Origin: Candidatus Methanoperedenaceae archaeon
GTDB lineage: Archaea; Halobacteriota; Methanosarcinia; Methanosarcinales; Methanoperedenaceae
Reading direction: 5' to 3'
DNA: 64,000 bases
Assembly (NCBI GenBank): GCA_963753595.1
Contig: CAVWCX010000037.1
Location: forward strand, 1-64,000
Notes under the pieces: model-generated
What the model was told of the DNA's origin: nothing
Databases searched by the model: none
Seen by the model: only the letters and a program-made list of their open reading frames with translations
Shown here: piece by piece, positions 1 through 64,000 of the stretch
Numbering within the stretch: position 1 is the stretch's first letter
Layout of the letters: each line of letters opens with the position of its first letter
Position numbers and translations under genes: made by a program

Positions 1-1066
1 AACAACGGTATCCTCTACTCGCACTCCGAACTTTCCAGTATATAATCCGCAATTCCCAACCGCCAGAACAACATTGGCCTGAAGAGGCAAAGCTTCTTTT
101 TCACCATGGAAGAAAGCATGGCCTGGCGGAAGAGGCGCTTCTTCGAATTCAATCCCTACACCATGTATCGGAGGACCGAAAATATGTTCACCATGCCCGG
201 CATCCCGAATAACAGCATGCAATGTTTCCTCAAGATCACCTATATCGGCGCCTGATCTTACTTTCTTGATAGTTTCCTGCTGCGCCTCTAAGATATATAT
301 CATAGGCCTTCTGCTGTTCTTCATCAGGTTTTCCAGCACAAACCGTCCTGCATATATCAGCGCTATATCCATTAACGATCGGATGAATATCGATCATCAC
401 AAGGTCACCAGTCCGGATTTTCCGGTTTGTTGGAAGACCGTGGGCAATATTGGTTCTGGGACCTGAGCAAACATAAGTCCGCCAGAACTCTTCGGCGCCA
501 GCTTCACGCATCGCATATTCGGCCCTGGCAGCTACACTTGATTCTGTCATGCCGGATTTAATAGACTCCACGGCTGCCTTCATCCCGGAGTCCGCAGCCG
601 CAGCAGCGCCTTTTATTAATTTTATTTCTTCTTTGTCCTTGACTAACCGTAGTTCTGACATGATATGAGTGCAATCCCTGACAGAGATATCTTTGGGTTT
701 GGCATGCGGATGGGTCAGCATTCCCATCATGGATTGTGTCAGGAAAGTATACTCAAGACCCACTGCTCCTTTATTTATACCGAAGTCCTTGAAATAGTGA
801 GCTATCGAATGGATCATTCCCACTTCATCATCAAATCCCACTATATGGTCAAACTCTGCAAGTTCCCTTACATCTTCAATATCTGTCTTTGGCACACCAA
901 GTGCGACTTTTCCATCCTGTGTTATCATGGCAAAAGAACACAGGCGTCCATCTCCGGTAAGATAGAACATGTTCGCGGGTTTTGCAAGAAGTAATGCGTC
1001 CAGACCCTCTTTTTCCAAAAGGCTGCTGCATTTTTTCAAACGTTCCTTATATGTCCTGGAATTCAT
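1..1066 (-). CDS. M24-family (Xaa-Pro peptidase/creatinase-like) hydrolase, +1 frameshift near 290, runs off the window
   Basis: ORF 236..1066 has a creatinase N-domain and DIHP/ADICRT motifs. After removing one base at CTT-A-GAG the frame continues EAQQETIKK..HGVGIEFEE..GVRVEDTVV to position 1. Confidence 0.85.
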
Positions 1067-1067
1067 T

Positions 1068-2459
1068 TTAAATCTCCTTATTTATATTATTACGTTCACC
1101 TTTTACTTTTATTTTGTTTGTGCTTATTAAAATAAGATCATACGCGATCAGCAATCCTCCAGCAAAGGCGATCAATCCGCCAATTAATCGCCATTCAAAA
1201 TACGGTAATAGAGTATTCTGGACGCTCATGAAACTCAAACCCTCCACCCTTTGCTGGTATACCTGGATGACCCCTGCGATCATCAATGCGATTATCATAT
1301 TCAAAAAACCAATAACAAGAAGCCAGAATCCAATTTTACCCCTGTACTGTGAAAAGTTCAATCTTCCGGATATTTCCGGGATTGCAAGATACGCAATTCC
1401 AATAACGAGTAACAGATATGTGCCAGGAGTAGCAAAATGCGCGTGTGATGACGTTATCTGGGTTCCGTGCGTGAAGAAATTGATCTGCGGCAAAGTATGG
1501 ATGAAGCCCCACAGCCCTGCTCCAATAAAGTTCCCGATTGTAGCTCCAATGATCATGTAGAGCACAACTTTATTCGGGATAGGTTTTTTGTTCTCTTTCA
1601 GGTCTTTATATGCCGACCAGACCATAAGGAAAAGAGGAACAGGTTCAAGTGCGCTAAAAAGTCCGCCAAGGAAAATCCAGATGCCTGGTGTCCCGATCCA
1701 GTAATAATGATGGCCCTGCCCGATTATTCCTGTAAGAAGAATGAGTGCGACTTCAATTGCCAGGTATTTTTCAATTATTTCACGGCGCACCTGCGTCATT
1801 GCCAGGAGAATAAGCGCTATTACTCCTGCTGCTATTAATTCAAATGAAGCTTCGACCCAATAGTGAACTACCCACCACCTGAAATATTCAGCAGCTACAA
1901 TACTGTCAAACCATATTTCACCAGGAACATACATTAATATCGAGCCTATTGCGCCTGCAGCAAGTACAAGAATGGGTGAGCTTAATTTGTTCTTGCTGTC
2001 AAGGATCGTAGCGATCACATTATAAACAACGCTTAAAAGTCCCACTGTGAGAAGGATATCCCAGAATCTTCCCGCTTCCAGGTATTCTCTTCCTTCTACC
2101 AGCCACCAGTTCCTTCCTGTGAAGAAAATCTCAGAAATGATGATCCCGATGCCAATAAGAAGAAGGAACCAGAACTGGATATCGATCAAACGCGGATGCA
2201 ATATGTCCCGCCCGGCCTCAACCGGAAGCAGATAATACAGGCCGCCAATAAATCCAAGAAGCAGCCAGAGTACCATTAAATTGAGATGAAGCGCTTTTAG
2301 AATATCAAATGTCAAAGGCAGATTTGTTGAAGAGTCTCTTGCAAGAACATCAACGCTCATCACAAGACCAAGCAGCATCTGGACAATAAATAACAGGATA
2401 GCGGCAATGAAGTATTTTCTTGTTTTTATTTTAGATGGATATTCACTCATTTGTCTCAA
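1068..2459 (-). CDS. norB: Nitric oxide reductase large subunit (cNOR NorB)
   Basis: Multi-pass heme-copper-oxidase-family protein with ALHLNL, GREYLE, WWVVHYWVEASFE, GQGHHYYWIG, SALEP and HGTQITSSHAH motifs. Confidence 0.92.
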   Translation of the reverse strand: MRQMSEYPSKIKTRKYFIAAILLFIVQMLLGLVMSVDVLARDSSTNLPLTFDILKALHLNLMVLWLLLGFIGGLYYLLPVEAGRDILHPRLIDIQFWFLLLIGIGIIISEIFFTGRNWWLVEGREYLEAGRFWDILLTVGLLSVVYNVIATILDSKNKLSSPILVLAAGAIGSILMYVPGEIWFDSIVAAEYFRWWVVHYWVEASFELIAAGVIALILLAMTQVRREIIEKYLAIEVALILLTGIIGQGHHYYWIGTPGIWIFLGGLFSALEPVPLFLMVWSAYKDLKENKKPIPNKVVLYMIIGATIGNFIGAGLWGFIHTLPQINFFTHGTQITSSHAHFATPGTYLLLVIGIAYLAIPEISGRLNFSQYRGKIGFWLLVIGFLNMIIALMIAGVIQVYQQRVEGLSFMSVQNTLLPYFEWRLIGGLIAFAGGLLIAYDLILISTNKIKVKGERNNINKEI

Positions 2460-3038
2460 GCCTCCCTGTCATTTTTCTTATTCTCATAAGCAAGAATTAT
2501 CGCGAATATCAGCGCGTTTATAAATACAATCCCCAGCACTACCTGCCAGATACCGGAAAAATCCAGATTTTGTGCAGATGTACTGTCCGGATTACCATCC
2601 CTCTCCCATGAACCAGAGCCAGGCCAGCCGTTGGTATCAAGCATATTTGTATATTTCAAAAAAGCGGTTATCCTGTAAGCATCGTCTTCTTTCATGCCCC
2701 GATCCCGCATTGGCTGCATACCCTTTGCAGGATGCACCTGAAAGAATAAAATTGGAAAGTGCTGCGTCATTTTCTCCTATTCTTTTATAAACCGTGGTCA
2801 GGTCAGGTGCGAAATATGCCCCATTCCCTACAATGGTATGGCAGCCCATGCACTGGTACTGCTCGAAGGCTTTCTTTCCTTCAACTGCATTGTATGCGTT
2901 TTGATCAAAATCCACAGTTACAGATAAAGGATCAGGATTCCTGTTGGCAAAATCCGTGTAAAATGAGATTATGCTAAACGGGATCATAAGAATTGCAGGG
3001 ATAAGAAGCCCGACCAATATGAGCCGGTTATTGTTCAT
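2456..3038 (-). CDS. norC: NO reductase cytochrome c subunit (NorC-like), split by a +1 frameshift near 2735
   Basis: ORF 2637..3038 (N-terminal TM, CMGCH, GAYFAPDLT) joins ORF 2456..2770 (GMQPM axial Met region, AFLKY..DTNGWP, C-terminal TM). Confidence 0.85.
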
Positions 3039-3803
3039 CTTTCTTTAAGCCCCCTTATAAAAAGATATAATATAAAAATCGCCAATCCTGCTGAAATTAA
3101 AATTATTGCACCACCGCCTGTTGTATTATACCATTCCTTCCCGGAGTATTGAGGTTTTGTTGGCGCGGAGAGTAATTTGAGGTACGGGGAGCTGATAATC
3201 ACTGAACTGGAATGTGAATAGATATTTTACGGTATCCCAGCGTTCATTTTCAGTCAGGTCGCTCTTCCATGAGCGCATTGCTGTCCTGGGGATGCCCTGG
3301 GTTAAACGATCGAAAAAAACGGATGGTTGCTTTACTGCCGTCTGGCTCAAATTCGTAAAATCAAAAGCCCCGGGAAAACCATATCCATTTCCTATCATGC
3401 TGTGACATCCTGCACAGTTTTTTTCATAGATCATTTTCCCATTTTCTGCTGATTGCCTGTCGATCCAGAAAGTCCAGAAATATGCTATGACATCCCATCT
3501 GTCTTTTTTTGGAAGTTTGCCAAAAGATGGCATAGCAGTTCCTGGAATTCCATTTGTTATCGCATCAAAAAATATTGACGAATTGGAGTTGATCATCTTT
3601 TCGCTGTTTGTGAAATTGAAAGCGCCAGAAAAAGTTGATCCATCCCCTTTTTCACCATGGCATCCCGCACAGTTGGAGAGGTATATTTTTTTTCCGGATT
3701 CAATCGAAGGTCGCTCATCCGGATAGTCGATAGCACTTGCTGAAGATGTAATTATATATAAACTTATTAAAATAAAATATACTTTCCAATTGATTGAACC
3801 CAT
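3035..3803 (-). CDS. Secreted di-heme cytochrome c with C-terminal membrane anchor (frameshift near 3170)
   Basis: Signal peptide and two CAGCH domains each with a Met ligand. The +1 frame continues SAPTKPQYSGKEWY..AIILISAGLAIFILYLFIRGLKER and stops in an ATGA overlap with the norC start. Confidence 0.82.
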
Positions 3804-4008
3804 GACAACCCCTGCACAATTCTCTCATATATTAGATTATTATAAGAAGTATTAATTGTTTCTATTTTGTAAGAATAAGAATTATATGCATCTGCCACAT
3901 ACATTGTATCACATGATTTCTTTAATTTTGATTGCCCTCCAGCGGTCCTCATCGTGTCAAAAAAATAATTTTGTATATCTACGGTGCGTTTTTAAGTTGA
4001 GTTGACCC

Positions 4009-5526
4009 ATGACCACCGAAATCCTCTCTCTTGCAAAATACCTCGCTTCCTCGCGCCCTGAGTTCACACTCCTGGAGATGAACCAGTACCTTAGCAGGAA
4101 ATACGAAGAAAAAGAAATATACGCTATCTTAAAACCGCATTTTTATGACATTGACATCTTTTGCGGGGCCGACTACAAATGTACAAAACTGGTAAAGGGT
4201 CCGCTGCCTTCTGATGAGGAGATAGTCAGTGAACTTGAAGCGCATTTTAAGAATCCGGGATTGCCTCTTCGCATGGAAAAATTGATCGAAACATATATAG
4301 AAAAATCCTGTGGCAAGAACTGGCAAAAAGGTGAAACTGCGACGTATATCCGCGAGAATATCGTGAAGCAGAAAGAGGAATACTGGAAAGGGGAAGGGAA
4401 GGAAAAAGAAAAAGTGAAAAGGGAAGGAGAATCCCGGTACCCTAGAAGAAGGATCATATCCTATCTGCTTTATCATTTTCCTGTATATTTCTGCCAGTAC
4501 CAGTACCTCCTTCTTGAATTATTCAAGGGTGGAGTACTTAAGAACAAAATGAGCATTGTTGATGTTGGTTCAGGCCCCGGAACAATAACACTCTCCACAC
4601 TTGATTTTTTAAAGAAACTCCAGGATATTTATTCCAGGAACAAAATGGATGTTAAACTCAATGTCAGGATATGTTCGATCGAGCATGAGCGGGAAAATAT
4701 TGAGTGCTACAAGGAACTAACATCTGGCTACCTCGGTAATGCAAATATAATGAATTCAAATATAATAATAGATGAGCCTGTTCATTCACCTGTTGAAATC
4801 GCGCCTGTTCCTGAGGATTCCGACCTTATAATATTCTCAAATGTCCTGGCTGAATTGAAGTCTGCGCCTCATGAACGCGCCGATGTTGTGGATAGGATCG
4901 CTTCATCGAGTAAAAACCCTTCACTGATCATCATAGAGCCGGCTGACCTTGATAATTCAAAGGCTCTCCGCGTTAGCCAGCGTGCTTTGGTCAAAAAAGG
5001 ATATAATGTCTATAGTCCCTGCTCTTTTATATGGGGAAGATTATGCAGCGGCATTAATTGCTGGAGTTTCCAGGAGCCTGGGAACATTAAGGTGCCAGGT
5101 TTCATGAAAAAGATCGCAGATACTGTGGATTCTTACAGGTATTTGAACACAGATATGAAATTTTCATCCGTTATATTAAGGAGAGATGGACTTACAAAAC
5201 ATGTTTATCTGGCGAAGGGAAAATTCATGGCCCTGGCAAATCTCAAAAAACATATCAAGAAACACATAAATGTTGCAGCATCAGTCATGTCCGGAAATCT
5301 CGGTGATGAGAAGACTTTTGTGTTCAAGATATGCGACGGCACTGCTTCATTTCCTTGCTATGCTGTAATGCCGGTATACCATATGAGTGAAATCAACAGG
5401 GCACTCATTGATGCGGATTATGGGGATATAGTTGAGATATCAGGCACTCTCGTACGCGAGAATGTGGAACAATCATCTTTTAATCTCTTTGTCACCCGAA
5501 ATACGATTGTTAATATTGCGGGTTAG
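4009..5526 (+). CDS. Rsm22/METTL17-like SAM-dependent methyltransferase with C-terminal OB-like domain
   Basis: VDVGSGPGT motif I, FSNVLAEL, IIIEP, SPC..C..CW Cys cluster. Confidence 0.7.
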   Translation: MTTEILSLAKYLASSRPEFTLLEMNQYLSRKYEEKEIYAILKPHFYDIDIFCGADYKCTKLVKGPLPSDEEIVSELEAHFKNPGLPLRMEKLIETYIEKSCGKNWQKGETATYIRENIVKQKEEYWKGEGKEKEKVKREGESRYPRRRIISYLLYHFPVYFCQYQYLLLELFKGGVLKNKMSIVDVGSGPGTITLSTLDFLKKLQDIYSRNKMDVKLNVRICSIEHERENIECYKELTSGYLGNANIMNSNIIIDEPVHSPVEIAPVPEDSDLIIFSNVLAELKSAPHERADVVDRIASSSKNPSLIIIEPADLDNSKALRVSQRALVKKGYNVYSPCSFIWGRLCSGINCWSFQEPGNIKVPGFMKKIADTVDSYRYLNTDMKFSSVILRRDGLTKHVYLAKGKFMALANLKKHIKKHINVAASVMSGNLGDEKTFVFKICDGTASFPCYAVMPVYHMSEINRALIDADYGDIVEISGTLVRENVEQSSFNLFVTRNTIVNIAG

Positions 5527-5963
5527 TCCTTTTCCCGAAGCATTTTTGATATCTTTAATCCCTGCTCGATGCATTCCATTTTTTCTTTTATCCTTGCGAG
5601 TTCTGCCTCGTTTTCAAGACTTGTCGCAAGCTCACGTATTTTTTTTATGATTATATCGTTGATCTGCGACATATCGGTTGATTGCGGAGCTGTCTGGAGG
5701 GGGCTTGCCATCTTCTTTTGCTGGTTTTGCTCTATCTGCTGTTTTTCTATTTTTCCTGAATCCTGAGGCTCAATAACTTGTCTTTTTTCCTGGAAATCAC
5801 ATACAGGGCAGACAACTTTTCCCTGATACCGAAACATTGGAGCTCCACATTCATGGTGTGTTGCCAGCATTGTCCCTCCTTTTTCAAGAAGTTTTGTTAT
5901 TTTTTGGATCTTATCATCCGAATCTTTGCTAACCATTATATCACCGAAAGTCTTTTCAAGCAA
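5523..5963 (-). CDS. UPF0148 Zn-ribbon protein (autoantigen-p27-like)
   Basis: [24 protein letters not shown]; found next to UPF0147 as is usual. Confidence 0.8.
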
Positions 5964-6001
5964 TAATTTTAATTACAGTTTTTGTTTCATATTTATACCA
6001 A

Positions 6002-6283
6002 GTGGTGATAACTGTGTCGGAAAATCTTAGCGAAATTATAAAACAATGTACTGAGGTTCTTGACAGGATAATCAGTGATGATTCTGTCCCAAGAAATATC
6101 AGGCGTTCTGCAGATAATATAAAAAGCGTACTCTCTAATGAAAAACAACCAATGTCAAAAAGAGCGGCAATTGTTATATCAAATCTTGATGATATTGGGA
6201 ATGATCCGAATATTCCAATACATACAAGAACGTTAATATGGGGATTATCGAGTAAGTTAGAGTCAATTCCAGTTGACCAATGA
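6002..6283 (+). CDS. UPF0147 family protein
   Basis: [23 protein letters not shown] signature. Confidence 0.85.
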
Positions 6284-6320
6284 TACTGTTCGTTTGATTT
6301 TTGAAGTTTTTTTGGTTTCT

Positions 6321-6778
6321 ACCTACCCTGTTGTTTCTACTGGAGATTTGGAAAGTTAAAATTGTTTTGGGTTAAATTGTTAGCTTTTATACCCATTTTA
6401 GTCTCCTGTCATTTCCTCTTTCTTAATTTTTTTGGTTTTATTTTGTATTCAATGTTATCTTTATAATATTTTTTCAAAATAGTACAATTATATTTTGTAA
6501 AAACAGAAAACTTTATATACAGTTAAATCCTAACTGGGTCACATCAGTTTTTTAAAATTTTAAAAAAAAATTAACTCGAATCGTTTTTTTAAAATCTCCA
6601 CACGAAACAATGGGGTGGGTTTACATGCTCCAGTGGAAATAATGGGGTCATAGGAGTAAAATACTGTTATTCTCATTAACATTATGATATATATCATTAA
6701 CAAAACGATATACTACGGTCTCTTTTTTATGTGCAGATCTTCTCCAGAGGATACCAATTCCAATCGAAATACAGGGGT
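6321..6778. promoter_or_regulatory. Chromosomal replication origin (oriC) with ORB elements and an AT-rich unwinding region
   Basis: Inverted ORB at 6321-6346 (minus strand TCTCCAGTAGAAACAACAGGG); forward ORBs at 6595 (TCTCCACACGAAACAATGGGG), 6627 (GCTCCAGTGGAAATAATGGGG) and 6758 (TTCCAATCGAAATACAGGGG); AT-rich gap 6350-6590; directly upstream of cdc6. Confidence 0.88.
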
Positions 6779-6835
6779 TGTTACCATTAGTCTTAATACC
6801 TATCCTTCCATTGGAGTAATCCTGGAGGTCGAAGG

Positions 6836-8077
6836 ATGGAAACGAAATCGTCACCAATAAATGGTATTTTCGAAGATATGTTGATGCGTGCAACGATTTT
6901 CGAGAATAGAGAGGTACTGAGGTCTACATATACTCCGGATTATCTTCCGCACAGGAACGATCAGGTAAAAGGATTGGCTACAATATTAGTTTCAGCCTTG
7001 AGGGGCGAGACCCCCTCTAATATCCTGATATACGGAAAGACCGGAACAGGTAAAACCGCAGTAGCAAAACACGTAGGCAGGGAACTGGAGAAAACAAGTG
7101 AAACGCATGGCATTCCATGTGTTGTGGTCTATATTAACTGTGAAGTTGTGGATACGCAATACCGTTTGCTGGCATCCATTGCGCGGCATTTCGAGAAGGA
7201 CATTCCCATGACAGGGTGGCCGACTGACCAGGTATATTCTGAACTAAAGAGCGCTCTTGACATGGATAAACGCATTGCGATAATAATACTTGATGAGATT
7301 GATAAGCTCGTATGCAAAGGAGACGATGTGCTTTACAATCTTTCCAGGATAAATTCAGACTTGAAAAAATCAAAAGTCAGTCTAATCGGTGTCACAAATG
7401 ACCTGAAATTCACAGAATTCCTGGATCCAAGGGTTAAAAGTTCACTGGGCGAAGAAGAGATAATATTCCCCCCGTATGACGCAAACCAGATAAGGGATAT
7501 CCTTAACCAGAGAGCACAGATGGCATTTAAACCCCAGGTACTGGAAGAAACTGTCATCCCGCTTTGTGCTGCTTACGCAGCCCAGGAGCACGGAGATGCA
7601 AGGCGTGCACTGGACCTTTTGCGTGTATCAGGAGAGATCGCCGAACGAATAAAATCGAGCAAGGTCCTTGAAGCGCATGTCAAACAGGCCCAGGAGAAGA
7701 TCGAAATAGACAGGATAGTGGAGGTAGTAAGGACTTTGCCCAGCCAGTCTAAACTTGTTCTATTGAGTGTGGTCCTTCTCGGATACAATGGTGACAGCAA
7801 CCTTACAACAGGTGAAGCATACAATATTTACAAGCAGATGTGCAGAATGATAGGAATAGAGATATTGACCCAGCGAAGGGTTACGGATTTGATATCCGAA
7901 CTTGATATGATGGGTATCCTGAATGCAACGGTCGTAAGTAAAGGAAGATACGGAAGAACGAAAGAGATCTCTTTGAGCGTTCCTTCCGAAAGCACTAAAA
8001 GAGTTCTATTTGAGGATTACAGGTTAAAACCACTTGAAGATTTCAGGCCGCCTAACCAGACAAAGTTGTATGCCTGA
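6836..8077 (+). CDS. cdc6: Orc1/Cdc6 replication initiator
   Basis: LPHR, GKTGTGKT, LDEID, GDARRALDLL, C-terminal wHTH with GRYGRT. Confidence 0.96.
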   Translation: METKSSPINGIFEDMLMRATIFENREVLRSTYTPDYLPHRNDQVKGLATILVSALRGETPSNILIYGKTGTGKTAVAKHVGRELEKTSETHGIPCVVVYINCEVVDTQYRLLASIARHFEKDIPMTGWPTDQVYSELKSALDMDKRIAIIILDEIDKLVCKGDDVLYNLSRINSDLKKSKVSLIGVTNDLKFTEFLDPRVKSSLGEEEIIFPPYDANQIRDILNQRAQMAFKPQVLEETVIPLCAAYAAQEHGDARRALDLLRVSGEIAERIKSSKVLEAHVKQAQEKIEIDRIVEVVRTLPSQSKLVLLSVVLLGYNGDSNLTTGEAYNIYKQMCRMIGIEILTQRRVTDLISELDMMGILNATVVSKGRYGRTKEISLSVPSESTKRVLFEDYRLKPLEDFRPPNQTKLYA

Positions 8078-8105
8078 AATTTTCTCTTTTTTTTTATCTT
8101 TTTTA

Positions 8106-8687
8106 TTATTTAAAACAAGCAAAATTCCCTCTGGGAATAAGCGAAATACATCCGAGTAATGGTAATCGGCTAAATCTTGCTTTCCCGATCACCCATTCTT
8201 TTTTGATGGGAAGACCCGGACTTATGCTGCCCTGCTGGTCAAATGCAGCATTGGTTATTTTATTATCGCCTTTTGTAATGTAACCTCCATATGGAGCAGC
8301 AGGTCCTCCTGCCCACATAGGTTCGCTTTTGTTGACATAATACATGGCACGATGGATAATTGGTGTAGCTCCATCTATCCCATGTGGTTTATATAAGATG
8401 ACATCCCCATATTCATCAAAAGACATATAATTCATTTTTTTTCCTGCTTCATTTGTGATTATTTCCGTTCTGTCGATACTTTGAACAAAGATGATATCAC
8501 CTATCTGGATATGGGGGATCATGCTCCCGCTTTCTACTGCTACCATGGGTGTATATAATCCAAAAGCGATCTTTGAAACCGAGGCAAAAATAACAACAAC
8601 TGTAAGTACAAAAAGAAAATCCTTCAAAAGTCCTGCCCAGAAACTATCACTTTCTTTAAAATTTTTTAATCTATTTTTTAAGTCCAT
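8106..8687 (-). CDS. Signal peptidase I (S26, archaeal Sec11 type)
   Basis: AVESGSMIP, GDVI, PIIHR, ITKGDN. Confidence 0.88.
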   Translation of the reverse strand: MDLKNRLKNFKESDSFWAGLLKDFLFVLTVVVIFASVSKIAFGLYTPMVAVESGSMIPHIQIGDIIFVQSIDRTEIITNEAGKKMNYMSFDEYGDVILYKPHGIDGATPIIHRAMYYVNKSEPMWAGGPAAPYGGYITKGDNKITNAAFDQQGSISPGLPIKKEWVIGKARFSRLPLLGCISLIPRGNFACFK

Positions 8688-8785
8688 AAACAGCTTGAGA
8701 TAATATCAGCTATAATATTAAGACTTGTTATACATACAGGTTTATTAATATCTAAGCTGTATTCGAGACAAAAGGAAGAATATTA

Positions 8786-10018
8786 ATGGAGCTCCAGAAA
8801 CCCAGAGGCACGCGTGATTTTCTGCCAGAAGAAATGATTAAGCGAAGATATATTGAGAATAAGCTGCGCGAAGTCGCTATCCATTGGGGATATGGGGAGA
8901 TAAAAACCCCGACATTTGAGCATATAGAGCTATTTACACTGAAATCCGGTGAAGGGATACTTGGTGAAATTTATAATTTCAAGGACAAGGGCGACCGCGA
9001 GATAGCGCTTCGTCCTGAACTGACCGCTCCTGTTGTCAGGATGTATGTGGAAGAGCTCCAGAGGTCGCCAAAGCCCCTGAAATTCTTTTATTTTGATAAC
9101 TGCTTCAGGTATGAGCGCCCCCAGAAAGGACGTTTCCGTGAGTTTTTCCAGTTCGGGGTTGAAATAATAGGAAGCGCACGTCCGGAGTCTGATGCAGAAG
9201 TAATAGCGCTTGCAGTTGAAATGCTAAAAAGCGCTGGTGTCAAGGGAGATCTCCACGTAGGAAATCTCGGGATAGTACGCGCTCTTTTAAAAGATCTTGG
9301 GCCTGAACACCAGGGCAAGATCATGCGGCTTGTGGATAAGAAAGATGATAAGGGGCTTGAGGAATTTCTCGATGTGATCAATGCACCAGATGATATTAGA
9401 GGTAAATTGTTCCGCTTGATAGGATTACATGGTGAAAATGCGGTGCATGAGGCGCGCGAGCTTGTAGGGGACATCGAAGCGATATCGCAATTCAAATCGC
9501 TTCTTGATCTCCTGGATGTGTATGGCCTGGAATACCAGGTTGACCTTGGGATCGCAAGAGGCCTGGATTATTATACCGGCATGGTGTTTGAGATATACTG
9601 TGAAGGACTCGGCGCCCAGAACCAGGTGTGCGGCGGGGGCTCATACAGGCTTGCAGCTTTATTCGGTGGTGAGGACACGTCATCAACCGGATATGCTATC
9701 GGGTTTGACAGGATAATGGAAATATGTGAGGTAAATCCGAAACCACCAGGGCGCATTGTAGTAGTCTCGTTTGAGGATACGCGAAAAGAAGCGATAGTTA
9801 TTGCAAATAAGCTGAGAGAGCACGTTTCAACGTACATCGACATCATGGGGCGCAAGTTCAAAGACCAGATCTCCTATGCCAATACGATTGGCGCAAGTCA
9901 TGTGGTTATCGTGGGGAGAAACGAGCTTGATGCAGGAAAAGTGGCGCTTAAGGATATGAAGACCGGGGAGCAGGAGCTGGTGACGGTGGAGGAAGCGGTT
10001 GAGAGAGTGAAGAGTTAA
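8786..10018 (+). CDS. hisS: Histidine--tRNA ligase
   Basis: [40 protein letters not shown]. Confidence 0.97.
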
Positions 10019-10041
10019 TTTTTCAGATTTTTTCTCAAAGG

Positions 10042-10164
10042 ATAGAAAAACCTCCACAGGACGCAGTTGCCATCTTCAGGGAAAGCGCAAAAGGCATGGG
10101 TAAACTCAAGTTCCATCCTCATGAAGCGTATGAAGAGGAACTGGCGGGGAGAATGAATAAATGA
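10042..10164 (+). pseudogene. 5'-truncated remnant resembling the C-terminus of an AbrB/MazE-type antitoxin
   Basis: Reads IEKPPQDAVAIFRESAKGMGKLKFHPHEAYEEELAGRMNK* with no start codon. Confidence 0.4.
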
Positions 10165-10314
10165 ATCCAGGCTCACATCGTTTTCACACCTTCTTCACAC
10201 CAAGCTTAATTAAAATGTGAAAAGATTACCCGGTGTCGGGATCGATAATGGTACTACCGCGAAAATTTAAAAGAAGAGCAATAACCACAAGGATATTGCT
10301 GGAGCGAAAAAATA

Positions 10315-10333
10315 GGAGCCTGAGGGAGGATTT
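10315..10333 (-). repeat. att core: 3' end of a tRNA (probably tRNA-Thr)
   Basis: Minus strand AAAT-CCTCC-CTCAGGC-T-CC matches T-loop end, T-stem, acceptor strand and U discriminator; followed by a T-run; 310 bp from the integrase. Confidence 0.65.
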
Positions 10334-10643
10334 TACTCAATTCAATCTGAGTTCTAACTATTAAATACTTTAACCGGTTTTCACACCTGCAAAGAAAATC
10401 CACACATTTATCACACTAATATTAATTAAAGTGTGAGTGTTAGTGATGTTAGAATCAAGGGTCGAAGGATGGATAAAATATGAAATGTAAACACCTGGAA
10501 ATAAACTGCGTAACGCGAATCATTAACAAGGAATGTGAAGAGATCCGCGCATGTGAGTTCGGAGTTTCCTGTAATTATCAAGAGTCTGAAAAGTGTATAT
10601 TGTTTTAAATAGTATTAGAGCATAGTGATCCGTGTGATGATCT

Positions 10644-11696
10644 ATGCTATTAGAGAAATTTAAACAGGATTTGTTATTACAAAATCGAAGTAAAAAAACT
10701 ATGGTCTCCGTTTCATCTGCATTAGATGCATTGGAGAAAGAATTCAAAGTACAAATCGAAAACATAACCATTGACCAAATCAAATCATATATTTCAGGAT
10801 TACAAGCTAGAGAGTTAAGTCAAAATACAATATCACTGATCCAAAGTCAATTCATTCAGTTTTATGAATATTGCTTCAATGAAACCGATAATGAAAAATA
10901 TAGTACTTTGGCAAGAAAACTAAGAAGGATTAAAATAGGTAGGGTAAGAAAAGACCTCAAGCCAAGCGATATTTTGTTACCGGAAGAAATCAAGAAATTA
11001 ATTAATGTGGCTACACTTGAACGAGACCGTTGTATTGTAGCCTCTTTTTATGAGTCAGGGATGCGGATAGGAGAGGGACTTGCATTAGATGTTGATATGA
11101 TACAGCTTGATGAAGTAAAACAAGAGGTTACTTTCCATATACCCAATATCGAAGGATGCAAGACAGGTGCGCGCTCTGTTGTTTGCCTTGAGATATACGG
11201 ATATGTCCAGGATTGGCTTAAATGCAATCCTTCAAAGAAATTCATACCGATGCATCAGAATGGAGTACGAAAAGCTGTTGCTCTGCTATTTAAAAAGGCA
11301 GGAATAAATAAACCGCATAATATGCATCATTTTAGACATTCAGCCATAACCCATGCAGCAGGGCTTAACATGAGCGAAACCCAGCTATCTTATAGATTTT
11401 GGGGAATACCTCACAGCAACATGTTAAGCGTTTATATCCATCTTAATGAGCAATTAAAGAGCAGCGGATACAGAGACGCTAAGGGCATGGGTGAGGGCAA
11501 CGGCAAGACAGTAATAAACCCGCTGGCTTCACGGTGCTGCGAATGTGGCCGCTTGATTCAAAGCGGTTCATTGTGTAAGCAATGCACTGAAATTAAAGAA
11601 CTCAAAGAACGCAATACAGTGATGATGAAGGACATGGAGAAGATCCAAAAGTTTATTGAGATGGGCGGAATGGAGCTATTGAAAAAGAGCGGTTAA
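10644..11696 (+). CDS. Tyrosine recombinase/integrase with C-terminal Zn ribbon
   Basis: ESGMRIGE (R), KTG (K), HHFRH, WG, VY (Y); CCECG..CKQC. Confidence 0.93.
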   Translation: MLLEKFKQDLLLQNRSKKTMVSVSSALDALEKEFKVQIENITIDQIKSYISGLQARELSQNTISLIQSQFIQFYEYCFNETDNEKYSTLARKLRRIKIGRVRKDLKPSDILLPEEIKKLINVATLERDRCIVASFYESGMRIGEGLALDVDMIQLDEVKQEVTFHIPNIEGCKTGARSVVCLEIYGYVQDWLKCNPSKKFIPMHQNGVRKAVALLFKKAGINKPHNMHHFRHSAITHAAGLNMSETQLSYRFWGIPHSNMLSVYIHLNEQLKSSGYRDAKGMGEGNGKTVINPLASRCCECGRLIQSGSLCKQCTEIKELKERNTVMMKDMEKIQKFIEMGGMELLKKSG

Positions 11697-12242
11697 AACT
11701 TTGCGAAGTCTCTTTTCGACTATCATCTTTTCTATATCGCTACGCAAATTATATAAATCCAGAATAATAGTTACTGCTTCTTTCATTTTTTTATGTGATA
11801 TGTCATAGCTGGGTTGATACCGGGTCTTGAGGTCTTGCTTATGTACATTTGTATAAATTAGGGGAGTACCTTCTCTTTTTTTTATTTTTCTGTTTTCATC
11901 TTTTGCGAAACGTTGTTTTTGTACACGGCAGACTAACCCTACAGCATCTCGAAGGTCTCCGTTACCATTAAACTCAATTATCTTTTTAATATCATGTATA
12001 TCCAAGACTTGCGAAGGTTGAGCTTTGATATGATTATCCCACGCAGTTAGGCGATCATTTAACGGTTTGGATTGGTCTGCGTATGGACACGATAATATGA
12101 AAGCCTCTAACTCTTTTCGTGTCTTTATTTGACCTGTAAGTTCTATTGAAAAAGCAGGATAATATTCTTGTGGTAGCTCATATAAATAGGCTATTGCATC
12201 CGATTTAGTTTTTATCTCCAGAATTTTATATGAATTTGGCAT
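11676..12242 (-). CDS. Hypothetical protein in the repressor position of the element
   Basis: 188-aa ORF, convergent on the integrase and divergent from the RHH gene. Confidence 0.65.
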   Translation of the reverse strand: MPNSYKILEIKTKSDAIAYLYELPQEYYPAFSIELTGQIKTRKELEAFILSCPYADQSKPLNDRLTAWDNHIKAQPSQVLDIHDIKKIIEFNGNGDLRDAVGLVCRVQKQRFAKDENRKIKKREGTPLIYTNVHKQDLKTRYQPSYDISHKKMKEAVTIILDLYNLRSDIEKMIVEKRLRKVLTALFQ

Positions 12243-12291
12243 GTACGAGTTCTAAAGTCGTATATCGTCATACATCGATATATCACTTTGT

Positions 12292-12453
12292 ATGACTCGT
12301 CAAATAAGTATAAAAGACACTCTTTATGAGAGACTTAGCGAGATTAAGGGCGATCGCTCTTTTTCTTACGCTATTGAATCGCTAATAGAAAAGAATGCAC
12401 CGGTCGAACCTGCCAGGACTCAGACCGATGCACGCCAGCCACAGACCGATTAA
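12292..12453 (+). CDS. Ribbon-helix-helix DNA-binding protein (VapB/CopG-like), 53 aa
   Basis: Manual translation MTRQISIKDTLYERLSEIKGDRSFSYAIESLIEK.. Confidence 0.75.
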   Translation: MTRQISIKDTLYERLSEIKGDRSFSYAIESLIEKNAPVEPARTQTDARQPQTD

Positions 12454-12468
12454 GGAGAGTGGGCCAGC

Positions 12469-12636
12469 ATGAACCCTAATGATGAACTTAGCCTTAAAAA
12501 TGACCCCTATAGATGGGCTTCCTGGGAGTTCCAGCACGACGAGAACTATTGGCAGGACAGGGTTAAGAATGGTCAAGGACTGATCCAGCAGATTGCCAGC
12601 TTTGTAATGAAGCATGGACAGGCAGGGAAACCATGA
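12469..12636 (+). CDS. Small hypothetical protein, 55 aa
   Basis: MNPNDELSLKNDPYRWASWEF..; AGGAGAG upstream; ATGA overlap with the next gene. Confidence 0.65.
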   Translation: MNPNDELSLKNDPYRWASWEFQHDENYWQDRVKNGQGLIQQIASFVMKHGQAGKP

Positions 12637-12842
12637 AAAAAGAGGATGAAGGGGATAGCAACCACGTCAGGGGAACGAATCACACGCCTGGGAAGGTTGC
12701 TTCACTTTTGAATATGGACTCCGTTGTATATAAACATTTTTGTAGCCTTTGCAGAACTTTGGGAATAATTCCCTATTGTGATACCTGCGCATACCGTTTA
12801 TTATTATCGAATGATTTTAATATATCAGGGCAGGGCATCTAA
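12633..12842 (+). CDS. Small putative Zn-binding protein
   Basis: HFCSLC..CDTC; coupled to the upstream ORF. Confidence 0.55.
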   Translation: MKKEDEGDSNHVRGTNHTPGKVASLLNMDSVVYKHFCSLCRTLGIIPYCDTCAYRLLLSNDFNISGQGI

Positions 12843-12845
12843 ATT

Positions 12846-13025
12846 ATGGCAATCATCCGATGTCATGAATGCGGAAAGACTTTTGAGCGGAATACCTGGG
12901 ATGAGGCGAAACTTGCTTTGTCAGGTCACGTCATGTCAAGGCGTGACCACTATAATAAGAGATGGGCAAAAGGCGTCTTGTTAGGCGCAAATGTCGGATC
13001 GGGTCTTTGGGGGGATCATAAATGA
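12846..13025 (+). CDS. C2H2-type zinc-finger protein, 59 aa
   Basis: MAIIRCHECGKTF..LSGHVMSRRDH..; its stop overlaps the helicase ATG (ATGA). Confidence 0.7.
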   Translation: MAIIRCHECGKTFERNTWDEAKLALSGHVMSRRDHYNKRWAKGVLLGANVGSGLWGDHK

Positions 13026-14572
13026 GCAAAGCAACCGAGCAGCGCATACCAGCATGGAAACCGTCGAGAATCATAAATGAAACCGAAGATCCCACTGCTA
13101 AGAATAAAGCGAAAGAAAAAGAAGAAATGAAGGCCAGATTACTTAAAGAAGTTGAAAAGGATAAAAAAGCTGTAAAAGATGCTATCGAAAAGGGTATAAT
13201 CGGAGCTTATCGGAATAACATGGAATTAGCCGAAGAATTCCAGAAAATAACTCCCGTATATTTTGACATATCTAAGAATTTTTGGATATGGAATAGTAAG
13301 GAAAATTACTATATCCGATGTGATGAAACGGATATCCTTTCAAATCTTCATATCAAATCCGGTGAACAGGTATGGGATAATAAGAAAAAAGGGGAGATAT
13401 TGGAATGTATCAAGATCACAGGGAGACGGCGAGAGGTTAAAGAATGTGGCAAGACCTGGATTCATACCCTTAGCGGGATTGTGGATTATGTAACAGGGGA
13501 AAGAATAAAAGGTGGTCCTGAATATTTTCTAACAAGTCCAATCCCTCATAAGATCGGAAGCAGTGACAGCACACCAACAATAGATAAACTATTCACGGAC
13601 TGGTTAGGAGATAGAAGGCAAATCCTCTATGAATGGTTAGCCTATAATTTGGTAGATGCCTATCCTATGCACAGGATATTTATCTTATTCGGAAGTGGGC
13701 GAAATGGGAAAAGCCAATATGCAGAACTTCTAACAAGGTTTATAGGAAAAAAGAATACAACCGCAACCGAATTAGAAAAGGTAATAGAGAGCCGCTTTGA
13801 GGCATCTAAATTATATCGAAAGAAAAGCGCATTGATAGGGGAAACTGATTTTACCGCGATAAAAAGTAGTGCACGAATAAAAGCGATTTGTGGCGGTGAT
13901 ATGCTCACTGTAGAGTTTAAGAATAAAGACCCTTTTGATATGTGGAATACTGCAAAGCTTACTGTCCTCACGAACAGTATCCCCGAATCCCTGGATAAAA
14001 CAGAGGCGTTCTATTCAAGATGTATTATTGAAGAATTCAAAAATAGGTTTGATGAAGGTAAGCCCGTTATTGATTTAATCTCTGAATCAGAATATGAGAA
14101 CCTATTAAACAAGTGTTTAAAAATTCTCCCTGGTCTTATGGAAATAGGCAAATTCACAAATGAAGGTACAATTGAACAAAAAGCCAAAAAGTATGAAAGA
14201 TTATCAAATCCATTTCCAACATTCAAGAATAAGGAATTAATAGAGGACTGTAATGCACAAATTCCGGTATGGCTTATAAGAGATTTGTATAATTCGTTTT
14301 GTGCTACAAATGGCTTCCGAAAAATTGGAGATCGTGAGTTTACACAGTTATTAAAAAAGGAAGGTTACGAAACAAAAAGAACATGGTACGGTAAGAAAAA
14401 CTGGAATACCGTATATGGTTTGACCACAAAAGAACTCTTTATTTATGAAGACAGCCAAACAGAAAATAAACCAGATGAACCAGATGAACTAGATGTTTCA
14501 ACTGATTCTCTATATAGAAATCTAAATGAAACATCTGGTTCAAGTGGTTCAAGTGGTTCAAAACAGAACTAA
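13022..14572 (+). CDS. D5/P4-like superfamily 3 helicase (replication protein; no evident primase domain)
   Basis: GSGRNGKS Walker A, IGE, KAICGGD..VEFKNKD, TNSIP, FYSR, C-terminal wHTH. Confidence 0.9.
   Translation: MSKATEQRIPAWKPSRIINETEDPTAKNKAKEKEEMKARLLKEVEKDKKAVKDAIEKGIIGAYRNNMELAEEFQKITPVYFDISKNFWIWNSKENYYIRCDETDILSNLHIKSGEQVWDNKKKGEILECIKITGRRREVKECGKTWIHTLSGIVDYVTGERIKGGPEYFLTSPIPHKIGSSDSTPTIDKLFTDWLGDRRQILYEWLAYNLVDAYPMHRIFILFGSGRNGKSQYAELLTRFIGKKNTTATELEKVIESRFEASKLYRKKSALIGETDFTAIKSSARIKAICGGDMLTVEFKNKDPFDMWNTAKLTVLTNSIPESLDKTEAFYSRCIIEEFKNRFDEGKPVIDLISESEYENLLNKCLKILPGLMEIGKFTNEGTIEQKAKKYERLSNPFPTFKNKELIEDCNAQIPVWLIRDLYNSFCATNGFRKIGDREFTQLLKKEGYETKRTWYGKKNWNTVYGLTTKELFIYEDSQTENKPDEPDELDVSTDSLYRNLNETSGSSGSSGSKQN
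14469..14558. repeat. Inverted iteron array (putative element origin) inside the helicase 3' end
   Basis: AACCAGATG x2 plus AACTAGATG-TTTCA, then TGAAA-CATCTGGTT plus CAAGTGGTT x2, around an AT-rich spacer. Confidence 0.75.
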
Positions 14573-15026
14573 CTAATATGCTCTTGAAGGCAAGGGGAAC
14601 TAAGGTCATAAATAGATCAAATATCGTTGAATTTTCTATGGAATTCTGCAGCATATAAACCACAATGGCAAAGTCACGGAAAATCAGATTATTACACACC
14701 TTTAGAAATCCAGAGTGTAGCCTCAAAAATATTTGGTATTACTCAGAGACGTAACAGGGCAATTTTGACAGGTATTTTTCAAAATTCATACTTTTTTGAA
14801 TCTCACATAGAATCGTAAATGGTGAACATAGAAACAAATAGCATTTCACTTTATACAAAGTTATACAAGGTTATCACATTTCTATTCATTTCTATTGTGT
14901 TATGAATTTCTTTTATGTGTTATTTTAAGGTTATTTCTATGTTGAATAGGGAAAAAGTATATATTATCAGTAGTTTAACTGTAAATCAGTAGATAAATAG
15001 TAAATTCAGTAAAATGAGGATAAATC

Positions 15027-15370
15027 ATGTATAAGCCAAAAGTGACCAAAGACGATTTTTGCGCTGGTTCTCCGAGCACCCGACTGCGAGCATAGATGAT
15101 ATTTGCGATACTTTCGATGTCTCGATGTTATGTGCTTACCAAAAACGCAAACAGTACTTCTCCGAGCACCGCTACGATCCTAACAGCGCAAAGATAGGAG
15201 CTCAAATCTATAAAGAGGGTGTAGATCATGGAATCCTAATCGGGAGCGGATTAGGTGTACTTATCGGGGATTTAGCAAAATCAAAAGGCGTTGGCGTTTC
15301 CGACCTCATACAAAAGTTTGCGGAATGGATAAAACCAACACCAACAGCAGAGCCAGCAGGGAGCGGATAA
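15027..15370 (+). CDS. Hypothetical protein (true start probably 15027, with a 1-nt deletion in a T-run at ~15058)
   Basis: GAGGA plus ATG gives MYKPKVTKDDF, which joins LRWFSEHPTASIDDIC if T5 is read as T6. Confidence 0.55.
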
Positions 15371-15371
15371 G

Positions 15372-15998
15372 ATGGACGAGCTACCTTTACCTGCAAAGCT
15401 ACCAGTAGAAGAACCGCCCCAGCTTCCGGCAGGTATGATCGAACAAATCGATAAATATCTTGGTAATCCTTTGTTTCAAATTGCGGCAAAATCACACGCT
15501 GAAGACATCTGACAATTTATAAAATCAAATTCGGGAGAGTTTGAAGAGCTTGTTTATGAGTATATAAAAGGAAAATATATTAATATTTATAATATTATCA
15601 AACCGGAAGAGGTCACAAAAGAAGAGCCGGAGAGTGAGGATCAGGACGAAGTAGAAGAGCCGCTTATCAAGCCAGTCCCACAAGCAGCAATCACTTATGA
15701 AATTCTGGAGCTTCACAAAGAACTATACACACCTTCCGAGATTGCAGACTTTTTATCTGAAAAATATGATATTAATCTTTATCCGATGCATGTCGGTAGT
15801 GTCATAAAAAAAGCACAGGCATTAGCAGCACAAAAACCAAAGGATGAACCAGAGATCTAACAGGTTATCCAGGCAAATCCAGCCGGTCAAGTGGTCACGA
15901 TGCCAGCACAAACTGTCACGCCAGCACCTAAGCTTTTAGATCCTGATATGCTGCTAGTCGTAAGTTCCGCTGCAGGTCTTATTAATTATCTGGAATAA
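15372..15998 (+). pseudogene. Acidic protein with an HTH-like segment, two in-frame stops
   Basis: Continuous frame MDELPLPAK..; TGA at 15510 and TAA at 15858; segment ILELHKELYTPSEIADFLSEKY. Confidence 0.7.
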
Positions 15999-16073
15999 TA
16001 TTAAAATATATGTATTAATGTCAATTGCAGGATTGGCAGGATACTTATTAAAATGATAATGAGGTAATTAATT

Positions 16074-16293
16074 ATGAAAGAAACACCACAATCAAAACTA
16101 AAAGCAACGATGAAAGAAAGCGCAACGGAGCGCAGCAGGCGCTTTTATGAAAACTTCTGTACGTGCATATTTAACAGAGCACCCAGAGATTAAAACCTTT
16201 GACGATTTGTTAAAAACGATAGCAAACGAGGCTAAAGCAGCACTTGATGAGCACCCAGAAAGATATTTAACGCAAGAACAAATAACAAAATAA
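16074..16293 (+). pseudogene. Small helical protein, frameshifted
   Basis: GAGGT upstream; MKETPQSKLKATMKESAT then +1 frame AAGAFMKTSVRAYLTEHPEIKTFDDLL..*. Confidence 0.45.
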
Positions 16294-16309
16294 AAGGAGA
16301 TAAATAAAT

Positions 16310-16610
16310 ATGTCAATAAGAACAAGAAACGGACGACCAATGACCGAAGCAGAGATAGCGAGAGAAGCAGAACTGGAGAGCTAGGACGACAACGAAAAGC
16401 AGTTATGGACGCGCACGGATCCATTTTTAATAAGGCAGCGGTTGGAGGCTGAACAGTTAGAGAGAGATCTAGGGGCGACTATGCGCATTCTGATCCGCGC
16501 TATACCCCACCGCCTGAGAGAACTTTGGACAAAAGCAGGCAGTAGCGGCCTATCCTAAAACTGAAAGGCAAAAGCAGTTGATGCGTGAAATGGGGATATA
16601 TGTAGAATGA
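16310..16610 (+). pseudogene. Degraded gene (in-frame TAG at 16382, later frameshifts)
   Basis: AGGAG upstream; MSIRTRNGRPMTEAEIAREAELES*DDNEKQLWTRTDP.. Confidence 0.45.
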
Positions 16611-16715
16611 AAGACCAGCACGCTAAGGCTGAAAGCCCGTCCGATTTTTAAGCCTCATCGAAGATTTCGAGTATATCGAGACGCACCAGAGCCGAAGAAC
16701 CGGAAAAGGTAAAAT

Positions 16716-17159
16716 ATGGATTTGCTCAGCCTTTTGACTATTCCAAACTGGATAGACCAAATCCTATATATCCGAAAGCAAAGGGCAAGTATCGCAGATT
16801 TACCGCTATTCATCAGGTTTGAGAACAGCATAACTAACCCTGATCCTGATTGTGACTATTACCGCTCAGGATTCAGGCAGACAAGCCAGAATTTAATATC
16901 CTCATGCGCTTATGTTAATACCTTTGATGATGGGATAGAAATCGTTTTGAGGTATCCCCGGTTAGTGTGTCAATACATGCCTCATAGAAAATGTCCTTTC
17001 GATGACGTCCAGGCAACAGTTTTACTTTTGAATCATGAGATAATGCATGCAGTGTTCATGAGTTGGGATACTATAGAGGGAAATATATTGAATATAAAGT
17101 GGGATCACATTAACAAGCTCATGAATGAAATTCTTCCGGATACTTACTGCGAATGTTAA
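16716..17159 (+). CDS. HExxH putative zinc metallopeptidase
   Basis: LLLNHEIMHAV preceded by a beta-strand segment (AYVNTFDDGIEIVL). Confidence 0.55.
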   Translation: MDLLSLLTIPNWIDQILYIRKQRASIADLPLFIRFENSITNPDPDCDYYRSGFRQTSQNLISSCAYVNTFDDGIEIVLRYPRLVCQYMPHRKCPFDDVQATVLLLNHEIMHAVFMSWDTIEGNILNIKWDHINKLMNEILPDTYCEC

Positions 17160-17266
17160 GCAGGACCGCTTTAGAACTGATGCGTTCAGTCTTGAGAGAA
17201 AAGAGGAGGGCATATAAGGAGTAAACACTAAATGGATGATACAGCGAGCTAAAGAGGGATATAAAA

Positions 17267-17503
17267 GTGCTTAATGATAATCAGATAGAACTAATTGTTT
17301 CGCTATATGATACCCCAAAAACTACATGGGATATCCTGTATCTAATTCGACAAGTTGAACAAACAGGCGGATATACAGCACCACAAAGAGTAATATGTGA
17401 TGCTTTGCGTGATAGACTTCTATTGGTTGATAGTATTGAACCAGATAATACAATTATGATCAGCCGCAGAGTGGGGAGAGCATGTTTGGAAGGAATTGTA
17501 TGA
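17267..17503 (+). CDS. Hypothetical protein, possibly winged-helix
   Basis: 78-aa ORF with GTG start and GAGGG upstream. Confidence 0.5.
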   Translation: MLNDNQIELIVSLYDTPKTTWDILYLIRQVEQTGGYTAPQRVICDALRDRLLLVDSIEPDNTIMISRRVGRACLEGIV

Positions 17504-18277
17504 ATAGTGATAAACCCCCCTTAGATAAGCTTGAATCTAAAAAAGGAGTAAAGCATGAGTTTACACAAGAAGAAATATTTCAAGGTAAGTAAGATCGAAG
17601 GAGAACTACCAGACTAAAAAAACGATTGATAGAAGTTGAGAAACAAAAGGAAACTAGCAGAGACAAGCAGTATCTCTATAGAGGTATAGTGCAATATCTG
17701 CCACGATAGGTACCAACATATCAAAAACTCTCTGATGCTAGATATAGAATATAAGAAGTATAAATATGCTTAAATATAGGAAGAAGTGTGAGCAATGTAA
17801 AACAATGGTTAAGGTGAAAAAAGAAAAAAATGGCAAACATAAAGAAATACTCACAATCGAATCCCCCAAAATGTAAAGTAACCCTCAGGATGCGATATGA
17901 GGCACGAACACACATAAGCCATCCACCTTGAATAGGCAATAACAAAGGGATAATGCCAGGTATGCCTTATCACTAAATTAACTCATTGAAGTGGTCAAAG
18001 CCAGACCGGGAGAAGTCACACTCATCACTCCAACATATAACATAAATTTACACATTTACAAAGTAAACTCATGGTTTTAGTTATATAATAGTGAATGGAT
18101 ATTTAAAAGAAGGATTTATAATGCTCTGATTTTTAGACATAAAATAAGCTTAAATATGCTATGGTGTTAACGATAGCATTTTATGTAATATACATTAATA
18201 TAATGTAATTATCAAAATATACAAATATCAAATCAATCTTAATTTTCCTGTATCAGCTACGTTTTCGCGACATGTAT

Positions 18278-18304
18278 CGCCGTTCACAACGGCGTCTCCT
18301 TTTT
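18278..18304 (+). terminator. Hairpin followed by a T-tract near the right end of the element
   Basis: CGCCGTT-CAC-AACGGCG then TCTCCTTTTT. Confidence 0.4.
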
Positions 18305-18363
18305 ATCAGAAAAAGTTAGAAACCTCTAAATATCATTAATGTTCAAGAGGGGCGGGTGATTTA

Positions 18364-18867
18364 ATGGTACATATACTTAGAAGCATGATTGGAGAAGCGC
18401 TTGTGGGCGATGGTAATGAAATTGCACACATCGATCTTGTAATAGGGCCTAGAGGTGGTCCGGTTGAGACAGCGTTTATGAACTCGCTTGCGATGCCAAG
18501 GGAAGGACATACGCCGCTTCTTGCGGTGCTGGAACCGAATCTCCAGCCAAAACCCTGTACATTGATGATAAACAAAGTTACCATAAAGAATGCGAACCAG
18601 GCCGTATTAATGTTCGGGGCCGGGCAGGCGGCTGTGGCAAAAGCGGTAATTGACAGTGTGGAGGAAGGAGTAATTGCAAAGAGTGACGCAGAAGACCTCT
18701 TGATAATAGTTTCAGTATTCATCCACTGGGAAGCTAAAGATAAGCAAAAAATATACGATTTCAATTACGAAGCGACAAAGCTGGCAATAAAACGGGCAAT
18801 AGCAAGTGAACCTTCTGTGGGAGAAGCTCTTTCGCGAAAGGATAAAGCGAACCATCCATTCGCATGA
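18364..18867 (+). CDS. fae: Formaldehyde-activating enzyme
   Basis: IGEALVGDGNEIAHIDL, GHTPLLAV, MFGAGQAAVAKAV, VFIHWEA. Confidence 0.95.
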   Translation: MVHILRSMIGEALVGDGNEIAHIDLVIGPRGGPVETAFMNSLAMPREGHTPLLAVLEPNLQPKPCTLMINKVTIKNANQAVLMFGAGQAAVAKAVIDSVEEGVIAKSDAEDLLIIVSVFIHWEAKDKQKIYDFNYEATKLAIKRAIASEPSVGEALSRKDKANHPFA

Positions 18868-19083
18868 ATAACCTTTGTGGCAAAATTGCCACTCTTTTTT
18901 TAATATTAACAATCAGGTTGAGAGATTAGATTTAAGTTTTGATGCAATATTAGTTATCTTGATCGCAATTATTTTCCTCATGCTTGCTTCGATCTTTTTT
19001 AGCCTGTCTGACCTTAAACAGCAAAAGGTAAATATGTTGTGTTATAATTTAAGCCAGTCTTAATTTGTCGAAAGGAGATTCCC

Positions 19084-20031
19084 ATGAATTTAATTAATGA
19101 AAAAGTGATTGACGAATATGTCAAAAAATTCAATTTTAAGCAAATGCTTTATTTTCCTGCAATACTGCTTCTGGTATCGCTTTTAATTTTAACTTACACT
19201 ACAATTACTTCCCCGACCAATACTCCGGTCGAACTCGGAATGGAATTCCAGGGAGGAATGGCTATGATCTTTGACACCGCAAAGACTCCCGACCAGTTGA
19301 AAGAAGAATTTGCGGCTTATCCGGTTGTACAGGCTCGAGAATATGGTGGAGGTAACCGTAAATTGCTCCAGTTTGGCCCGATGAAGGAATCCGATATTAC
19401 GGCAGTCACAACAAAAATAAATTCCGAATATTCTAACTCCAACCTCGAAATAAGGCAGATGGGAGAAGTGGTCAGCAAAGATTTACAGGGACAGGCGCTT
19501 CGTGCCATTTTATTCTCATTCCTTGGAATGGGGATTGTGGTATTCCTGATTTTCAGGACTTTTGTGCCTTCAGTAGCTGTTGTAATTTCGGCGTTTGCTG
19601 ATATTGCGTTTGCAGCGGCAATGATGGATGTGTTCGGAATTGTATTATCTCTCGGAACTGTAGCCGCTCTTTTGATGCTTATCGGTTATTCTGTGGATAC
19701 TGATATCCTTTTGACTACAAGGCTTCTTAAAAGAAAAGGAGAATTGAATGACAAGATAAAAGATGCGATGAAAACAGGCATGACCATGACTTTGACCACT
19801 CTTGCGGCTCTTATAGCATTATTTGTGGTTTCATCGGGTTCCTATCTTGTTTCAAGCTTTACCCGCATTGATATAATAAGAGACATCTCGGTGGTCCTTA
19901 TTTTCGGACTGATCGCGGATATAGTGAACACATGGATGACTAATGTCGGAATCCTGAAATGGTACCTGGAGAAAAGCGGCGGTATTGAAAAGCGTGTCGA
20001 ATCCCCTAAAAAGAGGAGGCAGACAACATGA
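19084..20031 (+). CDS. secF: Protein translocase subunit SecF
   Basis: LGMEFQGG, LMLIGYSVDTDILLT, multiple TM helices. Confidence 0.93.
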   Translation: MNLINEKVIDEYVKKFNFKQMLYFPAILLLVSLLILTYTTITSPTNTPVELGMEFQGGMAMIFDTAKTPDQLKEEFAAYPVVQAREYGGGNRKLLQFGPMKESDITAVTTKINSEYSNSNLEIRQMGEVVSKDLQGQALRAILFSFLGMGIVVFLIFRTFVPSVAVVISAFADIAFAAAMMDVFGIVLSLGTVAALLMLIGYSVDTDILLTTRLLKRKGELNDKIKDAMKTGMTMTLTTLAALIALFVVSSGSYLVSSFTRIDIIRDISVVLIFGLIADIVNTWMTNVGILKWYLEKSGGIEKRVESPKKRRQTT

Positions 20032-21692
20032 ACGGTGAAGAACCCTTTTATAAGAAACCTCGCGTTCTTTTGTTATTGATCGTGATCCTATTTTCAATTG
20101 CAGCAATGACCATCTCTTATAAGAATGGGGAATTGAACGTGGGGAGCCAACTGAAATATGGTCTTGAACTTGAAGGCGGCTCATGGCTGCAATTACAGCT
20201 TCAGGGAGCGATTGTCCAGGTAGATGCTGATGAAAAAAAAATCATTCAGTCGGAATTCGAAAGACTATTGAATGATCCATCGATCAAGATCGAAGAAACC
20301 ACTTTGAGTTCAGTTACTTTTACAACATCAAAACAGACCACCCAGAAAACAATAGATGCCTTCGGATTCGGTAAATCCACGATATCCCAGGCTCCTGACG
20401 GCAACACAAGGATCTCCCTGCAGATAACCAAACAATATGCTATCCAGAAATACCTTGAGAATAAACTCAATGCAGAAACAAGAATGATCCCCGGGAATAT
20501 TCTCACTTTTGAAATACGGGAAAAATTGACACAAGATGAATTGAGTTCAGTTCTTTTACAGGTTGATGGAAAAGTCATCTCCTTTAAGGCAGGTGTATCC
20601 GCAGATACAAGAGAAGAAACAAAAAAGATCCTTGAAACTAAACTCAACAGCCTTGGGATGAAGGAAATCCCTATCAGGACCGTTGGCGATAATTATCTTC
20701 TTATTGACCTGGCAGGAGTAGATATCAATACAGCGCGAGAAATCGCGGCTAAACCCGGAAAATTCGAAATTCGCATACAGGTGAAGGGCAATGAGACAGA
20801 ACATGTGCTTTATGGCACGGAAATAACTCCCGGATTGCCTGAAAAGGAAAAAGGAGAATCATGGGGTGTATCTTTTACACTGAGTGATGCTGGTGCGGCA
20901 GCTGTGCGCGATGCTGCAATACAGTATGGGGCGGTTACTAATCCTTCAGCACATGAATTGATAATGTTACTTGATGAAAAGGAGATATATAGTGCTCCGC
21001 TGTCACCCGAGCTGGCCAGGAACATCCAGAGCGTACCTGTGAAAAGCCTTTCAGCAGGAACAGGTACGGGGGACGAAGGACAAAGAAGAGCAAATGAACT
21101 GCAGATCCATTTAAGAGCTGGCGCCCTGCCTGTGAAGGTAGATGTGATCGGTGCGGGGCAGGTTTCTGCTGAACTGGGTTCGAAGTTCAAATCACAGATA
21201 TTAATTGCCGGGATAATAGCCTTGATATTAGTTGCCATAGTTGTTTCATTAAGGTACAAACAACCAAATATCGTTATTCCGATGCTTTCAACATCATTCA
21301 GTGAAGTGATAATCATATTGGGTTTCACTGTCCTTGTAGGATTCCAGCTTGACCTGCCAACGATAGCGGGTATAATTGCTGTCATCGGTACAGGTATCGA
21401 CCACCTGATAATCATTACTGATGAGGTTCTTGCCGGGGGCGCAATGCCGCCGGATAAGGTTTATAGATCACGCCTTACCAAGGCCTTCGCAATAATATTC
21501 TCAGCGGCTGCGACAGTACTTGTGGCGATGTCTCCGCTCCTGATCATGGGATTTGGCGCTCTAAGGGGCTTTGCTGTAATTACCATAGTCGGAGTACTGA
21601 TCGGGGTATTCATTGCAAGACCTGCATATGCCGAAGTGATCCAGGGCATGCTTGTTGAAGATACTGGCAAGAAGTTCGTGGATGAGGAATAA
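20028..21692 (+). CDS. secD: Protein translocase subunit SecD
   Basis: GLELEGG, LRAGALP, IGTGIDHLIIITDE, LRGFA. Confidence 0.93.
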   Translation: MNGEEPFYKKPRVLLLLIVILFSIAAMTISYKNGELNVGSQLKYGLELEGGSWLQLQLQGAIVQVDADEKKIIQSEFERLLNDPSIKIEETTLSSVTFTTSKQTTQKTIDAFGFGKSTISQAPDGNTRISLQITKQYAIQKYLENKLNAETRMIPGNILTFEIREKLTQDELSSVLLQVDGKVISFKAGVSADTREETKKILETKLNSLGMKEIPIRTVGDNYLLIDLAGVDINTAREIAAKPGKFEIRIQVKGNETEHVLYGTEITPGLPEKEKGESWGVSFTLSDAGAAAVRDAAIQYGAVTNPSAHELIMLLDEKEIYSAPLSPELARNIQSVPVKSLSAGTGTGDEGQRRANELQIHLRAGALPVKVDVIGAGQVSAELGSKFKSQILIAGIIALILVAIVVSLRYKQPNIVIPMLSTSFSEVIIILGFTVLVGFQLDLPTIAGIIAVIGTGIDHLIIITDEVLAGGAMPPDKVYRSRLTKAFAIIFSAAATVLVAMSPLLIMGFGALRGFAVITIVGVLIGVFIARPAYAEVIQGMLVEDTGKKFVDEE

Positions 21693-21725
21693 ATACTGCA
21701 CAAAAGAATATAAATAAAATAAACG

Positions 21726-21761
21726 ATGCAGTTTCAACTCAAATATGGGTTGAAACTGCAT
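21726..21761. terminator. Perfect 13-bp inverted repeat after secD
   Basis: ATGCAGTTTCAAC-N10-GTTGAAACTGCAT. Confidence 0.55.
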
Positions 21762-21976
21762 TTATTGTTCTATTGATTCAGTGATAAAATTTTAAAAAAA
21801 GGACACTTTAGGGAATAGGGGTTGACAATCATGTGCCTTAAACAATAACTTAATAAATGAATGAATCCAAGTATATGTTAGATATGGCAATTATTTAGAA
21901 CCATTCACTATGTTTTCATGCAATTTTCCAATGGTCAAACATTATTTCTAAAATCGAAAAGATGCGAGGTAAGAAT

Positions 21977-22114
21977 ATGTCAAAACTTAAAAAGCGAGAA
22001 TTGGAACGAAAAGGCGAAAAGAAACAGAAGATCTTAGACACTAAATTGATGGATGAGCATCTTGGGGATTTGACAAAGAAAGAAATGGAAGTAGCCCAAC
22101 TCCCTGAGGACTGA
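21977..22114 (+). CDS. Small charged hypothetical protein, 45 aa
   Basis: GAGGT upstream; MSKLKKRELERKGEKKQKILDTKLMDEHLGDL..; ends 1 nt before the SAMP gene. Confidence 0.55.
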   Translation: MSKLKKRELERKGEKKQKILDTKLMDEHLGDLTKKEMEVAQLPED

Positions 22115-22115
22115 A

Positions 22116-22322
22116 TTGAAGATAAAAGTAAAAATCCTGTCGGGAGGTGTTAAAGAACAAAATCTGGATGTCCTGTCATCATCCACATATGAAGAGCTTC
22201 TTGAATCTCTTCATATTAATCCAGAAATAGTCCTCGTGTTCAGGGATGGTAATCCGGTCCCGCTTGATGAAAAAGTTACGCAGGAAAATATAGATATCAT
22301 AAGAGTAGTGACGGGTGGATAA
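22116..22322 (+). CDS. Ubiquitin-like small archaeal modifier protein (MoaD/ThiS/SAMP)
   Basis: Beta-grasp size with C-terminal VVTGG. Confidence 0.85.
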   Translation: MKIKVKILSGGVKEQNLDVLSSSTYEELLESLHINPEIVLVFRDGNPVPLDEKVTQENIDIIRVVTGG

Positions 22323-22450
22323 TTTTTTATATTTTTATATTTTTTATATTTTATCCAGGCAAGTTTAAGAAGAACTCATATTTTTACACAATATTTATTC
22401 TTGGAGCGAATATAGGGAAATGTGTAATTCTTTTGACTATGAGCGCAGCT

Positions 22451-23344
22451 ATGCAATTAACAGACACTTATGGACGAACGATAAAGAGCCTGCGAATCTC
22501 TATTACGAACCGCTGCAATCTCAAGTGCATTTACTGCCATCGTGAAGGTGAGACGCGTTATATTAATAATGAGATGAGTGTTGAAACAATTGCTAATATA
22601 GTAAAAGCTTCAAAGAGGTTCGGGGTTAATAAAGTGAAATTCTCAGGAGGTGAACCTTTAATGCGGAATGATTTTGAAAATATCCTCAAAGCTCTTCCCG
22701 AATTGAAGGATATTTCAGCTACAACCAACGGTACATCTCTTGCACAAAGAGCATATGACCTTGCAGGGAGCGGACTTAACAGGATAAACATAAGTCTTCC
22801 ATCCCTGCGGGCTGAAAAATACAGGAAAGTAACAGGTGGTGACGTAAGCATCGTAATTGATGGAATAAACGCTGCAGTAGCATCCGGCCTGATACCAGTA
22901 AAATTGAATATGGTACTCATGAAAGGATTAAACGCTGATGAAATTCCGGAAATGATGGATTTTGTTCAAAAGTATGATGGAAAGGTAATCCTCCAGCTAA
23001 TTGAATTGATGAATTTCCAGCAAACAGCACAGTATCAGGTAAATATCAATGAAGTAGAAAAATTCCTGGAAAAAAGGGCAACGGATATAGAAGAGCGATC
23101 AATGCACAGGAGAAGGAAATACCATATAGATGGAATTGAAGTCGAGCTTGTCCGCCCTATAGACAATTCGCATTTCTGTGCAAATTGCAACAGGCTCAGG
23201 GTGACTTCCGATGGAAAGCTCAAGCCCTGTCTTCTAAGAAATGATAATCTTGTTGATGTCAATAATAAAGAGCCAGGTGAAATAGCAGAATTAATGAAAT
23301 TCGCAATGGAAAAAAGAGAACCCTTCTATAAAGATCATTCATGA
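22451..23344 (+). CDS. moaA: GTP 3',8-cyclase
   Basis: CNLKCIYC, GGEP, FCANCNRLRVTSDGKLKPCL. Confidence 0.94.
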   Translation: MQLTDTYGRTIKSLRISITNRCNLKCIYCHREGETRYINNEMSVETIANIVKASKRFGVNKVKFSGGEPLMRNDFENILKALPELKDISATTNGTSLAQRAYDLAGSGLNRINISLPSLRAEKYRKVTGGDVSIVIDGINAAVASGLIPVKLNMVLMKGLNADEIPEMMDFVQKYDGKVILQLIELMNFQQTAQYQVNINEVEKFLEKRATDIEERSMHRRRKYHIDGIEVELVRPIDNSHFCANCNRLRVTSDGKLKPCLLRNDNLVDVNNKEPGEIAELMKFAMEKREPFYKDHS

Positions 23345-24271
23345 ATGAAGATTGTAATGAGGTTTTTCTGTATGGGTTTTTTCAATGAAACCATACTCAA
23401 ATATTTCTTTTCCTGAAATGATCTTTGAGATGTATTTTAACCTGTGAAGCACAGGTACAAAGGCCATTGTCGAATCAACAAACTCTTTTGACAGGGCGGC
23501 GCAGTATTTTGGAGAGATGCGGTAAGCTTCCTTAACAAACTCTTCATCAACTATCCCGGTAAGTCTTGATACAAGACTTGCAGCTTCTTTTGGGTATAGC
23601 CTGATGAAATTACTTGCTTTTTCATGCAGATCCAGGAACCGCAGGATAACATCGGGATATTGCATCAAGTCTTTTCGGATAACGATACCGTAACTCGGGT
23701 TATCCGGCCAGAGCAAGTGCGGTGGAATGATTATTTTTGTACTGCAGGCACGTGCTGATGCAACAGCAAGCGATGGTGTCCCTACCGCAGCATCGATCTT
23801 TCCATCTACCAGCGCCTCGAGAACGAAGTCAGTCCATGGGAAGTTCTTTACCCTGATGTTCAAATCATTTGCATTTATGATATTATTTATAATGACATCA
23901 TGAATAGACCCTTTTGGGGGAGAACCTATTACTTTTCCATCAAATTGTCTCATGACAGTGTTGATATCACCAAGTTCAGTATAAGTACTATAATTTTTCC
24001 GGGCGATCAACACCGTTCCTTCGACATGTCCCCCAGCCACGCAGACAATTGGAACACCACGATCCATACCAATGATCGCAGGAGGAAGTCCAATATATCC
24101 TGCATCAATTTCTTTATTTTCAAAAGCTTTTACAATATCAGGTCCCGAAGCAAAAAGTTCCCAGGTTGCGTGTATCCCGGACTTCTCCAACCAGTCCGTA
24201 CCCATCAGGATAAAAGAGGTGTGGTATAAAGTAGAAAGATGACCGATATTGATCTCTTTTTTTTCAAACAT
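23339..24271 (-). CDS. ABC transporter substrate-binding protein (NitT/TauT/SsuA-like)
   Basis: IGHLSTLYH, FASGP, GSPPKGSIHDV. Confidence 0.75.
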   Translation of the reverse strand: MFEKKEINIGHLSTLYHTSFILMGTDWLEKSGIHATWELFASGPDIVKAFENKEIDAGYIGLPPAIIGMDRGVPIVCVAGGHVEGTVLIARKNYSTYTELGDINTVMRQFDGKVIGSPPKGSIHDVIINNIINANDLNIRVKNFPWTDFVLEALVDGKIDAAVGTPSLAVASARACSTKIIIPPHLLWPDNPSYGIVIRKDLMQYPDVILRFLDLHEKASNFIRLYPKEAASLVSRLTGIVDEEFVKEAYRISPKYCAALSKEFVDSTMAFVPVLHRLKYISKIISGKEIFEYGFIEKTHTEKPHYNLHS

Positions 24272-24396
24272 GATGTGTTTTTAATGAGAAGCTGCAATTA
24301 AAACCTTTCTGTAAAAGGTTCTATATGAATATTTGGAAGTAATTTGGGTATAATCTTGGAAAAATACTATTAAAGGATATACTAATTAGTGATTAC

Positions 24397-24485
24397 GTAG
24401 AGGATAAATACAAATCATCAAGATTCACTTCCTATCCTATCCAAAATCTATCCATGAATTCTTGAAATCCTCTACCTTTTTCTTT
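24397..24485 (+). ncRNA. Candidate small RNA (long hairpin with a C/U-rich loop)
   Basis: Stems GTAGAGGAT/ATCCTCTAC and TCAAGATTCA/TGAATTCTTGA; TATA-like box ~25 nt upstream; T-tract downstream. Confidence 0.4.
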
Positions 24486-24537
24486 CATTGATTTTCACAA
24501 CAACCTTTACATATCATTGCCAGTATATTACAGAAAA

Positions 24538-24825
24538 GTGAAACAACGCGCTGTCCTTCCGGAAAAAGTCAAAAGATACGAAGAACTCTTACGCAAGGCG
24601 TTGGAAGCTTTTGAGATATCTGTGCAGGAAAATTCCCATCTGAGTAAAGTTGCCCGGGATTATTCAAATATGGCCAGTTCCTATTACGATGATGGAATGC
24701 ACTTTATCAATGAAGATGATCTGGTGAATGCCCTTGTCTGTTTCAGTTATGGGCACGCGTGGCTGGACGCTGGTGTAAAACTCGGTGTCTTTAAAGTAAG
24801 TGATGAAAACCTGTTTACAATTTAA
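24538..24825 (+). CDS. DUF357 family protein
   Basis: MASSYYDDGMHF..VNALVCFSYGHAWLDAG. Confidence 0.85.
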   Translation: MKQRAVLPEKVKRYEELLRKALEAFEISVQENSHLSKVARDYSNMASSYYDDGMHFINEDDLVNALVCFSYGHAWLDAGVKLGVFKVSDENLFTI

Positions 24826-24840
24826 TAGAGGAATAATAAA

Positions 24841-25227
24841 ATGTCAAATTATATAGTTACACTTGAAGCCGCATGGCTTGTGAAAAGTGTAGAAAGTGTT
24901 GAAGATGCAATGAATATTGCTATATCTGAAGTTGGAAAAATGCTCAATCCTGATTTGAACTTCGTGGAAATAGAAGTGGGAACCACGAGCTGCCCGGCAT
25001 GCGGGGAGGCTTTTGACAGCGTCTTTATGGCAGCAGGTACCGCTCTTGTGGGAATTCTGCTTGAAATGAAAGTGTATGATGCAGAAAATGAAGAACATGG
25101 GGCAAGGATCGCAAAATCAACTATTGGTAAGGCGCTGATAAACACACCTCTGGATGTCGTTGATGTCGATGAGTTCGAAGGTGGAAAAGATAGTAAGGAA
25201 AAGAAAAAATCCTCAGGGAAATATTAA
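24841..25227 (+). CDS. UPF0212/DUF555 family protein
   Basis: [29 protein letters not shown]. Confidence 0.85.
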
Positions 25228-25232
25228 TCCTG

Positions 25233-25901
25233 ATGAAACTTGCAGCTCTTATTTCCGGGGGCAAGGATTCGTGTTTTGCAATATATAAAGCATTGCAGGA
25301 AGGTCATGAAGTCACAGATCTTATAACAATAATACCCGCAAACGAAGACTCATACATGTTCCATTCTGCAAATATCCACCTCACTCGGCTTATCTCAGAG
25401 GCTTGTGGAATTCCCCTCACATCCCGGATATCGACAGGCGAGAAGGAAAAGGAACTGGAAGACTTGATAAAAGCCCTGAAGTATGTGAACGTTGATGGTG
25501 TTGCGGTGGGAGCTATTGAATCAGAATATCAGGCTTCCCGAGTGAGGCGTATTTGTGTTGAACTCGGGATAAAAATGTATGCGCCATTGTGGCACTTGGA
25601 TCCTGAAAAACTTCTTCGGGAAATGATCACACTGATGGATATCAGGATGATAAAAGTAGCAGCCGCAGGGATGGATGAATCATGGCTTGGCCGGAGCTTT
25701 GATGACTTATTGATAGAAGACCTCAAAGCCCTGAACAGTAAATACAGGGTACATATCGCAGGTGAGGGGGGCGAATATGAGTCGCTTGTTCTTGATGCAC
25801 CATTCTATAAGAAAAGAATTGAACTTCTAAAAACCCGAAATATCTGGATGGGAGACCACGGGATCATGAAAGTGGTAGCAGCAAAGCTTAGAGAAAAGTA
25901 A
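25233..25901 (+). CDS. PP-loop ATP pyrophosphatase (Dph6/DUF71 family)
   Basis: SGGKDS, SYMFH, GAIESEYQ, GEGGEYES. Confidence 0.85.
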   Translation: MKLAALISGGKDSCFAIYKALQEGHEVTDLITIIPANEDSYMFHSANIHLTRLISEACGIPLTSRISTGEKEKELEDLIKALKYVNVDGVAVGAIESEYQASRVRRICVELGIKMYAPLWHLDPEKLLREMITLMDIRMIKVAAAGMDESWLGRSFDDLLIEDLKALNSKYRVHIAGEGGEYESLVLDAPFYKKRIELLKTRNIWMGDHGIMKVVAAKLREK

Positions 25902-26106
25902 CCCCCACTTCCCAACCCGCCCTGGACATTCCACCCCGAACTTGCATTATCATGCAATTTAATTCATATAGTGTCACTAATAAATAGTATATTACTACAA
26001 TCGTTTTACTTGAGTATTACTTCTTGAACACTAATGTTGTGGGTGTAAAACCTCTTAATGTGAAAATGTTTATAATAGATTAACCCAGTGATAATATAGT
26101 AGTATC

Positions 26107-27153
26107 ATGGTAGTTAGAAAAAATATATCACTTGAGCCAGTCCATCTTAAAAAACTTGATTCTCTGGTCACCAAACACAATGGGAATCTGAGCGCAGCTA
26201 TTCGGGATGCCATTGATATCACAGATGTATCACTCAGGCGCTATGGTTCTGTTGAAGAGGCAATATCAGTAATTGCATCTGATAAAAAAGAATTAACAGG
26301 AAGGGAAGAATCGATAGAATCAGGAAAGAACGTTCTTCTAGGAAGACCTATTTTCCTCTGGATGCTTAAAGCCACAAAAGGTATTCCGCTTGAAAAAGAA
26401 ATATTTGAAGAAGTGCTTGACCCGCTGAAAATTATCACTATATCAGAACTCGATAAAAGGATAAATGAAATAAGCCGCGAATCTGGTTGGAACTGCCAGA
26501 TCTCTATCTTTTGTATGGATTATATTAATCCGACTTCTGCAACTGTTACCATAACAGGTGATAATGAATTTTATCGTGATTTTGCAGCCCACCTTATCAT
26601 AATGTTCCTTGTCAATAACAATAGTCTTGATATTGATGTTGTCCACAAAAGAGCAACGACTATCAGGGTTGACCTGAAGTATCGTGAAAAAGGAACGCAA
26701 CCTGTTGCAGCAATGAAGTACTTCGGATATCTAAAAGATGCAATAAAAGAGTTCAAGTCAAGGGAAGAATTCTGGAAAAACCTTATGGAAATATACAGTT
26801 CTGTGAATTATAATATGGTATCGCTTTATAAGGGGAATTATGAAGAACTGCTTGCAGGTGATTCACCTACGAATGCAGGTATATTCGAATCAATATCGAA
26901 AAAACATATTGCCAGTATCCCTCACCAGGATTTTTTGGAACTATTGAAGAAAACCGATGAATCGATGTTGATCGTGGATAAGATCGAGATACTGGAAAAC
27001 AGCATCAATATTTATCACAATTATAAGAATGAAAAAGCGATCAAGAATATCCAGGATTATTACTTATCACTTCTAAGAGCAAACGGGCATGAATATGAAG
27101 CGAAATATTCCACGAGCTTAATAGTATTAAATCATGTCTGCTGCAAAAGTTAG
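26107..27153 (+). CDS. Hypothetical protein with an N-terminal RHH-like segment
   Basis: MVVRKNISLEPVHLKKL..GNLSAAIRDAID; long intact ORF. Confidence 0.7.
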   Translation: MVVRKNISLEPVHLKKLDSLVTKHNGNLSAAIRDAIDITDVSLRRYGSVEEAISVIASDKKELTGREESIESGKNVLLGRPIFLWMLKATKGIPLEKEIFEEVLDPLKIITISELDKRINEISRESGWNCQISIFCMDYINPTSATVTITGDNEFYRDFAAHLIIMFLVNNNSLDIDVVHKRATTIRVDLKYREKGTQPVAAMKYFGYLKDAIKEFKSREEFWKNLMEIYSSVNYNMVSLYKGNYEELLAGDSPTNAGIFESISKKHIASIPHQDFLELLKKTDESMLIVDKIEILENSINIYHNYKNEKAIKNIQDYYLSLLRANGHEYEAKYSTSLIVLNHVCCKS

Positions 27154-27211
27154 ATCATTGAATCATTTTATTGGGTTATATTGAGTTAGATTATTGGATT
27201 ATATCATTGAG

Positions 27212-28243
27212 TTATATTATTATTATCTTTCCCGCAATATCCTTGCATGCAGCCATGAACCGGGCAGGATCTACAGAAGGGAATGTGTCTATCAGACAAA
27301 TATCGGCTCCCTTAACTGCCATTTCAAGTTTTCGTATGTCCCCGTGATAAACCAAGACTTCTGATCTCCCTTCTGCTTTTGCAAGTAGCACGGGCTCATC
27401 TGCGATCAGTTTATCATAATCTGCTTTTTCAAAATTAATTTTAAGCCCCAGGAGACTTGAGTTCAATTTGAGATTCAAAATGGTGTTCTTAAGTGCAGGA
27501 AGCCAGGCATCGTTGAGAATTACCTTCTTAGCACCTGCAAGAACGCATAAAAGCCCGAGCGTACCCGGACCGCAAAAACCATCAACCACTGTGGCGTTTT
27601 CCAGTTCCCCCTTAAGATAAAGTTCCTCCATTTTTGTTATTTTTGTGTTATTGAACTCTATGTGGATCAGTGACTGGTTCTTATAAATACACAATTCCCC
27701 GAACAATGATGAGACAATATCACATCGCATATCACATCCCGAAAGCAATTCATATGTATGCGGGGAGCTGTTGGTATCAAGGATACCAATGCTCTGTGAT
27801 TGCGTACCCTTTCTTTTAATAACTCCTTTAACTTCCGGTACTTTTTCGACAATTTCTATCGCAATGTCTTTTGTCACAGAATCCATTATAAGAATAAGAT
27901 TTTTTTCCCTGAGCCTTGGAGGATATGGTATTTGATATCCAAAAGAGATAAGCGGTGTTCCTACTTCACGAAGGGCGGCATCTTCAGGGAATAATCCTTT
28001 TTCCTTCAATATCGTAAGAACATTCCAGATGACAAGATCCAGGTGCCTCTTTCTGCAATTATTACACTGGCCGGAATTTTTATCGATTTTTCCTGATATT
28101 GGAGCATTCTTATCTAACATGGGATCGGGAGGGCACAGGCCGCACGCCATGTACATCCCCAATATCTCATCCAGTACTTTCTCTGCGGGAAGAATGCAAT
28201 CACCGTTGCATGTGGGGCATTTCATAAGATTATCTGGATGCAA
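27212..28243 (-). CDS. Putative SAM-dependent methyltransferase with Cys-rich N-terminus
   Basis: VDGFCGPGTLG..LNDAW; several CxxC motifs. Confidence 0.7.
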   Translation of the reverse strand: MHPDNLMKCPTCNGDCILPAEKVLDEILGMYMACGLCPPDPMLDKNAPISGKIDKNSGQCNNCRKRHLDLVIWNVLTILKEKGLFPEDAALREVGTPLISFGYQIPYPPRLREKNLILIMDSVTKDIAIEIVEKVPEVKGVIKRKGTQSQSIGILDTNSSPHTYELLSGCDMRCDIVSSLFGELCIYKNQSLIHIEFNNTKITKMEELYLKGELENATVVDGFCGPGTLGLLCVLAGAKKVILNDAWLPALKNTILNLKLNSSLLGLKINFEKADYDKLIADEPVLLAKAEGRSEVLVYHGDIRKLEMAVKGADICLIDTFPSVDPARFMAACKDIAGKIIII

Positions 28244-28595
28244 TTTCTTTGGTTTGTGATTTCTCAGGGATGCATGATCTCAGGACCACGTGCCAGTTAT
28301 AAGCAAATAATACAAGGGTCATCATTCCAAACATATCGAGGAATTCAAAAAATACCATTGTGCCGGGTATATTCAATCCTTCAAAAAATTCATGCGCCAT
28401 GAAAAACGTACTGAATAAGAATACATATATACAATTTTTCTTAAAAAAAGATTCGTTGATAATTGATTTGAAAATCTGCTCGTTCTTTTCAACATCCTTC
28501 CATAAGAACCATATCTGAGCCACCAAAAATACAAAAATTAAATATAATGAAAATGTAAAAAATTCAACATATTTATATAAAGTAAAATCATTCAT
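28230..28595 (-). CDS. Small membrane protein (3 TM)
   Basis: Hydrophobic 121-aa ORF overlapping the next gene. Confidence 0.65.
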   Translation of the reverse strand: MNDFTLYKYVEFFTFSLYLIFVFLVAQIWFLWKDVEKNEQIFKSIINESFFKKNCIYVFLFSTFFMAHEFFEGLNIPGTMVFFEFLDMFGMMTLVLFAYNWHVVLRSCIPEKSQTKEIASR

Positions 28596-28700
28596 ATTTG
28601 TAACGTCCTGTCTTGCACATGATAAATATTATATGATAAACATTTCGGTGAACTTGCGTCATAATTTAATAAAGAAAAATCTATTTTTAAGCAACTAGAA

Positions 28701-29831
28701 TCAAGTGCCCTGAATGCACTCGCCAAGATCGGAAATGAACATCTCAATAGTATTCTCGTTAAGGTGCGGCATTATTATCAATCTCATGGCCTTTGGGTTT
28801 CGTGTTATTGAAGTAACCCAGCCTTTCTTGTGCATTTTTTTCCTTACTTCATCAAGATCAGGCACATCAAGCGCTACGATGTTAATTGCAGGCTCGATCA
28901 GTGGTTCAATTCCCAGGTCACAGGCGCCCTCCACAAGCCTGCCAGTCATTTTCATACACCTTTTCACGATTTTTTTGTATCCTTCTATTCCAAGATGCAT
29001 CATAACGGCATAAGCGGCCGCAACTGCCGCGCCGCTTCGTGTGCCAACCAGGGAATGCTGCTTCCTGATCGTCAGGTAGGGTGTATCGATCTCCAGTGGA
29101 AGAAGACAGGCATCTTCCCTGAACAGGAGCCCTCCTGCCGGAATAGTGGACATGCCCATTTTATGGGGATCGGCTGTTATTGATGTAACTCCTTTCACTG
29201 AAAAATCAAAATCATATTTTTTATCAAGAAAAGGTATGACATATCCTCCAAAAGCTGCATCTACATGCAAGAACAGGTTATTTGACAATGCAAGTTTGGC
29301 CAATCTGTCTATCGGATCGATCTGGCCAAATTCCGTTGAGCCTGCAATACCAACAAGCACAATGGTGTTATCATCGATAAGATCTGCAACAGAGTTTATA
29401 TCCACCTTGAATTCCGTGTCAAGCGAGGCTTTTCTTATCTCTATGCCAAGGAGATCTGCTATCTTATCAAAAGAGAAATGGGCAGAAGTTGGAACGATCA
29501 TGTTCGGACGCTTCTTTTTGCTCATGTTCCTGGCAGTCCTTAACGCCTGGATATTGGATTCCGTGCCTCCTGTCGTAATGTAACCGCATGCATTATCATC
29601 ACCCAGCATCCCCCCCATCATCTTTATTACTTTTTCTTCAAGTTCCTTTGTCCCCTGGAACAGGCCAAAATCTCCCATATTTGACTCGATGAATTGCATA
29701 TGGGCTTTTAGAGCTATGGGGTGGGGCCGTGTGCACATGGCACTCAGCACTTTATCATAGGAAGTGTCTTTTTGCATAGCGTTATTAAGCAGGGATAATA
29801 CTTCCTTCTCAGAGTGCCCTTTCAGGTTCAT
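28701..29831 (-). CDS. mfnA: L-tyrosine/L-aspartate decarboxylase
   Basis: [26 protein letters not shown] (PLP lysine). Confidence 0.93.
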
Positions 29832-29961
29832 GTGCTAACTCAAGAATACATGTTAATAAAGATTATTCTTTTATCGAACACTTTATTATTGGCAAAATTA
29901 AAATAGATGATTTTAGTATTAAGAACAACAGGGAAAAGTATCAGGGATAGCTTATATCTAT

Positions 29962-30516
29962 TTAGTTTTCAAATTTTTCTAAGGTTTCGGTTGGGTGCAT
30001 CGCTGCGACTATTGGATGCATATCTATGTACATTTTTGGGAAATCAGATTTTTTATACTTTTCCACAATCTTAAAATGTAGTTTTTTATAAAAATCCATC
30101 GATTCCGTTTTTGAGTCCACCGTAAGATATCGACAACCAATTATTTCAGAAACCGAAACGGCAACTCCTATTGCGGCCAAAACCAAGAATGTCCCTACAT
30201 CTCTTCGTTCAAATTCTCCTTCAACTGCCAATCGTGCAATCTTTATACTTGGATATTTGCGGTAAGGGAAACCTTTTACTCCATCATCGTTATCTATTGC
30301 TTCAACCTCGATTGTATCTGTAAGGATAGAGAAAAAACCAACCATCTTTTCTTTCCAATAACATAAGTAGGTTTTTGTAATCATGACTTCCTGGTCATTT
30401 AACCCATCAGTTTTCAAATAATCGTTTAGGTCATCACTTTTGCAGTTAAAAGAATTGAGTTCGTGTCTATTTGTTAAAGACTCTATATGGAGATCCTTAT
30501 GAGGAATTTTCTCCAT
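29962..30516 (-). CDS. GNAT acetyltransferase (toxin-like)
   Basis: FNC..LNDYL, YPSIKIARLAV, LTVDS, FYKK. Confidence 0.8.
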   Translation of the reverse strand: MEKIPHKDLHIESLTNRHELNSFNCKSDDLNDYLKTDGLNDQEVMITKTYLCYWKEKMVGFFSILTDTIEVEAIDNDDGVKGFPYRKYPSIKIARLAVEGEFERRDVGTFLVLAAIGVAVSVSEIIGCRYLTVDSKTESMDFYKKLHFKIVEKYKKSDFPKMYIDMHPIVAAMHPTETLEKFEN

Positions 30517-30523
30517 TTGATCT

Positions 30524-30671
30524 TTAATCTCTAAACTGGGTCTTAAAGATTCGTTTTGCCTCTTTAAACATCAAAATTTGTTCTTTGGTGACATTTGGAT
30601 TTTTTCTATCTTCCAAAACTCTTTACATCTTCCCCTTTCAATACTAAACCCAGTTCAATTGGTTTGGCCAT
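30524..30671 (-). pseudogene. Putative antitoxin (MAKPIELGLVLKGEDAKEF..), broken by two 1-nt deletions
   Basis: Restored reading MAKPIELGLVLKGEDAKEFWKIEKNPNVTKEQILMFKEAKRIFKTQFRD, immediately upstream of the GNAT gene. Confidence 0.6.
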
Positions 30672-30919
30672 GATTTGACACCTTCTTTTTTACCTATAAC
30701 AACATTATGTATCATCATCATATAAATCTATCTAAATTGAATTATGATCATGTTATATATCCATTTTCATCCAAAACTCTTTAGCATCTTCCCCTTTCAA
30801 TACTAAACCCAGTTCAATTGGTTTGGCCATGATTTGACACCTTCTTTTTTACCTATAACAACATTATGTATCATCATCATATAAATCTATCTAAATTGAA
30901 TTATGATGATGTTATATAT
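30612..30919. repeat. Tandem ~149-bp direct duplication of the antitoxin promoter and 5' end
   Basis: Copies at 30612-30760 and 30770-30919 are near-identical. Confidence 0.9.
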
Positions 30920-31025
30920 GTTTAAATAAAGCGTTAATACCGATTCGAAAGGGCTGATTAAAAAGAGAATTAAGTGTTCATATTTCCCGTACACATGTTA
31001 ATAAAGGGTTCGGATTTTTTTATCT

Positions 31026-31673
31026 TCAATTGTCCTCAATAAACTCATAGAACTTATCCCAGTCAAGTACAGTTGAGACACACCCTGCCTTTTCAAGAAC
31101 AAGACCCACCCCAAAAAGGTCGATTTTCTCGCACATCTCAAGCCCGGCTTTTATTTCGGTCATGCACCCTACCCCTAGTATTGCCTCTGGCTTGTGTTTT
31201 CGAATAAGCCGTCTTATAAAGCTTGAACCAGGGACGATATATACCTTATAACCAAGCTTTTCTGCGCTTTTCCTGGCCTTTCCTATCTCACATGCGCCGC
31301 AATCTATACACTGCATGCCTTCAGGGCTCAGTTTGGATGGGCAGGTGACCGCTCTTAAGCATTGCGGAAAAAATATCAGTCGTTTATTGACCGGCGTTTC
31401 CCTGAATTTTCGCAGGGAGATCTTGTTCTTAAGAGTTATACCCACATCATCAACAATAGAATCATCCATCTTGATAAGCCTGAATAAAGCCTTGACCAGG
31501 TTTTCAAGAAGAGTAATAGAGAAAAGCATAAATCCCGGGAAAATGAACTTCTCTGTCTTGAAGGAATAACCGATAAGTAATGAACCCAGGATCGCAATAA
31601 TCAATAAGAAAAACACAAAATATACTACAGCTTCACCGATTATTGTGAATAAAGGTTCAATTTCTATTGCCAT
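31026..31673 (-). CDS. DUF116 family protein
   Basis: PQCLR..CP..CIDCGAC..VPGSS..GVGC. Confidence 0.85.
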   Translation of the reverse strand: MAIEIEPLFTIIGEAVVYFVFFLLIIAILGSLLIGYSFKTEKFIFPGFMLFSITLLENLVKALFRLIKMDDSIVDDVGITLKNKISLRKFRETPVNKRLIFFPQCLRAVTCPSKLSPEGMQCIDCGACEIGKARKSAEKLGYKVYIVPGSSFIRRLIRKHKPEAILGVGCMTEIKAGLEMCEKIDLFGVGLVLEKAGCVSTVLDWDKFYEFIEDN

Positions 31674-31724
31674 TTATATATAGTATGAATATTTTCGTCG
31701 GCTTAAGGTTATCTGAAGGATCAG

Positions 31725-32708
31725 TCAAATTTCAAGAATAGTATTTATTTCCTCAAGCGCTTTTGCATAAACGCCATTTTTCCTCAAGTGTGCAGCAAGC
31801 TTAAGGGGACGGATGCCTCCGGGATGGTATGTGATGACTGCTGACGGTGCGCACTGCTTTGTCATGCCGATAAGACCGTTCACATCCATGTGGTCGCTTA
31901 TATTGATAGTAGGAAATTTGAAATCCTTTCGTCCTGTAAGTATGAATTTCCTTGCGCATGTGAGCCCTGGTATTTCAGCCGGTGTGGTTATTTTAATCTG
32001 GCAATCGCTATCAAGACCAACAAGCTGCCCTGCATTTTTCATTAATCCGTCAGTAAGCGCATGAGATACCGGATCCATGCCGATCTCTCCCGAATAACCG
32101 GATTCACGAATGAGTCTGACTGCCCGCTGCGCCTTCCCGAAAGCATAAGCTCCAAAGGCAACATCATTGGGTGATTCTTCCAGTGATTCCCTGAATGCAC
32201 CCAGGTCATCTTCAAAATGACATTTCGGATCATCCGGATCCCCATAATTTGCTTCCGTGACAAGACAATCGCAGTCTGGCAGGTCTTTTGAATCTTTGAC
32301 ATCCCCGGTGACCATGATCCTTGTACCCACATCATTTTTCCAGTAAAAAGCGCATGATCCTATTGTATGATGTGTAGGATACGTTTTTACATCTACGCCG
32401 GCAATGTCAATGCTATCACCGATCTTGAATGTTCTTCCCTCATATTTTTTCCCATAAAGGATTTCAAGCGCCTGCGCTGTTTCTTGCGAACATACTGCAT
32501 TCTTTGAGAGCATTGCAGATCTGCCGTGATGGTCAGAATGCGCATGAGTTATAAGATATGCGTCAGGCTGCTGGGAACGGGAATTAGTAGTATCCACGGC
32601 AAAAGTCAACCGTTTCCCTGCATTGAAAACAAGTGAAATATGAGGTTTGAATCCCTTACCTGTCCTATGTCTGATCGGCAGCACACCAAGATCAAATAAA
32701 GGTTTCAA
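31725..32708 (-). CDS. MBL-fold metallo-hydrolase (beta-CASP-like nuclease)
   Basis: THAHSDH, HTIGS, TGD, EANYG, GKAQ, SDH. Confidence 0.8.
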   Translation of the reverse strand: MKPLFDLGVLPIRHRTGKGFKPHISLVFNAGKRLTFAVDTTNSRSQQPDAYLITHAHSDHHGRSAMLSKNAVCSQETAQALEILYGKKYEGRTFKIGDSIDIAGVDVKTYPTHHTIGSCAFYWKNDVGTRIMVTGDVKDSKDLPDCDCLVTEANYGDPDDPKCHFEDDLGAFRESLEESPNDVAFGAYAFGKAQRAVRLIRESGYSGEIGMDPVSHALTDGLMKNAGQLVGLDSDCQIKITTPAEIPGLTCARKFILTGRKDFKFPTINISDHMDVNGLIGMTKQCAPSAVITYHPGGIRPLKLAAHLRKNGVYAKALEEINTILEI

Positions 32709-32718
32709 TCAAACCACG

Positions 32719-32991
32719 TTATTTTAAGGCTGCGTTTAAATCCGCTTCAAGGACATTCGCGCGGGTTACACCGGTATATCGCTTGAATACTGCGCCATCT
32801 TTTTCAATTACCAATGTTGGAATAGCATGTACCGTGAATTTAGCGGCCATTTCATTATTGTTGTCAACGTCAATTTTCTTGAATTCCACTGTATCCCCGA
32901 ATTTTTTCTTAAGCTCTTCGATGATCGGATCCTGCATCTTGCAGGGACCGCACCATTCTGCAAAAAAATCCATTAGAACAACTTTACTCAT
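32719..32991 (-). CDS. trxA: Thioredoxin
   Basis: DFFAEWCGPCK. Confidence 0.93.
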   Translation of the reverse strand: MSKVVLMDFFAEWCGPCKMQDPIIEELKKKFGDTVEFKKIDVDNNNEMAAKFTVHAIPTLVIEKDGAVFKRYTGVTRANVLEADLNAALK

Positions 32992-33076
32992 TTGATTTCC
33001 TCCTTTGGCAGCAGATCTTGCACGTTTTGCATTTGTCTTTAATTGGCGTTTTTTTCTCAGTTTTTTTATCTGACAT
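32984..33076 (-). CDS. Candidate 30-aa Cys-rich peptide
   Basis: MSDKKTEKKTPIKDKCKTCKICCQRRKSNE*; overlaps the thioredoxin RBS and start. Confidence 0.4.
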   Translation of the reverse strand: MSDKKTEKKTPIKDKCKTCKICCQRRKSNE

Positions 33077-33148
33077 ATATTCTACCTGCTACGATACCTA
33101 ATAATACACCTATGATTTAAAATTGTTGCCCATTTTTTTGGTGTTTGA

Positions 33149-33622
33149 TTATAAAGCCTTATTCTGGTTCCAGATAACTTGTATTATTTCTTCAATATCC
33201 GGCAGCTGCGAAATTGGATAAACCTTCACAAATACCACCATTCCGTTTTCATCAATAATGATATTCGCCCGTTCGGAAAATCCCTCTTTTTCCCTGAATA
33301 TCCCATATAGACCAGCAACTTGTCCATGAGGCCAGAAATCCGAAAGAAGCATGGTATTTTTTATCCCAAGTTCTTTTGCCCACGCTTTTTTTGACGGGAC
33401 AGTATCCACGCTTATACCCAATGCTATTGTATTTAATTTCTCAAATCTTTCCCGATTTTTTTCAAGCGATTTCATCTGTTCGGCACAGACCTTTGTCCAT
33501 GCTTGCGGATGGAAAGATAACAGTACTCTTTTTCCTTTGAGGGATGATAGACGGACTTCTTTTCTATCCTGGTCACTCAGATCAAAATCTTTCGCTTTAT
33601 CACCAATTTTCACTATGCTCAT
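33149..33622 (-). CDS. Peroxiredoxin (AhpE-like, 1-Cys)
   Basis: FHPQAWTKVC, GISVD, LLSDFWPHG. Confidence 0.88.
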   Translation of the reverse strand: MSIVKIGDKAKDFDLSDQDRKEVRLSSLKGKRVLLSFHPQAWTKVCAEQMKSLEKNRERFEKLNTIALGISVDTVPSKKAWAKELGIKNTMLLSDFWPHGQVAGLYGIFREKEGFSERANIIIDENGMVVFVKVYPISQLPDIEEIIQVIWNQNKAL

Positions 33623-33772
33623 TCTTTATACTCCCTGATATTTTAAAATTATACGCTCCAACAGCAATTAGTAGTATCCAGTCTTCTGATAATAACTCTT
33701 GTCATTATCATCAGACAGATTTAAATAGTAAATTTGCATATTATATACAGGTCATAATATACAGGTGGAAAG

Positions 33773-34126
33773 ATGAGACTGAGTAAAAATAATTTGTTAA
33801 TAATAGGAATTATTCCTATAGTTATTGCTTTGATAATATTTTATAACTTTATAGTAGCTATTAATATTCTACAGCCTGGCGGAAAGACAGCAGCTATGGT
33901 ATATTACCAGTTGCTTGGAATTTCAGCTGCAATGCTTGTGGGTTCTATCGTTTACTGGGGAATACTTGTTTATTACATTTATTTGATACAGGAAAACGAA
34001 GTTTTCATACAGGATAATTTCACACAGCTGGCAGGAAGCGGCACAGCTCACCTTCAAAATGCCAAAACGCTGATTTCACAGGTGCTGAAAGAAATAAAAT
34101 CTACTGAATTAAAACCCCAACAGTAG
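33773..34126 (+). CDS. Hypothetical membrane protein (2 TM)
   Basis: Two hydrophobic segments; AGGTGG upstream. Confidence 0.6.
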   Translation: MRLSKNNLLIIGIIPIVIALIIFYNFIVAINILQPGGKTAAMVYYQLLGISAAMLVGSIVYWGILVYYIYLIQENEVFIQDNFTQLAGSGTAHLQNAKTLISQVLKEIKSTELKPQQ

Positions 34127-34171
34127 ATTTATTAATTTTTTATTATAGTTCTATTTTTATTATTTTTAATT

Positions 34172-35347
34172 TTATTTCAATATATTACTTGCAGCTTCTA
34201 CGGCCGGTCCCATTTTTTTGACCACATCATTCCTGTGAAGGACAATTTCCACTGCCTGGACCGTGCTTAAAATATCCAGCTTGCTAATATTTCCCATGCT
34301 CCCTATCCTGAAGATCTTGCCTTCAAGAGCGCCCTGGCCGCCTGAAACCTGGATTCCGATCTCCTTTATCCCATTTCGCAGTTTCTTATCATCAATACCT
34401 GTGGGTATTTTCATCGCCGTCACAGTATTTGAATATTGGCTGTATTTGTTCAACTGTGGGAACATTTCGATATTCATGGCACTTGCAGCTGCACGGAGTG
34501 CTTCTGCAAATTTTGCATGTCTCTTGATCCGGGCTTCAAGTCCTTCTTCCTTTACGATGCGAAGCGCTTCGTGCAACGCAAAAAACAGGGACACTGCAGG
34601 AGTATAAGGTGTCTGGGCTGTATCTTTATTTGCCGATTTCTTATAAGCTTTAAGATCCATGTAATAAGGGGGTTTATCCACCATGGATTCCCAGGCTTTC
34701 TTGCTCACGGATATTGCAGATAATCCCGGAGGTGCGCCTATGCACTTCTGGGAGCCTACGACAGCAATATCAACACCCCATTTATCAACAAGTACTTCAT
34801 CCCCGCCGATCGTGGTCACGCCATCCATGATAAACACGGCGCCATATTTTTTTGCAAGGTCGCCTATTTCTTTTGCAGGATTCTTTATCCCAACGGATGT
34901 GTCGTTATGAACAAGAGTTATTGCTTTTGCTCCTTCTGCCAGTGCACTTTCAACCATGTCAAGTTCAATGGATTCACCTTTTGTCCAGTCAAATTTAACC
35001 GCCCTGACTTTACCGTATCGTTCCCCGATCTCCCTGAATCGTTCTCCGAATTTCCCGTTCTCAATAGTAATAAGAGTATCTTTTTCCCCTATGACATTGC
35101 TGACCGCAGCTTCCATTGCACAGCTTCCCGATCCGCTGATTATATACATATCGTTTTTTGTACCGAAAAGCTCCTGGAGCGTTGTTCGGCATTCACTGTA
35201 CATGTCCCCGAATTCCTTGCCGCGATGCCCGATTATGGGTCTGGACATGGCTCTTAATATCCTTGGCACCACGGGCACAGGGCCCGGTATCATCAATAAA
35301 TTATTTTCAAGATTCATAAGATTTCTCCTGATTTTTTTCCTATACAA
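34172..35347 (-). CDS. Class V PLP aminotransferase (serine/aspartate-glyoxylate type)
   Basis: LMIPGP, HRG, VHNDTS, GSQKC, TPYTP, FRIGSMG. Confidence 0.88.
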   Translation of the reverse strand: MYRKKIRRNLMNLENNLLMIPGPVPVVPRILRAMSRPIIGHRGKEFGDMYSECRTTLQELFGTKNDMYIISGSGSCAMEAAVSNVIGEKDTLITIENGKFGERFREIGERYGKVRAVKFDWTKGESIELDMVESALAEGAKAITLVHNDTSVGIKNPAKEIGDLAKKYGAVFIMDGVTTIGGDEVLVDKWGVDIAVVGSQKCIGAPPGLSAISVSKKAWESMVDKPPYYMDLKAYKKSANKDTAQTPYTPAVSLFFALHEALRIVKEEGLEARIKRHAKFAEALRAAASAMNIEMFPQLNKYSQYSNTVTAMKIPTGIDDKKLRNGIKEIGIQVSGGQGALEGKIFRIGSMGNISKLDILSTVQAVEIVLHRNDVVKKMGPAVEAASNILK

Positions 35348-35411
35348 CTAACTTGCATGTATATCTTTTGCAGTAATAAGGCGATTTAGATTTAGAAATC
35401 ATGGGTTTAAA

Positions 35412-36953
35412 CCGTAACTCTCCCTTTTTTACGTAATACTCAAATCAATCCCCAATTTTTCAATAAGTAAACGTGTCTTTTTAGGAATCTCAGAGATCTC
35501 CCAGTCATCCCCTATCTTAACATTGAACACTCTTGATAGATGTAGAATAACATCTTTTGGTGAACATCTGCTTAAAATATCCCTGGAAAGTAGCAATCCA
35601 TAAACCTTATAATAAAGAAGTAGAGCGACAAAATTCACAAACATCCATCCTTCCATTGCGGAATCATCTCTCATATAACTGCGATCTGCATTCAACACAT
35701 TTTTAAATGTGTCAAAAGTAACCTCGATCTCAACACGGCTTTTCAGCAACTCGAAAATTTTCTGTGGGGACAAATCCAATCCTGTAATTATCGATATTGT
35801 GCCAAACTTACTATCATTTTCATGAAACTCTTCTATCTTGAGCTTTCCTTCATTCACCCTTATTAAAAAATCACGTTCCTCTTCCACTTTCAAAAAGTTA
35901 TCCAGGAATGTAACTATCCTTTTCCCATCTAATACACGTTCATAATGCCAAATCACTCGGTTCTCAAAAAGAAAATGACCATCAAACTGCTTTCTTCCGG
36001 CCTGTTTTAGAGGTGAGTAATCGATGAACTGACTATTCCTTTTCAGAGGTAAAATATACCTTATTTTCTTTGTTTCCAATTCTTTCGCATTGTCTGCAGA
36101 ATAGAAACCCTTGTCTCCCACCAAAATAATGTCCTTCACCTTCGATTCTTCCATGGATAAAAGCAAACTGGAAACGTCCCTTATCGAACCGGGAACAAGT
36201 CTATAAAATATCGGCTGCATTCGATCAAGTGAAAAAAGCAAAAAAAGATTTATTTGCGGGAGGTAGTTCCTTTCTGAATTTCGACCTAAAGTAGCTGATA
36301 TCACATTTTCTGAAAGAGAGAAAACATGTGTGAGATCAACCGCCATACATTCATCTTGTGCTATGTATTTTGACAGGAATTTCTTGATAAGATCTCTTTG
36401 CTGCCCTATTGCGTGAAGTATGTTGCTAAGTGTCTTGGGAGATACTTTTGCATCGGGTATGATGTCAGATAAGTAAGAACTCTGGTAATGATTTTGAACA
36501 TTCTTTAGTGGTGATGATGAGAAAAAACGAAATGCTGCGAATGTGAATATCTCCTTCCATATATCTGGAAACACTTCTTTCAGGTTTTGGATGATATCTT
36601 TTGATTCATTAGCTATGAATCGTGATGCTCCAAACTCTTTTACACTAATATTTTTCCGTGATTCTATTGTCCTTTCATGTTTTGGTTTTATGAGTCCTTC
36701 TTCTGTTATTTTGCCAAGAAATTTTTCTGTGATCTTTTTGGCCCGTTTCTTTTCTTTGTCATATTCGCTTCTGATTTTGTAGAGATAATAGTACTTTCCG
36801 AGTTTTCTTATTTCTGTCCCTTTTGTTTTGTGTTTCAATACCCAATCCGGATGAGTCATAATATTACGTATATACGTAATACAAATATATAAAGATTACG
36901 GTATGTGTTGACAGTTTTCTAAAAAATATTACACAAATTGGGCGGAGTTAAGG
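35412..36953 (-). mobile_element. Complete IS1634-like insertion sequence (1542 bp)
   Basis: Imperfect terminal IRs CCGTAACTCTCCC / GGGCGGAGTTAAGG, each flanked by TTTAAA (35406-35411 and 36954-36959). Confidence 0.82.
35429..36859 (-). CDS. DDE transposase (IS1634-like)
   Basis: YYYLY..FLGKI N-terminus, VDLT, GDKGFYS, RVEIEVTF..FKN. Confidence 0.9.
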   Translation of the reverse strand: MTHPDWVLKHKTKGTEIRKLGKYYYLYKIRSEYDKEKKRAKKITEKFLGKITEEGLIKPKHERTIESRKNISVKEFGASRFIANESKDIIQNLKEVFPDIWKEIFTFAAFRFFSSSPLKNVQNHYQSSYLSDIIPDAKVSPKTLSNILHAIGQQRDLIKKFLSKYIAQDECMAVDLTHVFSLSENVISATLGRNSERNYLPQINLFLLFSLDRMQPIFYRLVPGSIRDVSSLLLSMEESKVKDIILVGDKGFYSADNAKELETKKIRYILPLKRNSQFIDYSPLKQAGRKQFDGHFLFENRVIWHYERVLDGKRIVTFLDNFLKVEEERDFLIRVNEGKLKIEEFHENDSKFGTISIITGLDLSPQKIFELLKSRVEIEVTFDTFKNVLNADRSYMRDDSAMEGWMFVNFVALLLYYKVYGLLLSRDILSRCSPKDVILHLSRVFNVKIGDDWEISEIPKKTRLLIEKLGIDLSIT

Positions 36954-36965
36954 TTTAAAATGAGT

Positions 36966-37565
36966 CTAGCCAAGATAATTAAAATATATCAATATAAGAA
37001 CTACGATTTGCCCCATAAATCCTGAAAAAATTGGGATGAGGAGATTATCATCCAGCTGATCTGTAATCGTCTCAACGATCGTTGCCGTACCTGCCATAAC
37101 AAATATCGCGATCCAGCTTTGCAGAAAGATCGATCCGATAATAATATCGGCTATGAACTCAGCAGCACAACCCTCATAAGCCCTGTTTTTCAATCCTTTT
37201 ATCCATGTACGCCCGAATGCCTTCCCGAAGATCGCGGCCGATGCATCCCCGAATGTGGTCATAAGGATGGCGGCAGAAGCGATCTCTTTTGAAAAAACCG
37301 AAACTGCGATTATGCTTCCAATCGTGAAAAATACATGTCCGCCCAGCCTGTCCGCTTCTTTTATCCTGAAAAGGGTATGTACTACAGGTAATCTGTGCCC
37401 GTGTTCTATCCGGAAATACTCAAGCCCAAGGATAACCACCAGATATACTATAAGTAAGAGAAGCACATTTTCTTTCCCATAATAATGGTAAGTCAGGACT
37501 ATTATGATCGAGGTCAGATGTACTGCTTTTCTTTTAACTTCCTGGATAAGGTCTTGACGATTCAA
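36966..37565 (-). CDS. Dolichol/phytol kinase-like (SEC59/DGK1/VTE5) membrane protein
   Basis: RKAVH, FGDASAAIFGK, DDNLLIP. Confidence 0.8.
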   Translation of the reverse strand: MNRQDLIQEVKRKAVHLTSIIIVLTYHYYGKENVLLLLIVYLVVILGLEYFRIEHGHRLPVVHTLFRIKEADRLGGHVFFTIGSIIAVSVFSKEIASAAILMTTFGDASAAIFGKAFGRTWIKGLKNRAYEGCAAEFIADIIIGSIFLQSWIAIFVMAGTATIVETITDQLDDNLLIPIFSGFMGQIVVLILIYFNYLG

Positions 37566-37618
37566 ATTTTCACTTTCCTTTTTCGCGCATTTTGCCTATA
37601 TCCATGATACCATACATA

Positions 37619-38656
37619 TCATCCTTTGCTTTGCCCTATGTGAAATAATCGCATTATAAATATGGATGCATATGCGATAAAAATGACAAAAAACAAATAG
37701 ATGACCCTGTCCATCAGGGAAACTATGACGGCAATGGTTATTGGTATTCCAACCATTGAATAGATACCTATCATGATCAATTCTTTTATTCCTAAACCTC
37801 CCGGAATTGGAATAATAGAGATTAACCCGAGGATAAGGGAAAGGGAAACGATGAGATCTGCAATTGTAATATCATATCCAACACTTTGAAAGATAATGTA
37901 GGTTTTAAAATAAATGAATGTAAACATGAGAACAGAAAGGCCAATATCTATTGATAGGATTTTTCTCTCTCTGATGATCGATCTGAAGGTTTTTTCAAAT
38001 TCAACAATACCTGTTGTTACAAGTTCTTCAAATATTTGATATGACTCAAACCTGTTCCTGATGAATTTGAACAGTGAAAAATCATATGTTCTCTTGAGGG
38101 TCAAATAAAAGAACGGAACTATGGCAGACTTTTTGATCTTATGTTTAGAAAGATATGCAAAAAATGCCAGAAGGAACAAAATAAGTGCAATTGCTTCCAA
38201 TAAAATTGACAGCCACCGGGGTATATCCAGGAACATGAATACAAAAAGTAAAGAAAAGATCATGGGGAAGGAAAATACAAAGCTGTTCGTTGTCTGGTCC
38301 ATGACCACAGTGGCATACCAGTTCGCATGCCGTTGATCATTGGTTACATTTTTAAGGAACATCGCTCTTCCGAAACCGCCAAATGTCCTTGCGCGCAGTA
38401 CATTGGTATTGAGGACATTTTCTCCCATAAGCCCCAGGAAAAGGATTGAAAATTTTACCGGCTTTAGCCTGTCCACAAGAAATTTCCATTTTAAAGACCA
38501 TATCAGGAATCCGCCCAGTTCCAGCAAAATTGCAAGAATCACCAGGTTCGGGTCTATTGATCGAAGAATTACGGCCAGCTCTTGATAATCGATTACACTC
38601 AGTATTATAATTAATGTTAATAACCTGAAAATGAAGAGTATCTCGCCAAACTTCAT
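37619..38656 (-). CDS. UPF0104/LPG-synthase-TM (flippase-like) membrane protein
   Basis: Multi-TM; PIPGGLGIKE, LMDR. Confidence 0.8.
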   Translation of the reverse strand: MKFGEILFIFRLLTLIIILSVIDYQELAVILRSIDPNLVILAILLELGGFLIWSLKWKFLVDRLKPVKFSILFLGLMGENVLNTNVLRARTFGGFGRAMFLKNVTNDQRHANWYATVVMDQTTNSFVFSFPMIFSLLFVFMFLDIPRWLSILLEAIALILFLLAFFAYLSKHKIKKSAIVPFFYLTLKRTYDFSLFKFIRNRFESYQIFEELVTTGIVEFEKTFRSIIRERKILSIDIGLSVLMFTFIYFKTYIIFQSVGYDITIADLIVSLSLILGLISIIPIPGGLGIKELIMIGIYSMVGIPITIAVIVSLMDRVIYLFFVIFIAYASIFIMRLFHIGQSKG

Positions 38657-38727
38657 TCTTCCTTAATCGACATTGATAGATATATATATATTTACCTTAA
38701 TCACAATTGAAATAAAATATCGGAGGG

Positions 38728-40147
38728 ATGAGCTATTCGAAGATACGATGAAGATAGAAAAACAAAAACGTTTGTTTTGATTGCATTGGTCGGAGGACTA
38801 ATATTAGGATTTGCTTCTGACTGGTTTATAACAGGCTGGTTGGCATCTTCACAATTATACATCATTGGAATTCCGAACGAGGTTGGTGTCGGGAAGCCCA
38901 CCAATGTCACATTCATAACTTTTGGTAACGACAAAGCGGTAAGTAACGCCAGTGTAAATCTTGATGGGGCTGCATCAGGTGCAGGATTTACTGATAAGAA
39001 CGGGATGTTGACTTTGACTGTCAATGCCACGTCAGGCGAAAGAGTCAATGTCACTGCGGGAAAAGCTGGTTACTATAATGCCACGTCAACTATGATTGCC
39101 ACACCAGAGCTTGTTATCGGCGCCAAACCCACATCATTGACATCAAATACGGCATCTTTTGTGACATTTTCCGTGAGCAGTACTGGAAAACCTGTTGGAG
39201 ATGTTCTGGTGAATCTCTCTGGGGCGGGAATTTCACTTGACGGAGTTACAAACAGTAACGGTGAAATTGTTATACAAGTAAATCCTCCCAGGACAGGCAC
39301 GATTTTGGCGGTCGCAAGAAAAATGAATTATACAGAAGGTTCGACCACTATAACATCCACCAGCCAGCAGACATTGAGTGTTTCTTCAAGTCATAGTGCA
39401 GTGACGGTAAATGTTCCGATGTATGTCACATTCACAGTTACAGCCGCAGGTTCAACTGTTCCTGATGCCCTTGTAAGCTTAAGCGGCACTGCATCTGGAA
39501 GCGGGATAACGAACCAGGACGGAAAAGCCATTATACTTGTGACACCCGGGACAGCAGGCACAATTACGGTATCAGTAAGCAGGACAGGCTATGCAGGGGG
39601 CTCTGCTACTATCACCTCGACCGGCATACAATCATTGTCCATAGCATCAAATCCTACAACAGTCACAGCAGGAGTTCCTGCTTTTGTTACTTTCACAGTG
39701 ACAAGCGGTAGTAATGCTGTTGCTGAATCAACAGTCACGCTTACAGGCGCTGTTAGCGGAAGCGGGATCACCAACCAGAACGGCCAGGTCATATTATTTG
39801 TTAATTCAACAAGTACCGGTGGAATTACTGCTACTGCAACAAAGAATGGATTCTCCACCGGAAGCATGAGCCTTGGTGTGTCAGGCCAGCAATCGCTTGC
39901 TATTACCGCAAGCCCATCCAGTCTAACCAACGGGGTAACCACTTATGTTACTTTTACGGTTACAAGCGCAGGTTCTGCGGTAAGCGGGGCAACAGTTGCC
40001 GTTTCAGGAGGCGGTATCAGCACAGACGGCTTAACAAATTCTGCAGGCCAGGTAACATTGTCGCTAAATGCTGCAACACAGGGAACTATAAGTGTGACGA
40101 CCCGGAAAACCGGATATGTTGATGGGCTTACAACAATAGCCCATTGA
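38728..40147 (+). CDS. Membrane-anchored surface protein with five Ser/Thr/Gly-rich Ig-like repeats
   Basis: N-terminal TM, then ~85-aa repeats (VTFTV..V.LSG..SG.TN.NG..GY). The ATG at 38728 is one base out of frame with ORF 38777. Confidence 0.8.
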
Positions 40148-40154
40148 TTTTTTT

Positions 40155-40763
40155 ATGCTTGAAAATATCACGCGATTAATGGAAAAAGGAAATCCTGTAA
40201 GTATTCTTATTTCCAATGAAAAGGGCACGCAAAGTCCACTTTTATATTGTGAATTGGTACATAAAGCAAGGTTTGGTGAAATTTTTACAATCAAAAGTCA
40301 GGAGTGCAGGGTTTGTGAATATGTTTTCTGCAATACACAAAACTCACCAGGGGATTATTATAACAGTACTGGCAGGTACAAGGACAAGAAGGCTGCATCA
40401 AATGCTGTTTCTTCATTAAAAAGGTTTGAAATCAAGGGACGTTCAATACGGATAACGCCTTTTACGGGAGAAAAATTCGATGTCCTTATCCTTTACCTGA
40501 CCCCTTCCAGGGCGATGAGGATAATCCAGGCTTATGCATATCTTGAGGGTAAACAGGTTGAGATCAATACGGGGGGTATAGCATCAATTTGCAGCGATTG
40601 TACTGCATATCCATTGCGGGGAAAATTAAGTTTCTCTATGGGATGCAAAGGTTCAAGGAAGCATAGCAAATATGGAGATGATGAGGTCATTGTAGGGATC
40701 CCTTTTGAATTGGCAAAAGATATCGATGAAGCTCTTGGAAAAATCCCTGAGACTCTTTCATGA
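40155..40763 (+). CDS. DUF169 family protein
   Basis: YCELVHKAR, SICSDC, SMGCKGSR, VGIP. Confidence 0.8.
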   Translation: MLENITRLMEKGNPVSILISNEKGTQSPLLYCELVHKARFGEIFTIKSQECRVCEYVFCNTQNSPGDYYNSTGRYKDKKAASNAVSSLKRFEIKGRSIRITPFTGEKFDVLILYLTPSRAMRIIQAYAYLEGKQVEINTGGIASICSDCTAYPLRGKLSFSMGCKGSRKHSKYGDDEVIVGIPFELAKDIDEALGKIPETLS

Positions 40764-40808
40764 ATTGATACGTAACCTAAATAATACCAGGACACTTATC
40801 ACAGTTCC

Positions 40809-41063
40809 ATGGAAGTCCTTGCAGAGTTTGAATTCAATGCCGGTAATGTTACCCGCATAATCTATGAAGCATTACTTCCAGAACTTGACCAGGATTACCA
40901 GCGCACCAGGACATCACTTGTGCTAAAGGGCGATGCGCTTGTTTTAAAAGTTGAGGCAAATGACACAGTTTCGATGAGGGCTGCCTTGAATGGGTGGCTG
41001 CGGCTTATAAAAATCACATACGAGATGTGTTCTTTAACCTCAGATACACAAGTTATAAATTGA
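40809..41063 (+). CDS. pcc1: KEOPS complex subunit Pcc1
   Basis: IYEALLPE..ANDTVSMRAALNGWLRL; upstream of pfdB. Confidence 0.85.
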   Translation: MEVLAEFEFNAGNVTRIIYEALLPELDQDYQRTRTSLVLKGDALVLKVEANDTVSMRAALNGWLRLIKITYEMCSLTSDTQVIN

Positions 41064-41101
41064 GGATATACAATACTACACCAGATTTACAGGTGAATTA
41101 C

Positions 41102-41458
41102 ATGAGTTCAGAATTACCCCCACAAATTCAAAACCAGGTTGCACAGTTGCAGCAGATACAGCAGCAGGCTCAAGCCCTGGCCGCCCAGAAGAACCAGATC
41201 GAGATCAATTTAAAAGAAACAGAACTGGCTTTAGCAGAAATTGAAAAACTCGATGATAGTGCTGTAGTCTACAGGGCTATCGGAGATTTGCTCATTAAAA
41301 CCGAACTTGAAAAAACGAAAAATGCCCTCGTTGAGAAAAAAGATACGCTTGGCCTGCGCGCAGAGACCATTGCACGGCAGGAAGAACGCATCCAGAAAAG
41401 GTTCCAGCAATTACAGGAGCAGCTTAAACAGGCTATCGGTAATCCGGTCGCCAAGTAA
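41102..41458 (+). CDS. pfdB: Prefoldin beta subunit
   Basis: MSSELPPQIQNQ..VYRAIGDLLI coiled coil. Confidence 0.92.
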   Translation: MSSELPPQIQNQVAQLQQIQQQAQALAAQKNQIEINLKETELALAEIEKLDDSAVVYRAIGDLLIKTELEKTKNALVEKKDTLGLRAETIARQEERIQKRFQQLQEQLKQAIGNPVAK

Positions 41459-41460
41459 TT

Positions 41461-42411
41461 ATGGAGTTAGACGAATCTGAATTCTATAATCAACTGCTGG
41501 ATTACAACAACATTCTTTATTTATGTCACAGGAACGCGGATCCTGATGCCCTGGGAAGCGCATTTGCGTTAAAAGAAGCGATCGGGGGAACCATTGGGGT
41601 TGTTGACGGATGCGACAGGGTTGCATCCCAGATCGCCGGCCAGTTGAATATAGAATATGTACTTTCACCAAAGGGGGACTTTGACTTTGTGGTGGTTGTG
41701 GATACATCCACGCCTGCCCAGCTGAATGGGTTTCCATTAAAGTCTTATGCTGTTATTGACCATCATGCGACCTCATCACTTTCTGATAATTCAGCTTTTT
41801 ATCTTCACCGCAATAAAAGTTCAACTGCCGAGATCGTTCTTGAAGTATTAAAAAAAATGGGCGCGCCCATTATGCGGCGAACTGCTTTTGCCCTGCTATC
41901 AGGAATTATAACAGATACAGGTAACTTCAGGCATGCAAACTCTGATTCATTCAAAGCCGTTGCTGAACTTATGGATCTTAGTGGCATAGAGTACAATGAA
42001 GTTATTGATCTTCTCTCTTCAGTTCCGCAGGACGTGTCAATGAGAATTGCCTTCTTAAAAGCAGCTCAGCGCTCGATCATAGAACGAGTGGATGACTGGA
42101 TAATCGTTTCATCGCATGTGAATTCTTTCGGGGGTGCAGCGGCCTCAAGTCTAGTCTCAATAGGCGCAGACGTTGCATTTGTAGGTGCAAAAAGGGATGA
42201 TGTTGTAAAAGTGAGCGGCAGGGCAAGAAGGGAAATACAGAATGCGGGCATAAACCTTGCAAAATTGATGGAAGATATCAGCGCCAAATTCAATGGGACT
42301 GGCGGCGGTCATGAAGGCGCAGCCGGAATGGACGCATCAGGGGATGTAGAAACCATTCTCACAGCATGTGTTGGGTATGCAAGAGATTCAATTACAAAAA
42401 AAGAGCATTAA
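41461..42411 (+). CDS. DHH family phosphoesterase
   Basis: HRNADPDA, IDHH, TDTG, GGGHEGAAG. Confidence 0.9.
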   Translation: MELDESEFYNQLLDYNNILYLCHRNADPDALGSAFALKEAIGGTIGVVDGCDRVASQIAGQLNIEYVLSPKGDFDFVVVVDTSTPAQLNGFPLKSYAVIDHHATSSLSDNSAFYLHRNKSSTAEIVLEVLKKMGAPIMRRTAFALLSGIITDTGNFRHANSDSFKAVAELMDLSGIEYNEVIDLLSSVPQDVSMRIAFLKAAQRSIIERVDDWIIVSSHVNSFGGAAASSLVSIGADVAFVGAKRDDVVKVSGRARREIQNAGINLAKLMEDISAKFNGTGGGHEGAAGMDASGDVETILTACVGYARDSITKKEH

Positions 42412-42423
42412 TAGGATTTGATC

Positions 42424-42798
42424 TCAATCCTCTTCATTATCTTCTTCATCTTCATCTTTTCCCGCTTCAAGCAGCAATTCGCCATATATTAATTTTTCAA
42501 TGATCTGGGAAACAAAAAGACGCTTATGGTATTTTTCGATGTCTTCATTCAGGTGAAGCTGCGAATCGATCTGTACCCTTAGCAATACGAACCTGAATTT
42601 TTCAAGGTCTTCGATTTCCAGAGATTTTATGATCTCCAGAAAATATGGCAATTTATCAGGCTCATCCACGACTTGCGCTATGACCAGAATATTATCATGG
42701 ATTTTTTCAATATCCACTTCCACCTGGCCTGTAAGAAGTCCTAATGTTTTCAATGAATATTTTATATCCTTAAAAAAAATAATATCCATAATAACCAC
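42424..42798 (-). CDS. Hypothetical protein with acidic tail
   Basis: Protein-like ORF filling the gap between DHH and trmI. Confidence 0.65.
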   Translation of the reverse strand: MVIMDIIFFKDIKYSLKTLGLLTGQVEVDIEKIHDNILVIAQVVDEPDKLPYFLEIIKSLEIEDLEKFRFVLLRVQIDSQLHLNEDIEKYHKRLFVSQIIEKLIYGELLLEAGKDEDEEDNEED

Positions 42799-42842
42799 GT
42801 ATTCTATATCTAATAAGTCCTATATTACCCCAGCGGAGAAAA

Positions 42843-43586
42843 ATGGACACACCCGTAATCTTAAAAATATTCCACAAAGGAAAGATGAAAGAGTATTTTG
42901 TTAAGCCTGAGGGCGAAATGCATACTGATCTTGGGATAATAAAACTTGATGAACTTAAAACGAAAAACTTTGGAGATAAAATAAATTCCCATCTGGGCGC
43001 GGAATTTGTCATCCAGAAACCCCGGGCGCCTGATTTTTTTATTCATGCCAAACGCAGCGGGGCTCCCATGATGCCAAAAGATATCGGAGTAATTATTTCA
43101 AACACGGGTCTTTGTTCCTCGGATCATGTACTTGATGCGGGAACAGGTTCCGGGATACTTGCAATATATCTTGGCGGTATTGCAAAAAAGGTAATAACGT
43201 ATGAAGTGAGAGAGGAATTCGTGGAAATAGCGCGGAATAATATTGCCCTCACAGGACTGTTGAACATAGAATGCCGGCATGGAGATATTGTTGAAGAGAT
43301 CCGTAAATTGGATGAAAGATTTGATGTTATAACACTTGATACTATTGCCGCTGCCCGGGTGATCCCATATGTCCCTGATGTCATTTATCCAGGTGGTTTC
43401 CTTGTCACATATTCACCTTTTTTCGAGCAGGCAAAAGAGATCCGGGAAGCCATTGGAAAAACGAATTATATAGATGTCATGACGATAGAGACCCTGGAAC
43501 GCGAGATATCCTTCACGGACAGGGGAACACGGCCTGCAACCGCCAGGGTAGGCCACACAGGTTTTATTACAATAGCCAGATATTGA
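42843..43586 (+). CDS. trmI: tRNA (adenine-N1)-methyltransferase
   Basis: HTDLG, PKD, DAGTGSG, TRP..VGHTGF. Confidence 0.88.
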   Translation: MDTPVILKIFHKGKMKEYFVKPEGEMHTDLGIIKLDELKTKNFGDKINSHLGAEFVIQKPRAPDFFIHAKRSGAPMMPKDIGVIISNTGLCSSDHVLDAGTGSGILAIYLGGIAKKVITYEVREEFVEIARNNIALTGLLNIECRHGDIVEEIRKLDERFDVITLDTIAAARVIPYVPDVIYPGGFLVTYSPFFEQAKEIREAIGKTNYIDVMTIETLEREISFTDRGTRPATARVGHTGFITIARY

Positions 43587-43885
43587 TCATTATTTTTGTA
43601 ATCAAAAGATTTTTTATGTTTATAATATAAAGATAATACCAGATGAAATAGAAAAAACTGAAATAAATAATAATAAAGTTTAAAAACCCATTAAAACCCA
43701 AATATTATTGAAGTGTTTATAATAATATCTATTGTATATAAATAATAGGGGACCCGTTCCTATTGGATTATTACATCCGGCCAGGATAATTGTTTTTTTT
43801 GATAGCTCCTCTGCCACTACATTTCAAATCGAAAAACTAAATAGAACAGTAAATCTTAATACCTATGTTATTGTTCATGTAAAGG

Positions 43886-45019
43886 ATGAGACTTGTCTTT
43901 ATCTGCATATTTTTGATATTAGGAGCAAATATAGCAGCAGCGCAGTCTATAATAACAGTTGATGTTAACGAAAGTGGAGATGCGGTATGGACCATGGAAA
44001 AGTTTTTCCCTCTTTCACAATCAGATTTAGGTCAATGGGAGAGTGCAATAAAGACGGGCCAGAACATGTCCAAATATCGAAATATATCTGAATATGAGGT
44101 TATTATCAAATCATTTCAGGATTCGGCAATCAATTTCTCAAACCGCACAATGGAAGTTGAAAATTTCAGTATTACATACGATACGAGAAAAACACTTTCA
44201 GATGGGCTTGGAATAATAAGATATACTTTCAAATGGAAAAATTTTTCATACAATGATTCAGAAAAAATATTTATAGGCGATGCCTTTCCGGGCAATGTAC
44301 TCCTCCTATCGCCTGATAACCAGCTTATAATCAAAATACCTGAAGGATATGAAGCAACAAATGCAACACCTGAATATGATAAAAAAAATGGGAACTTGTT
44401 GATATGGGATGGGACTTTATATAACAATTTCAGCAACGGAGAACCATTTATTGTCCTCTCCCGCCAGAACCTGACCGTATCAAGTACAGGAAATGAAATT
44501 GAATCATGGATAGCAAAATGGCATATTTTGGAGATAGTCATATTTTTCATCTCTATTATAGCAGTAGCGGCTTTTTTTAGATTATGGAAAAAAAAGCGTT
44601 CAGGAACTGTATCCACAGCAGAAATGGTATCTCAGATGCCAAAAGAGATGCTTCATGAAATTTCTGAAATCCCTGAAGTATGGACAAAAATTGTTACTTC
44701 TGTCCAGAATGAATTTGGAAATGAATCCATTGAAGAATTGGAGAAGGCAGCAAGAGAACAAAGAATGAAAAACATGGGGCTTAATCCCAATATTCCACTT
44801 TCCGAATTGGCAAAAGAAGATCTGGAAGATGAGGAGATGGTAAAACAATTCCTTCTCAGGTCCGGCGGGCAGGCATATCAAACTGATATTGTTGAACACA
44901 GCGGACTATCAAAATCCAAGATCAGCATGGTTCTTTCCAAAATGAAAGACGATGGCATGATAATAAAGATAAGAAAGGGCAAAGAGAACCTGATAAGGCT
45001 GGTTAATCATCAAGTATAA
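43886..45019 (+). CDS. Membrane-anchored wHTH transcriptional regulator-like protein
   Basis: Signal peptide, extracellular domain, TM, then GG.AYQTDIV..LSKSKIS..KGKENLI. Confidence 0.78.
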   Translation: MRLVFICIFLILGANIAAAQSIITVDVNESGDAVWTMEKFFPLSQSDLGQWESAIKTGQNMSKYRNISEYEVIIKSFQDSAINFSNRTMEVENFSITYDTRKTLSDGLGIIRYTFKWKNFSYNDSEKIFIGDAFPGNVLLLSPDNQLIIKIPEGYEATNATPEYDKKNGNLLIWDGTLYNNFSNGEPFIVLSRQNLTVSSTGNEIESWIAKWHILEIVIFFISIIAVAAFFRLWKKKRSGTVSTAEMVSQMPKEMLHEISEIPEVWTKIVTSVQNEFGNESIEELEKAAREQRMKNMGLNPNIPLSELAKEDLEDEEMVKQFLLRSGGQAYQTDIVEHSGLSKSKISMVLSKMKDDGMIIKIRKGKENLIRLVNHQV

Positions 45020-45448
45020 ATGGAAATTATGAAAATATTCTTTGCTGGTTCCATCAGGGGAGGGCGGGGTATGCTGCCGGTGTACATCCGGATAATAGAA
45101 ATGCTCAAAATGCAGGGACATACGGTCGTTAGCGAACATGTAGCGTCTGAAGTTCTTGAGGAAATTGAAGCAAAAATAACTGATGAAGAAATATTCGATA
45201 ACGATACAGGATATATTGACGAGTGCGAATGTCTGGTGGCTGAGGTAACGATCCCCTCGATCGGTGTTGGTTATGAGATAGGTTATGCGGTTATGCAAGG
45301 CAAACAAGTTCTTTGCATTTACAGGGAGGATGCGAATATTTCAGCAATGGTGCGGGGGAACAGGCGGATCATATCGGTTCCATATAAGAATATGGAGGAA
45401 TTGGAACATATCTTCACTACGTATATGCAATTAAAAATCAAACAATGA
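45020..45448 (+). CDS. Nucleoside 2-deoxyribosyltransferase / DNPH1-like N-glycosidase
   Basis: FFAGSIRGGR, AEVTIPSIGVGYE, SAMVRG. Confidence 0.85.
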   Translation: MEIMKIFFAGSIRGGRGMLPVYIRIIEMLKMQGHTVVSEHVASEVLEEIEAKITDEEIFDNDTGYIDECECLVAEVTIPSIGVGYEIGYAVMQGKQVLCIYREDANISAMVRGNRRIISVPYKNMEELEHIFTTYMQLKIKQ

Positions 45449-46873
45449 GCTTTGGGCTTTGCTTTCCTTCTTGACAGGTTCCGGTTCTTTCTTTCCTGGT
45501 TCTTGATTTTCTGATTTTTTGTTTTCCGATCCAGGATCTTGATTTTTCTGTACACTTACCCCGAATCCTCCAAACAGTTCAACCTCATGCTCCGTTTCTT
45601 TTTCAATCAAAAGTTGTGCGCTTTCATATATTTTCTGGACCTTCTTTGTAACAGTCTTTGATTCGATTAGATATGCAATTTCTTCAGGTTCAAGTCCTAA
45701 TAAAGCGCTGACCCGGGGAGCGTATTCGTCATCTTTCATCAGGGTCATGAAAAACGGGAACAACTGTGAACGGGTAAAACTCATGGAAATATGGCAATGT
45801 GTGCCAATTTTTTTTGCAGTAGAATCCCGGACCCCCCTCATCCCTTTTGTCTGCCCGAGCTTTCTCCATAAAGACGGCGGCTGGTATTTTACAAATCCGC
45901 TGTAGCGATGGGTTCTTGCGACCATGACACCGGAGGTCATAAGTACGCTGGCGTATCTCCACATATTGTAATTCTGCCTTATTTTCACCCTCCCGAGAAA
46001 AACCGTTGCTTTTCCAAGATAATGATACCCCTGGGCAAGGTCATTTGGCGAGGTATATTCAAGAGGAAGATTCTCATCCATCCACTGTATCAGATCATCC
46101 GGGTTCTCATCAAGATGATATGCTGCATCATGAGCCTGCCTAATATTTGTGCTTTTAAAGATTTTTCCAAGAAACTTAAAGATGTTTTCCTTATTATCCC
46201 TTTCACCGGTAATTATATCCTCGACCTGGATCGAGGGCTTACCCTGGGCGATAGCCTGGAGGTCATTTATCGCGCTTCGGATATCACCATTCGCATTTTC
46301 AGCTATTTTCTCAATAACTCCCAGTGCGCATTTTATTCCTTCAGCCTCAACGATTTTCTTTAGCGCCGGGATCATGGAACGCGACATCACGGAATTGAAT
46401 TGGACGGGTTTACAGGCAGTTCTAAGGCCCGGAGACATATCATAAAGTTCATTTGCTATAAGAATGATGGGCTGGCTTGTTTTCTTGATCAGTTCCACAA
46501 TTGCCCGTTCACCTCCCCGGTCAGCTGTGCCGTGTATGTTGTCTGCTTCGTCCATGATGATAAGCCGTTTTATTCCGCTTCCATCCAGTGTCCCCATCCT
46601 GGAAGCTGACCCTGCAACCCTGTCTATGACATCCGCTGTGCGCTGGTCGCTTGCATTTAGCTCAATGACTTCCCAGCCCATCTCCCTGGCAAGAGCATGA
46701 GCTGTTGTAGTTTTACCTATTCCTGCCCTTCCATATAACACAACAGCCCTGTTTTCCGGAATTCCGCGCATCCAGGACTCGGCCCATGCTTTTAGCTCCT
46801 CTACGGGCTTAGTGTGTCCTACAACGGCAGATAAGGTCTTTGGGCGGTATTTTTCAGTCCAGTCAAGGGTCAT
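45431..46873 (-). CDS. rfcL: Replication factor C large subunit
   Basis: WTEKYRP, GIGKT, ELNASDQR, DEAD, GDIRSAINDLQ. Confidence 0.95.
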   Translation of the reverse strand: MTLDWTEKYRPKTLSAVVGHTKPVEELKAWAESWMRGIPENRAVVLYGRAGIGKTTTAHALAREMGWEVIELNASDQRTADVIDRVAGSASRMGTLDGSGIKRLIIMDEADNIHGTADRGGERAIVELIKKTSQPIILIANELYDMSPGLRTACKPVQFNSVMSRSMIPALKKIVEAEGIKCALGVIEKIAENANGDIRSAINDLQAIAQGKPSIQVEDIITGERDNKENIFKFLGKIFKSTNIRQAHDAAYHLDENPDDLIQWMDENLPLEYTSPNDLAQGYHYLGKATVFLGRVKIRQNYNMWRYASVLMTSGVMVARTHRYSGFVKYQPPSLWRKLGQTKGMRGVRDSTAKKIGTHCHISMSFTRSQLFPFFMTLMKDDEYAPRVSALLGLEPEEIAYLIESKTVTKKVQKIYESAQLLIEKETEHEVELFGGFGVSVQKNQDPGSENKKSENQEPGKKEPEPVKKESKAQSSLFDF

Positions 46874-46924
46874 TGTTTACCTGTAGTTCAACTTATATTG
46901 CTTAAATACATATCTCTCATCAGA

Positions 46925-48013
46925 ATGAGACTTAATCTTATCCAGCTTTTTATTAATTCTTCCATAATGATGTCAAATCTATTTATCCCGATATTTGCAA
47001 GTGAATTACATGCAACAGGTACACAAATCGGTATAATAGGTGCCTGTTACGGGGCAGCGCTTTTTATTTCAACGTATATATTCAGCAGGGCGGCTGATAT
47101 CTATCCTCCAAAAACCCTTTTATATATCGGTTTTGTAAGTTCATCCATAACTTTTTTTGTCCAGATGTTTGCATACGACCCGGCCAGCCTTGCAATTTTA
47201 CGCGCTCTGGCAGGATTTAGCGCCGGTATTTATCCGGCAGTCCTTTTGCTATATGTTTATAACCTGAAGCGAAGCATCGGGAAATTCAGTTCATTCATGC
47301 CTCTTGGCTGGGCGCTTGGTAATCTGATGGCAGGAATAATAGCTGTCTATTCAGAGATTTTCACATTAGCTTCTCTTTTGTTTGCCGCATCGTTCCTGAT
47401 TACATTAACGCTTCCTGCGACCCAGCCGCCCTTTACAAAAAAGAAAACGGATTTTTTCTCATTTGACCTCCTGAAAAAAAACTGGAATATTTATTTTCCA
47501 TTTTTCATGCGACAAATTGGAGCAAATGCTGTCTGGTTGATTTTCCCTTTATATCTTGCAAGCCTTGGCGCAAATAAATTCTGGATAGGAATAATATATA
47601 TGTTGAATCCTTCGCTTCAATTCTTTATCATGAGACGGCTTGACAGATATGAAAATAAGTTCCTTGTTCATGCAGGCGATCTTCTTTCTGCGGCGGCTTT
47701 TCTTGCTTTGATACCATTAACCATTTTTTACCAGGCTGTTATTGGCCTTGCCCTGATCGCTTTTTCATATTCATTTCTTTATGTTGGTTCAACGAACGAG
47801 TTAATAAAAAATAATGAAGAAAAAGGAGCTGCTGCCGGACTTCTCAATTCATCCATAGCCCTTGCTTCGATCATAGGTTCATTCATGGGGGGCATCGTCC
47901 TTCAATATTACGGTTTCAGGGCTGTTATGGCAACAGGTGCTTTTTTTGCAATAATTGGTTATGTTGTCATGTTAATAAATGACAGGTCTCACATACCTCA
48001 AAAAAGTTCATGA
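46925..48013 (+). CDS. MFS transporter
   Basis: About 12 TM segments with an MFS-like pattern. Confidence 0.8.
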
Positions 48014-48542
48014 GAAGCTCATTTCCTTTTTCAGTATGAGAGACTTCAGGATGCCACTGGACGCCATATAAGGGCTTTGTCGTGTGTTTCATAGCTTCTA
48101 CTTCACATATCTGCGAACGCGCAAGCCTGATAAAATCAGGCGGAAGCATAGATACTTCATCTGCATGGGATGCCCATACGTTAGTCTTTGGCCCAAGTCC
48201 TTTTAAGATATCGTTTTCCTCAATGATCTCTATTTCAATTGCAGCATATCCACCCGCAGCGCCTGTTCTCACTGCTCCGCCGTAAGTCTTGGCCATAACC
48301 TGGTGACCCAGGCAAATGCCAAGTATGGGAAGGTCAAGATCTTTGACATACATGCTGCAATTTCCTGCGCGTTCAAGTGTCGGGCCTCCGCTGAGTATCA
48401 ATCCGTCCGGTTCTTTTTCAAGGATCTCATCTATGGAAGAAGTATTTTTCATCAGCTCTACTTCCTGGTCAAGATCGCGTACGGCACGATGTATCAGGTG
48501 GCAGGTCTGGCCATAGTTATTGATGACGATGATTTTTACCAT
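47967..48542 (-). CDS. guaAA: GMP synthase glutamine amidotransferase subunit A
   Basis: LSGGP, GICLGHQ, SHADEV, QWHPEV. Confidence 0.92.
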
Positions 48543-48574
48543 TTCATGTGAAATTGTTTTTTGGTTTTAAAAAT

Positions 48575-48760
48575 TTATTTATCCGGGATTTCCGCCAGCT
48601 TTAATCCTACCAGTCCCATTATAATAATAAAAAACAGCAATGACGCGCTATATCCGAATCCTGCTGATGACTTCAATAATATTTTTGATGCCGCGATCAA
48701 AATAATAAAAATCACAACTGACCCCAGGGCCAGTATGATCTCAAGAGATTTTTTATTCAT
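48575..48760 (-). CDS. Small two-TM membrane protein
   Basis: Overlaps the serA stop; hydrophobic. Confidence 0.7.
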   Translation of the reverse strand: MNKKSLEIILALGSVVIFIILIAASKILLKSSAGFGYSASLLFFIIIMGLVGLKLAEIPDK

Positions 48761-50337
48761 AGCACCACAAGTTTTGCATCAATTATGCCGGAAACGGCTT
48801 TGATATCATCAAGGATCGCTTCATCCACTTCGCTATCGATATTCAGGACCATTATTGCTTCGCTGCCGATGGCTATCCTTCCAACCTGCATCCCTGCGAT
48901 ATTGATATTGTTCTTACCCAGTATCATGCAGCAAGGCCCGATGATATTGGGATGGTCTTCGTGTCTTGCAACTATCATATATTTTGAGGGAACTACATCG
49001 ATCCTGTATTCGTCGATCTGCACTATGCGCGGCTCTTTTCCGACGATGGTGCCGCTTACGATTTTTTCCTCTCCCTTCTTCGTCAGTTTCACTGCGATCT
49101 GGCTGGAATATCCCTGGTTCGTCTTGGATTTGCTTTCGATTACCTTTATCTTTCGCTCTTTTGCTATGGTCGGGGCATTTACGTAATTTACTCCCGGACC
49201 AAGAACAGGTTCAAGCAGACCTTTTAATACTGCAAGTGTCAAAGGGGCCACATTATGCTCTGCGATTTCACCGCAGTATGAAATTTCTACTTTTTCATAA
49301 TTGCTACCGATAAGATACATACAGAGTTTTCCGATTTTCTCTGCAAGAGGGAAATAAGGCTCAAGAACCTGCATGGCATCGGGTTTTATATATGGCATGT
49401 TGATGGCGTTCTTCACCGGAAGGCCTTTTAAGGAATTGACGATCTGCTCGGCGACAGAGATGGCAACATTGATCTGGGCTTCTTCTGTGGAAGCGCCAAG
49501 GTGCGGCGTCATAATAACACGGTCAAGTTCTATAAGGGGGCTGTCAAAAGGCGGCTCTGTCACGAAAACATCGATCGCTGCACCGCTTACGACACCATCT
49601 TTCACTGCTTTTGCAAGCGCTTCTTCATTAATGATGCCTCCTCTTGCGCAATTGATAACGCGTGCCCCCTTCTTCATAACAGCGAATTCCTTTGTGCTGA
49701 TAAGGTCTTTTGTTTCTTTTGTGAGGGGTGTATGTACAGTAATATAATCTGCGCGTTTAACGATGTCTATGACAGTTGTAAGCTCAACACCGAGTTCATT
49801 AGCCCTCTCAGGAGATATAAAAGGGTCATAAGCAAGTATATTCATTTCCATTCCCTGGGCGCGTTTTGCCACTTCTGCCCCTATCCTTCCAAGGCCAACA
49901 ACCCCGAGTGTTTTTCCCCTGACCTCGACTCCCATGAATTTTTTCCGGTCCCATTTCTTGCTTTTTAATGATGCGTTTGCCTGCGGGATGTTCCTTGACA
50001 TTGCCATCATCATGGCTACTGTGTGCTCAGCGGCTGAAATGGTATTGCCTTCCGGGGCATTAACTACTATTATTCCCCGCTCTGTGGCTGCATTAACATC
50101 AATATTATCCACACCAACGCCGGCTCGCCCAATAATTTTTAATTTTTTACCGGCATTGATAACATCTTTTGTAACTTGCGTTTCGCTTCGGACAATGAGG
50201 GCTTCATAATTACCTATCTTTGCGATCAGTTGATCGGGTTTAAGTCCGGTCGCAATGTCAACATCAAATTCTTTTTTTAATATCTCGACACCCTGGTCGG
50301 ATATGGGGTCGCTTACAAGTATCTTCAAGATTATCAC
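48757..50337 (-). CDS. serA: D-3-phosphoglycerate dehydrogenase
   Basis: GRAGVGVDNID, GLGRIG, TPHLGAST, C-terminal ACT domain. Confidence 0.95.
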   Translation of the reverse strand: MIILKILVSDPISDQGVEILKKEFDVDIATGLKPDQLIAKIGNYEALIVRSETQVTKDVINAGKKLKIIGRAGVGVDNIDVNAATERGIIVVNAPEGNTISAAEHTVAMMMAMSRNIPQANASLKSKKWDRKKFMGVEVRGKTLGVVGLGRIGAEVAKRAQGMEMNILAYDPFISPERANELGVELTTVIDIVKRADYITVHTPLTKETKDLISTKEFAVMKKGARVINCARGGIINEEALAKAVKDGVVSGAAIDVFVTEPPFDSPLIELDRVIMTPHLGASTEEAQINVAISVAEQIVNSLKGLPVKNAINMPYIKPDAMQVLEPYFPLAEKIGKLCMYLIGSNYEKVEISYCGEIAEHNVAPLTLAVLKGLLEPVLGPGVNYVNAPTIAKERKIKVIESKSKTNQGYSSQIAVKLTKKGEEKIVSGTIVGKEPRIVQIDEYRIDVVPSKYMIVARHEDHPNIIGPCCMILGKNNINIAGMQVGRIAIGSEAIMVLNIDSEVDEAILDDIKAVSGIIDAKLVVL

Positions 50338-50414
50338 CAGATAAATCGGTTTAATTGGACTATTAGCATTTCAGCTTTTCGTTAAAGCTTAGATATTTCA
50401 GGTTTGAAGGTCAA

Positions 50415-51146
50415 GTGAAAGCCATGTCAAATCCTCCAACGATCGGGAATGAGCCAGAAAAACCCGCAAAGCCATTCGTTTTTATCAACGCGGCCATGAG
50501 CGCTGACGGCAAAATAGCCACAAGGGAAAGAAGGCAGACCCGGATATCAGGAAACCTGGATTTTGACCGCATGGATGAACTCAGGGCATCATCTGATGCT
50601 ATTATGGTGGGAATCGGGACGGTAATTTCAGATAATCCGAGCCTTACTGTGAAATCAAAAGACAGGAAAGATAAAAGGCGTGCCCTGGGACTTTCGGAAA
50701 ATCCCGTGAGAATAGTTGTTGACAGCATGGCAAGAACACCACTTGATGCAGATATTTTTAAAAAAGGTGAAGGTAAACGCATAATCGCTGTTTCTGAAAT
50801 TGCGCCGCCTGATAAAGTCCGGAAGCTTTCTGAGCTTGCAGATATAATTTGTAAGGGTGAAAACAACGTTGACCTTGTCAAACTTCTTTTTGAATTAAAG
50901 AAGCGGGGTATCAATCGTTTGATGGTCGAGGGGGGTGCGACATTGAACTGGGGGTTGATTTCAAATGAGCTTGTGGATGAGGTTTATACTTTTGTCGGGA
51001 ATATCATAATCGGAGGTAAAACCGCCCCGACTCTTGTGGATGGTGAAGGATATGCATCTGATTTTTGCAGGCTGTCCCTTATCTCAGGCGAGAAAGTGGA
51101 AGATGGCGTTCTTATAAAATGGAAAGTCCGGTTGTTACACCAATAG
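50415..51146 (+). CDS. 2,5-diamino-6-(ribosylamino)-4(3H)-pyrimidinone 5'-phosphate reductase
   Basis: AMSADGKI, VGIGTV.DNPSL, VEGGA. Confidence 0.9.
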   Translation: MKAMSNPPTIGNEPEKPAKPFVFINAAMSADGKIATRERRQTRISGNLDFDRMDELRASSDAIMVGIGTVISDNPSLTVKSKDRKDKRRALGLSENPVRIVVDSMARTPLDADIFKKGEGKRIIAVSEIAPPDKVRKLSELADIICKGENNVDLVKLLFELKKRGINRLMVEGGATLNWGLISNELVDEVYTFVGNIIIGGKTAPTLVDGEGYASDFCRLSLISGEKVEDGVLIKWKVRLLHQ

Positions 51147-51178
51147 TAACCTTTAATACCCTTTACGTTATTTGTAAA
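51134..51178 (+). promoter_or_regulatory. Two TTAC-N7-GTAA palindromes flanking a TATA box (putative BlaI-type operators)
   Basis: GTTAC-N7-GTAAC at 51134-51150; TTTAATA at 51152-51158; TTTAC-N7-GTAAA at 51162-51178; ATG at 51182. Confidence 0.6.
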
Positions 51179-51181
51179 CAT

Positions 51182-51541
51182 ATGGTTAAGCTCGATCAGA
51201 TCAATATTTCAAATGACGGTCTCACAAAATTTTTCAGTCCTATAGAGGCCGCAATACTCCGGGCATTATGGAGTGAAGGGGAAATGACAACATCAGAGCT
51301 GACTGGAAAGACAAATATTCCATTGACAAGTGTTGCAGGTACTCTTGACAGGCTTGTGAAGGCAGGATATACGACACGGAAAACTGAGACTATTAATGGA
51401 AGAGTAAGATACGTTTATGAACCGGTCTTTTCAGAAGAAGAAGCGGCCAGCGAGATCACAACAAAAATACTTGACAGCCTCGTACAGGCATTCGGTCCCC
51501 TTGCGGTTGAGAACTTTTCAAAATACAGTGATAAAAAATGA
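51182..51541 (+). CDS. BlaI/MecI/CopY-family repressor
   Basis: SPIEAAILRALW..TSVAGTLDRLVKAG..YVYEP. Confidence 0.85.
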   Translation: MVKLDQINISNDGLTKFFSPIEAAILRALWSEGEMTTSELTGKTNIPLTSVAGTLDRLVKAGYTTRKTETINGRVRYVYEPVFSEEEAASEITTKILDSLVQAFGPLAVENFSKYSDKK

Positions 51542-52212
51542 GTATATTCGGTGAAATAAACTGCTATGGGCAGTGTTTAAGATCATGGGCGCCCATTGTA
51601 GCTTTTATTGTTATAATATCAATAACATCAATAGCAGCAAGCTTGATGTTGAATAACCCTAAGAAAAGGCTTCAAACCTTTATTTTTGCCCAGTTTACGG
51701 GTCTTATCGGGGTAGCCTTAACATTCTATCTCATGAATTGCAGTGAGATGCTGTCAATGTATCTCTATTTTGCTTACGTGGCGATTTCCACGATCTTAAT
51801 ATTTGGTACGCTGTATTATTATGACCGGCTAATGATAAAACGCCTTGAAGCAAAACCGGCCGGAAGCATATTAAAATGGACGCAGGAGTATGTTGATAAA
51901 CTGACATCGGCCAGGGTTTATTATTTTGATTCCGCAGTACCCAAAGCATTTGCAGCAGGACGTTCGATTTTCATATCGATAGGACTTCTTGAGATATTGG
52001 ATGACAATGAATTGAAGTCTGTACTGGCACATGAAGCATGGCATATACGCCATAATTCGGGAATGCCATTTATTTCCCGCCTTGCGATGATGGCATTTTC
52101 CTCAACCACTGAACCTCTACTTGAAGAGCAGGCAGATCGTTTTGCAGCCGAAATCGCAGGAAGGAAGGCGCTTTTTTCAGCGAGAAATAAGGTTGATAAA
52201 GTATTTATTTAA
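51538..52212 (+). CDS. Membrane zinc peptidase (BlaR1/M56- or M48-like)
   Basis: Three TM segments, PKAFA, VLAHEAWH, EEQAD; coupled to the repressor gene. Confidence 0.8.
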   Translation: MSIFGEINCYGQCLRSWAPIVAFIVIISITSIAASLMLNNPKKRLQTFIFAQFTGLIGVALTFYLMNCSEMLSMYLYFAYVAISTILIFGTLYYYDRLMIKRLEAKPAGSILKWTQEYVDKLTSARVYYFDSAVPKAFAAGRSIFISIGLLEILDDNELKSVLAHEAWHIRHNSGMPFISRLAMMAFSSTTEPLLEEQADRFAAEIAGRKALFSARNKVDKVFI

Positions 52213-52234
52213 GAAAATATAAGGATGGTTAAAT

Positions 52235-53200
52235 ATGTGGCTTAAATTGAGATTGTATCTGATAATGGCAGTATTATTCTCCATAATCTATGGGCTTGTA
52301 GTATTTGCAGTAAGTTATATGGGACTTCAGGGGACTGGATTTTTCTTTTATGGTGTTATCGCAACGATCATGATGCTTATCCAGTACATGATAGGACCAA
52401 AGATGGTAGAATGGTCAATGGGAGTGAAGTATGTTACTGAAGCAGAATATCCTGCTCTTCACAGGATGGTTACTGAACTTGCAAGAGATGCTGGCATACC
52501 AAAACCCAGGATCGGTATTGCGAGAATACCCATCCCTAACGCATTTGCATTCGGGCGCTGGGCAAAAGACGGACGGGTTTGTGTTACGGAAGGTATAATG
52601 ACCCTCCTTAACGAAAAAGAATTGAGGGCGGTTCTGGCGCATGAAATATCCCACCTGAAACACAAGGATGTTGCGATCATAACGATGATAAGTGTAATTC
52701 CCATGATATGCTGGTACTTTGCATGGAACCAGTTGTTCTCAGGCGGCAGGGAACGGGGAAATGGCATTCTTATAGGGATAGTCGCTCTGATAATATATTT
52801 CATTACAAATCTTCTTGTCCTGTATGTCTCAAGGATCAGGGAATATTATGCCGATGAAGGCGCGGTGAAACTCGGCAGCTCACCGCATCATCTCGCATCA
52901 GCTCTTTATAAACTTGTTTATGGCAGTGCAAGGGTTTCTAAAGAATCATTAAAACCCATAGAGGGCATGAAAGCTTTCTTTGCCAATGACCCATCGCGCG
53001 CTGGAAGTGATATAAGGGAATTATCCCAGATCGACCTTGACGGGAGCGGGACTATCGATATAAATGAACTTTTGGCTCTTCGGACCCGCCCGATAAAAGT
53101 TAAGACAACTGATAAGTTAATGGAAATGTTCAGCACACATCCAAATATGCTAAAACGCATACAGCGTTTGTCCTCCCTCCAGGGGATTTCCGCATACTAA
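52235..53200 (+). CDS. htpX: Protease HtpX (M48)
   Basis: PNAFA, LAHEISH, SRIREYYAD, FSTHP. Confidence 0.92.
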   Translation: MWLKLRLYLIMAVLFSIIYGLVVFAVSYMGLQGTGFFFYGVIATIMMLIQYMIGPKMVEWSMGVKYVTEAEYPALHRMVTELARDAGIPKPRIGIARIPIPNAFAFGRWAKDGRVCVTEGIMTLLNEKELRAVLAHEISHLKHKDVAIITMISVIPMICWYFAWNQLFSGGRERGNGILIGIVALIIYFITNLLVLYVSRIREYYADEGAVKLGSSPHHLASALYKLVYGSARVSKESLKPIEGMKAFFANDPSRAGSDIRELSQIDLDGSGTIDINELLALRTRPIKVKTTDKLMEMFSTHPNMLKRIQRLSSLQGISAY

Positions 53201-53479
53201 TTTTTCTTATTTTTTCTAATTGCCCCTCCGAAAAGGTTAAAAGGGATGTGATAGAATGAGGAGAAATCATTCACTCTTATGCAGTGATTCGGAGTTCATC
53301 TCCAGACATAATTGTTTCAAATTGTTTTGAAGATTCAAAATATTAATCTGGCAATAATGCCCGCGATCATTGTATAAATTTGTGATGAGCCGCAAGGCTG
53401 TTCCGGGTTGTCCGGGACATGTATCGTGCATTATGAAATGCATAATCCCCAACGATTGTTGGAAAAGGAGGACTATAGG

Positions 53480-54340
53480 TTGCTAAATGAATTACAGGGT
53501 AGAAAAGGTGACTTAAAAAATAAGTCGGAAGAGTATAAGGATAAAAGAAATGAATTCAATCTTGAAGCGAGTAAATGTGCCGCGAAAAGGAATGATTTAA
53601 ACAAACGCACAAAAGAGCTTATTGAAGAGGCACAACAACTCAAAAAGTTGCGTGATGAGAATAACGAACAGGTTGCTCAATCCAAAATCAAGCGCGACGA
53701 ATTAAATGATCAAGCTAATAAAATTTATGCGGATATCGATAAGATCCGCAAAGGCCTCAATCTCGGTGACGGCCCTTCGCTTAAAGAATTAAAGAAACAG
53801 ATCGATGGGCTGGAATTCAGGCAGCAGACCGAGGTAATGACACCCGCAAAGGAACGGGAACTTGTTGATAGTATTACAAAATTGACTGATGAGCTCAAAC
53901 ACAAAAAACAGCAGCTTGAGGGCAATACTGAATTAAAGACTTTTCTTGAACAGGCCCAGGCTCTTCGCGATGAAGCATTGGTACATCACAACAAAGTCAA
54001 GGAATTTGCTGATGCAGCACAGCAATATCATGATAAGATGATAGTGATATTCAAGGAAGCTGATACAATAAGGGCAGAATCTGATGCCGCACACAAGGAA
54101 TTTGTTAAAGCACAGGAAGCTGCGGACGAACAACACAGGTTATTCATCCAGACCCAGAAAGAGATCCGCGAGATCAATAAAGTGATTATCGGATTAAAGA
54201 GAAAGACAAAAGAAGGTAAGGACGAATCCATAAGGGAACAGGCCAAGAAGGAAGCTGAAGAGGTATATGCCCAGTTCAAGCTTGGTGAGAAACTGAATAC
54301 TGAGGATTTGATGTTACTGCAGAGATCGGGACTTCTATAA
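53480..54340 (+). CDS. Conserved archaeal coiled-coil protein (COG1340-like)
   Basis: GGAGG plus TTG start; long coiled coil; LEFRQQT; GEKLNTEDLMLLQ. Confidence 0.85.
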   Translation: MLNELQGRKGDLKNKSEEYKDKRNEFNLEASKCAAKRNDLNKRTKELIEEAQQLKKLRDENNEQVAQSKIKRDELNDQANKIYADIDKIRKGLNLGDGPSLKELKKQIDGLEFRQQTEVMTPAKERELVDSITKLTDELKHKKQQLEGNTELKTFLEQAQALRDEALVHHNKVKEFADAAQQYHDKMIVIFKEADTIRAESDAAHKEFVKAQEAADEQHRLFIQTQKEIREINKVIIGLKRKTKEGKDESIREQAKKEAEEVYAQFKLGEKLNTEDLMLLQRSGLL

Positions 54341-54367
54341 ATCCCCTTCTTTTTCTATTTTAGATTA

Positions 54368-55036
54368 ATGGAAAAATCTATCAAGTGTTATAACGTAAGC
54401 TGGGGTGAAGCTTACAGGCTCGCAAGAACGCTTGCACATAAAATTGTCGAATCAGGATTTAAGCCTGATATAATCATTGGTATCTCAAGGGGCGGCCTTG
54501 TTCCTGCGAGAATGGTATGTGATTTTCTTTTGCAGGACGAACTGATACCCACACAGACAGAACACTGGGGCATCGCTTCAAAACATGAGACTGCAAAGAT
54601 AAAATACTCGCTTCCAAAAGAAGCGGACATCTCAGGGAAAAAAATACTTGTTGTTGATGATGTTGCAGATACAGGGGATAGTTTATCTTTAATAATGGGT
54701 TACCTGGAACAAAAGGATCCCATAGAGATCAGGGCCGCAGTTCTCCATTATAAAACCAGTTCGACCGTGATACCGGATTATTGGGGTGAAAAACAAGAAG
54801 ACTGGAACTGGATAATATATCCCTGGGCTTTTTATGAAGACCTGGCCGGATTTGTGCAAAAATTACTGGATAAACCTTCAACTAATGAAGAGATAAGGAT
54901 CGGTCTTTTAGGCAATTTCAATATAACAATGTCAAGAAAAGACCTTCTTGAAATGCTAAATGATTTTCACAAACTGGGAAAAATCAAAAAAATTGAAAAA
55001 AACAAAAAGGTATTATGGGAAAAAGTAGAACCTTGA
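54368..55036 (+). CDS. Phosphoribosyltransferase (purine-type) with C-terminal extension
   Basis: SRGGLVP, LVVDDVADTGDS, WIIYPW. Confidence 0.85.
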   Translation: MEKSIKCYNVSWGEAYRLARTLAHKIVESGFKPDIIIGISRGGLVPARMVCDFLLQDELIPTQTEHWGIASKHETAKIKYSLPKEADISGKKILVVDDVADTGDSLSLIMGYLEQKDPIEIRAAVLHYKTSSTVIPDYWGEKQEDWNWIIYPWAFYEDLAGFVQKLLDKPSTNEEIRIGLLGNFNITMSRKDLLEMLNDFHKLGKIKKIEKNKKVLWEKVEP

Positions 55037-55048
55037 AAGGATAAAATA

Positions 55049-55324
55049 ATGAATACCAGGGTTCATGTTTTTGTTTCGGGGAAGGTGCAGGGTGTGTTCT
55101 TCAGGTCAAGCACTAAAAATATGGCGCAAGTACTTGGCCTCAAAGGTTGGGTAAGGAACCTTGCTGACGGGCGAGTGGAAGCTGTTTTTGAAGGTGAAGA
55201 GGAAGCAATTGAAAAAATGCTGGAGTGGTGCAAGGCAGGTCCCGAATATGCTAAAGTAACAGGCATAGAAGTTGTTGCCGAACATTACAAAGGGGAATTC
55301 AATGAGTTCTTACTTTTGCGGTAA
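55049..55324 (+). CDS. acyP: Acylphosphatase
   Basis: GKVQGVFFR, GWVRNLADGRVE. Confidence 0.93.
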   Translation: MNTRVHVFVSGKVQGVFFRSSTKNMAQVLGLKGWVRNLADGRVEAVFEGEEEAIEKMLEWCKAGPEYAKVTGIEVVAEHYKGEFNEFLLLR

Positions 55325-55355
55325 TTATAAACCAAGCCTTGCCAATAATAGAGCC

Positions 55356-55678
55356 GAGAGAGGAAGAGCGGCCGCCGGCAGCAAGTCTGCTGAGGAAAGT
55401 CCCCTCACCATCTGGACCGCGGACATGTGCAAGCATGTAGGGTGAGAATCCTGGCTCTGGAACAGAAACGATACCGCAGCGCAGTAATGCGATGATTCCG
55501 AAAGGATGAGATCATGTGTATGCGGATGGAACGGCGAATCCACGCGGGTGCAAGCCGAAATAGGGCATTAAAGGGCAGTCCAGACCTGTCCGAGTACGGC
55601 GCATAGCTGAATGCCGCAGTGCGCTACAGGGGCACTCGCCCCTTGCGCTGAACATAAAGGGGCTTACTCTCCTCACTC
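55356..55678 (+). ncRNA. rnpB: RNase P RNA (archaeal type A)
   Basis: GAGGAAAGTCC, ACAGAAACG, GGGTGCAAG, AACATAAAGGGGCTTA; the ends pair to form P1. Confidence 0.92.
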
Positions 55679-55724
55679 AAATTCTGTGATATGATTTAAA
55701 TAACTAAAAAACCAATTATCTAAC

Positions 55725-55931
55725 ATGCAATTCACGATAAAACTCGAACCATCTGATGAAGGCGGATATACAGCCCAATGTCTTGAACTTCCCACTGCTA
55801 TCAGTGAGGGTGACACAAAAGAAGATGCCCTGGAAAATATCAGGGAAGCAATTCAACTTGTTCTTGAAGTCACACAGGAGCAAGCCAGGTCATATACAGA
55901 AGTATGTAAGGTGGAAGTCGCTTGTGCCTAA
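55725..55931 (+). CDS. hicB: HicB-family antitoxin
   Basis: EGGYTAQCLELP.AISEGDTKEDALENIREAI. Confidence 0.88.
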   Translation: MQFTIKLEPSDEGGYTAQCLELPTAISEGDTKEDALENIREAIQLVLEVTQEQARSYTEVCKVEVACA

Positions 55932-56139
55932 ACTTCCTTCAGTGACCGGCAGGAAAATTATCAGGTCTTTGAATAAGTTGGGTTTTATCATAGTACGTCA
56001 GAGGGGAAGCCATGTGTTCATGCAAAGAGAAGACACAACAGTTACTGTTCCATTGCACGATCCAGTTAAGAAAACCACCCTCAAAAGTATTTTAAATCAG
56101 GCCGGAGTTTCATTGAAAGAATTTTTAGAAAATCTTTGA
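55924..56139 (+). CDS. hicA: HicA-family mRNA interferase toxin
   Basis: GTG start; LGF..RQRGSHV..VTVPLH..TLKSILNQAG. Confidence 0.88.
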   Translation: MPKLPSVTGRKIIRSLNKLGFIIVRQRGSHVFMQREDTTVTVPLHDPVKKTTLKSILNQAGVSLKEFLENL

Positions 56140-56221
56140 AAAATAAGCTTTGCGACTGTGTTTGATGGTTGTTTTTTCAAAACCAATTCATTTTAATACC
56201 CTTCAATCATAATAACCCATC

Positions 56222-58024
56222 ATGGCCTCAATCATCGACCCAATCTATGGTCATGTGGCAATAAGCAAACTCGAGCAGCTCATCATCAACACTCCCGAAA
56301 TGGCGCGCCTGCGCCGCATACAGCAGCTTGGACTTGCCGACCTTGCATTTCCGGGCGCGAACCATACGCGTTTTGAACATAGCGTGGGGACATTGTTCAT
56401 GGCTGATAAGATAGCAAAGGCGCTTGGACTAACACATGAGGAAATTTCAAAAGTAAGGATGGCAGCTCTTCTACATGACGTTGGCCATTGCGCATTTTCG
56501 CATGTCATCGAAAGCATTCTCAAACGAAATCCATCATACCAACCTGTGCTTAATGGAAAGAATTTCATGAACCATGAGATGTTTACGAAATTTATAATCG
56601 CGAATTCATTCCATATCATGCCTGAAATTGCTGAGCATGCTGATGCTTCATTTTTCCAGGAGGTTTCAAGGATCGCGACCGGTGATATTGAAGGCGTTCC
56701 AAAACCATATCTTTCCCAGATCATCTCGAATGATATAGACGCTGACAGGATCGATTTCCTGCTGCGTGATTCCTACCACACGGGTGTTTCTTTCGGGCTT
56801 GTTGATGTTGACCAGATCATTGGAAGCATGTCACTTCATAATGGCAGTATTATTCTTGGCGGGACCCTCAGCTATGATGAGGACATGGCGCTTACTGCTG
56901 CTGAATCCATGCTGATCGCAAGAGCGCATCATTATTCTGCGATAATACATAATCCCAGGACACAGGGTGCCAGAGTCATGCTGCTTCATGCTCTTGAAAA
57001 AACACTCGCAAGGTATAAAGAGTCAGGGAATGATGTAAAAGCAGTCGTTTTAAAATTCTTTACTACATACAATGACAGTGATCTTTTAAATTTCATCGAA
57101 GTGAACGGAGATGAAAACTCAAGGAAACTGATAGCAAATATTAGAAATGCCAGCATTTGCAGCGCAGTTTCTCGTTTCACACATAAGAACCTCAATCCAA
57201 GGACAAGAATGGCGCTTTCCACCATCGCAAGGAACGGTGTCGCCAAGAAAATGTTCGAAGACGGTCTTGCAAAACGTTTCGCTGATAAATATGGGGCTTC
57301 TGTTCTTGTTGACCTTGATGTCGCAAGCGGGATACCAAAAAGCACCCGCGTAAAGATCGGTGAGGAGGAGAGTTTCCTGTACGATGAATCTGCCCTTGCC
57401 AATGGTCTTGTGAGGGCGATCTCGCGCCAGATATCGTTATGCGTATTTTCAAAGATGGGAGATAACGCTGCCCTTTCGCAGGCATCCCATGATTTTCTGC
57501 TTGGTATCGAAAACCATTCCCCTCACATTTTGCGTTTCATAAGGAATGAAAACTACCTCCCGATTGAAGGCCTTCTTCTCATTTTTTACAGCGCCCACAG
57601 GCTTTTCAGCAGCGAGGATGGCGGAAGGATCACTATGCCAAGGCTTCGAAACATTGCAAAGATCTATTATCTCGTAAAGGAGCTTGGAAAAGATGAAAAA
57701 TTAAAGAATTTGTTCGATTACAGGTTCCATACCCGCTACGGCTTCTCATACAGCGATAAGCTTTTTGAGGATATCCAGCTACTTGTGGCGATGGGAATGG
57801 TGGATGAAGACCTGCGGTATTTTGAAAAAAAGGGGCGGTGGCAGCAGCGTTATGAATATGTCCTTACAAGCGATGGCCTTCTTTATGCAGAATCGATCGC
57901 TCCGGCATACCAGAACGAACTGGCCATAATTAGAAATTATCTGGCTCTTAATAAGCATTCTATTCCCAGGGATATGTTGAGTGTGGCTTCGAAACGATAT
58001 AGCAGGGTTAAATCTCTCAGATAA
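56222..58024 (+). CDS. HD-domain phosphohydrolase (dNTPase-like) with C-terminal wHTH-like domain
   Basis: RLRRIQQLG, HTRFEHS, LHDVGH, DADRIDFLLRD. Confidence 0.85.
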   Translation: MASIIDPIYGHVAISKLEQLIINTPEMARLRRIQQLGLADLAFPGANHTRFEHSVGTLFMADKIAKALGLTHEEISKVRMAALLHDVGHCAFSHVIESILKRNPSYQPVLNGKNFMNHEMFTKFIIANSFHIMPEIAEHADASFFQEVSRIATGDIEGVPKPYLSQIISNDIDADRIDFLLRDSYHTGVSFGLVDVDQIIGSMSLHNGSIILGGTLSYDEDMALTAAESMLIARAHHYSAIIHNPRTQGARVMLLHALEKTLARYKESGNDVKAVVLKFFTTYNDSDLLNFIEVNGDENSRKLIANIRNASICSAVSRFTHKNLNPRTRMALSTIARNGVAKKMFEDGLAKRFADKYGASVLVDLDVASGIPKSTRVKIGEEESFLYDESALANGLVRAISRQISLCVFSKMGDNAALSQASHDFLLGIENHSPHILRFIRNENYLPIEGLLLIFYSAHRLFSSEDGGRITMPRLRNIAKIYYLVKELGKDEKLKNLFDYRFHTRYGFSYSDKLFEDIQLLVAMGMVDEDLRYFEKKGRWQQRYEYVLTSDGLLYAESIAPAYQNELAIIRNYLALNKHSIPRDMLSVASKRYSRVKSLR

Positions 58025-58115
58025 TGTACGAAATTCTTGGATGGTAGAATCCCGAAATTTTTGGATGAATTTATATATGATAAAAAGCACTAATGAGACC
58101 AGAGGATGATGGAAC

Positions 58116-58226
58116 ATGAATGAAACAGACGGCAATAAAAGTGATACAATGGTGATTTTAGCAGTTCTGATAGTAATACTGATTATTGCAGGTGTCCTGT
58201 ACTTATTCTACAGAGTACCAAATTAA
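58116..58226 (+). CDS. Single-TM micro-protein, 36 aa
   Basis: MNETDGNKSDTMVILAVLIVILIIAGVLYLFYRVPN; GAGGA upstream. Confidence 0.55.
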   Translation: MNETDGNKSDTMVILAVLIVILIIAGVLYLFYRVPN

Positions 58227-58263
58227 AAAATAACTTTTTTAAAAAAAGACAAACAAAATTTTT

Positions 58264-58506
58264 TTACTTTTCAGCTATTACTTCGCGGATTACTTCTTTG
58301 AGGGAATCCCTGAGTTTGCTTTCAGGATTTGAAATTTCATCTTCGATTATATCCAGTACAAGATCAAATCCTCCAGGGCTTGATACGATATAATCCTGGA
58401 CTACAGTATCCATTTTTTCACAGCAGTCGATACATAGATCAACGCCTTCAATTTCAGCGTCGTTAACGGGTTCAAGAGCAGTATGACATAAGAAACATTC
58501 ACTCAT
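58264..58506 (-). CDS. Small Zn-finger-like protein
   Basis: CFLC..CIDC; GGTGA upstream. Confidence 0.7.
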   Translation of the reverse strand: MSECFLCHTALEPVNDAEIEGVDLCIDCCEKMDTVVQDYIVSSPGGFDLVLDIIEDEISNPESKLRDSLKEVIREVIAEK

Positions 58507-58586
58507 AACATCACCTGCGCCGTAAATGAATCTAACATCATATCAATGTTATGCATGAGAAATCCTTAAAGTTCAGGAGGTTTATT

Positions 58587-58967
58587 ATGGCGCTCATGGC
58601 AAAAGTAGAAGTCGTGATGGATGAAAAAGCACTCCTCGCCAGGCATATGCTTAACTTCAAGCTTGTAAAATTATCCTGGGCGTTGTTTTTTATTCTTATC
58701 GGAGGAAGCTGGATACTTGAAAGCCTCAAGAAGATAGACAACACACAAAAATAGGGAATTATTTATGCAGGATGCGGCGCAATCCTTCTTTTGTTGAACA
58801 TACTGCGGATCGCCTGGAAGATCAATATCAGTGATTTTACTACCTGGCTTGGCATAGTTGGATTAATATTAGGGATAGCGAAATATTTTAATTTTGAATT
58901 TGAAATATGGGCTACAATTATACTAATTTTTGGCATCAAAATGCTTTTGGGAGTGTTCAGGAAGTAG
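58587..58967 (+). pseudogene. Four-TM membrane protein interrupted by an in-frame TAG (58752-58754)
   Basis: AGGAGG upstream; the frame stays open for 70 more codons (GIIYAGCG..LLGVFRK) after the TAG. Confidence 0.7.
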
Positions 58968-59026
58968 ATTTATACGGCTTTTTCTTACGATACCTTAAAA
59001 TCCTATAAAAAACATTAGTACCTTTC

Positions 59027-59197
59027 ATGGCAAAAAAGAAAGAAGGCAGCGGCTTGATGTCTTCAGCTGGCTTAATGAGATACTACGATTCGGAAGAGAC
59101 AGCTGTATTGATCGAGCCAAAAACCGTTGTTACTATAGCAGTATTGTGTGGACTTGCAGTTCTTGTATTAAATGCATCATATGGTATCTGGCCGTAA
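59027..59197 (+). CDS. secG: Preprotein translocase Sec61beta/SecG subunit
   Basis: MAKKKEGSGLMSSAGLMRYYDSEE..IEPK followed by a TM helix. Confidence 0.92.
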   Translation: MAKKKEGSGLMSSAGLMRYYDSEETAVLIEPKTVVTIAVLCGLAVLVLNASYGIWP

Positions 59198-59249
59198 TAC
59201 AGATTCTCAATCATAATATTTTTTAACCATCACTTTCAATCAGGATAGC

Positions 59250-60065
59250 ATGAAGCTATTTGGCGTTCTTGGCGATCCTGTATCGCACAGTCTTTCACCC
59301 GCAATGCAAAATGCGGCATTTAAAGCACTTGGTATGGACTGCGAATATCATGCGTTCAGGGTAAACAAGGATTCCCTTCATGATGCGATCCATGGGGCCT
59401 GTGCACTCGGGTTTGGGGGCTTAAATCTTACAATTCCCCTGAAGGAGAAGGCTCTTGGAATAGTCAAGCCCACAGACCTTGCAAAACATATTGGCGCGGT
59501 AAATACCGTTGATTTTAAAAATGGAATTATTGGTTATAACACTGACGGGCTTGGGGCCAAAATGGCACTCACCGAAAATGGCGTGAAGATCAAAGGAAAA
59601 AATGTCCTGCTTCTGGGCGCCGGGGGAGCGGCAAGAGCGATCGCGTTCACACTTGCGGCAGAAGGAGCCAATGTGACCATCGCCAACAGGACGCCGGAAA
59701 GAGCAATATCCCTTGCAAAAGAGATTGAAAGTGCTGGAAAAATAAGCGCGTCAAGTCTAATGGATCTTAAAAATCTTATCAAGAACAGTGATATTCTTAT
59801 AAATTCAACTGCTGTCGGCATGTCTCCCGGAGTTTTAGAAACCCCTGTGACCTCAGACATAATGCACAGTGACCTTGTTGTTTTTGATATTGTCTATAAC
59901 CCCCTCAATACACGATTGCTCCAGGAAGCAAAAACAGCTGGAGCAAAAACAATAGATGGCGTGAAGATGCTTGTGTACCAGGGAGCAGAGGCGTTTAAGA
60001 TATGGACTGGCAAGACACCGCCTGTTGATATAATGGAAAAAGCTGTGAGGGAAAGACTGATATGA
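59250..60065 (+). CDS. aroE: Shikimate dehydrogenase
   Basis: HSLSP, NLTIPLK, GAVNT, NTDG, GAGGAA. Confidence 0.95.
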   Translation: MKLFGVLGDPVSHSLSPAMQNAAFKALGMDCEYHAFRVNKDSLHDAIHGACALGFGGLNLTIPLKEKALGIVKPTDLAKHIGAVNTVDFKNGIIGYNTDGLGAKMALTENGVKIKGKNVLLLGAGGAARAIAFTLAAEGANVTIANRTPERAISLAKEIESAGKISASSLMDLKNLIKNSDILINSTAVGMSPGVLETPVTSDIMHSDLVVFDIVYNPLNTRLLQEAKTAGAKTIDGVKMLVYQGAEAFKIWTGKTPPVDIMEKAVRERLI

Positions 60066-61363
60066 AAATACTGATAATCGGGGGAACTGGAGAAACAGGC
60101 CAGTGGTTTGCGAAGTTTTATAAAAAACACGGGTTTGATGTTGCCATATGGGGCATCAATAAGAAAAAAGAGGTTGCACAGGAGTTAGGTGTAGTTTTTG
60201 CGGATGACCTTGACAATGAAATAAAATCAAGTGATATCGTCATGATATCTGTCCCGATAAATATCACTGAAAAAACGATTTCGGATATTGCTCCAAAAAT
60301 GCCTGCGGGAAGTCTTCTCATGGATATCACTTCTATAAAAACAGGCCCTATGGAAGCGATGATAAAGTATGCACCAGGCGACGTTGAGATACTTGGATCG
60401 CATCCAATGTTCGGCCCCTCTCTCCCTGATATAAGGGGACAGATCGTGATATTCACGCCTGTTAATGGACGGAGTTCAAAATGGTTCCCTCAAATAAAAA
60501 GCCTGTATGAGGATAATGGCGCGCATATAGAGATATTGGATGCGCTTGAGCACGACAGGATGATGTCGGTTGTCCAGGGTCTTACGCATTTTGCTTATAT
60601 TACCATAGGAACGGTTTTCAGGCAACTTGAATTTGATGTTGCAAAATCACGCAGGTTCATGAGCCCCATGTATGATATCATGCTTGACCTCGTGGGGCGG
60701 ATCCTTGCCCAAAACCCATACCTGTATGCCATGATACAGATGAATCCCGAGGTGGCAAAAGTGCATAAGGCTTACATCGACCAGTGCAACCAGATAGCTG
60801 AAATGGTACAAAGGAAAGATATTGAGGGTTTTGTGAGTCTTATGAAAAAAGCGGCTGTACATTTTGGGGATACAGAATCAGCACTCAGGCGCTCGGATAA
60901 GCTAATTGGCACAAAAATTGCTGAGCATGAGGAACTTGTTCGTTCCATAGGGGGCGAGCGCGCAATCAAGCACATTTATTCAGGTATTATTCATATAGGG
61001 ATTGTCAAAAAAGTCACTCCCCGGACCGTTATCCTGGAACGGGGCGGGAAAAAGATCGAATTCCTGATCGAGAACGTCAGACTATTAAATGAAAAGGAAT
61101 TATATTCCTGGAAATCAGCAAATTTATTAAATGTGACTCGTGATGTCTCAGTTTATATTCCAGCCGCTTCCGACGCAGAGATCATAAAAAGCGTCATCGT
61201 AAGCAGGGAAGGGATCGTATCTGTGCAAATCATAGATATTTATAACAAGCAACAAACACAAAGTGTTACATACAGGCTCACAATATTTGGCGATCGTGAT
61301 GCAGCTGTTGTGCAAGGAAATGTTGAGAAACTTCTCAAGGGCATAGGCTGTAATATCAGGTAA
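60062..61363 (+). CDS. tyrA: Prephenate dehydrogenase
   Basis: IIGGTG, DITSIK, HPMFGP, EHD.MMS.VQGLTH. Confidence 0.92.
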   Translation: MKILIIGGTGETGQWFAKFYKKHGFDVAIWGINKKKEVAQELGVVFADDLDNEIKSSDIVMISVPINITEKTISDIAPKMPAGSLLMDITSIKTGPMEAMIKYAPGDVEILGSHPMFGPSLPDIRGQIVIFTPVNGRSSKWFPQIKSLYEDNGAHIEILDALEHDRMMSVVQGLTHFAYITIGTVFRQLEFDVAKSRRFMSPMYDIMLDLVGRILAQNPYLYAMIQMNPEVAKVHKAYIDQCNQIAEMVQRKDIEGFVSLMKKAAVHFGDTESALRRSDKLIGTKIAEHEELVRSIGGERAIKHIYSGIIHIGIVKKVTPRTVILERGGKKIEFLIENVRLLNEKELYSWKSANLLNVTRDVSVYIPAASDAEIIKSVIVSREGIVSVQIIDIYNKQQTQSVTYRLTIFGDRDAAVVQGNVEKLLKGIGCNIR

Positions 61364-61411
61364 GATTTAATATTGATGAAGGCACGCAACAGAGAAAGAA
61401 GGTGAATTAAA

Positions 61412-61651
61412 ATGGTAGAAAAGACAACAGTCAGGCCAAAGATCCAGGATTTAAAAATAGGGGATGTCCTGCATGTGGGAACAGAAGAGAAAGGGGAGAT
61501 ATTTAAAGTCACAAAACTGGGTGAAAATACTTTCATTTACGACCAGGGCGGCGACCTCAAGGAATATGGCAGGGCAGTAATGGCTAAAAACATCTTCGGT
61601 TTTGCGGAGAAGTACAAGGCGATTTACTGGATAACGAGAGAGGATGAATAA
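61412..61651 (+). CDS. Small hypothetical protein
   Basis: AGGTG upstream; 79-aa ORF. Confidence 0.7.
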   Translation: MVEKTTVRPKIQDLKIGDVLHVGTEEKGEIFKVTKLGENTFIYDQGGDLKEYGRAVMAKNIFGFAEKYKAIYWITREDE

Positions 61652-61658
61652 AGAATAA

Positions 61659-61694
61659 AGGGAGTGTAATCAGTGAGTGTAGGGAGTGTAATCA
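61659..61694. repeat. 14-bp direct repeat between convergent genes
   Basis: AGGGAGTGTAATCA at 61659 and 61681. Confidence 0.6.
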
Positions 61695-61700
61695 ATTTTG

Positions 61701-63419
61701 CTATTTGTTTATTTTCTCCAATAATTCCAGGATACGTTGGCTACCTTTCATTTTATCCTGAAGAATTTTCATATTCCCTTCATTTGAACATTGTTCTTTA
61801 AGTTGACTGAGGTCATTGATCGGGATATCTCTGATTTTATTTGTGTCTTCCACTCTCCAGCCTGGAATCATTAATTTTTTCAGGTCTATATGCAAGCTCA
61901 ATATAACTTGAAATTCATCCTCAGTCTTGCAAATTTCATTCAATTTTTTTAAATCTTCTAGAGAAAGGAGCTTGAAGTCTTCTGATTTTGCAAGTTCTTT
62001 TGCTTTAATTTGTTTTTGTTTAAATATATTTGAAATTTTCGTATTTTCAGTAGATACTTCCATTTTCCAATCAATTGAATCAATATCAACATTTGCAAAA
62101 TCTTTTATTGAATAGACCTTAGCTTTATCGACTAGCAACTTCAATTCGGATGGGGTCAAACTTAAAATTTCTTTTAATCTATTTATTTCATCATGTTGCT
62201 CTTTAGCTTTTTCAACAATATAGCAGAAATACTCTTTGGTTATCCAGTCTGGATTTTTCAATAGTTCAAAATCAGCGACTTTAAGTTGTTCCACTGATTT
62301 TATATTTTTAATATACAATTCAAAAGCGCTATCTTCCTCGACATCAAGTCGGCTCACAAGCTCGAGTTTTTCAATTTTATATTTTTCTCTCTCCTTGAAT
62401 TCTTTCACCAGATCATCAGGTAATAACCCCTGAACGGATTTATATAACCTCTCTTCAATAGTTTTGGTAAACATGCCAGTGAAAAAGGAAAATAAAAGGA
62501 CAAACCATTGATTTTTTATCTGGGCTGCATCAAGTAAAACATAAGTTCCTAAAATGGCAATATAAGGAGCAATAGTAATTCTTCGAATATATCCCCAGAT
62601 GATTTTTTTCTTTAAGTGTTTGGGTAATGCCTGACTAAAAATTTCCTCAATGCTCAATAACAAATAAGACAGGATGCCTATTAATGCAGCAATTGGAATG
62701 TATACGGAAAAGCGAAGGCTATCAGAGAATAAAATAAATTCTTTTCCATTGTAAAGCAAATAATAAAGTACAGTGGGCCATGCCAATAAGGATAAAACAA
62801 TTAAAGAATCTCGTGCATTCTTTTCTAAAGAGGGAGGATTTATAATTACAAGTGCCAGATATACAATCAAGGCTATAATAATTAACCAAAAAAGGCCGAG
62901 TAAATAAAAAATTAATGCGCTGACCAGTATTAATATTAAAAAATATTTCTCTTCCTTTTCTGATCTATTGGAACTAAATCTATTGTTATAAAACCGAATG
63001 GACCAGTTAATAAATATTAGAAATCCAATCACTCCTGGAATTAAAATAGGCAAAAATCCCGTGTCTTTTTGGTTTTTTAGTGGATTTAAAGTAAATTTTA
63101 GTTTATAATCAAGAATATCTGGTGAAATAGTTATGTTCTTCGATAATGGTTCATAGTTTTCAGCCGTAATCTTGAAAGTATATGTCTGATTTTGTTCACC
63201 TTGAAAAGTTGCTGTCCCGTTTTCATTTGTATAAAAATATGAACTTGAGGCATTAGAGGCATTAAAGAATAAAACCTCTATTGTTGCTTCTTTGACCGGC
63301 AAATTATTAGTGCCGTTCACTTCGATCTGAATTGTGGTGCTGGTAATTCCATAAGAGGGCTGAATGAATGAAGAGAATAAAATTAAAAAAACCAAGCCGA
63401 CATTAAACCACCATCTCAT
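61701..63419 (-). CDS. AT-rich multi-domain membrane protein (secreted beta-sandwich, multi-TM, cytoplasmic helical repeats)
   Basis: Signal peptide; carboxypeptidase-regulatory-like segment (TNENG..YTFKITAENY); about 6 TM; IKSVEQL/VYSIKDF HhH-like repeats. Confidence 0.7.
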   Translation of the reverse strand: MRWWFNVGLVFLILFSSFIQPSYGITSTTIQIEVNGTNNLPVKEATIEVLFFNASNASSSYFYTNENGTATFQGEQNQTYTFKITAENYEPLSKNITISPDILDYKLKFTLNPLKNQKDTGFLPILIPGVIGFLIFINWSIRFYNNRFSSNRSEKEEKYFLILILVSALIFYLLGLFWLIIIALIVYLALVIINPPSLEKNARDSLIVLSLLAWPTVLYYLLYNGKEFILFSDSLRFSVYIPIAALIGILSYLLLSIEEIFSQALPKHLKKKIIWGYIRRITIAPYIAILGTYVLLDAAQIKNQWFVLLFSFFTGMFTKTIEERLYKSVQGLLPDDLVKEFKEREKYKIEKLELVSRLDVEEDSAFELYIKNIKSVEQLKVADFELLKNPDWITKEYFCYIVEKAKEQHDEINRLKEILSLTPSELKLLVDKAKVYSIKDFANVDIDSIDWKMEVSTENTKISNIFKQKQIKAKELAKSEDFKLLSLEDLKKLNEICKTEDEFQVILSLHIDLKKLMIPGWRVEDTNKIRDIPINDLSQLKEQCSNEGNMKILQDKMKGSQRILELLEKINK

Positions 63420-63495
63420 GATAATTACTTTCTAAATAATCGTATTTAAAGTTATCGACTATTTAAAAAAATGTACACAAAAAATAATTCACTTA

Positions 63496-63570
63496 TAGCG
63501 GGGAATGGATTCGAACCATTGATCTACGGGTTATGAGCCCGTCGGGATATCCTGACTACCCTACCCCGCT
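63496..63570 (-). tRNA. Initiator tRNA-Met (CAT)
   Basis: AGCGGGG..GGGCTCATAACCC..GGTTCGAATCC..CCCCGCTA; A1:U72 pair and three G-C pairs in the anticodon stem. Confidence 0.95.
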
Positions 63571-63775
63571 CTGGAGTAAAAATAGTATCTCCTCATAGTT
63601 GACGATGAAAGATAAAGTCTTCGGTATGGGATTGCTGATTTTATATGTTTAACAATTATTATGCGTGAGTGATTTACCTTAGTGATTACATGTTAACAAA
63701 AGGATTAATAGAATAAAACTCTCTTTTATCTGTTCCACAACAAAGTAATTCAAGAAAAAAACATCAGGTAATCAC

Positions 63776-64000
63776 ATGGAAAAAGACATCATAAAAGGCA
63801 TAAAGAAAAACGTATTCGTGCTAGGCCTTGTGAGTTTTTTCACGGATATCAGCAGCGAGATGCTGTATCCAATTATCCCCATATTTCTCACTACAGTCCT
63901 TGCCGCGCCAATGTCAGTAGTAGGAGTGATCGAGGGCATTGCGGAAAGTACGGCAAGTATTCTGAAAGTGGTGTCAGGCTGGCTGTCAGATAGATCGGGA
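63776..64000 (+). CDS. MFS transporter (5' partial)
   Basis: VSFFTDISSEMLYP..VGVIEGIAE..SGWLSDR. Confidence 0.85.
   Translation, partial: MEKDIIKGIKKNVFVLGLVSFFTDISSEMLYPIIPIFLTTVLAAPMSVVGVIEGIAESTASILKVVSGWLSDRSG

What the first reader, a model, noticed from the sequence alone, without database searches (positions are those of the whole stretch)
10170..18300. Small satellite-like (PICI/P4-style) integrative element in an archaeon
The gene order att, integrase, divergent regulator pair, micro-ORFs, SF3 helicase, origin, then a separate operon of small unknown genes, in ~8 kb with no recognisable capsid, terminase or conjugation genes, mirrors bacterial phage-inducible chromosomal islands. 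It is built from archaeal parts (Zn-ribbon integrase, RHH, C2H2 finger). Inference: a possibly undescribed family of virus satellites or integrative plasmids. The integrase and replication module are intact while the cargo is decaying.
Basis: partly seen in the sequence, partly recalled or inferred. Interest (0 to 1): 0.75.

Follow-up and report, generated by a model that had tools for sequence, protein, structure and literature searches.

The report
Small integrated plasmid-like element, Methanoperedens
A 7.6-kb mobile element with its own integrase, replication helicase and origin sits inside a small host gene of a methane-oxidising archaeon; it looks like an ordinary archaeal integrative plasmid with partly decayed cargo, and nothing yet shows that it is a virus satellite.

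Summary
There is a real integrated element, but its limits are 10582-18215, not 10170-18300. An element-free locus in a relative (G008) joins window 10577 directly to 18204. A 12-bp direct repeat sits at both junctions (10570-10581 and 18204-18215).

The element carries an intact tyrosine integrase with a C-terminal four-Cys ribbon, an RHH protein and three micro-ORFs (two conserved elsewhere). It also has a P4/D5-type SF3 helicase without a primase domain. Inverted 9-bp iterons lie in the helicase gene's 3' end, a family trait seen in 38 of 80 homologous loci against 0 of 80 controls.

Relatives with the same layout are small: 5.2 kb in G016 and 10.3 kb in a metagenome contig. No capsid, terminase or conjugation family was detected.

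At least one cargo gene is a proven pseudogene, with two nonsense codons and a frameshift relative to a 96%-identical intact homologue.

It best fits the known class of archaeal cryptic integrated elements, or integrative plasmids. The helicase is related to pRN-plasmid replicases. The satellite reading is not excluded but has no positive support.

The parts
10480..10608 (+). Host target gene: 42-codon Cys-rich micro-ORF. Its last ~9 codons are now supplied by the element.
   Evidence: It is conserved in G008, G011 and G018 between HisRS and Fae (73-76% aa). Joining the two junctions in silico restores a 42-codon ORF of the same length as in G008.
10570..10581 (.). attL core (12-bp direct repeat)
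   Evidence: Exact 12-mer repeat with 18204-18215. It coincides with the left break of homology to the empty site of G008.
10644..11696 (+). Tyrosine integrase, 350 aa, with a C-terminal CxxC-x9-CxxC ribbon
   Evidence: Pfam Phage_integrase 3.8e-11 and PHROG 1 integrase 2.5e-22. R141, K173, H228, R231, H232, Y264 and four Cys are invariant in 7 of 7 clade members.
11676..12242 (-). 188-aa ORF of unknown function, divergent from the RHH operon
   Evidence: One homologue (55% identity, also 188 aa). No family hit. The AF2 model has low confidence, pLDDT 47.
12292..12453 (+). Ribbon-helix-helix protein, 53 aa (likely transcriptional or copy-number regulator)
   Evidence: Pfam VAPB_antitox 2.4e-8, above the cut-off. 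No PIN toxin follows it.
12469..12636 (+). Micro-ORF, 55 aa
   Evidence: Weak homologue in the same position upstream of the replicase in L039 (32% over 37 aa, E 7e-5).
12633..12842 (+). Cys-rich micro-ORF, 69 aa, directly upstream of the helicase operon end
   Evidence: 51% identical over 35 aa to the 72-aa ORF that precedes the primase-less helicase of the G016 element.
12846..13025 (+). 59-aa ORF with a CxxC...H...H motif; overlaps the helicase start
   Evidence: Only a weak zf-C2H2 hit (E 0.025). No homologue was found in related loci.
13022..14572 (+). SF3 (P4 alpha / D5 / pRN-type) replicative helicase, 516 aa, without a primase-polymerase domain
   Evidence: TIGR01613 at 129.5 bits, above the 108.7 cut-off. 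DUF5906 2.1e-15 and Pox_D5 5e-4. 71% identical to residues 344-835 of the 902-aa AEP-helicase fusion of G002, with no relic of the primase domain upstream. 27% identical to the pRN2 and pDL10 replicases (E 8e-23).
14469..14558 (.). Probable replication origin: two inverted arrays of three 9-bp iterons inside the helicase 3' coding end
   Evidence: 45-nt arms, 76% complementary. The same architecture with different 9-mers is found in G002, L039 and L038. It occurs in 38 of 80 homologue loci, against 0 of 80 internal controls and 0 of 80 shuffles.
14627..14818 (+). 63-aa ORF downstream of the helicase, function unknown
   Evidence: 36% identical over 52 aa to the ORF after the helicase in L041. 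No family hit. The G016 element has an HTH_17 (excisionase-like) ORF in this position.
15059..15370 (+). 103-aa cargo ORF, unknown
   Evidence: Listed as an ORF. No family hit and no homologue in related loci.
15372..16056 (+). Pseudogene of a ~227-aa tail-anchored protein: in-frame TGA at 15510, TAA at 15858, and a frameshift near 15979-15995
   Evidence: Five intact homologues of 219-233 aa exist, the best 96% identical. They have R/Q and K where the window has stop codons, and a C-terminal hydrophobic helix that lies in another frame here.
16147..16293 (+). 48-aa ORF, unknown
   Evidence: Listed. Only sub-threshold Pfam noise.
16310..16558 (+). Open frame interrupted by an in-frame TAG (16382-16384); possibly a second broken gene
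   Evidence: Frames seen. No homologue was available to test this (one search gave no family).
16716..17159 (+). 147-aa HExxH protein (CP...HExxH...W...P...CxC), apparently intact; possibly a minimal zinc metallopeptidase
   Evidence: Four homologues among 1.84 billion representatives. One of them lies 0.7 kb downstream of the helicase in the G016 element. Invariant motif seen. Weak WLM-protease match, E 0.26.
17267..17503 (+). 78-aa ORF, unknown
   Evidence: Listed. No family hit.
17504..18203 (.). Non-coding right arm. It includes a 24-nt motif (17884-17907) and a ~100-bp conserved AT-rich block (18032-18147) that also occur elsewhere in this and related genomes.
18204..18215 (.). attR core (12-bp direct repeat)

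Best explanation
This is a 7.6-kb cryptic integrated element, that is, an integrative plasmid-like replicon, of a Candidatus Methanoperedens genome.

Shown:
- It is inserted between HisRS and Fae, in the 3' end of a 42-codon host gene.
- It is flanked by a 12-bp direct repeat about 60 bp upstream of its own integrase gene.
- The integrase and the SF3 helicase keep every residue that is invariant in their clades.
- The helicase gene ends in inverted 9-bp iteron arrays, which are a trait of the whole helicase family.
- At least one cargo gene is dead.

Inferred:
- The Zn-ribbon tyrosine integrase recombines the 12-bp core, so the element excises as a circle of about 7.6 kb.
- The helicase binds the iterons through its C-terminal D5-type DNA-binding region, melts the AT-rich spacer, and recruits the host primase and replisome, because the element has no primase of its own.
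- The RHH protein, and perhaps the micro-ORFs, set transcription or copy number.
- Horizontal spread is by an unknown route. The element is probably on its way to domestication or loss, since cargo coding density is 0.41 against 0.97 in the integration-replication module.
For: Boundaries:
- The empty site in G008 joins window 10577 to 18204.
- In G011 the micro-ORF is followed by Fae about 180 bp later.
- The 12-mer is exact at both junctions.
- The reconstructed site gives a 42-codon ORF, as in G008.

Same design in relatives:
- L039 has a 16-bp repeat (15 of 16 matching) 43 bp upstream of int and 10.3 kb away.
- G016 has a CCTGTAAG-type repeat 40 bp upstream of int and 5.2 kb away.
- G016 carries int, a divergent wHTH, an RHH, a Cys-rich ORF homologous to 12633-12842, a primase-less helicase, and an HExxH homologue of 16716-17159.

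Replication module:
- TIGR01613 scores above its cut-off.
- The helicase is homologous to the pRN2 and pDL10 plasmid replicases.
- Iteron arrays occur in 38 of 80 loci, against 0 of 80 and 0 of 80 controls, with 34 distinct 9-mers.
- A circle of about 3975 bp carries a family helicase (L121, 127-bp terminal overlap).

No virion or conjugation families were found in the element or in the cargo of L038, L039 and G016.

Among 40 homologue loci of at least 5 kb, nothing but the helicase is widely shared.

The integrase clade pairs with other modules: MCM in G047, restriction-modification genes in G002:C74.

The class is described in PMC6563490.
Against: - No circular form, empty-site reads or expression could be examined, because no sequencing run was listed. 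Present-day mobility is therefore unproven.
- No excisionase was recognised in the window, although G016 has an HTH_17 ORF.
- Most cargo is ORFan, so 'no capsid gene' means 'none recognisable'. Both AF2 models were too poor for fold search (pLDDT 52.7 and 47.1).
- The closest helicase homologues (55% identity or more) mostly carry a fused primase domain. The window protein may therefore be a derived, possibly crippled, form.
- The right iteron arm is only 76% complementary to the left, against 84-100% in G002 and 90% in L039.
- The right arm contains a conserved multi-copy block (18032-18147) whose origin is unclear, so the insert may be composite.
Confidence: 0.72

Rival explanations
1. It is a virus satellite, working like PICI/P4 in bacteria or pSSVi/pSSVx in Saccharolobus. 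On this reading it stays integrated until a helper virus infects, then excises, replicates from its own origin and is packaged into helper virions. Some ORFan cargo, such as the HExxH protein or the tail-anchored HTH protein, would serve hijacking or interference.
For: - The gene order and size match satellites: int, regulators, rep helicase, ori next to rep, and a small accessory operon.
- Primase-less helicase variants occur in two elements that share a Cys-rich ORF and the HExxH ORF.
- Archaeal satellites with plasmid-derived primase-helicase modules are in print: pSSVx, pSSVi and the SRCEs (10.1101/2025.02.15.638363, passages), and NMV2S (10.64898/2026.08.12.739948, passages).
Against: - No homologue of any virion, packaging or capsid-size protein was found. 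By contrast, pSSVx and the SRCEs carry a viral ATPase and/or MCP.
- The integrase and the HExxH family have no match in IMG/VR.
- The cargo protein P0128 has no match in 50,697 phage and virus records.
- The cargo differs completely among relatives, so there is no conserved hijack module.
- None of 12 short DNA matches lay in a CRISPR array.
Confidence: 0.12
2. It is the stump of a larger provirus or conjugative element whose structural or transfer genes were deleted. Only the integration and replication end survives, together with some junk.
For: - The cargo half is degraded: coding density 0.41, one proven pseudogene and a second interrupted frame.
- Integrases of the same clade also sit next to much larger gene sets, for example G004:C1 with ORFs of 1308 and 909 aa.
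- Family helicases occur in 35-60-kb viruses at 22-34% identity.
Against: - Both att cores are intact and identical, and they restore the target ORF. A deletion that removed one end would have lost attR.
- The relatives that can be bounded are also small and lack recognisable structural genes: G016 5.2 kb and L039 10.3 kb.
- The pseudogene's intact homologues are small proteins of 219-233 aa, not fragments of structural genes.
Confidence: 0.08
3. It is the provirus of a small, undescribed archaeal virus whose capsid protein is one of the ORFans.
For: - Many archaeal capsid proteins are undetectable by sequence (general knowledge).
- The cargo includes a tail-anchored membrane protein family.
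Against: - That gene is dead here.
- No shared candidate structural gene exists across the relatives.
- No packaging ATPase was found.
- The family has no IMG/VR matches except generic helicase hits.
Confidence: 0.05

Closest known systems
Cryptic integrated elements (CIE) of archaea, as defined for Thaumarchaeota (Krupovic et al. 2019, PMC6563490; passages read)
   Same: Both have an integrase next to a direct-repeat att, an MGE-type replication protein (primpol and/or SF3 helicase), RHH/wHTH regulators and mostly ORFan cargo. Neither has viral or conjugative signature genes. The size lies within the published 2.6-98 kb range.
   Different: The host lineage differs (Methanoperedens). The integrase clade has a C-terminal four-Cys ribbon. 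The target is the 3' end of a 42-codon protein gene. The helicase lacks the primase domain.
pRN-family plasmids of Sulfolobales (pRN1/pRN2/pDL10) and their integrative or satellite derivatives pSSVi and pSSVx
   Same: The helicase domain is homologous: 27% identity, E 8e-23 to pRN2 (NC_002101) and 4e-21 to pDL10. The replicon is small and carries an RHH (CopG-like) regulator. From recall, pSSVi combines such a replicon with an integrase. pSSVx and pSSVi are the classical archaeal satellites.
   Different: The window has no prim-pol domain. Here int stays intact and att lies outside the gene, whereas (from recall) the SSV-type integrase gene is split on integration. There is no fusellovirus-derived gene, and no known helper.
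Bacterial phage satellites: P4 (alpha primase-helicase, iteron ori/crr) and PICI/SaPI (int, Stl/Str-type regulators, pri-rep, iteron ori beside rep)
   Same: The module order is the same. The helicase is a P4-family member (TIGR01613 above its cut-off). An iteron origin flanking an AT-rich spacer lies at the end of the rep gene. The comparison with SaPI ori rests on recall.
   Different: No TerS, capsid-remodelling, Ppi/Sid/Psu-like or cos/pac feature was recognised. No helper is known. The host is from a different domain of life, and the integrase clade differs.
Plasmid-derived spindle-virus satellites of haloarchaea and nanohaloarchaea (SRCEs; preprint 10.1101/2025.02.15.638363) and the putative Asgard satellite NMV2S (preprint 10.64898/2026.08.12.739948)
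   Same: These are small elements with plasmid-type primase-helicase or Rep modules and Arc/RHH-type regulators (passages).
   Different: SRCEs are defined by carrying the viral MCP and/or AAA+ ATPase. NMV2S was called by its coverage and concatemers with a helper virus. The window element shows neither kind of evidence.

Membership tests
Cryptic integrated element / integrative plasmid of archaea | Integrase gene inside an insert that is bounded by direct repeats and absent from related genomes | tested here: met
   The empty sites are in G008 and G011, and the 12-bp repeat lies at both junctions.
Cryptic integrated element / integrative plasmid of archaea | No virion (capsid, packaging ATPase/terminase) and no conjugation signature genes | tested here: met
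   None was found in Pfam, PHROGs or NCBIfam for the ORFs and broken frames. This only shows that none is recognisable, because much of the cargo is ORFan.
Cryptic integrated element / integrative plasmid of archaea | MGE-type replication protein | tested here: met
   TIGR01613 scores 129.5 bits against a 108.7 cut-off, and DUF5906 gives 2.1e-15.
Phage/virus satellite (PICI, P4-like, pSSVx/pSSVi-like) | Packaging into virions of a helper virus | not testable with these tools
   No runs were listed, and no helper virus is known.
Phage/virus satellite (PICI, P4-like, pSSVx/pSSVi-like) | Genes or sites that hijack helper morphogenesis (TerS, capsid-size factors, viral ATPase/MCP, cos/pac shared with a helper) | tested here: not met
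   There were no such family hits. P0128 has no match in the phage and virus records. The int and HExxH families are not in IMG/VR.
Phage/virus satellite (PICI, P4-like, pSSVx/pSSVi-like) | Integrase, regulators, own replicase and ori in a genome much smaller than a virus | tested here: met
   This feature is shared with integrative plasmids, so it does not discriminate.
P4-family primase/helicase (TIGR01613; SF3 helicase) | Scores above the curated cut-off; Walker A GxxxxGK[ST] and clade-invariant residues present | tested here: met
   G224, G226, N228, G229 and K230 are invariant in the 19-sequence alignment whose first row is the window protein.
pRN-type replicase (prim-pol fused to SF3 helicase) | N-terminal archaeo-eukaryotic prim-pol domain | tested here: not met
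   The window protein starts at the equivalent of residue ~344 of the G002 fusion, and there is no relic upstream. G002, L038 and L039 do have AEP-TOTE or Prim-Pol domains.
SSV-type integrase elements (pSSVi, fuselloviruses) | att site inside the integrase gene, so that int is split on integration (feature recalled) | tested here: not met
   int is one intact 350-aa ORF, and the att core lies 62 bp upstream of it.
Tyrosine recombinase | Catalytic R...K...HxxR...[H/W]...Y | tested here: met
   R141, K173, H228, R231, H232/W253 and Y264 are invariant in 7 of 7 clade members. Assigning them to catalytic roles is by position and recall.

The most novel reading that the evidence does not exclude
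The window element, the G016 element and their kin are the first PICI-like virus satellites of methane-metabolising archaea. On this reading the primase-less helicase with its Cys-rich partner and self-encoded iteron origin gives helper-triggered over-replication. The rare HExxH protein and the tail-anchored HTH protein act on a still unknown Methanoperedens virus. The dead cargo here would then mark a satellite that has lost its helper.
Probability: 0.1. Interest if true: 0.8.

Novelty: new member of a known kind. Interest (0 to 1): 0.38.

Why it matters
Methanoperedens and other ANME archaea have no genetic system. The literature that my searches returned on their mobilome deals with Borgs, large plasmids and jumbo elements (listings; passages of PMC13444090). 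I found no paper on small integrative replicons of this genus in those four searches.

A 7.6-kb element with mapped att sites, an intact integrase and a one-protein replicon with an identifiable iteron origin is a candidate starting point for a shuttle or integration vector. PMC6563490 suggests this use for small CIEs.

The family-wide origin inside the replicase gene's 3' end, with co-varying 9-mers, gives a testable rule for finding the origins of many uncultured archaeal and bacterial P4-type replicons.

As biology, the element itself is ordinary: one more cryptic integrative plasmid, half decayed.

Tried and rejected
- **Direct repeats of 14 nt or more:** The att core was found only after the empty site was mapped.
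- **tRNA and RNA families:** there is no tRNA within 45 kb. Rfam gave no match above noise in 8000-20000.
- **Recoding as the cause of the in-frame stops:** rejected, because three different stop codons are involved (TGA, TAA, TAG) and the homologues have ordinary residues there.
- **Relics of a primase domain upstream of the helicase:** none.
- **att core in the G002 relative:** 5 matches with up to 2 mismatches against 4.3 expected by chance, so not informative.
- **Cargo ORFs against 91 related loci:** no matches except the 63-aa ORF in L041.
- **Structure route:** the AF2 model of the HExxH family (5 sequences) reached pLDDT 52.7. Foldseek against PDB gave 0 matches at E <= 0.001. The profile search against PDB gave only a WLM protease at E 0.26. 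The AF2 model of the 188-aa ORF (2 sequences) reached pLDDT 47.1 and was not searched.
- **ESM Atlas:** no usable hit for the 188-aa ORF or for P0128.
- **CRISPR:** 12 short DNA matches in relatives were fetched and 0 of 12 lie in repeat arrays. My simple k-mer scan found no array in the assembly of G000 itself.
- **Terminal overlaps:** 30 complete helicase contigs were tested and only L121 has one.
- **Sequencing runs:** none was listed for 10300-18500, and no RNA holder was listed.
- **Near-identical cargo relative:** the 13.9-kb contig that encodes P0128 could not be fetched.
- **Supplements:** the papers' supplementary files were not opened. The supplements of PMC6563490 and of the Methanoperedens papers may list similar elements.

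Full report
**1. What is in the sequence**

The window comes from a Candidatus Methanoperedens genome.
- The closest helicase homologue with a name is annotated as Candidatus Methanoperedens (P0006). The matching GTDB contig carries the same label (L144).
- Histidyl-tRNA synthetase lies at 8786-10018 and formaldehyde-activating enzyme (Fae) at 18364-18867. Between them is a block with slightly lower GC, 0.381 against about 0.41 in the flanks.

The gene order:
- integrase, 10644-11696, + strand;
- a 188-aa ORF, 11676-12242, - strand;
- an RHH protein, 12292-12453;
- three micro-ORFs of 55, 69 and 59 aa;
- a 516-aa helicase, 13022-14572;
- about 3.6 kb of short or interrupted + strand frames.

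Family assignments:
- Phage_integrase 3.8e-11, VapB-type RHH 2.4e-8 and DUF5906 2.1e-15.
- PHROG integrase 2.5e-22.
- TIGR01613 'phage/plasmid primase, P4 family' at 129.5 bits against a cut-off of 108.7.

**2. True boundaries**

That is not correct.
- In the related genome G008, the sequence after HisRS matches window 10150-10332 and 10400-10577. It then runs straight on into 18204-18308.
- In G011 the same small ORF is followed by Fae about 180 bp later.
- The stretch 10150-10577 therefore belongs to the host. It holds two conserved micro-ORFs of 43 and 42 codons.
- The 12-mer TGTAATTATCAA stands at 10570-10581 and again at 18204-18215.
- A 12-mer repeat alone is not rare: 4 families of 12 nt or more occur in these 8 kb. 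This one, however, falls exactly on both breaks of homology.
- Joining the two junctions in a script gave a 42-codon ORF of the same length as in G008.

The element is 10582-18215, 7634 bp counting one core copy. It is inserted in the last codons of a Cys-rich micro-gene, and the element supplies a substitute 3' end.

**3. Relatives and architecture**

The helicase is single-copy in its genome. Relatives with the same layout are listed below.

| Relative | Integrase | Replicase | Bounds and size | Other content |
|---|---|---|---|---|
| G002:C95 | 68% identical | 902-aa AEP-helicase fusion, 71% identical over the helicase part | Contig ends just after the replicase | Not seen |
| Metagenome contig L039 | 49% identical | 830-aa Prim-Pol-helicase | 16-bp repeat (15 of 16 matching), first copy 43 bp upstream of int, copies 10.3 kb apart | MarR-like protein, 534-aa and 138-aa unknowns, RNase H-HTH protein |
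| L038 (10.3-kb contig) | 23% identical | 907-aa fusion | Not bounded | Unknowns, including an 810-aa protein |
| G016 | Unrelated by BLAST | 421-aa helicase without primase, 28% identical | 5.2-kb insert between LeuRS and a membrane-protein gene; CCTGTAAG-type repeats, first copy 40 bp upstream of int | Listed below |

The G016 insert also contains:
- a divergent wHTH;
- an RHH;
- a 72-aa Cys-rich ORF, 51% identical over 35 aa to window 12633-12842;
- an HTH_17 ORF;
- a 99-aa HExxH protein, 41% identical to window 16716-17159.

The layout 'att, int, regulators, micro-ORFs, helicase, small cargo' therefore recurs. The two relatives that can be bounded are small.

Cargo and module mixing:
- Cargo is not conserved. 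Among 40 homologue loci of at least 5 kb, only the helicase is widely shared.
- Integrases of the window's clade (44-70% identity) occur at 11 places in 8 other genomes of the genus (G002, G047, G044, G024, G061, G062, G004, G048). Two further places (G015, G023) match at only 32-35%. Only one place has the close helicase.
- G047 couples such an integrase to the MCM-type module of a second element in the window's own genome. The small ORFs are 76-89% identical and the MCM 36%.
- G002:C74 couples one to restriction-modification genes. G004:C1 couples one to a set of very large ORFs.
- This is the modular mobilome of integrative plasmids, not a conserved satellite genome.

**4. The modules**

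*Integrase.* In an alignment of 7 clade members the following are invariant: the Arg of ESGxRxGE, the Lys of GCKTG, HxxRH, the Tyr of SVYxHL, and four Cys arranged CxxC-x9-CxxC. The window protein is intact.

*Helicase.*
- All 90-odd positions that are invariant in 19 close homologues are present, including GxGxNGK.
- The protein begins at the equivalent of residue 344 of the G002 fusion. Nothing upstream resembles the primase domain.
- Primase-less forms are common in the wider family. In the ~3975-bp circle L121 a small AEP is a separate gene.
- The helicase is 27% identical to the replicases of pRN2 and pDL10, with E-values of 8e-23 and 4e-21.
- It is 22-34% identical to 'primases' of many phages and a few archaeal viruses. 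It is therefore a generic MGE replicase.

*Origin.*
- Three 9-bp units face three inverted units across an AT-rich spacer at 14469-14558, inside the coding 3' end.
- G002, L039 and L038 have the same arrangement with other 9-mers. G016 has inverted repeats just after the stop codon.
- In a scan of 80 homologue loci with enough 3' sequence, 38 had an inverted pair of 9-bp-period arrays. The control stretches inside the helicase gene gave 0 of 80, and shuffled sequence gave 0 of 80. There were 34 distinct units (listing).
- The DNA symmetry is kept while the sequence changes.

**5. Cargo decay**

- ORFs with start codons cover 0.97 of 10582-14572 but only 0.41 of 14573-18203.
- The frame 15372-15995 is open apart from a TGA and a TAA.
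- Read through with X, it finds five intact proteins of 219-233 aa, the best 96% identical. These have R or Q at the first stop and K at the second. They also have a C-terminal hydrophobic helix that lies in another frame in the window.
- This gene therefore carries two nonsense mutations and a frameshift.
- A second frame (16310-16558) has an in-frame TAG. I could not test it against homologues.
- The HExxH ORF looks whole: it aligns end to end with a 146-aa homologue at 67% identity.

**6. Satellite or plasmid?**

Everything positive here is shared by integrative plasmids and satellites: int, att, regulators, own replicase, and an origin beside rep. What defines a satellite was either not testable or not found.
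- There is no recognisable hijack or packaging gene.
- The integrase and the HExxH family have no match in IMG/VR.
- P0128 has no match in the phage and virus collection.
- No short match lay in a CRISPR array.
- No sequencing run could be obtained.

The published archaeal satellites were called on different grounds. pSSVx and the SRCEs carry viral structural or ATPase genes (passages). NMV2S was called from coverage and concatemers with its virus (passages).

The published class that fits without strain is the cryptic integrated element of Krupovic et al. (passages). [quoted passage not shown]

My probabilities:
- integrative plasmid/CIE: 0.72;
- satellite: about 0.12;
- deletion remnant: 0.08;
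- cryptic small provirus: 0.05.

**7. Novelty and value**

- This is a new member of a known kind.
- Four literature searches returned no paper on small integrative replicons of Methanoperedens. I saw only listings for most hits, and I opened no supplements.
- The practical interest is a mapped att/int pair and a one-protein replicon with an identifiable origin, in a lineage that has no genetic tools.
- The broader lead is the origin-in-the-gene rule for P4-type helicases.

Noticed in passing
window 10041-10158: A ~118-bp block just after HisRS is 93% identical to a block beside HisRS in G019. It is 80-90% identical to copies on other contigs of several relatives. It is absent from the G008 locus and has no second copy in G000. 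Rfam gave no hit. It may be a MITE or a small RNA gene.
   Followed up: partly
window 18032-18147 (and a 24-nt motif at 17884-17907): A conserved AT-rich block of about 100 bp with a TATA-like box lies in the element's right arm. Copies are in G000:C33 (two) and, at 72-94% identity, in at least five other genomes. The five copies I fetched from other genomes are not within 1.5 kb of an integrase. The 24-nt motif recurs twice near the end of a second integrated element in C33.
   Followed up: partly
window 10170-10480: The two host micro-ORFs (43 aa at 10233-10364; 42 aa at 10480-10608) are each preceded by TTTCACACC ... GTGTGAA-type inverted motifs. These motifs are also present in G008. They look like paired operators of a small regulon, not an att site.
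   Followed up: partly
G000:C33:77700-90400 (L193): A second integrated element lies in the same genome. It has a tyrosine integrase, small ORFs, a 754-aa MCM helicase, a 616-aa unknown protein, a second integrase and a MazE-like ORF. No virion genes were recognised.
   Followed up: partly
L210 (G047:C35:1-7000): Module shuffling: an integrase 62% identical to the window's is joined to the C33-type small-ORF module (76-89% identical) and an MCM helicase (36% identical).
   Followed up: yes
80 helicase-homologue loci (L030, L036-L176): Inverted arrays of 9-bp iterons lie at the 3' end of the helicase gene in 38 of 80 loci, with 34 different units. Both kinds of control gave 0 of 80. This is a general origin signature for this P4-type helicase clade.
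   Followed up: yes
L121 (IMG/VR contig, 4102 bp): A 127-bp terminal overlap implies a circle of about 3975 bp. It encodes a separate 177-aa AEP-like protein, a 460-aa family helicase and a few small ORFs. This is a minimal free replicon of the family.
   Followed up: partly
L032 (G004:C23, downstream of HisRS): In the closest relative (HisRS 90% nt identity), the 12 kb after HisRS match nothing in window 6000-24000. The micro-ORFs and Fae are not there. The locus may be a hot spot for rearrangement or insertion.
   Followed up: no
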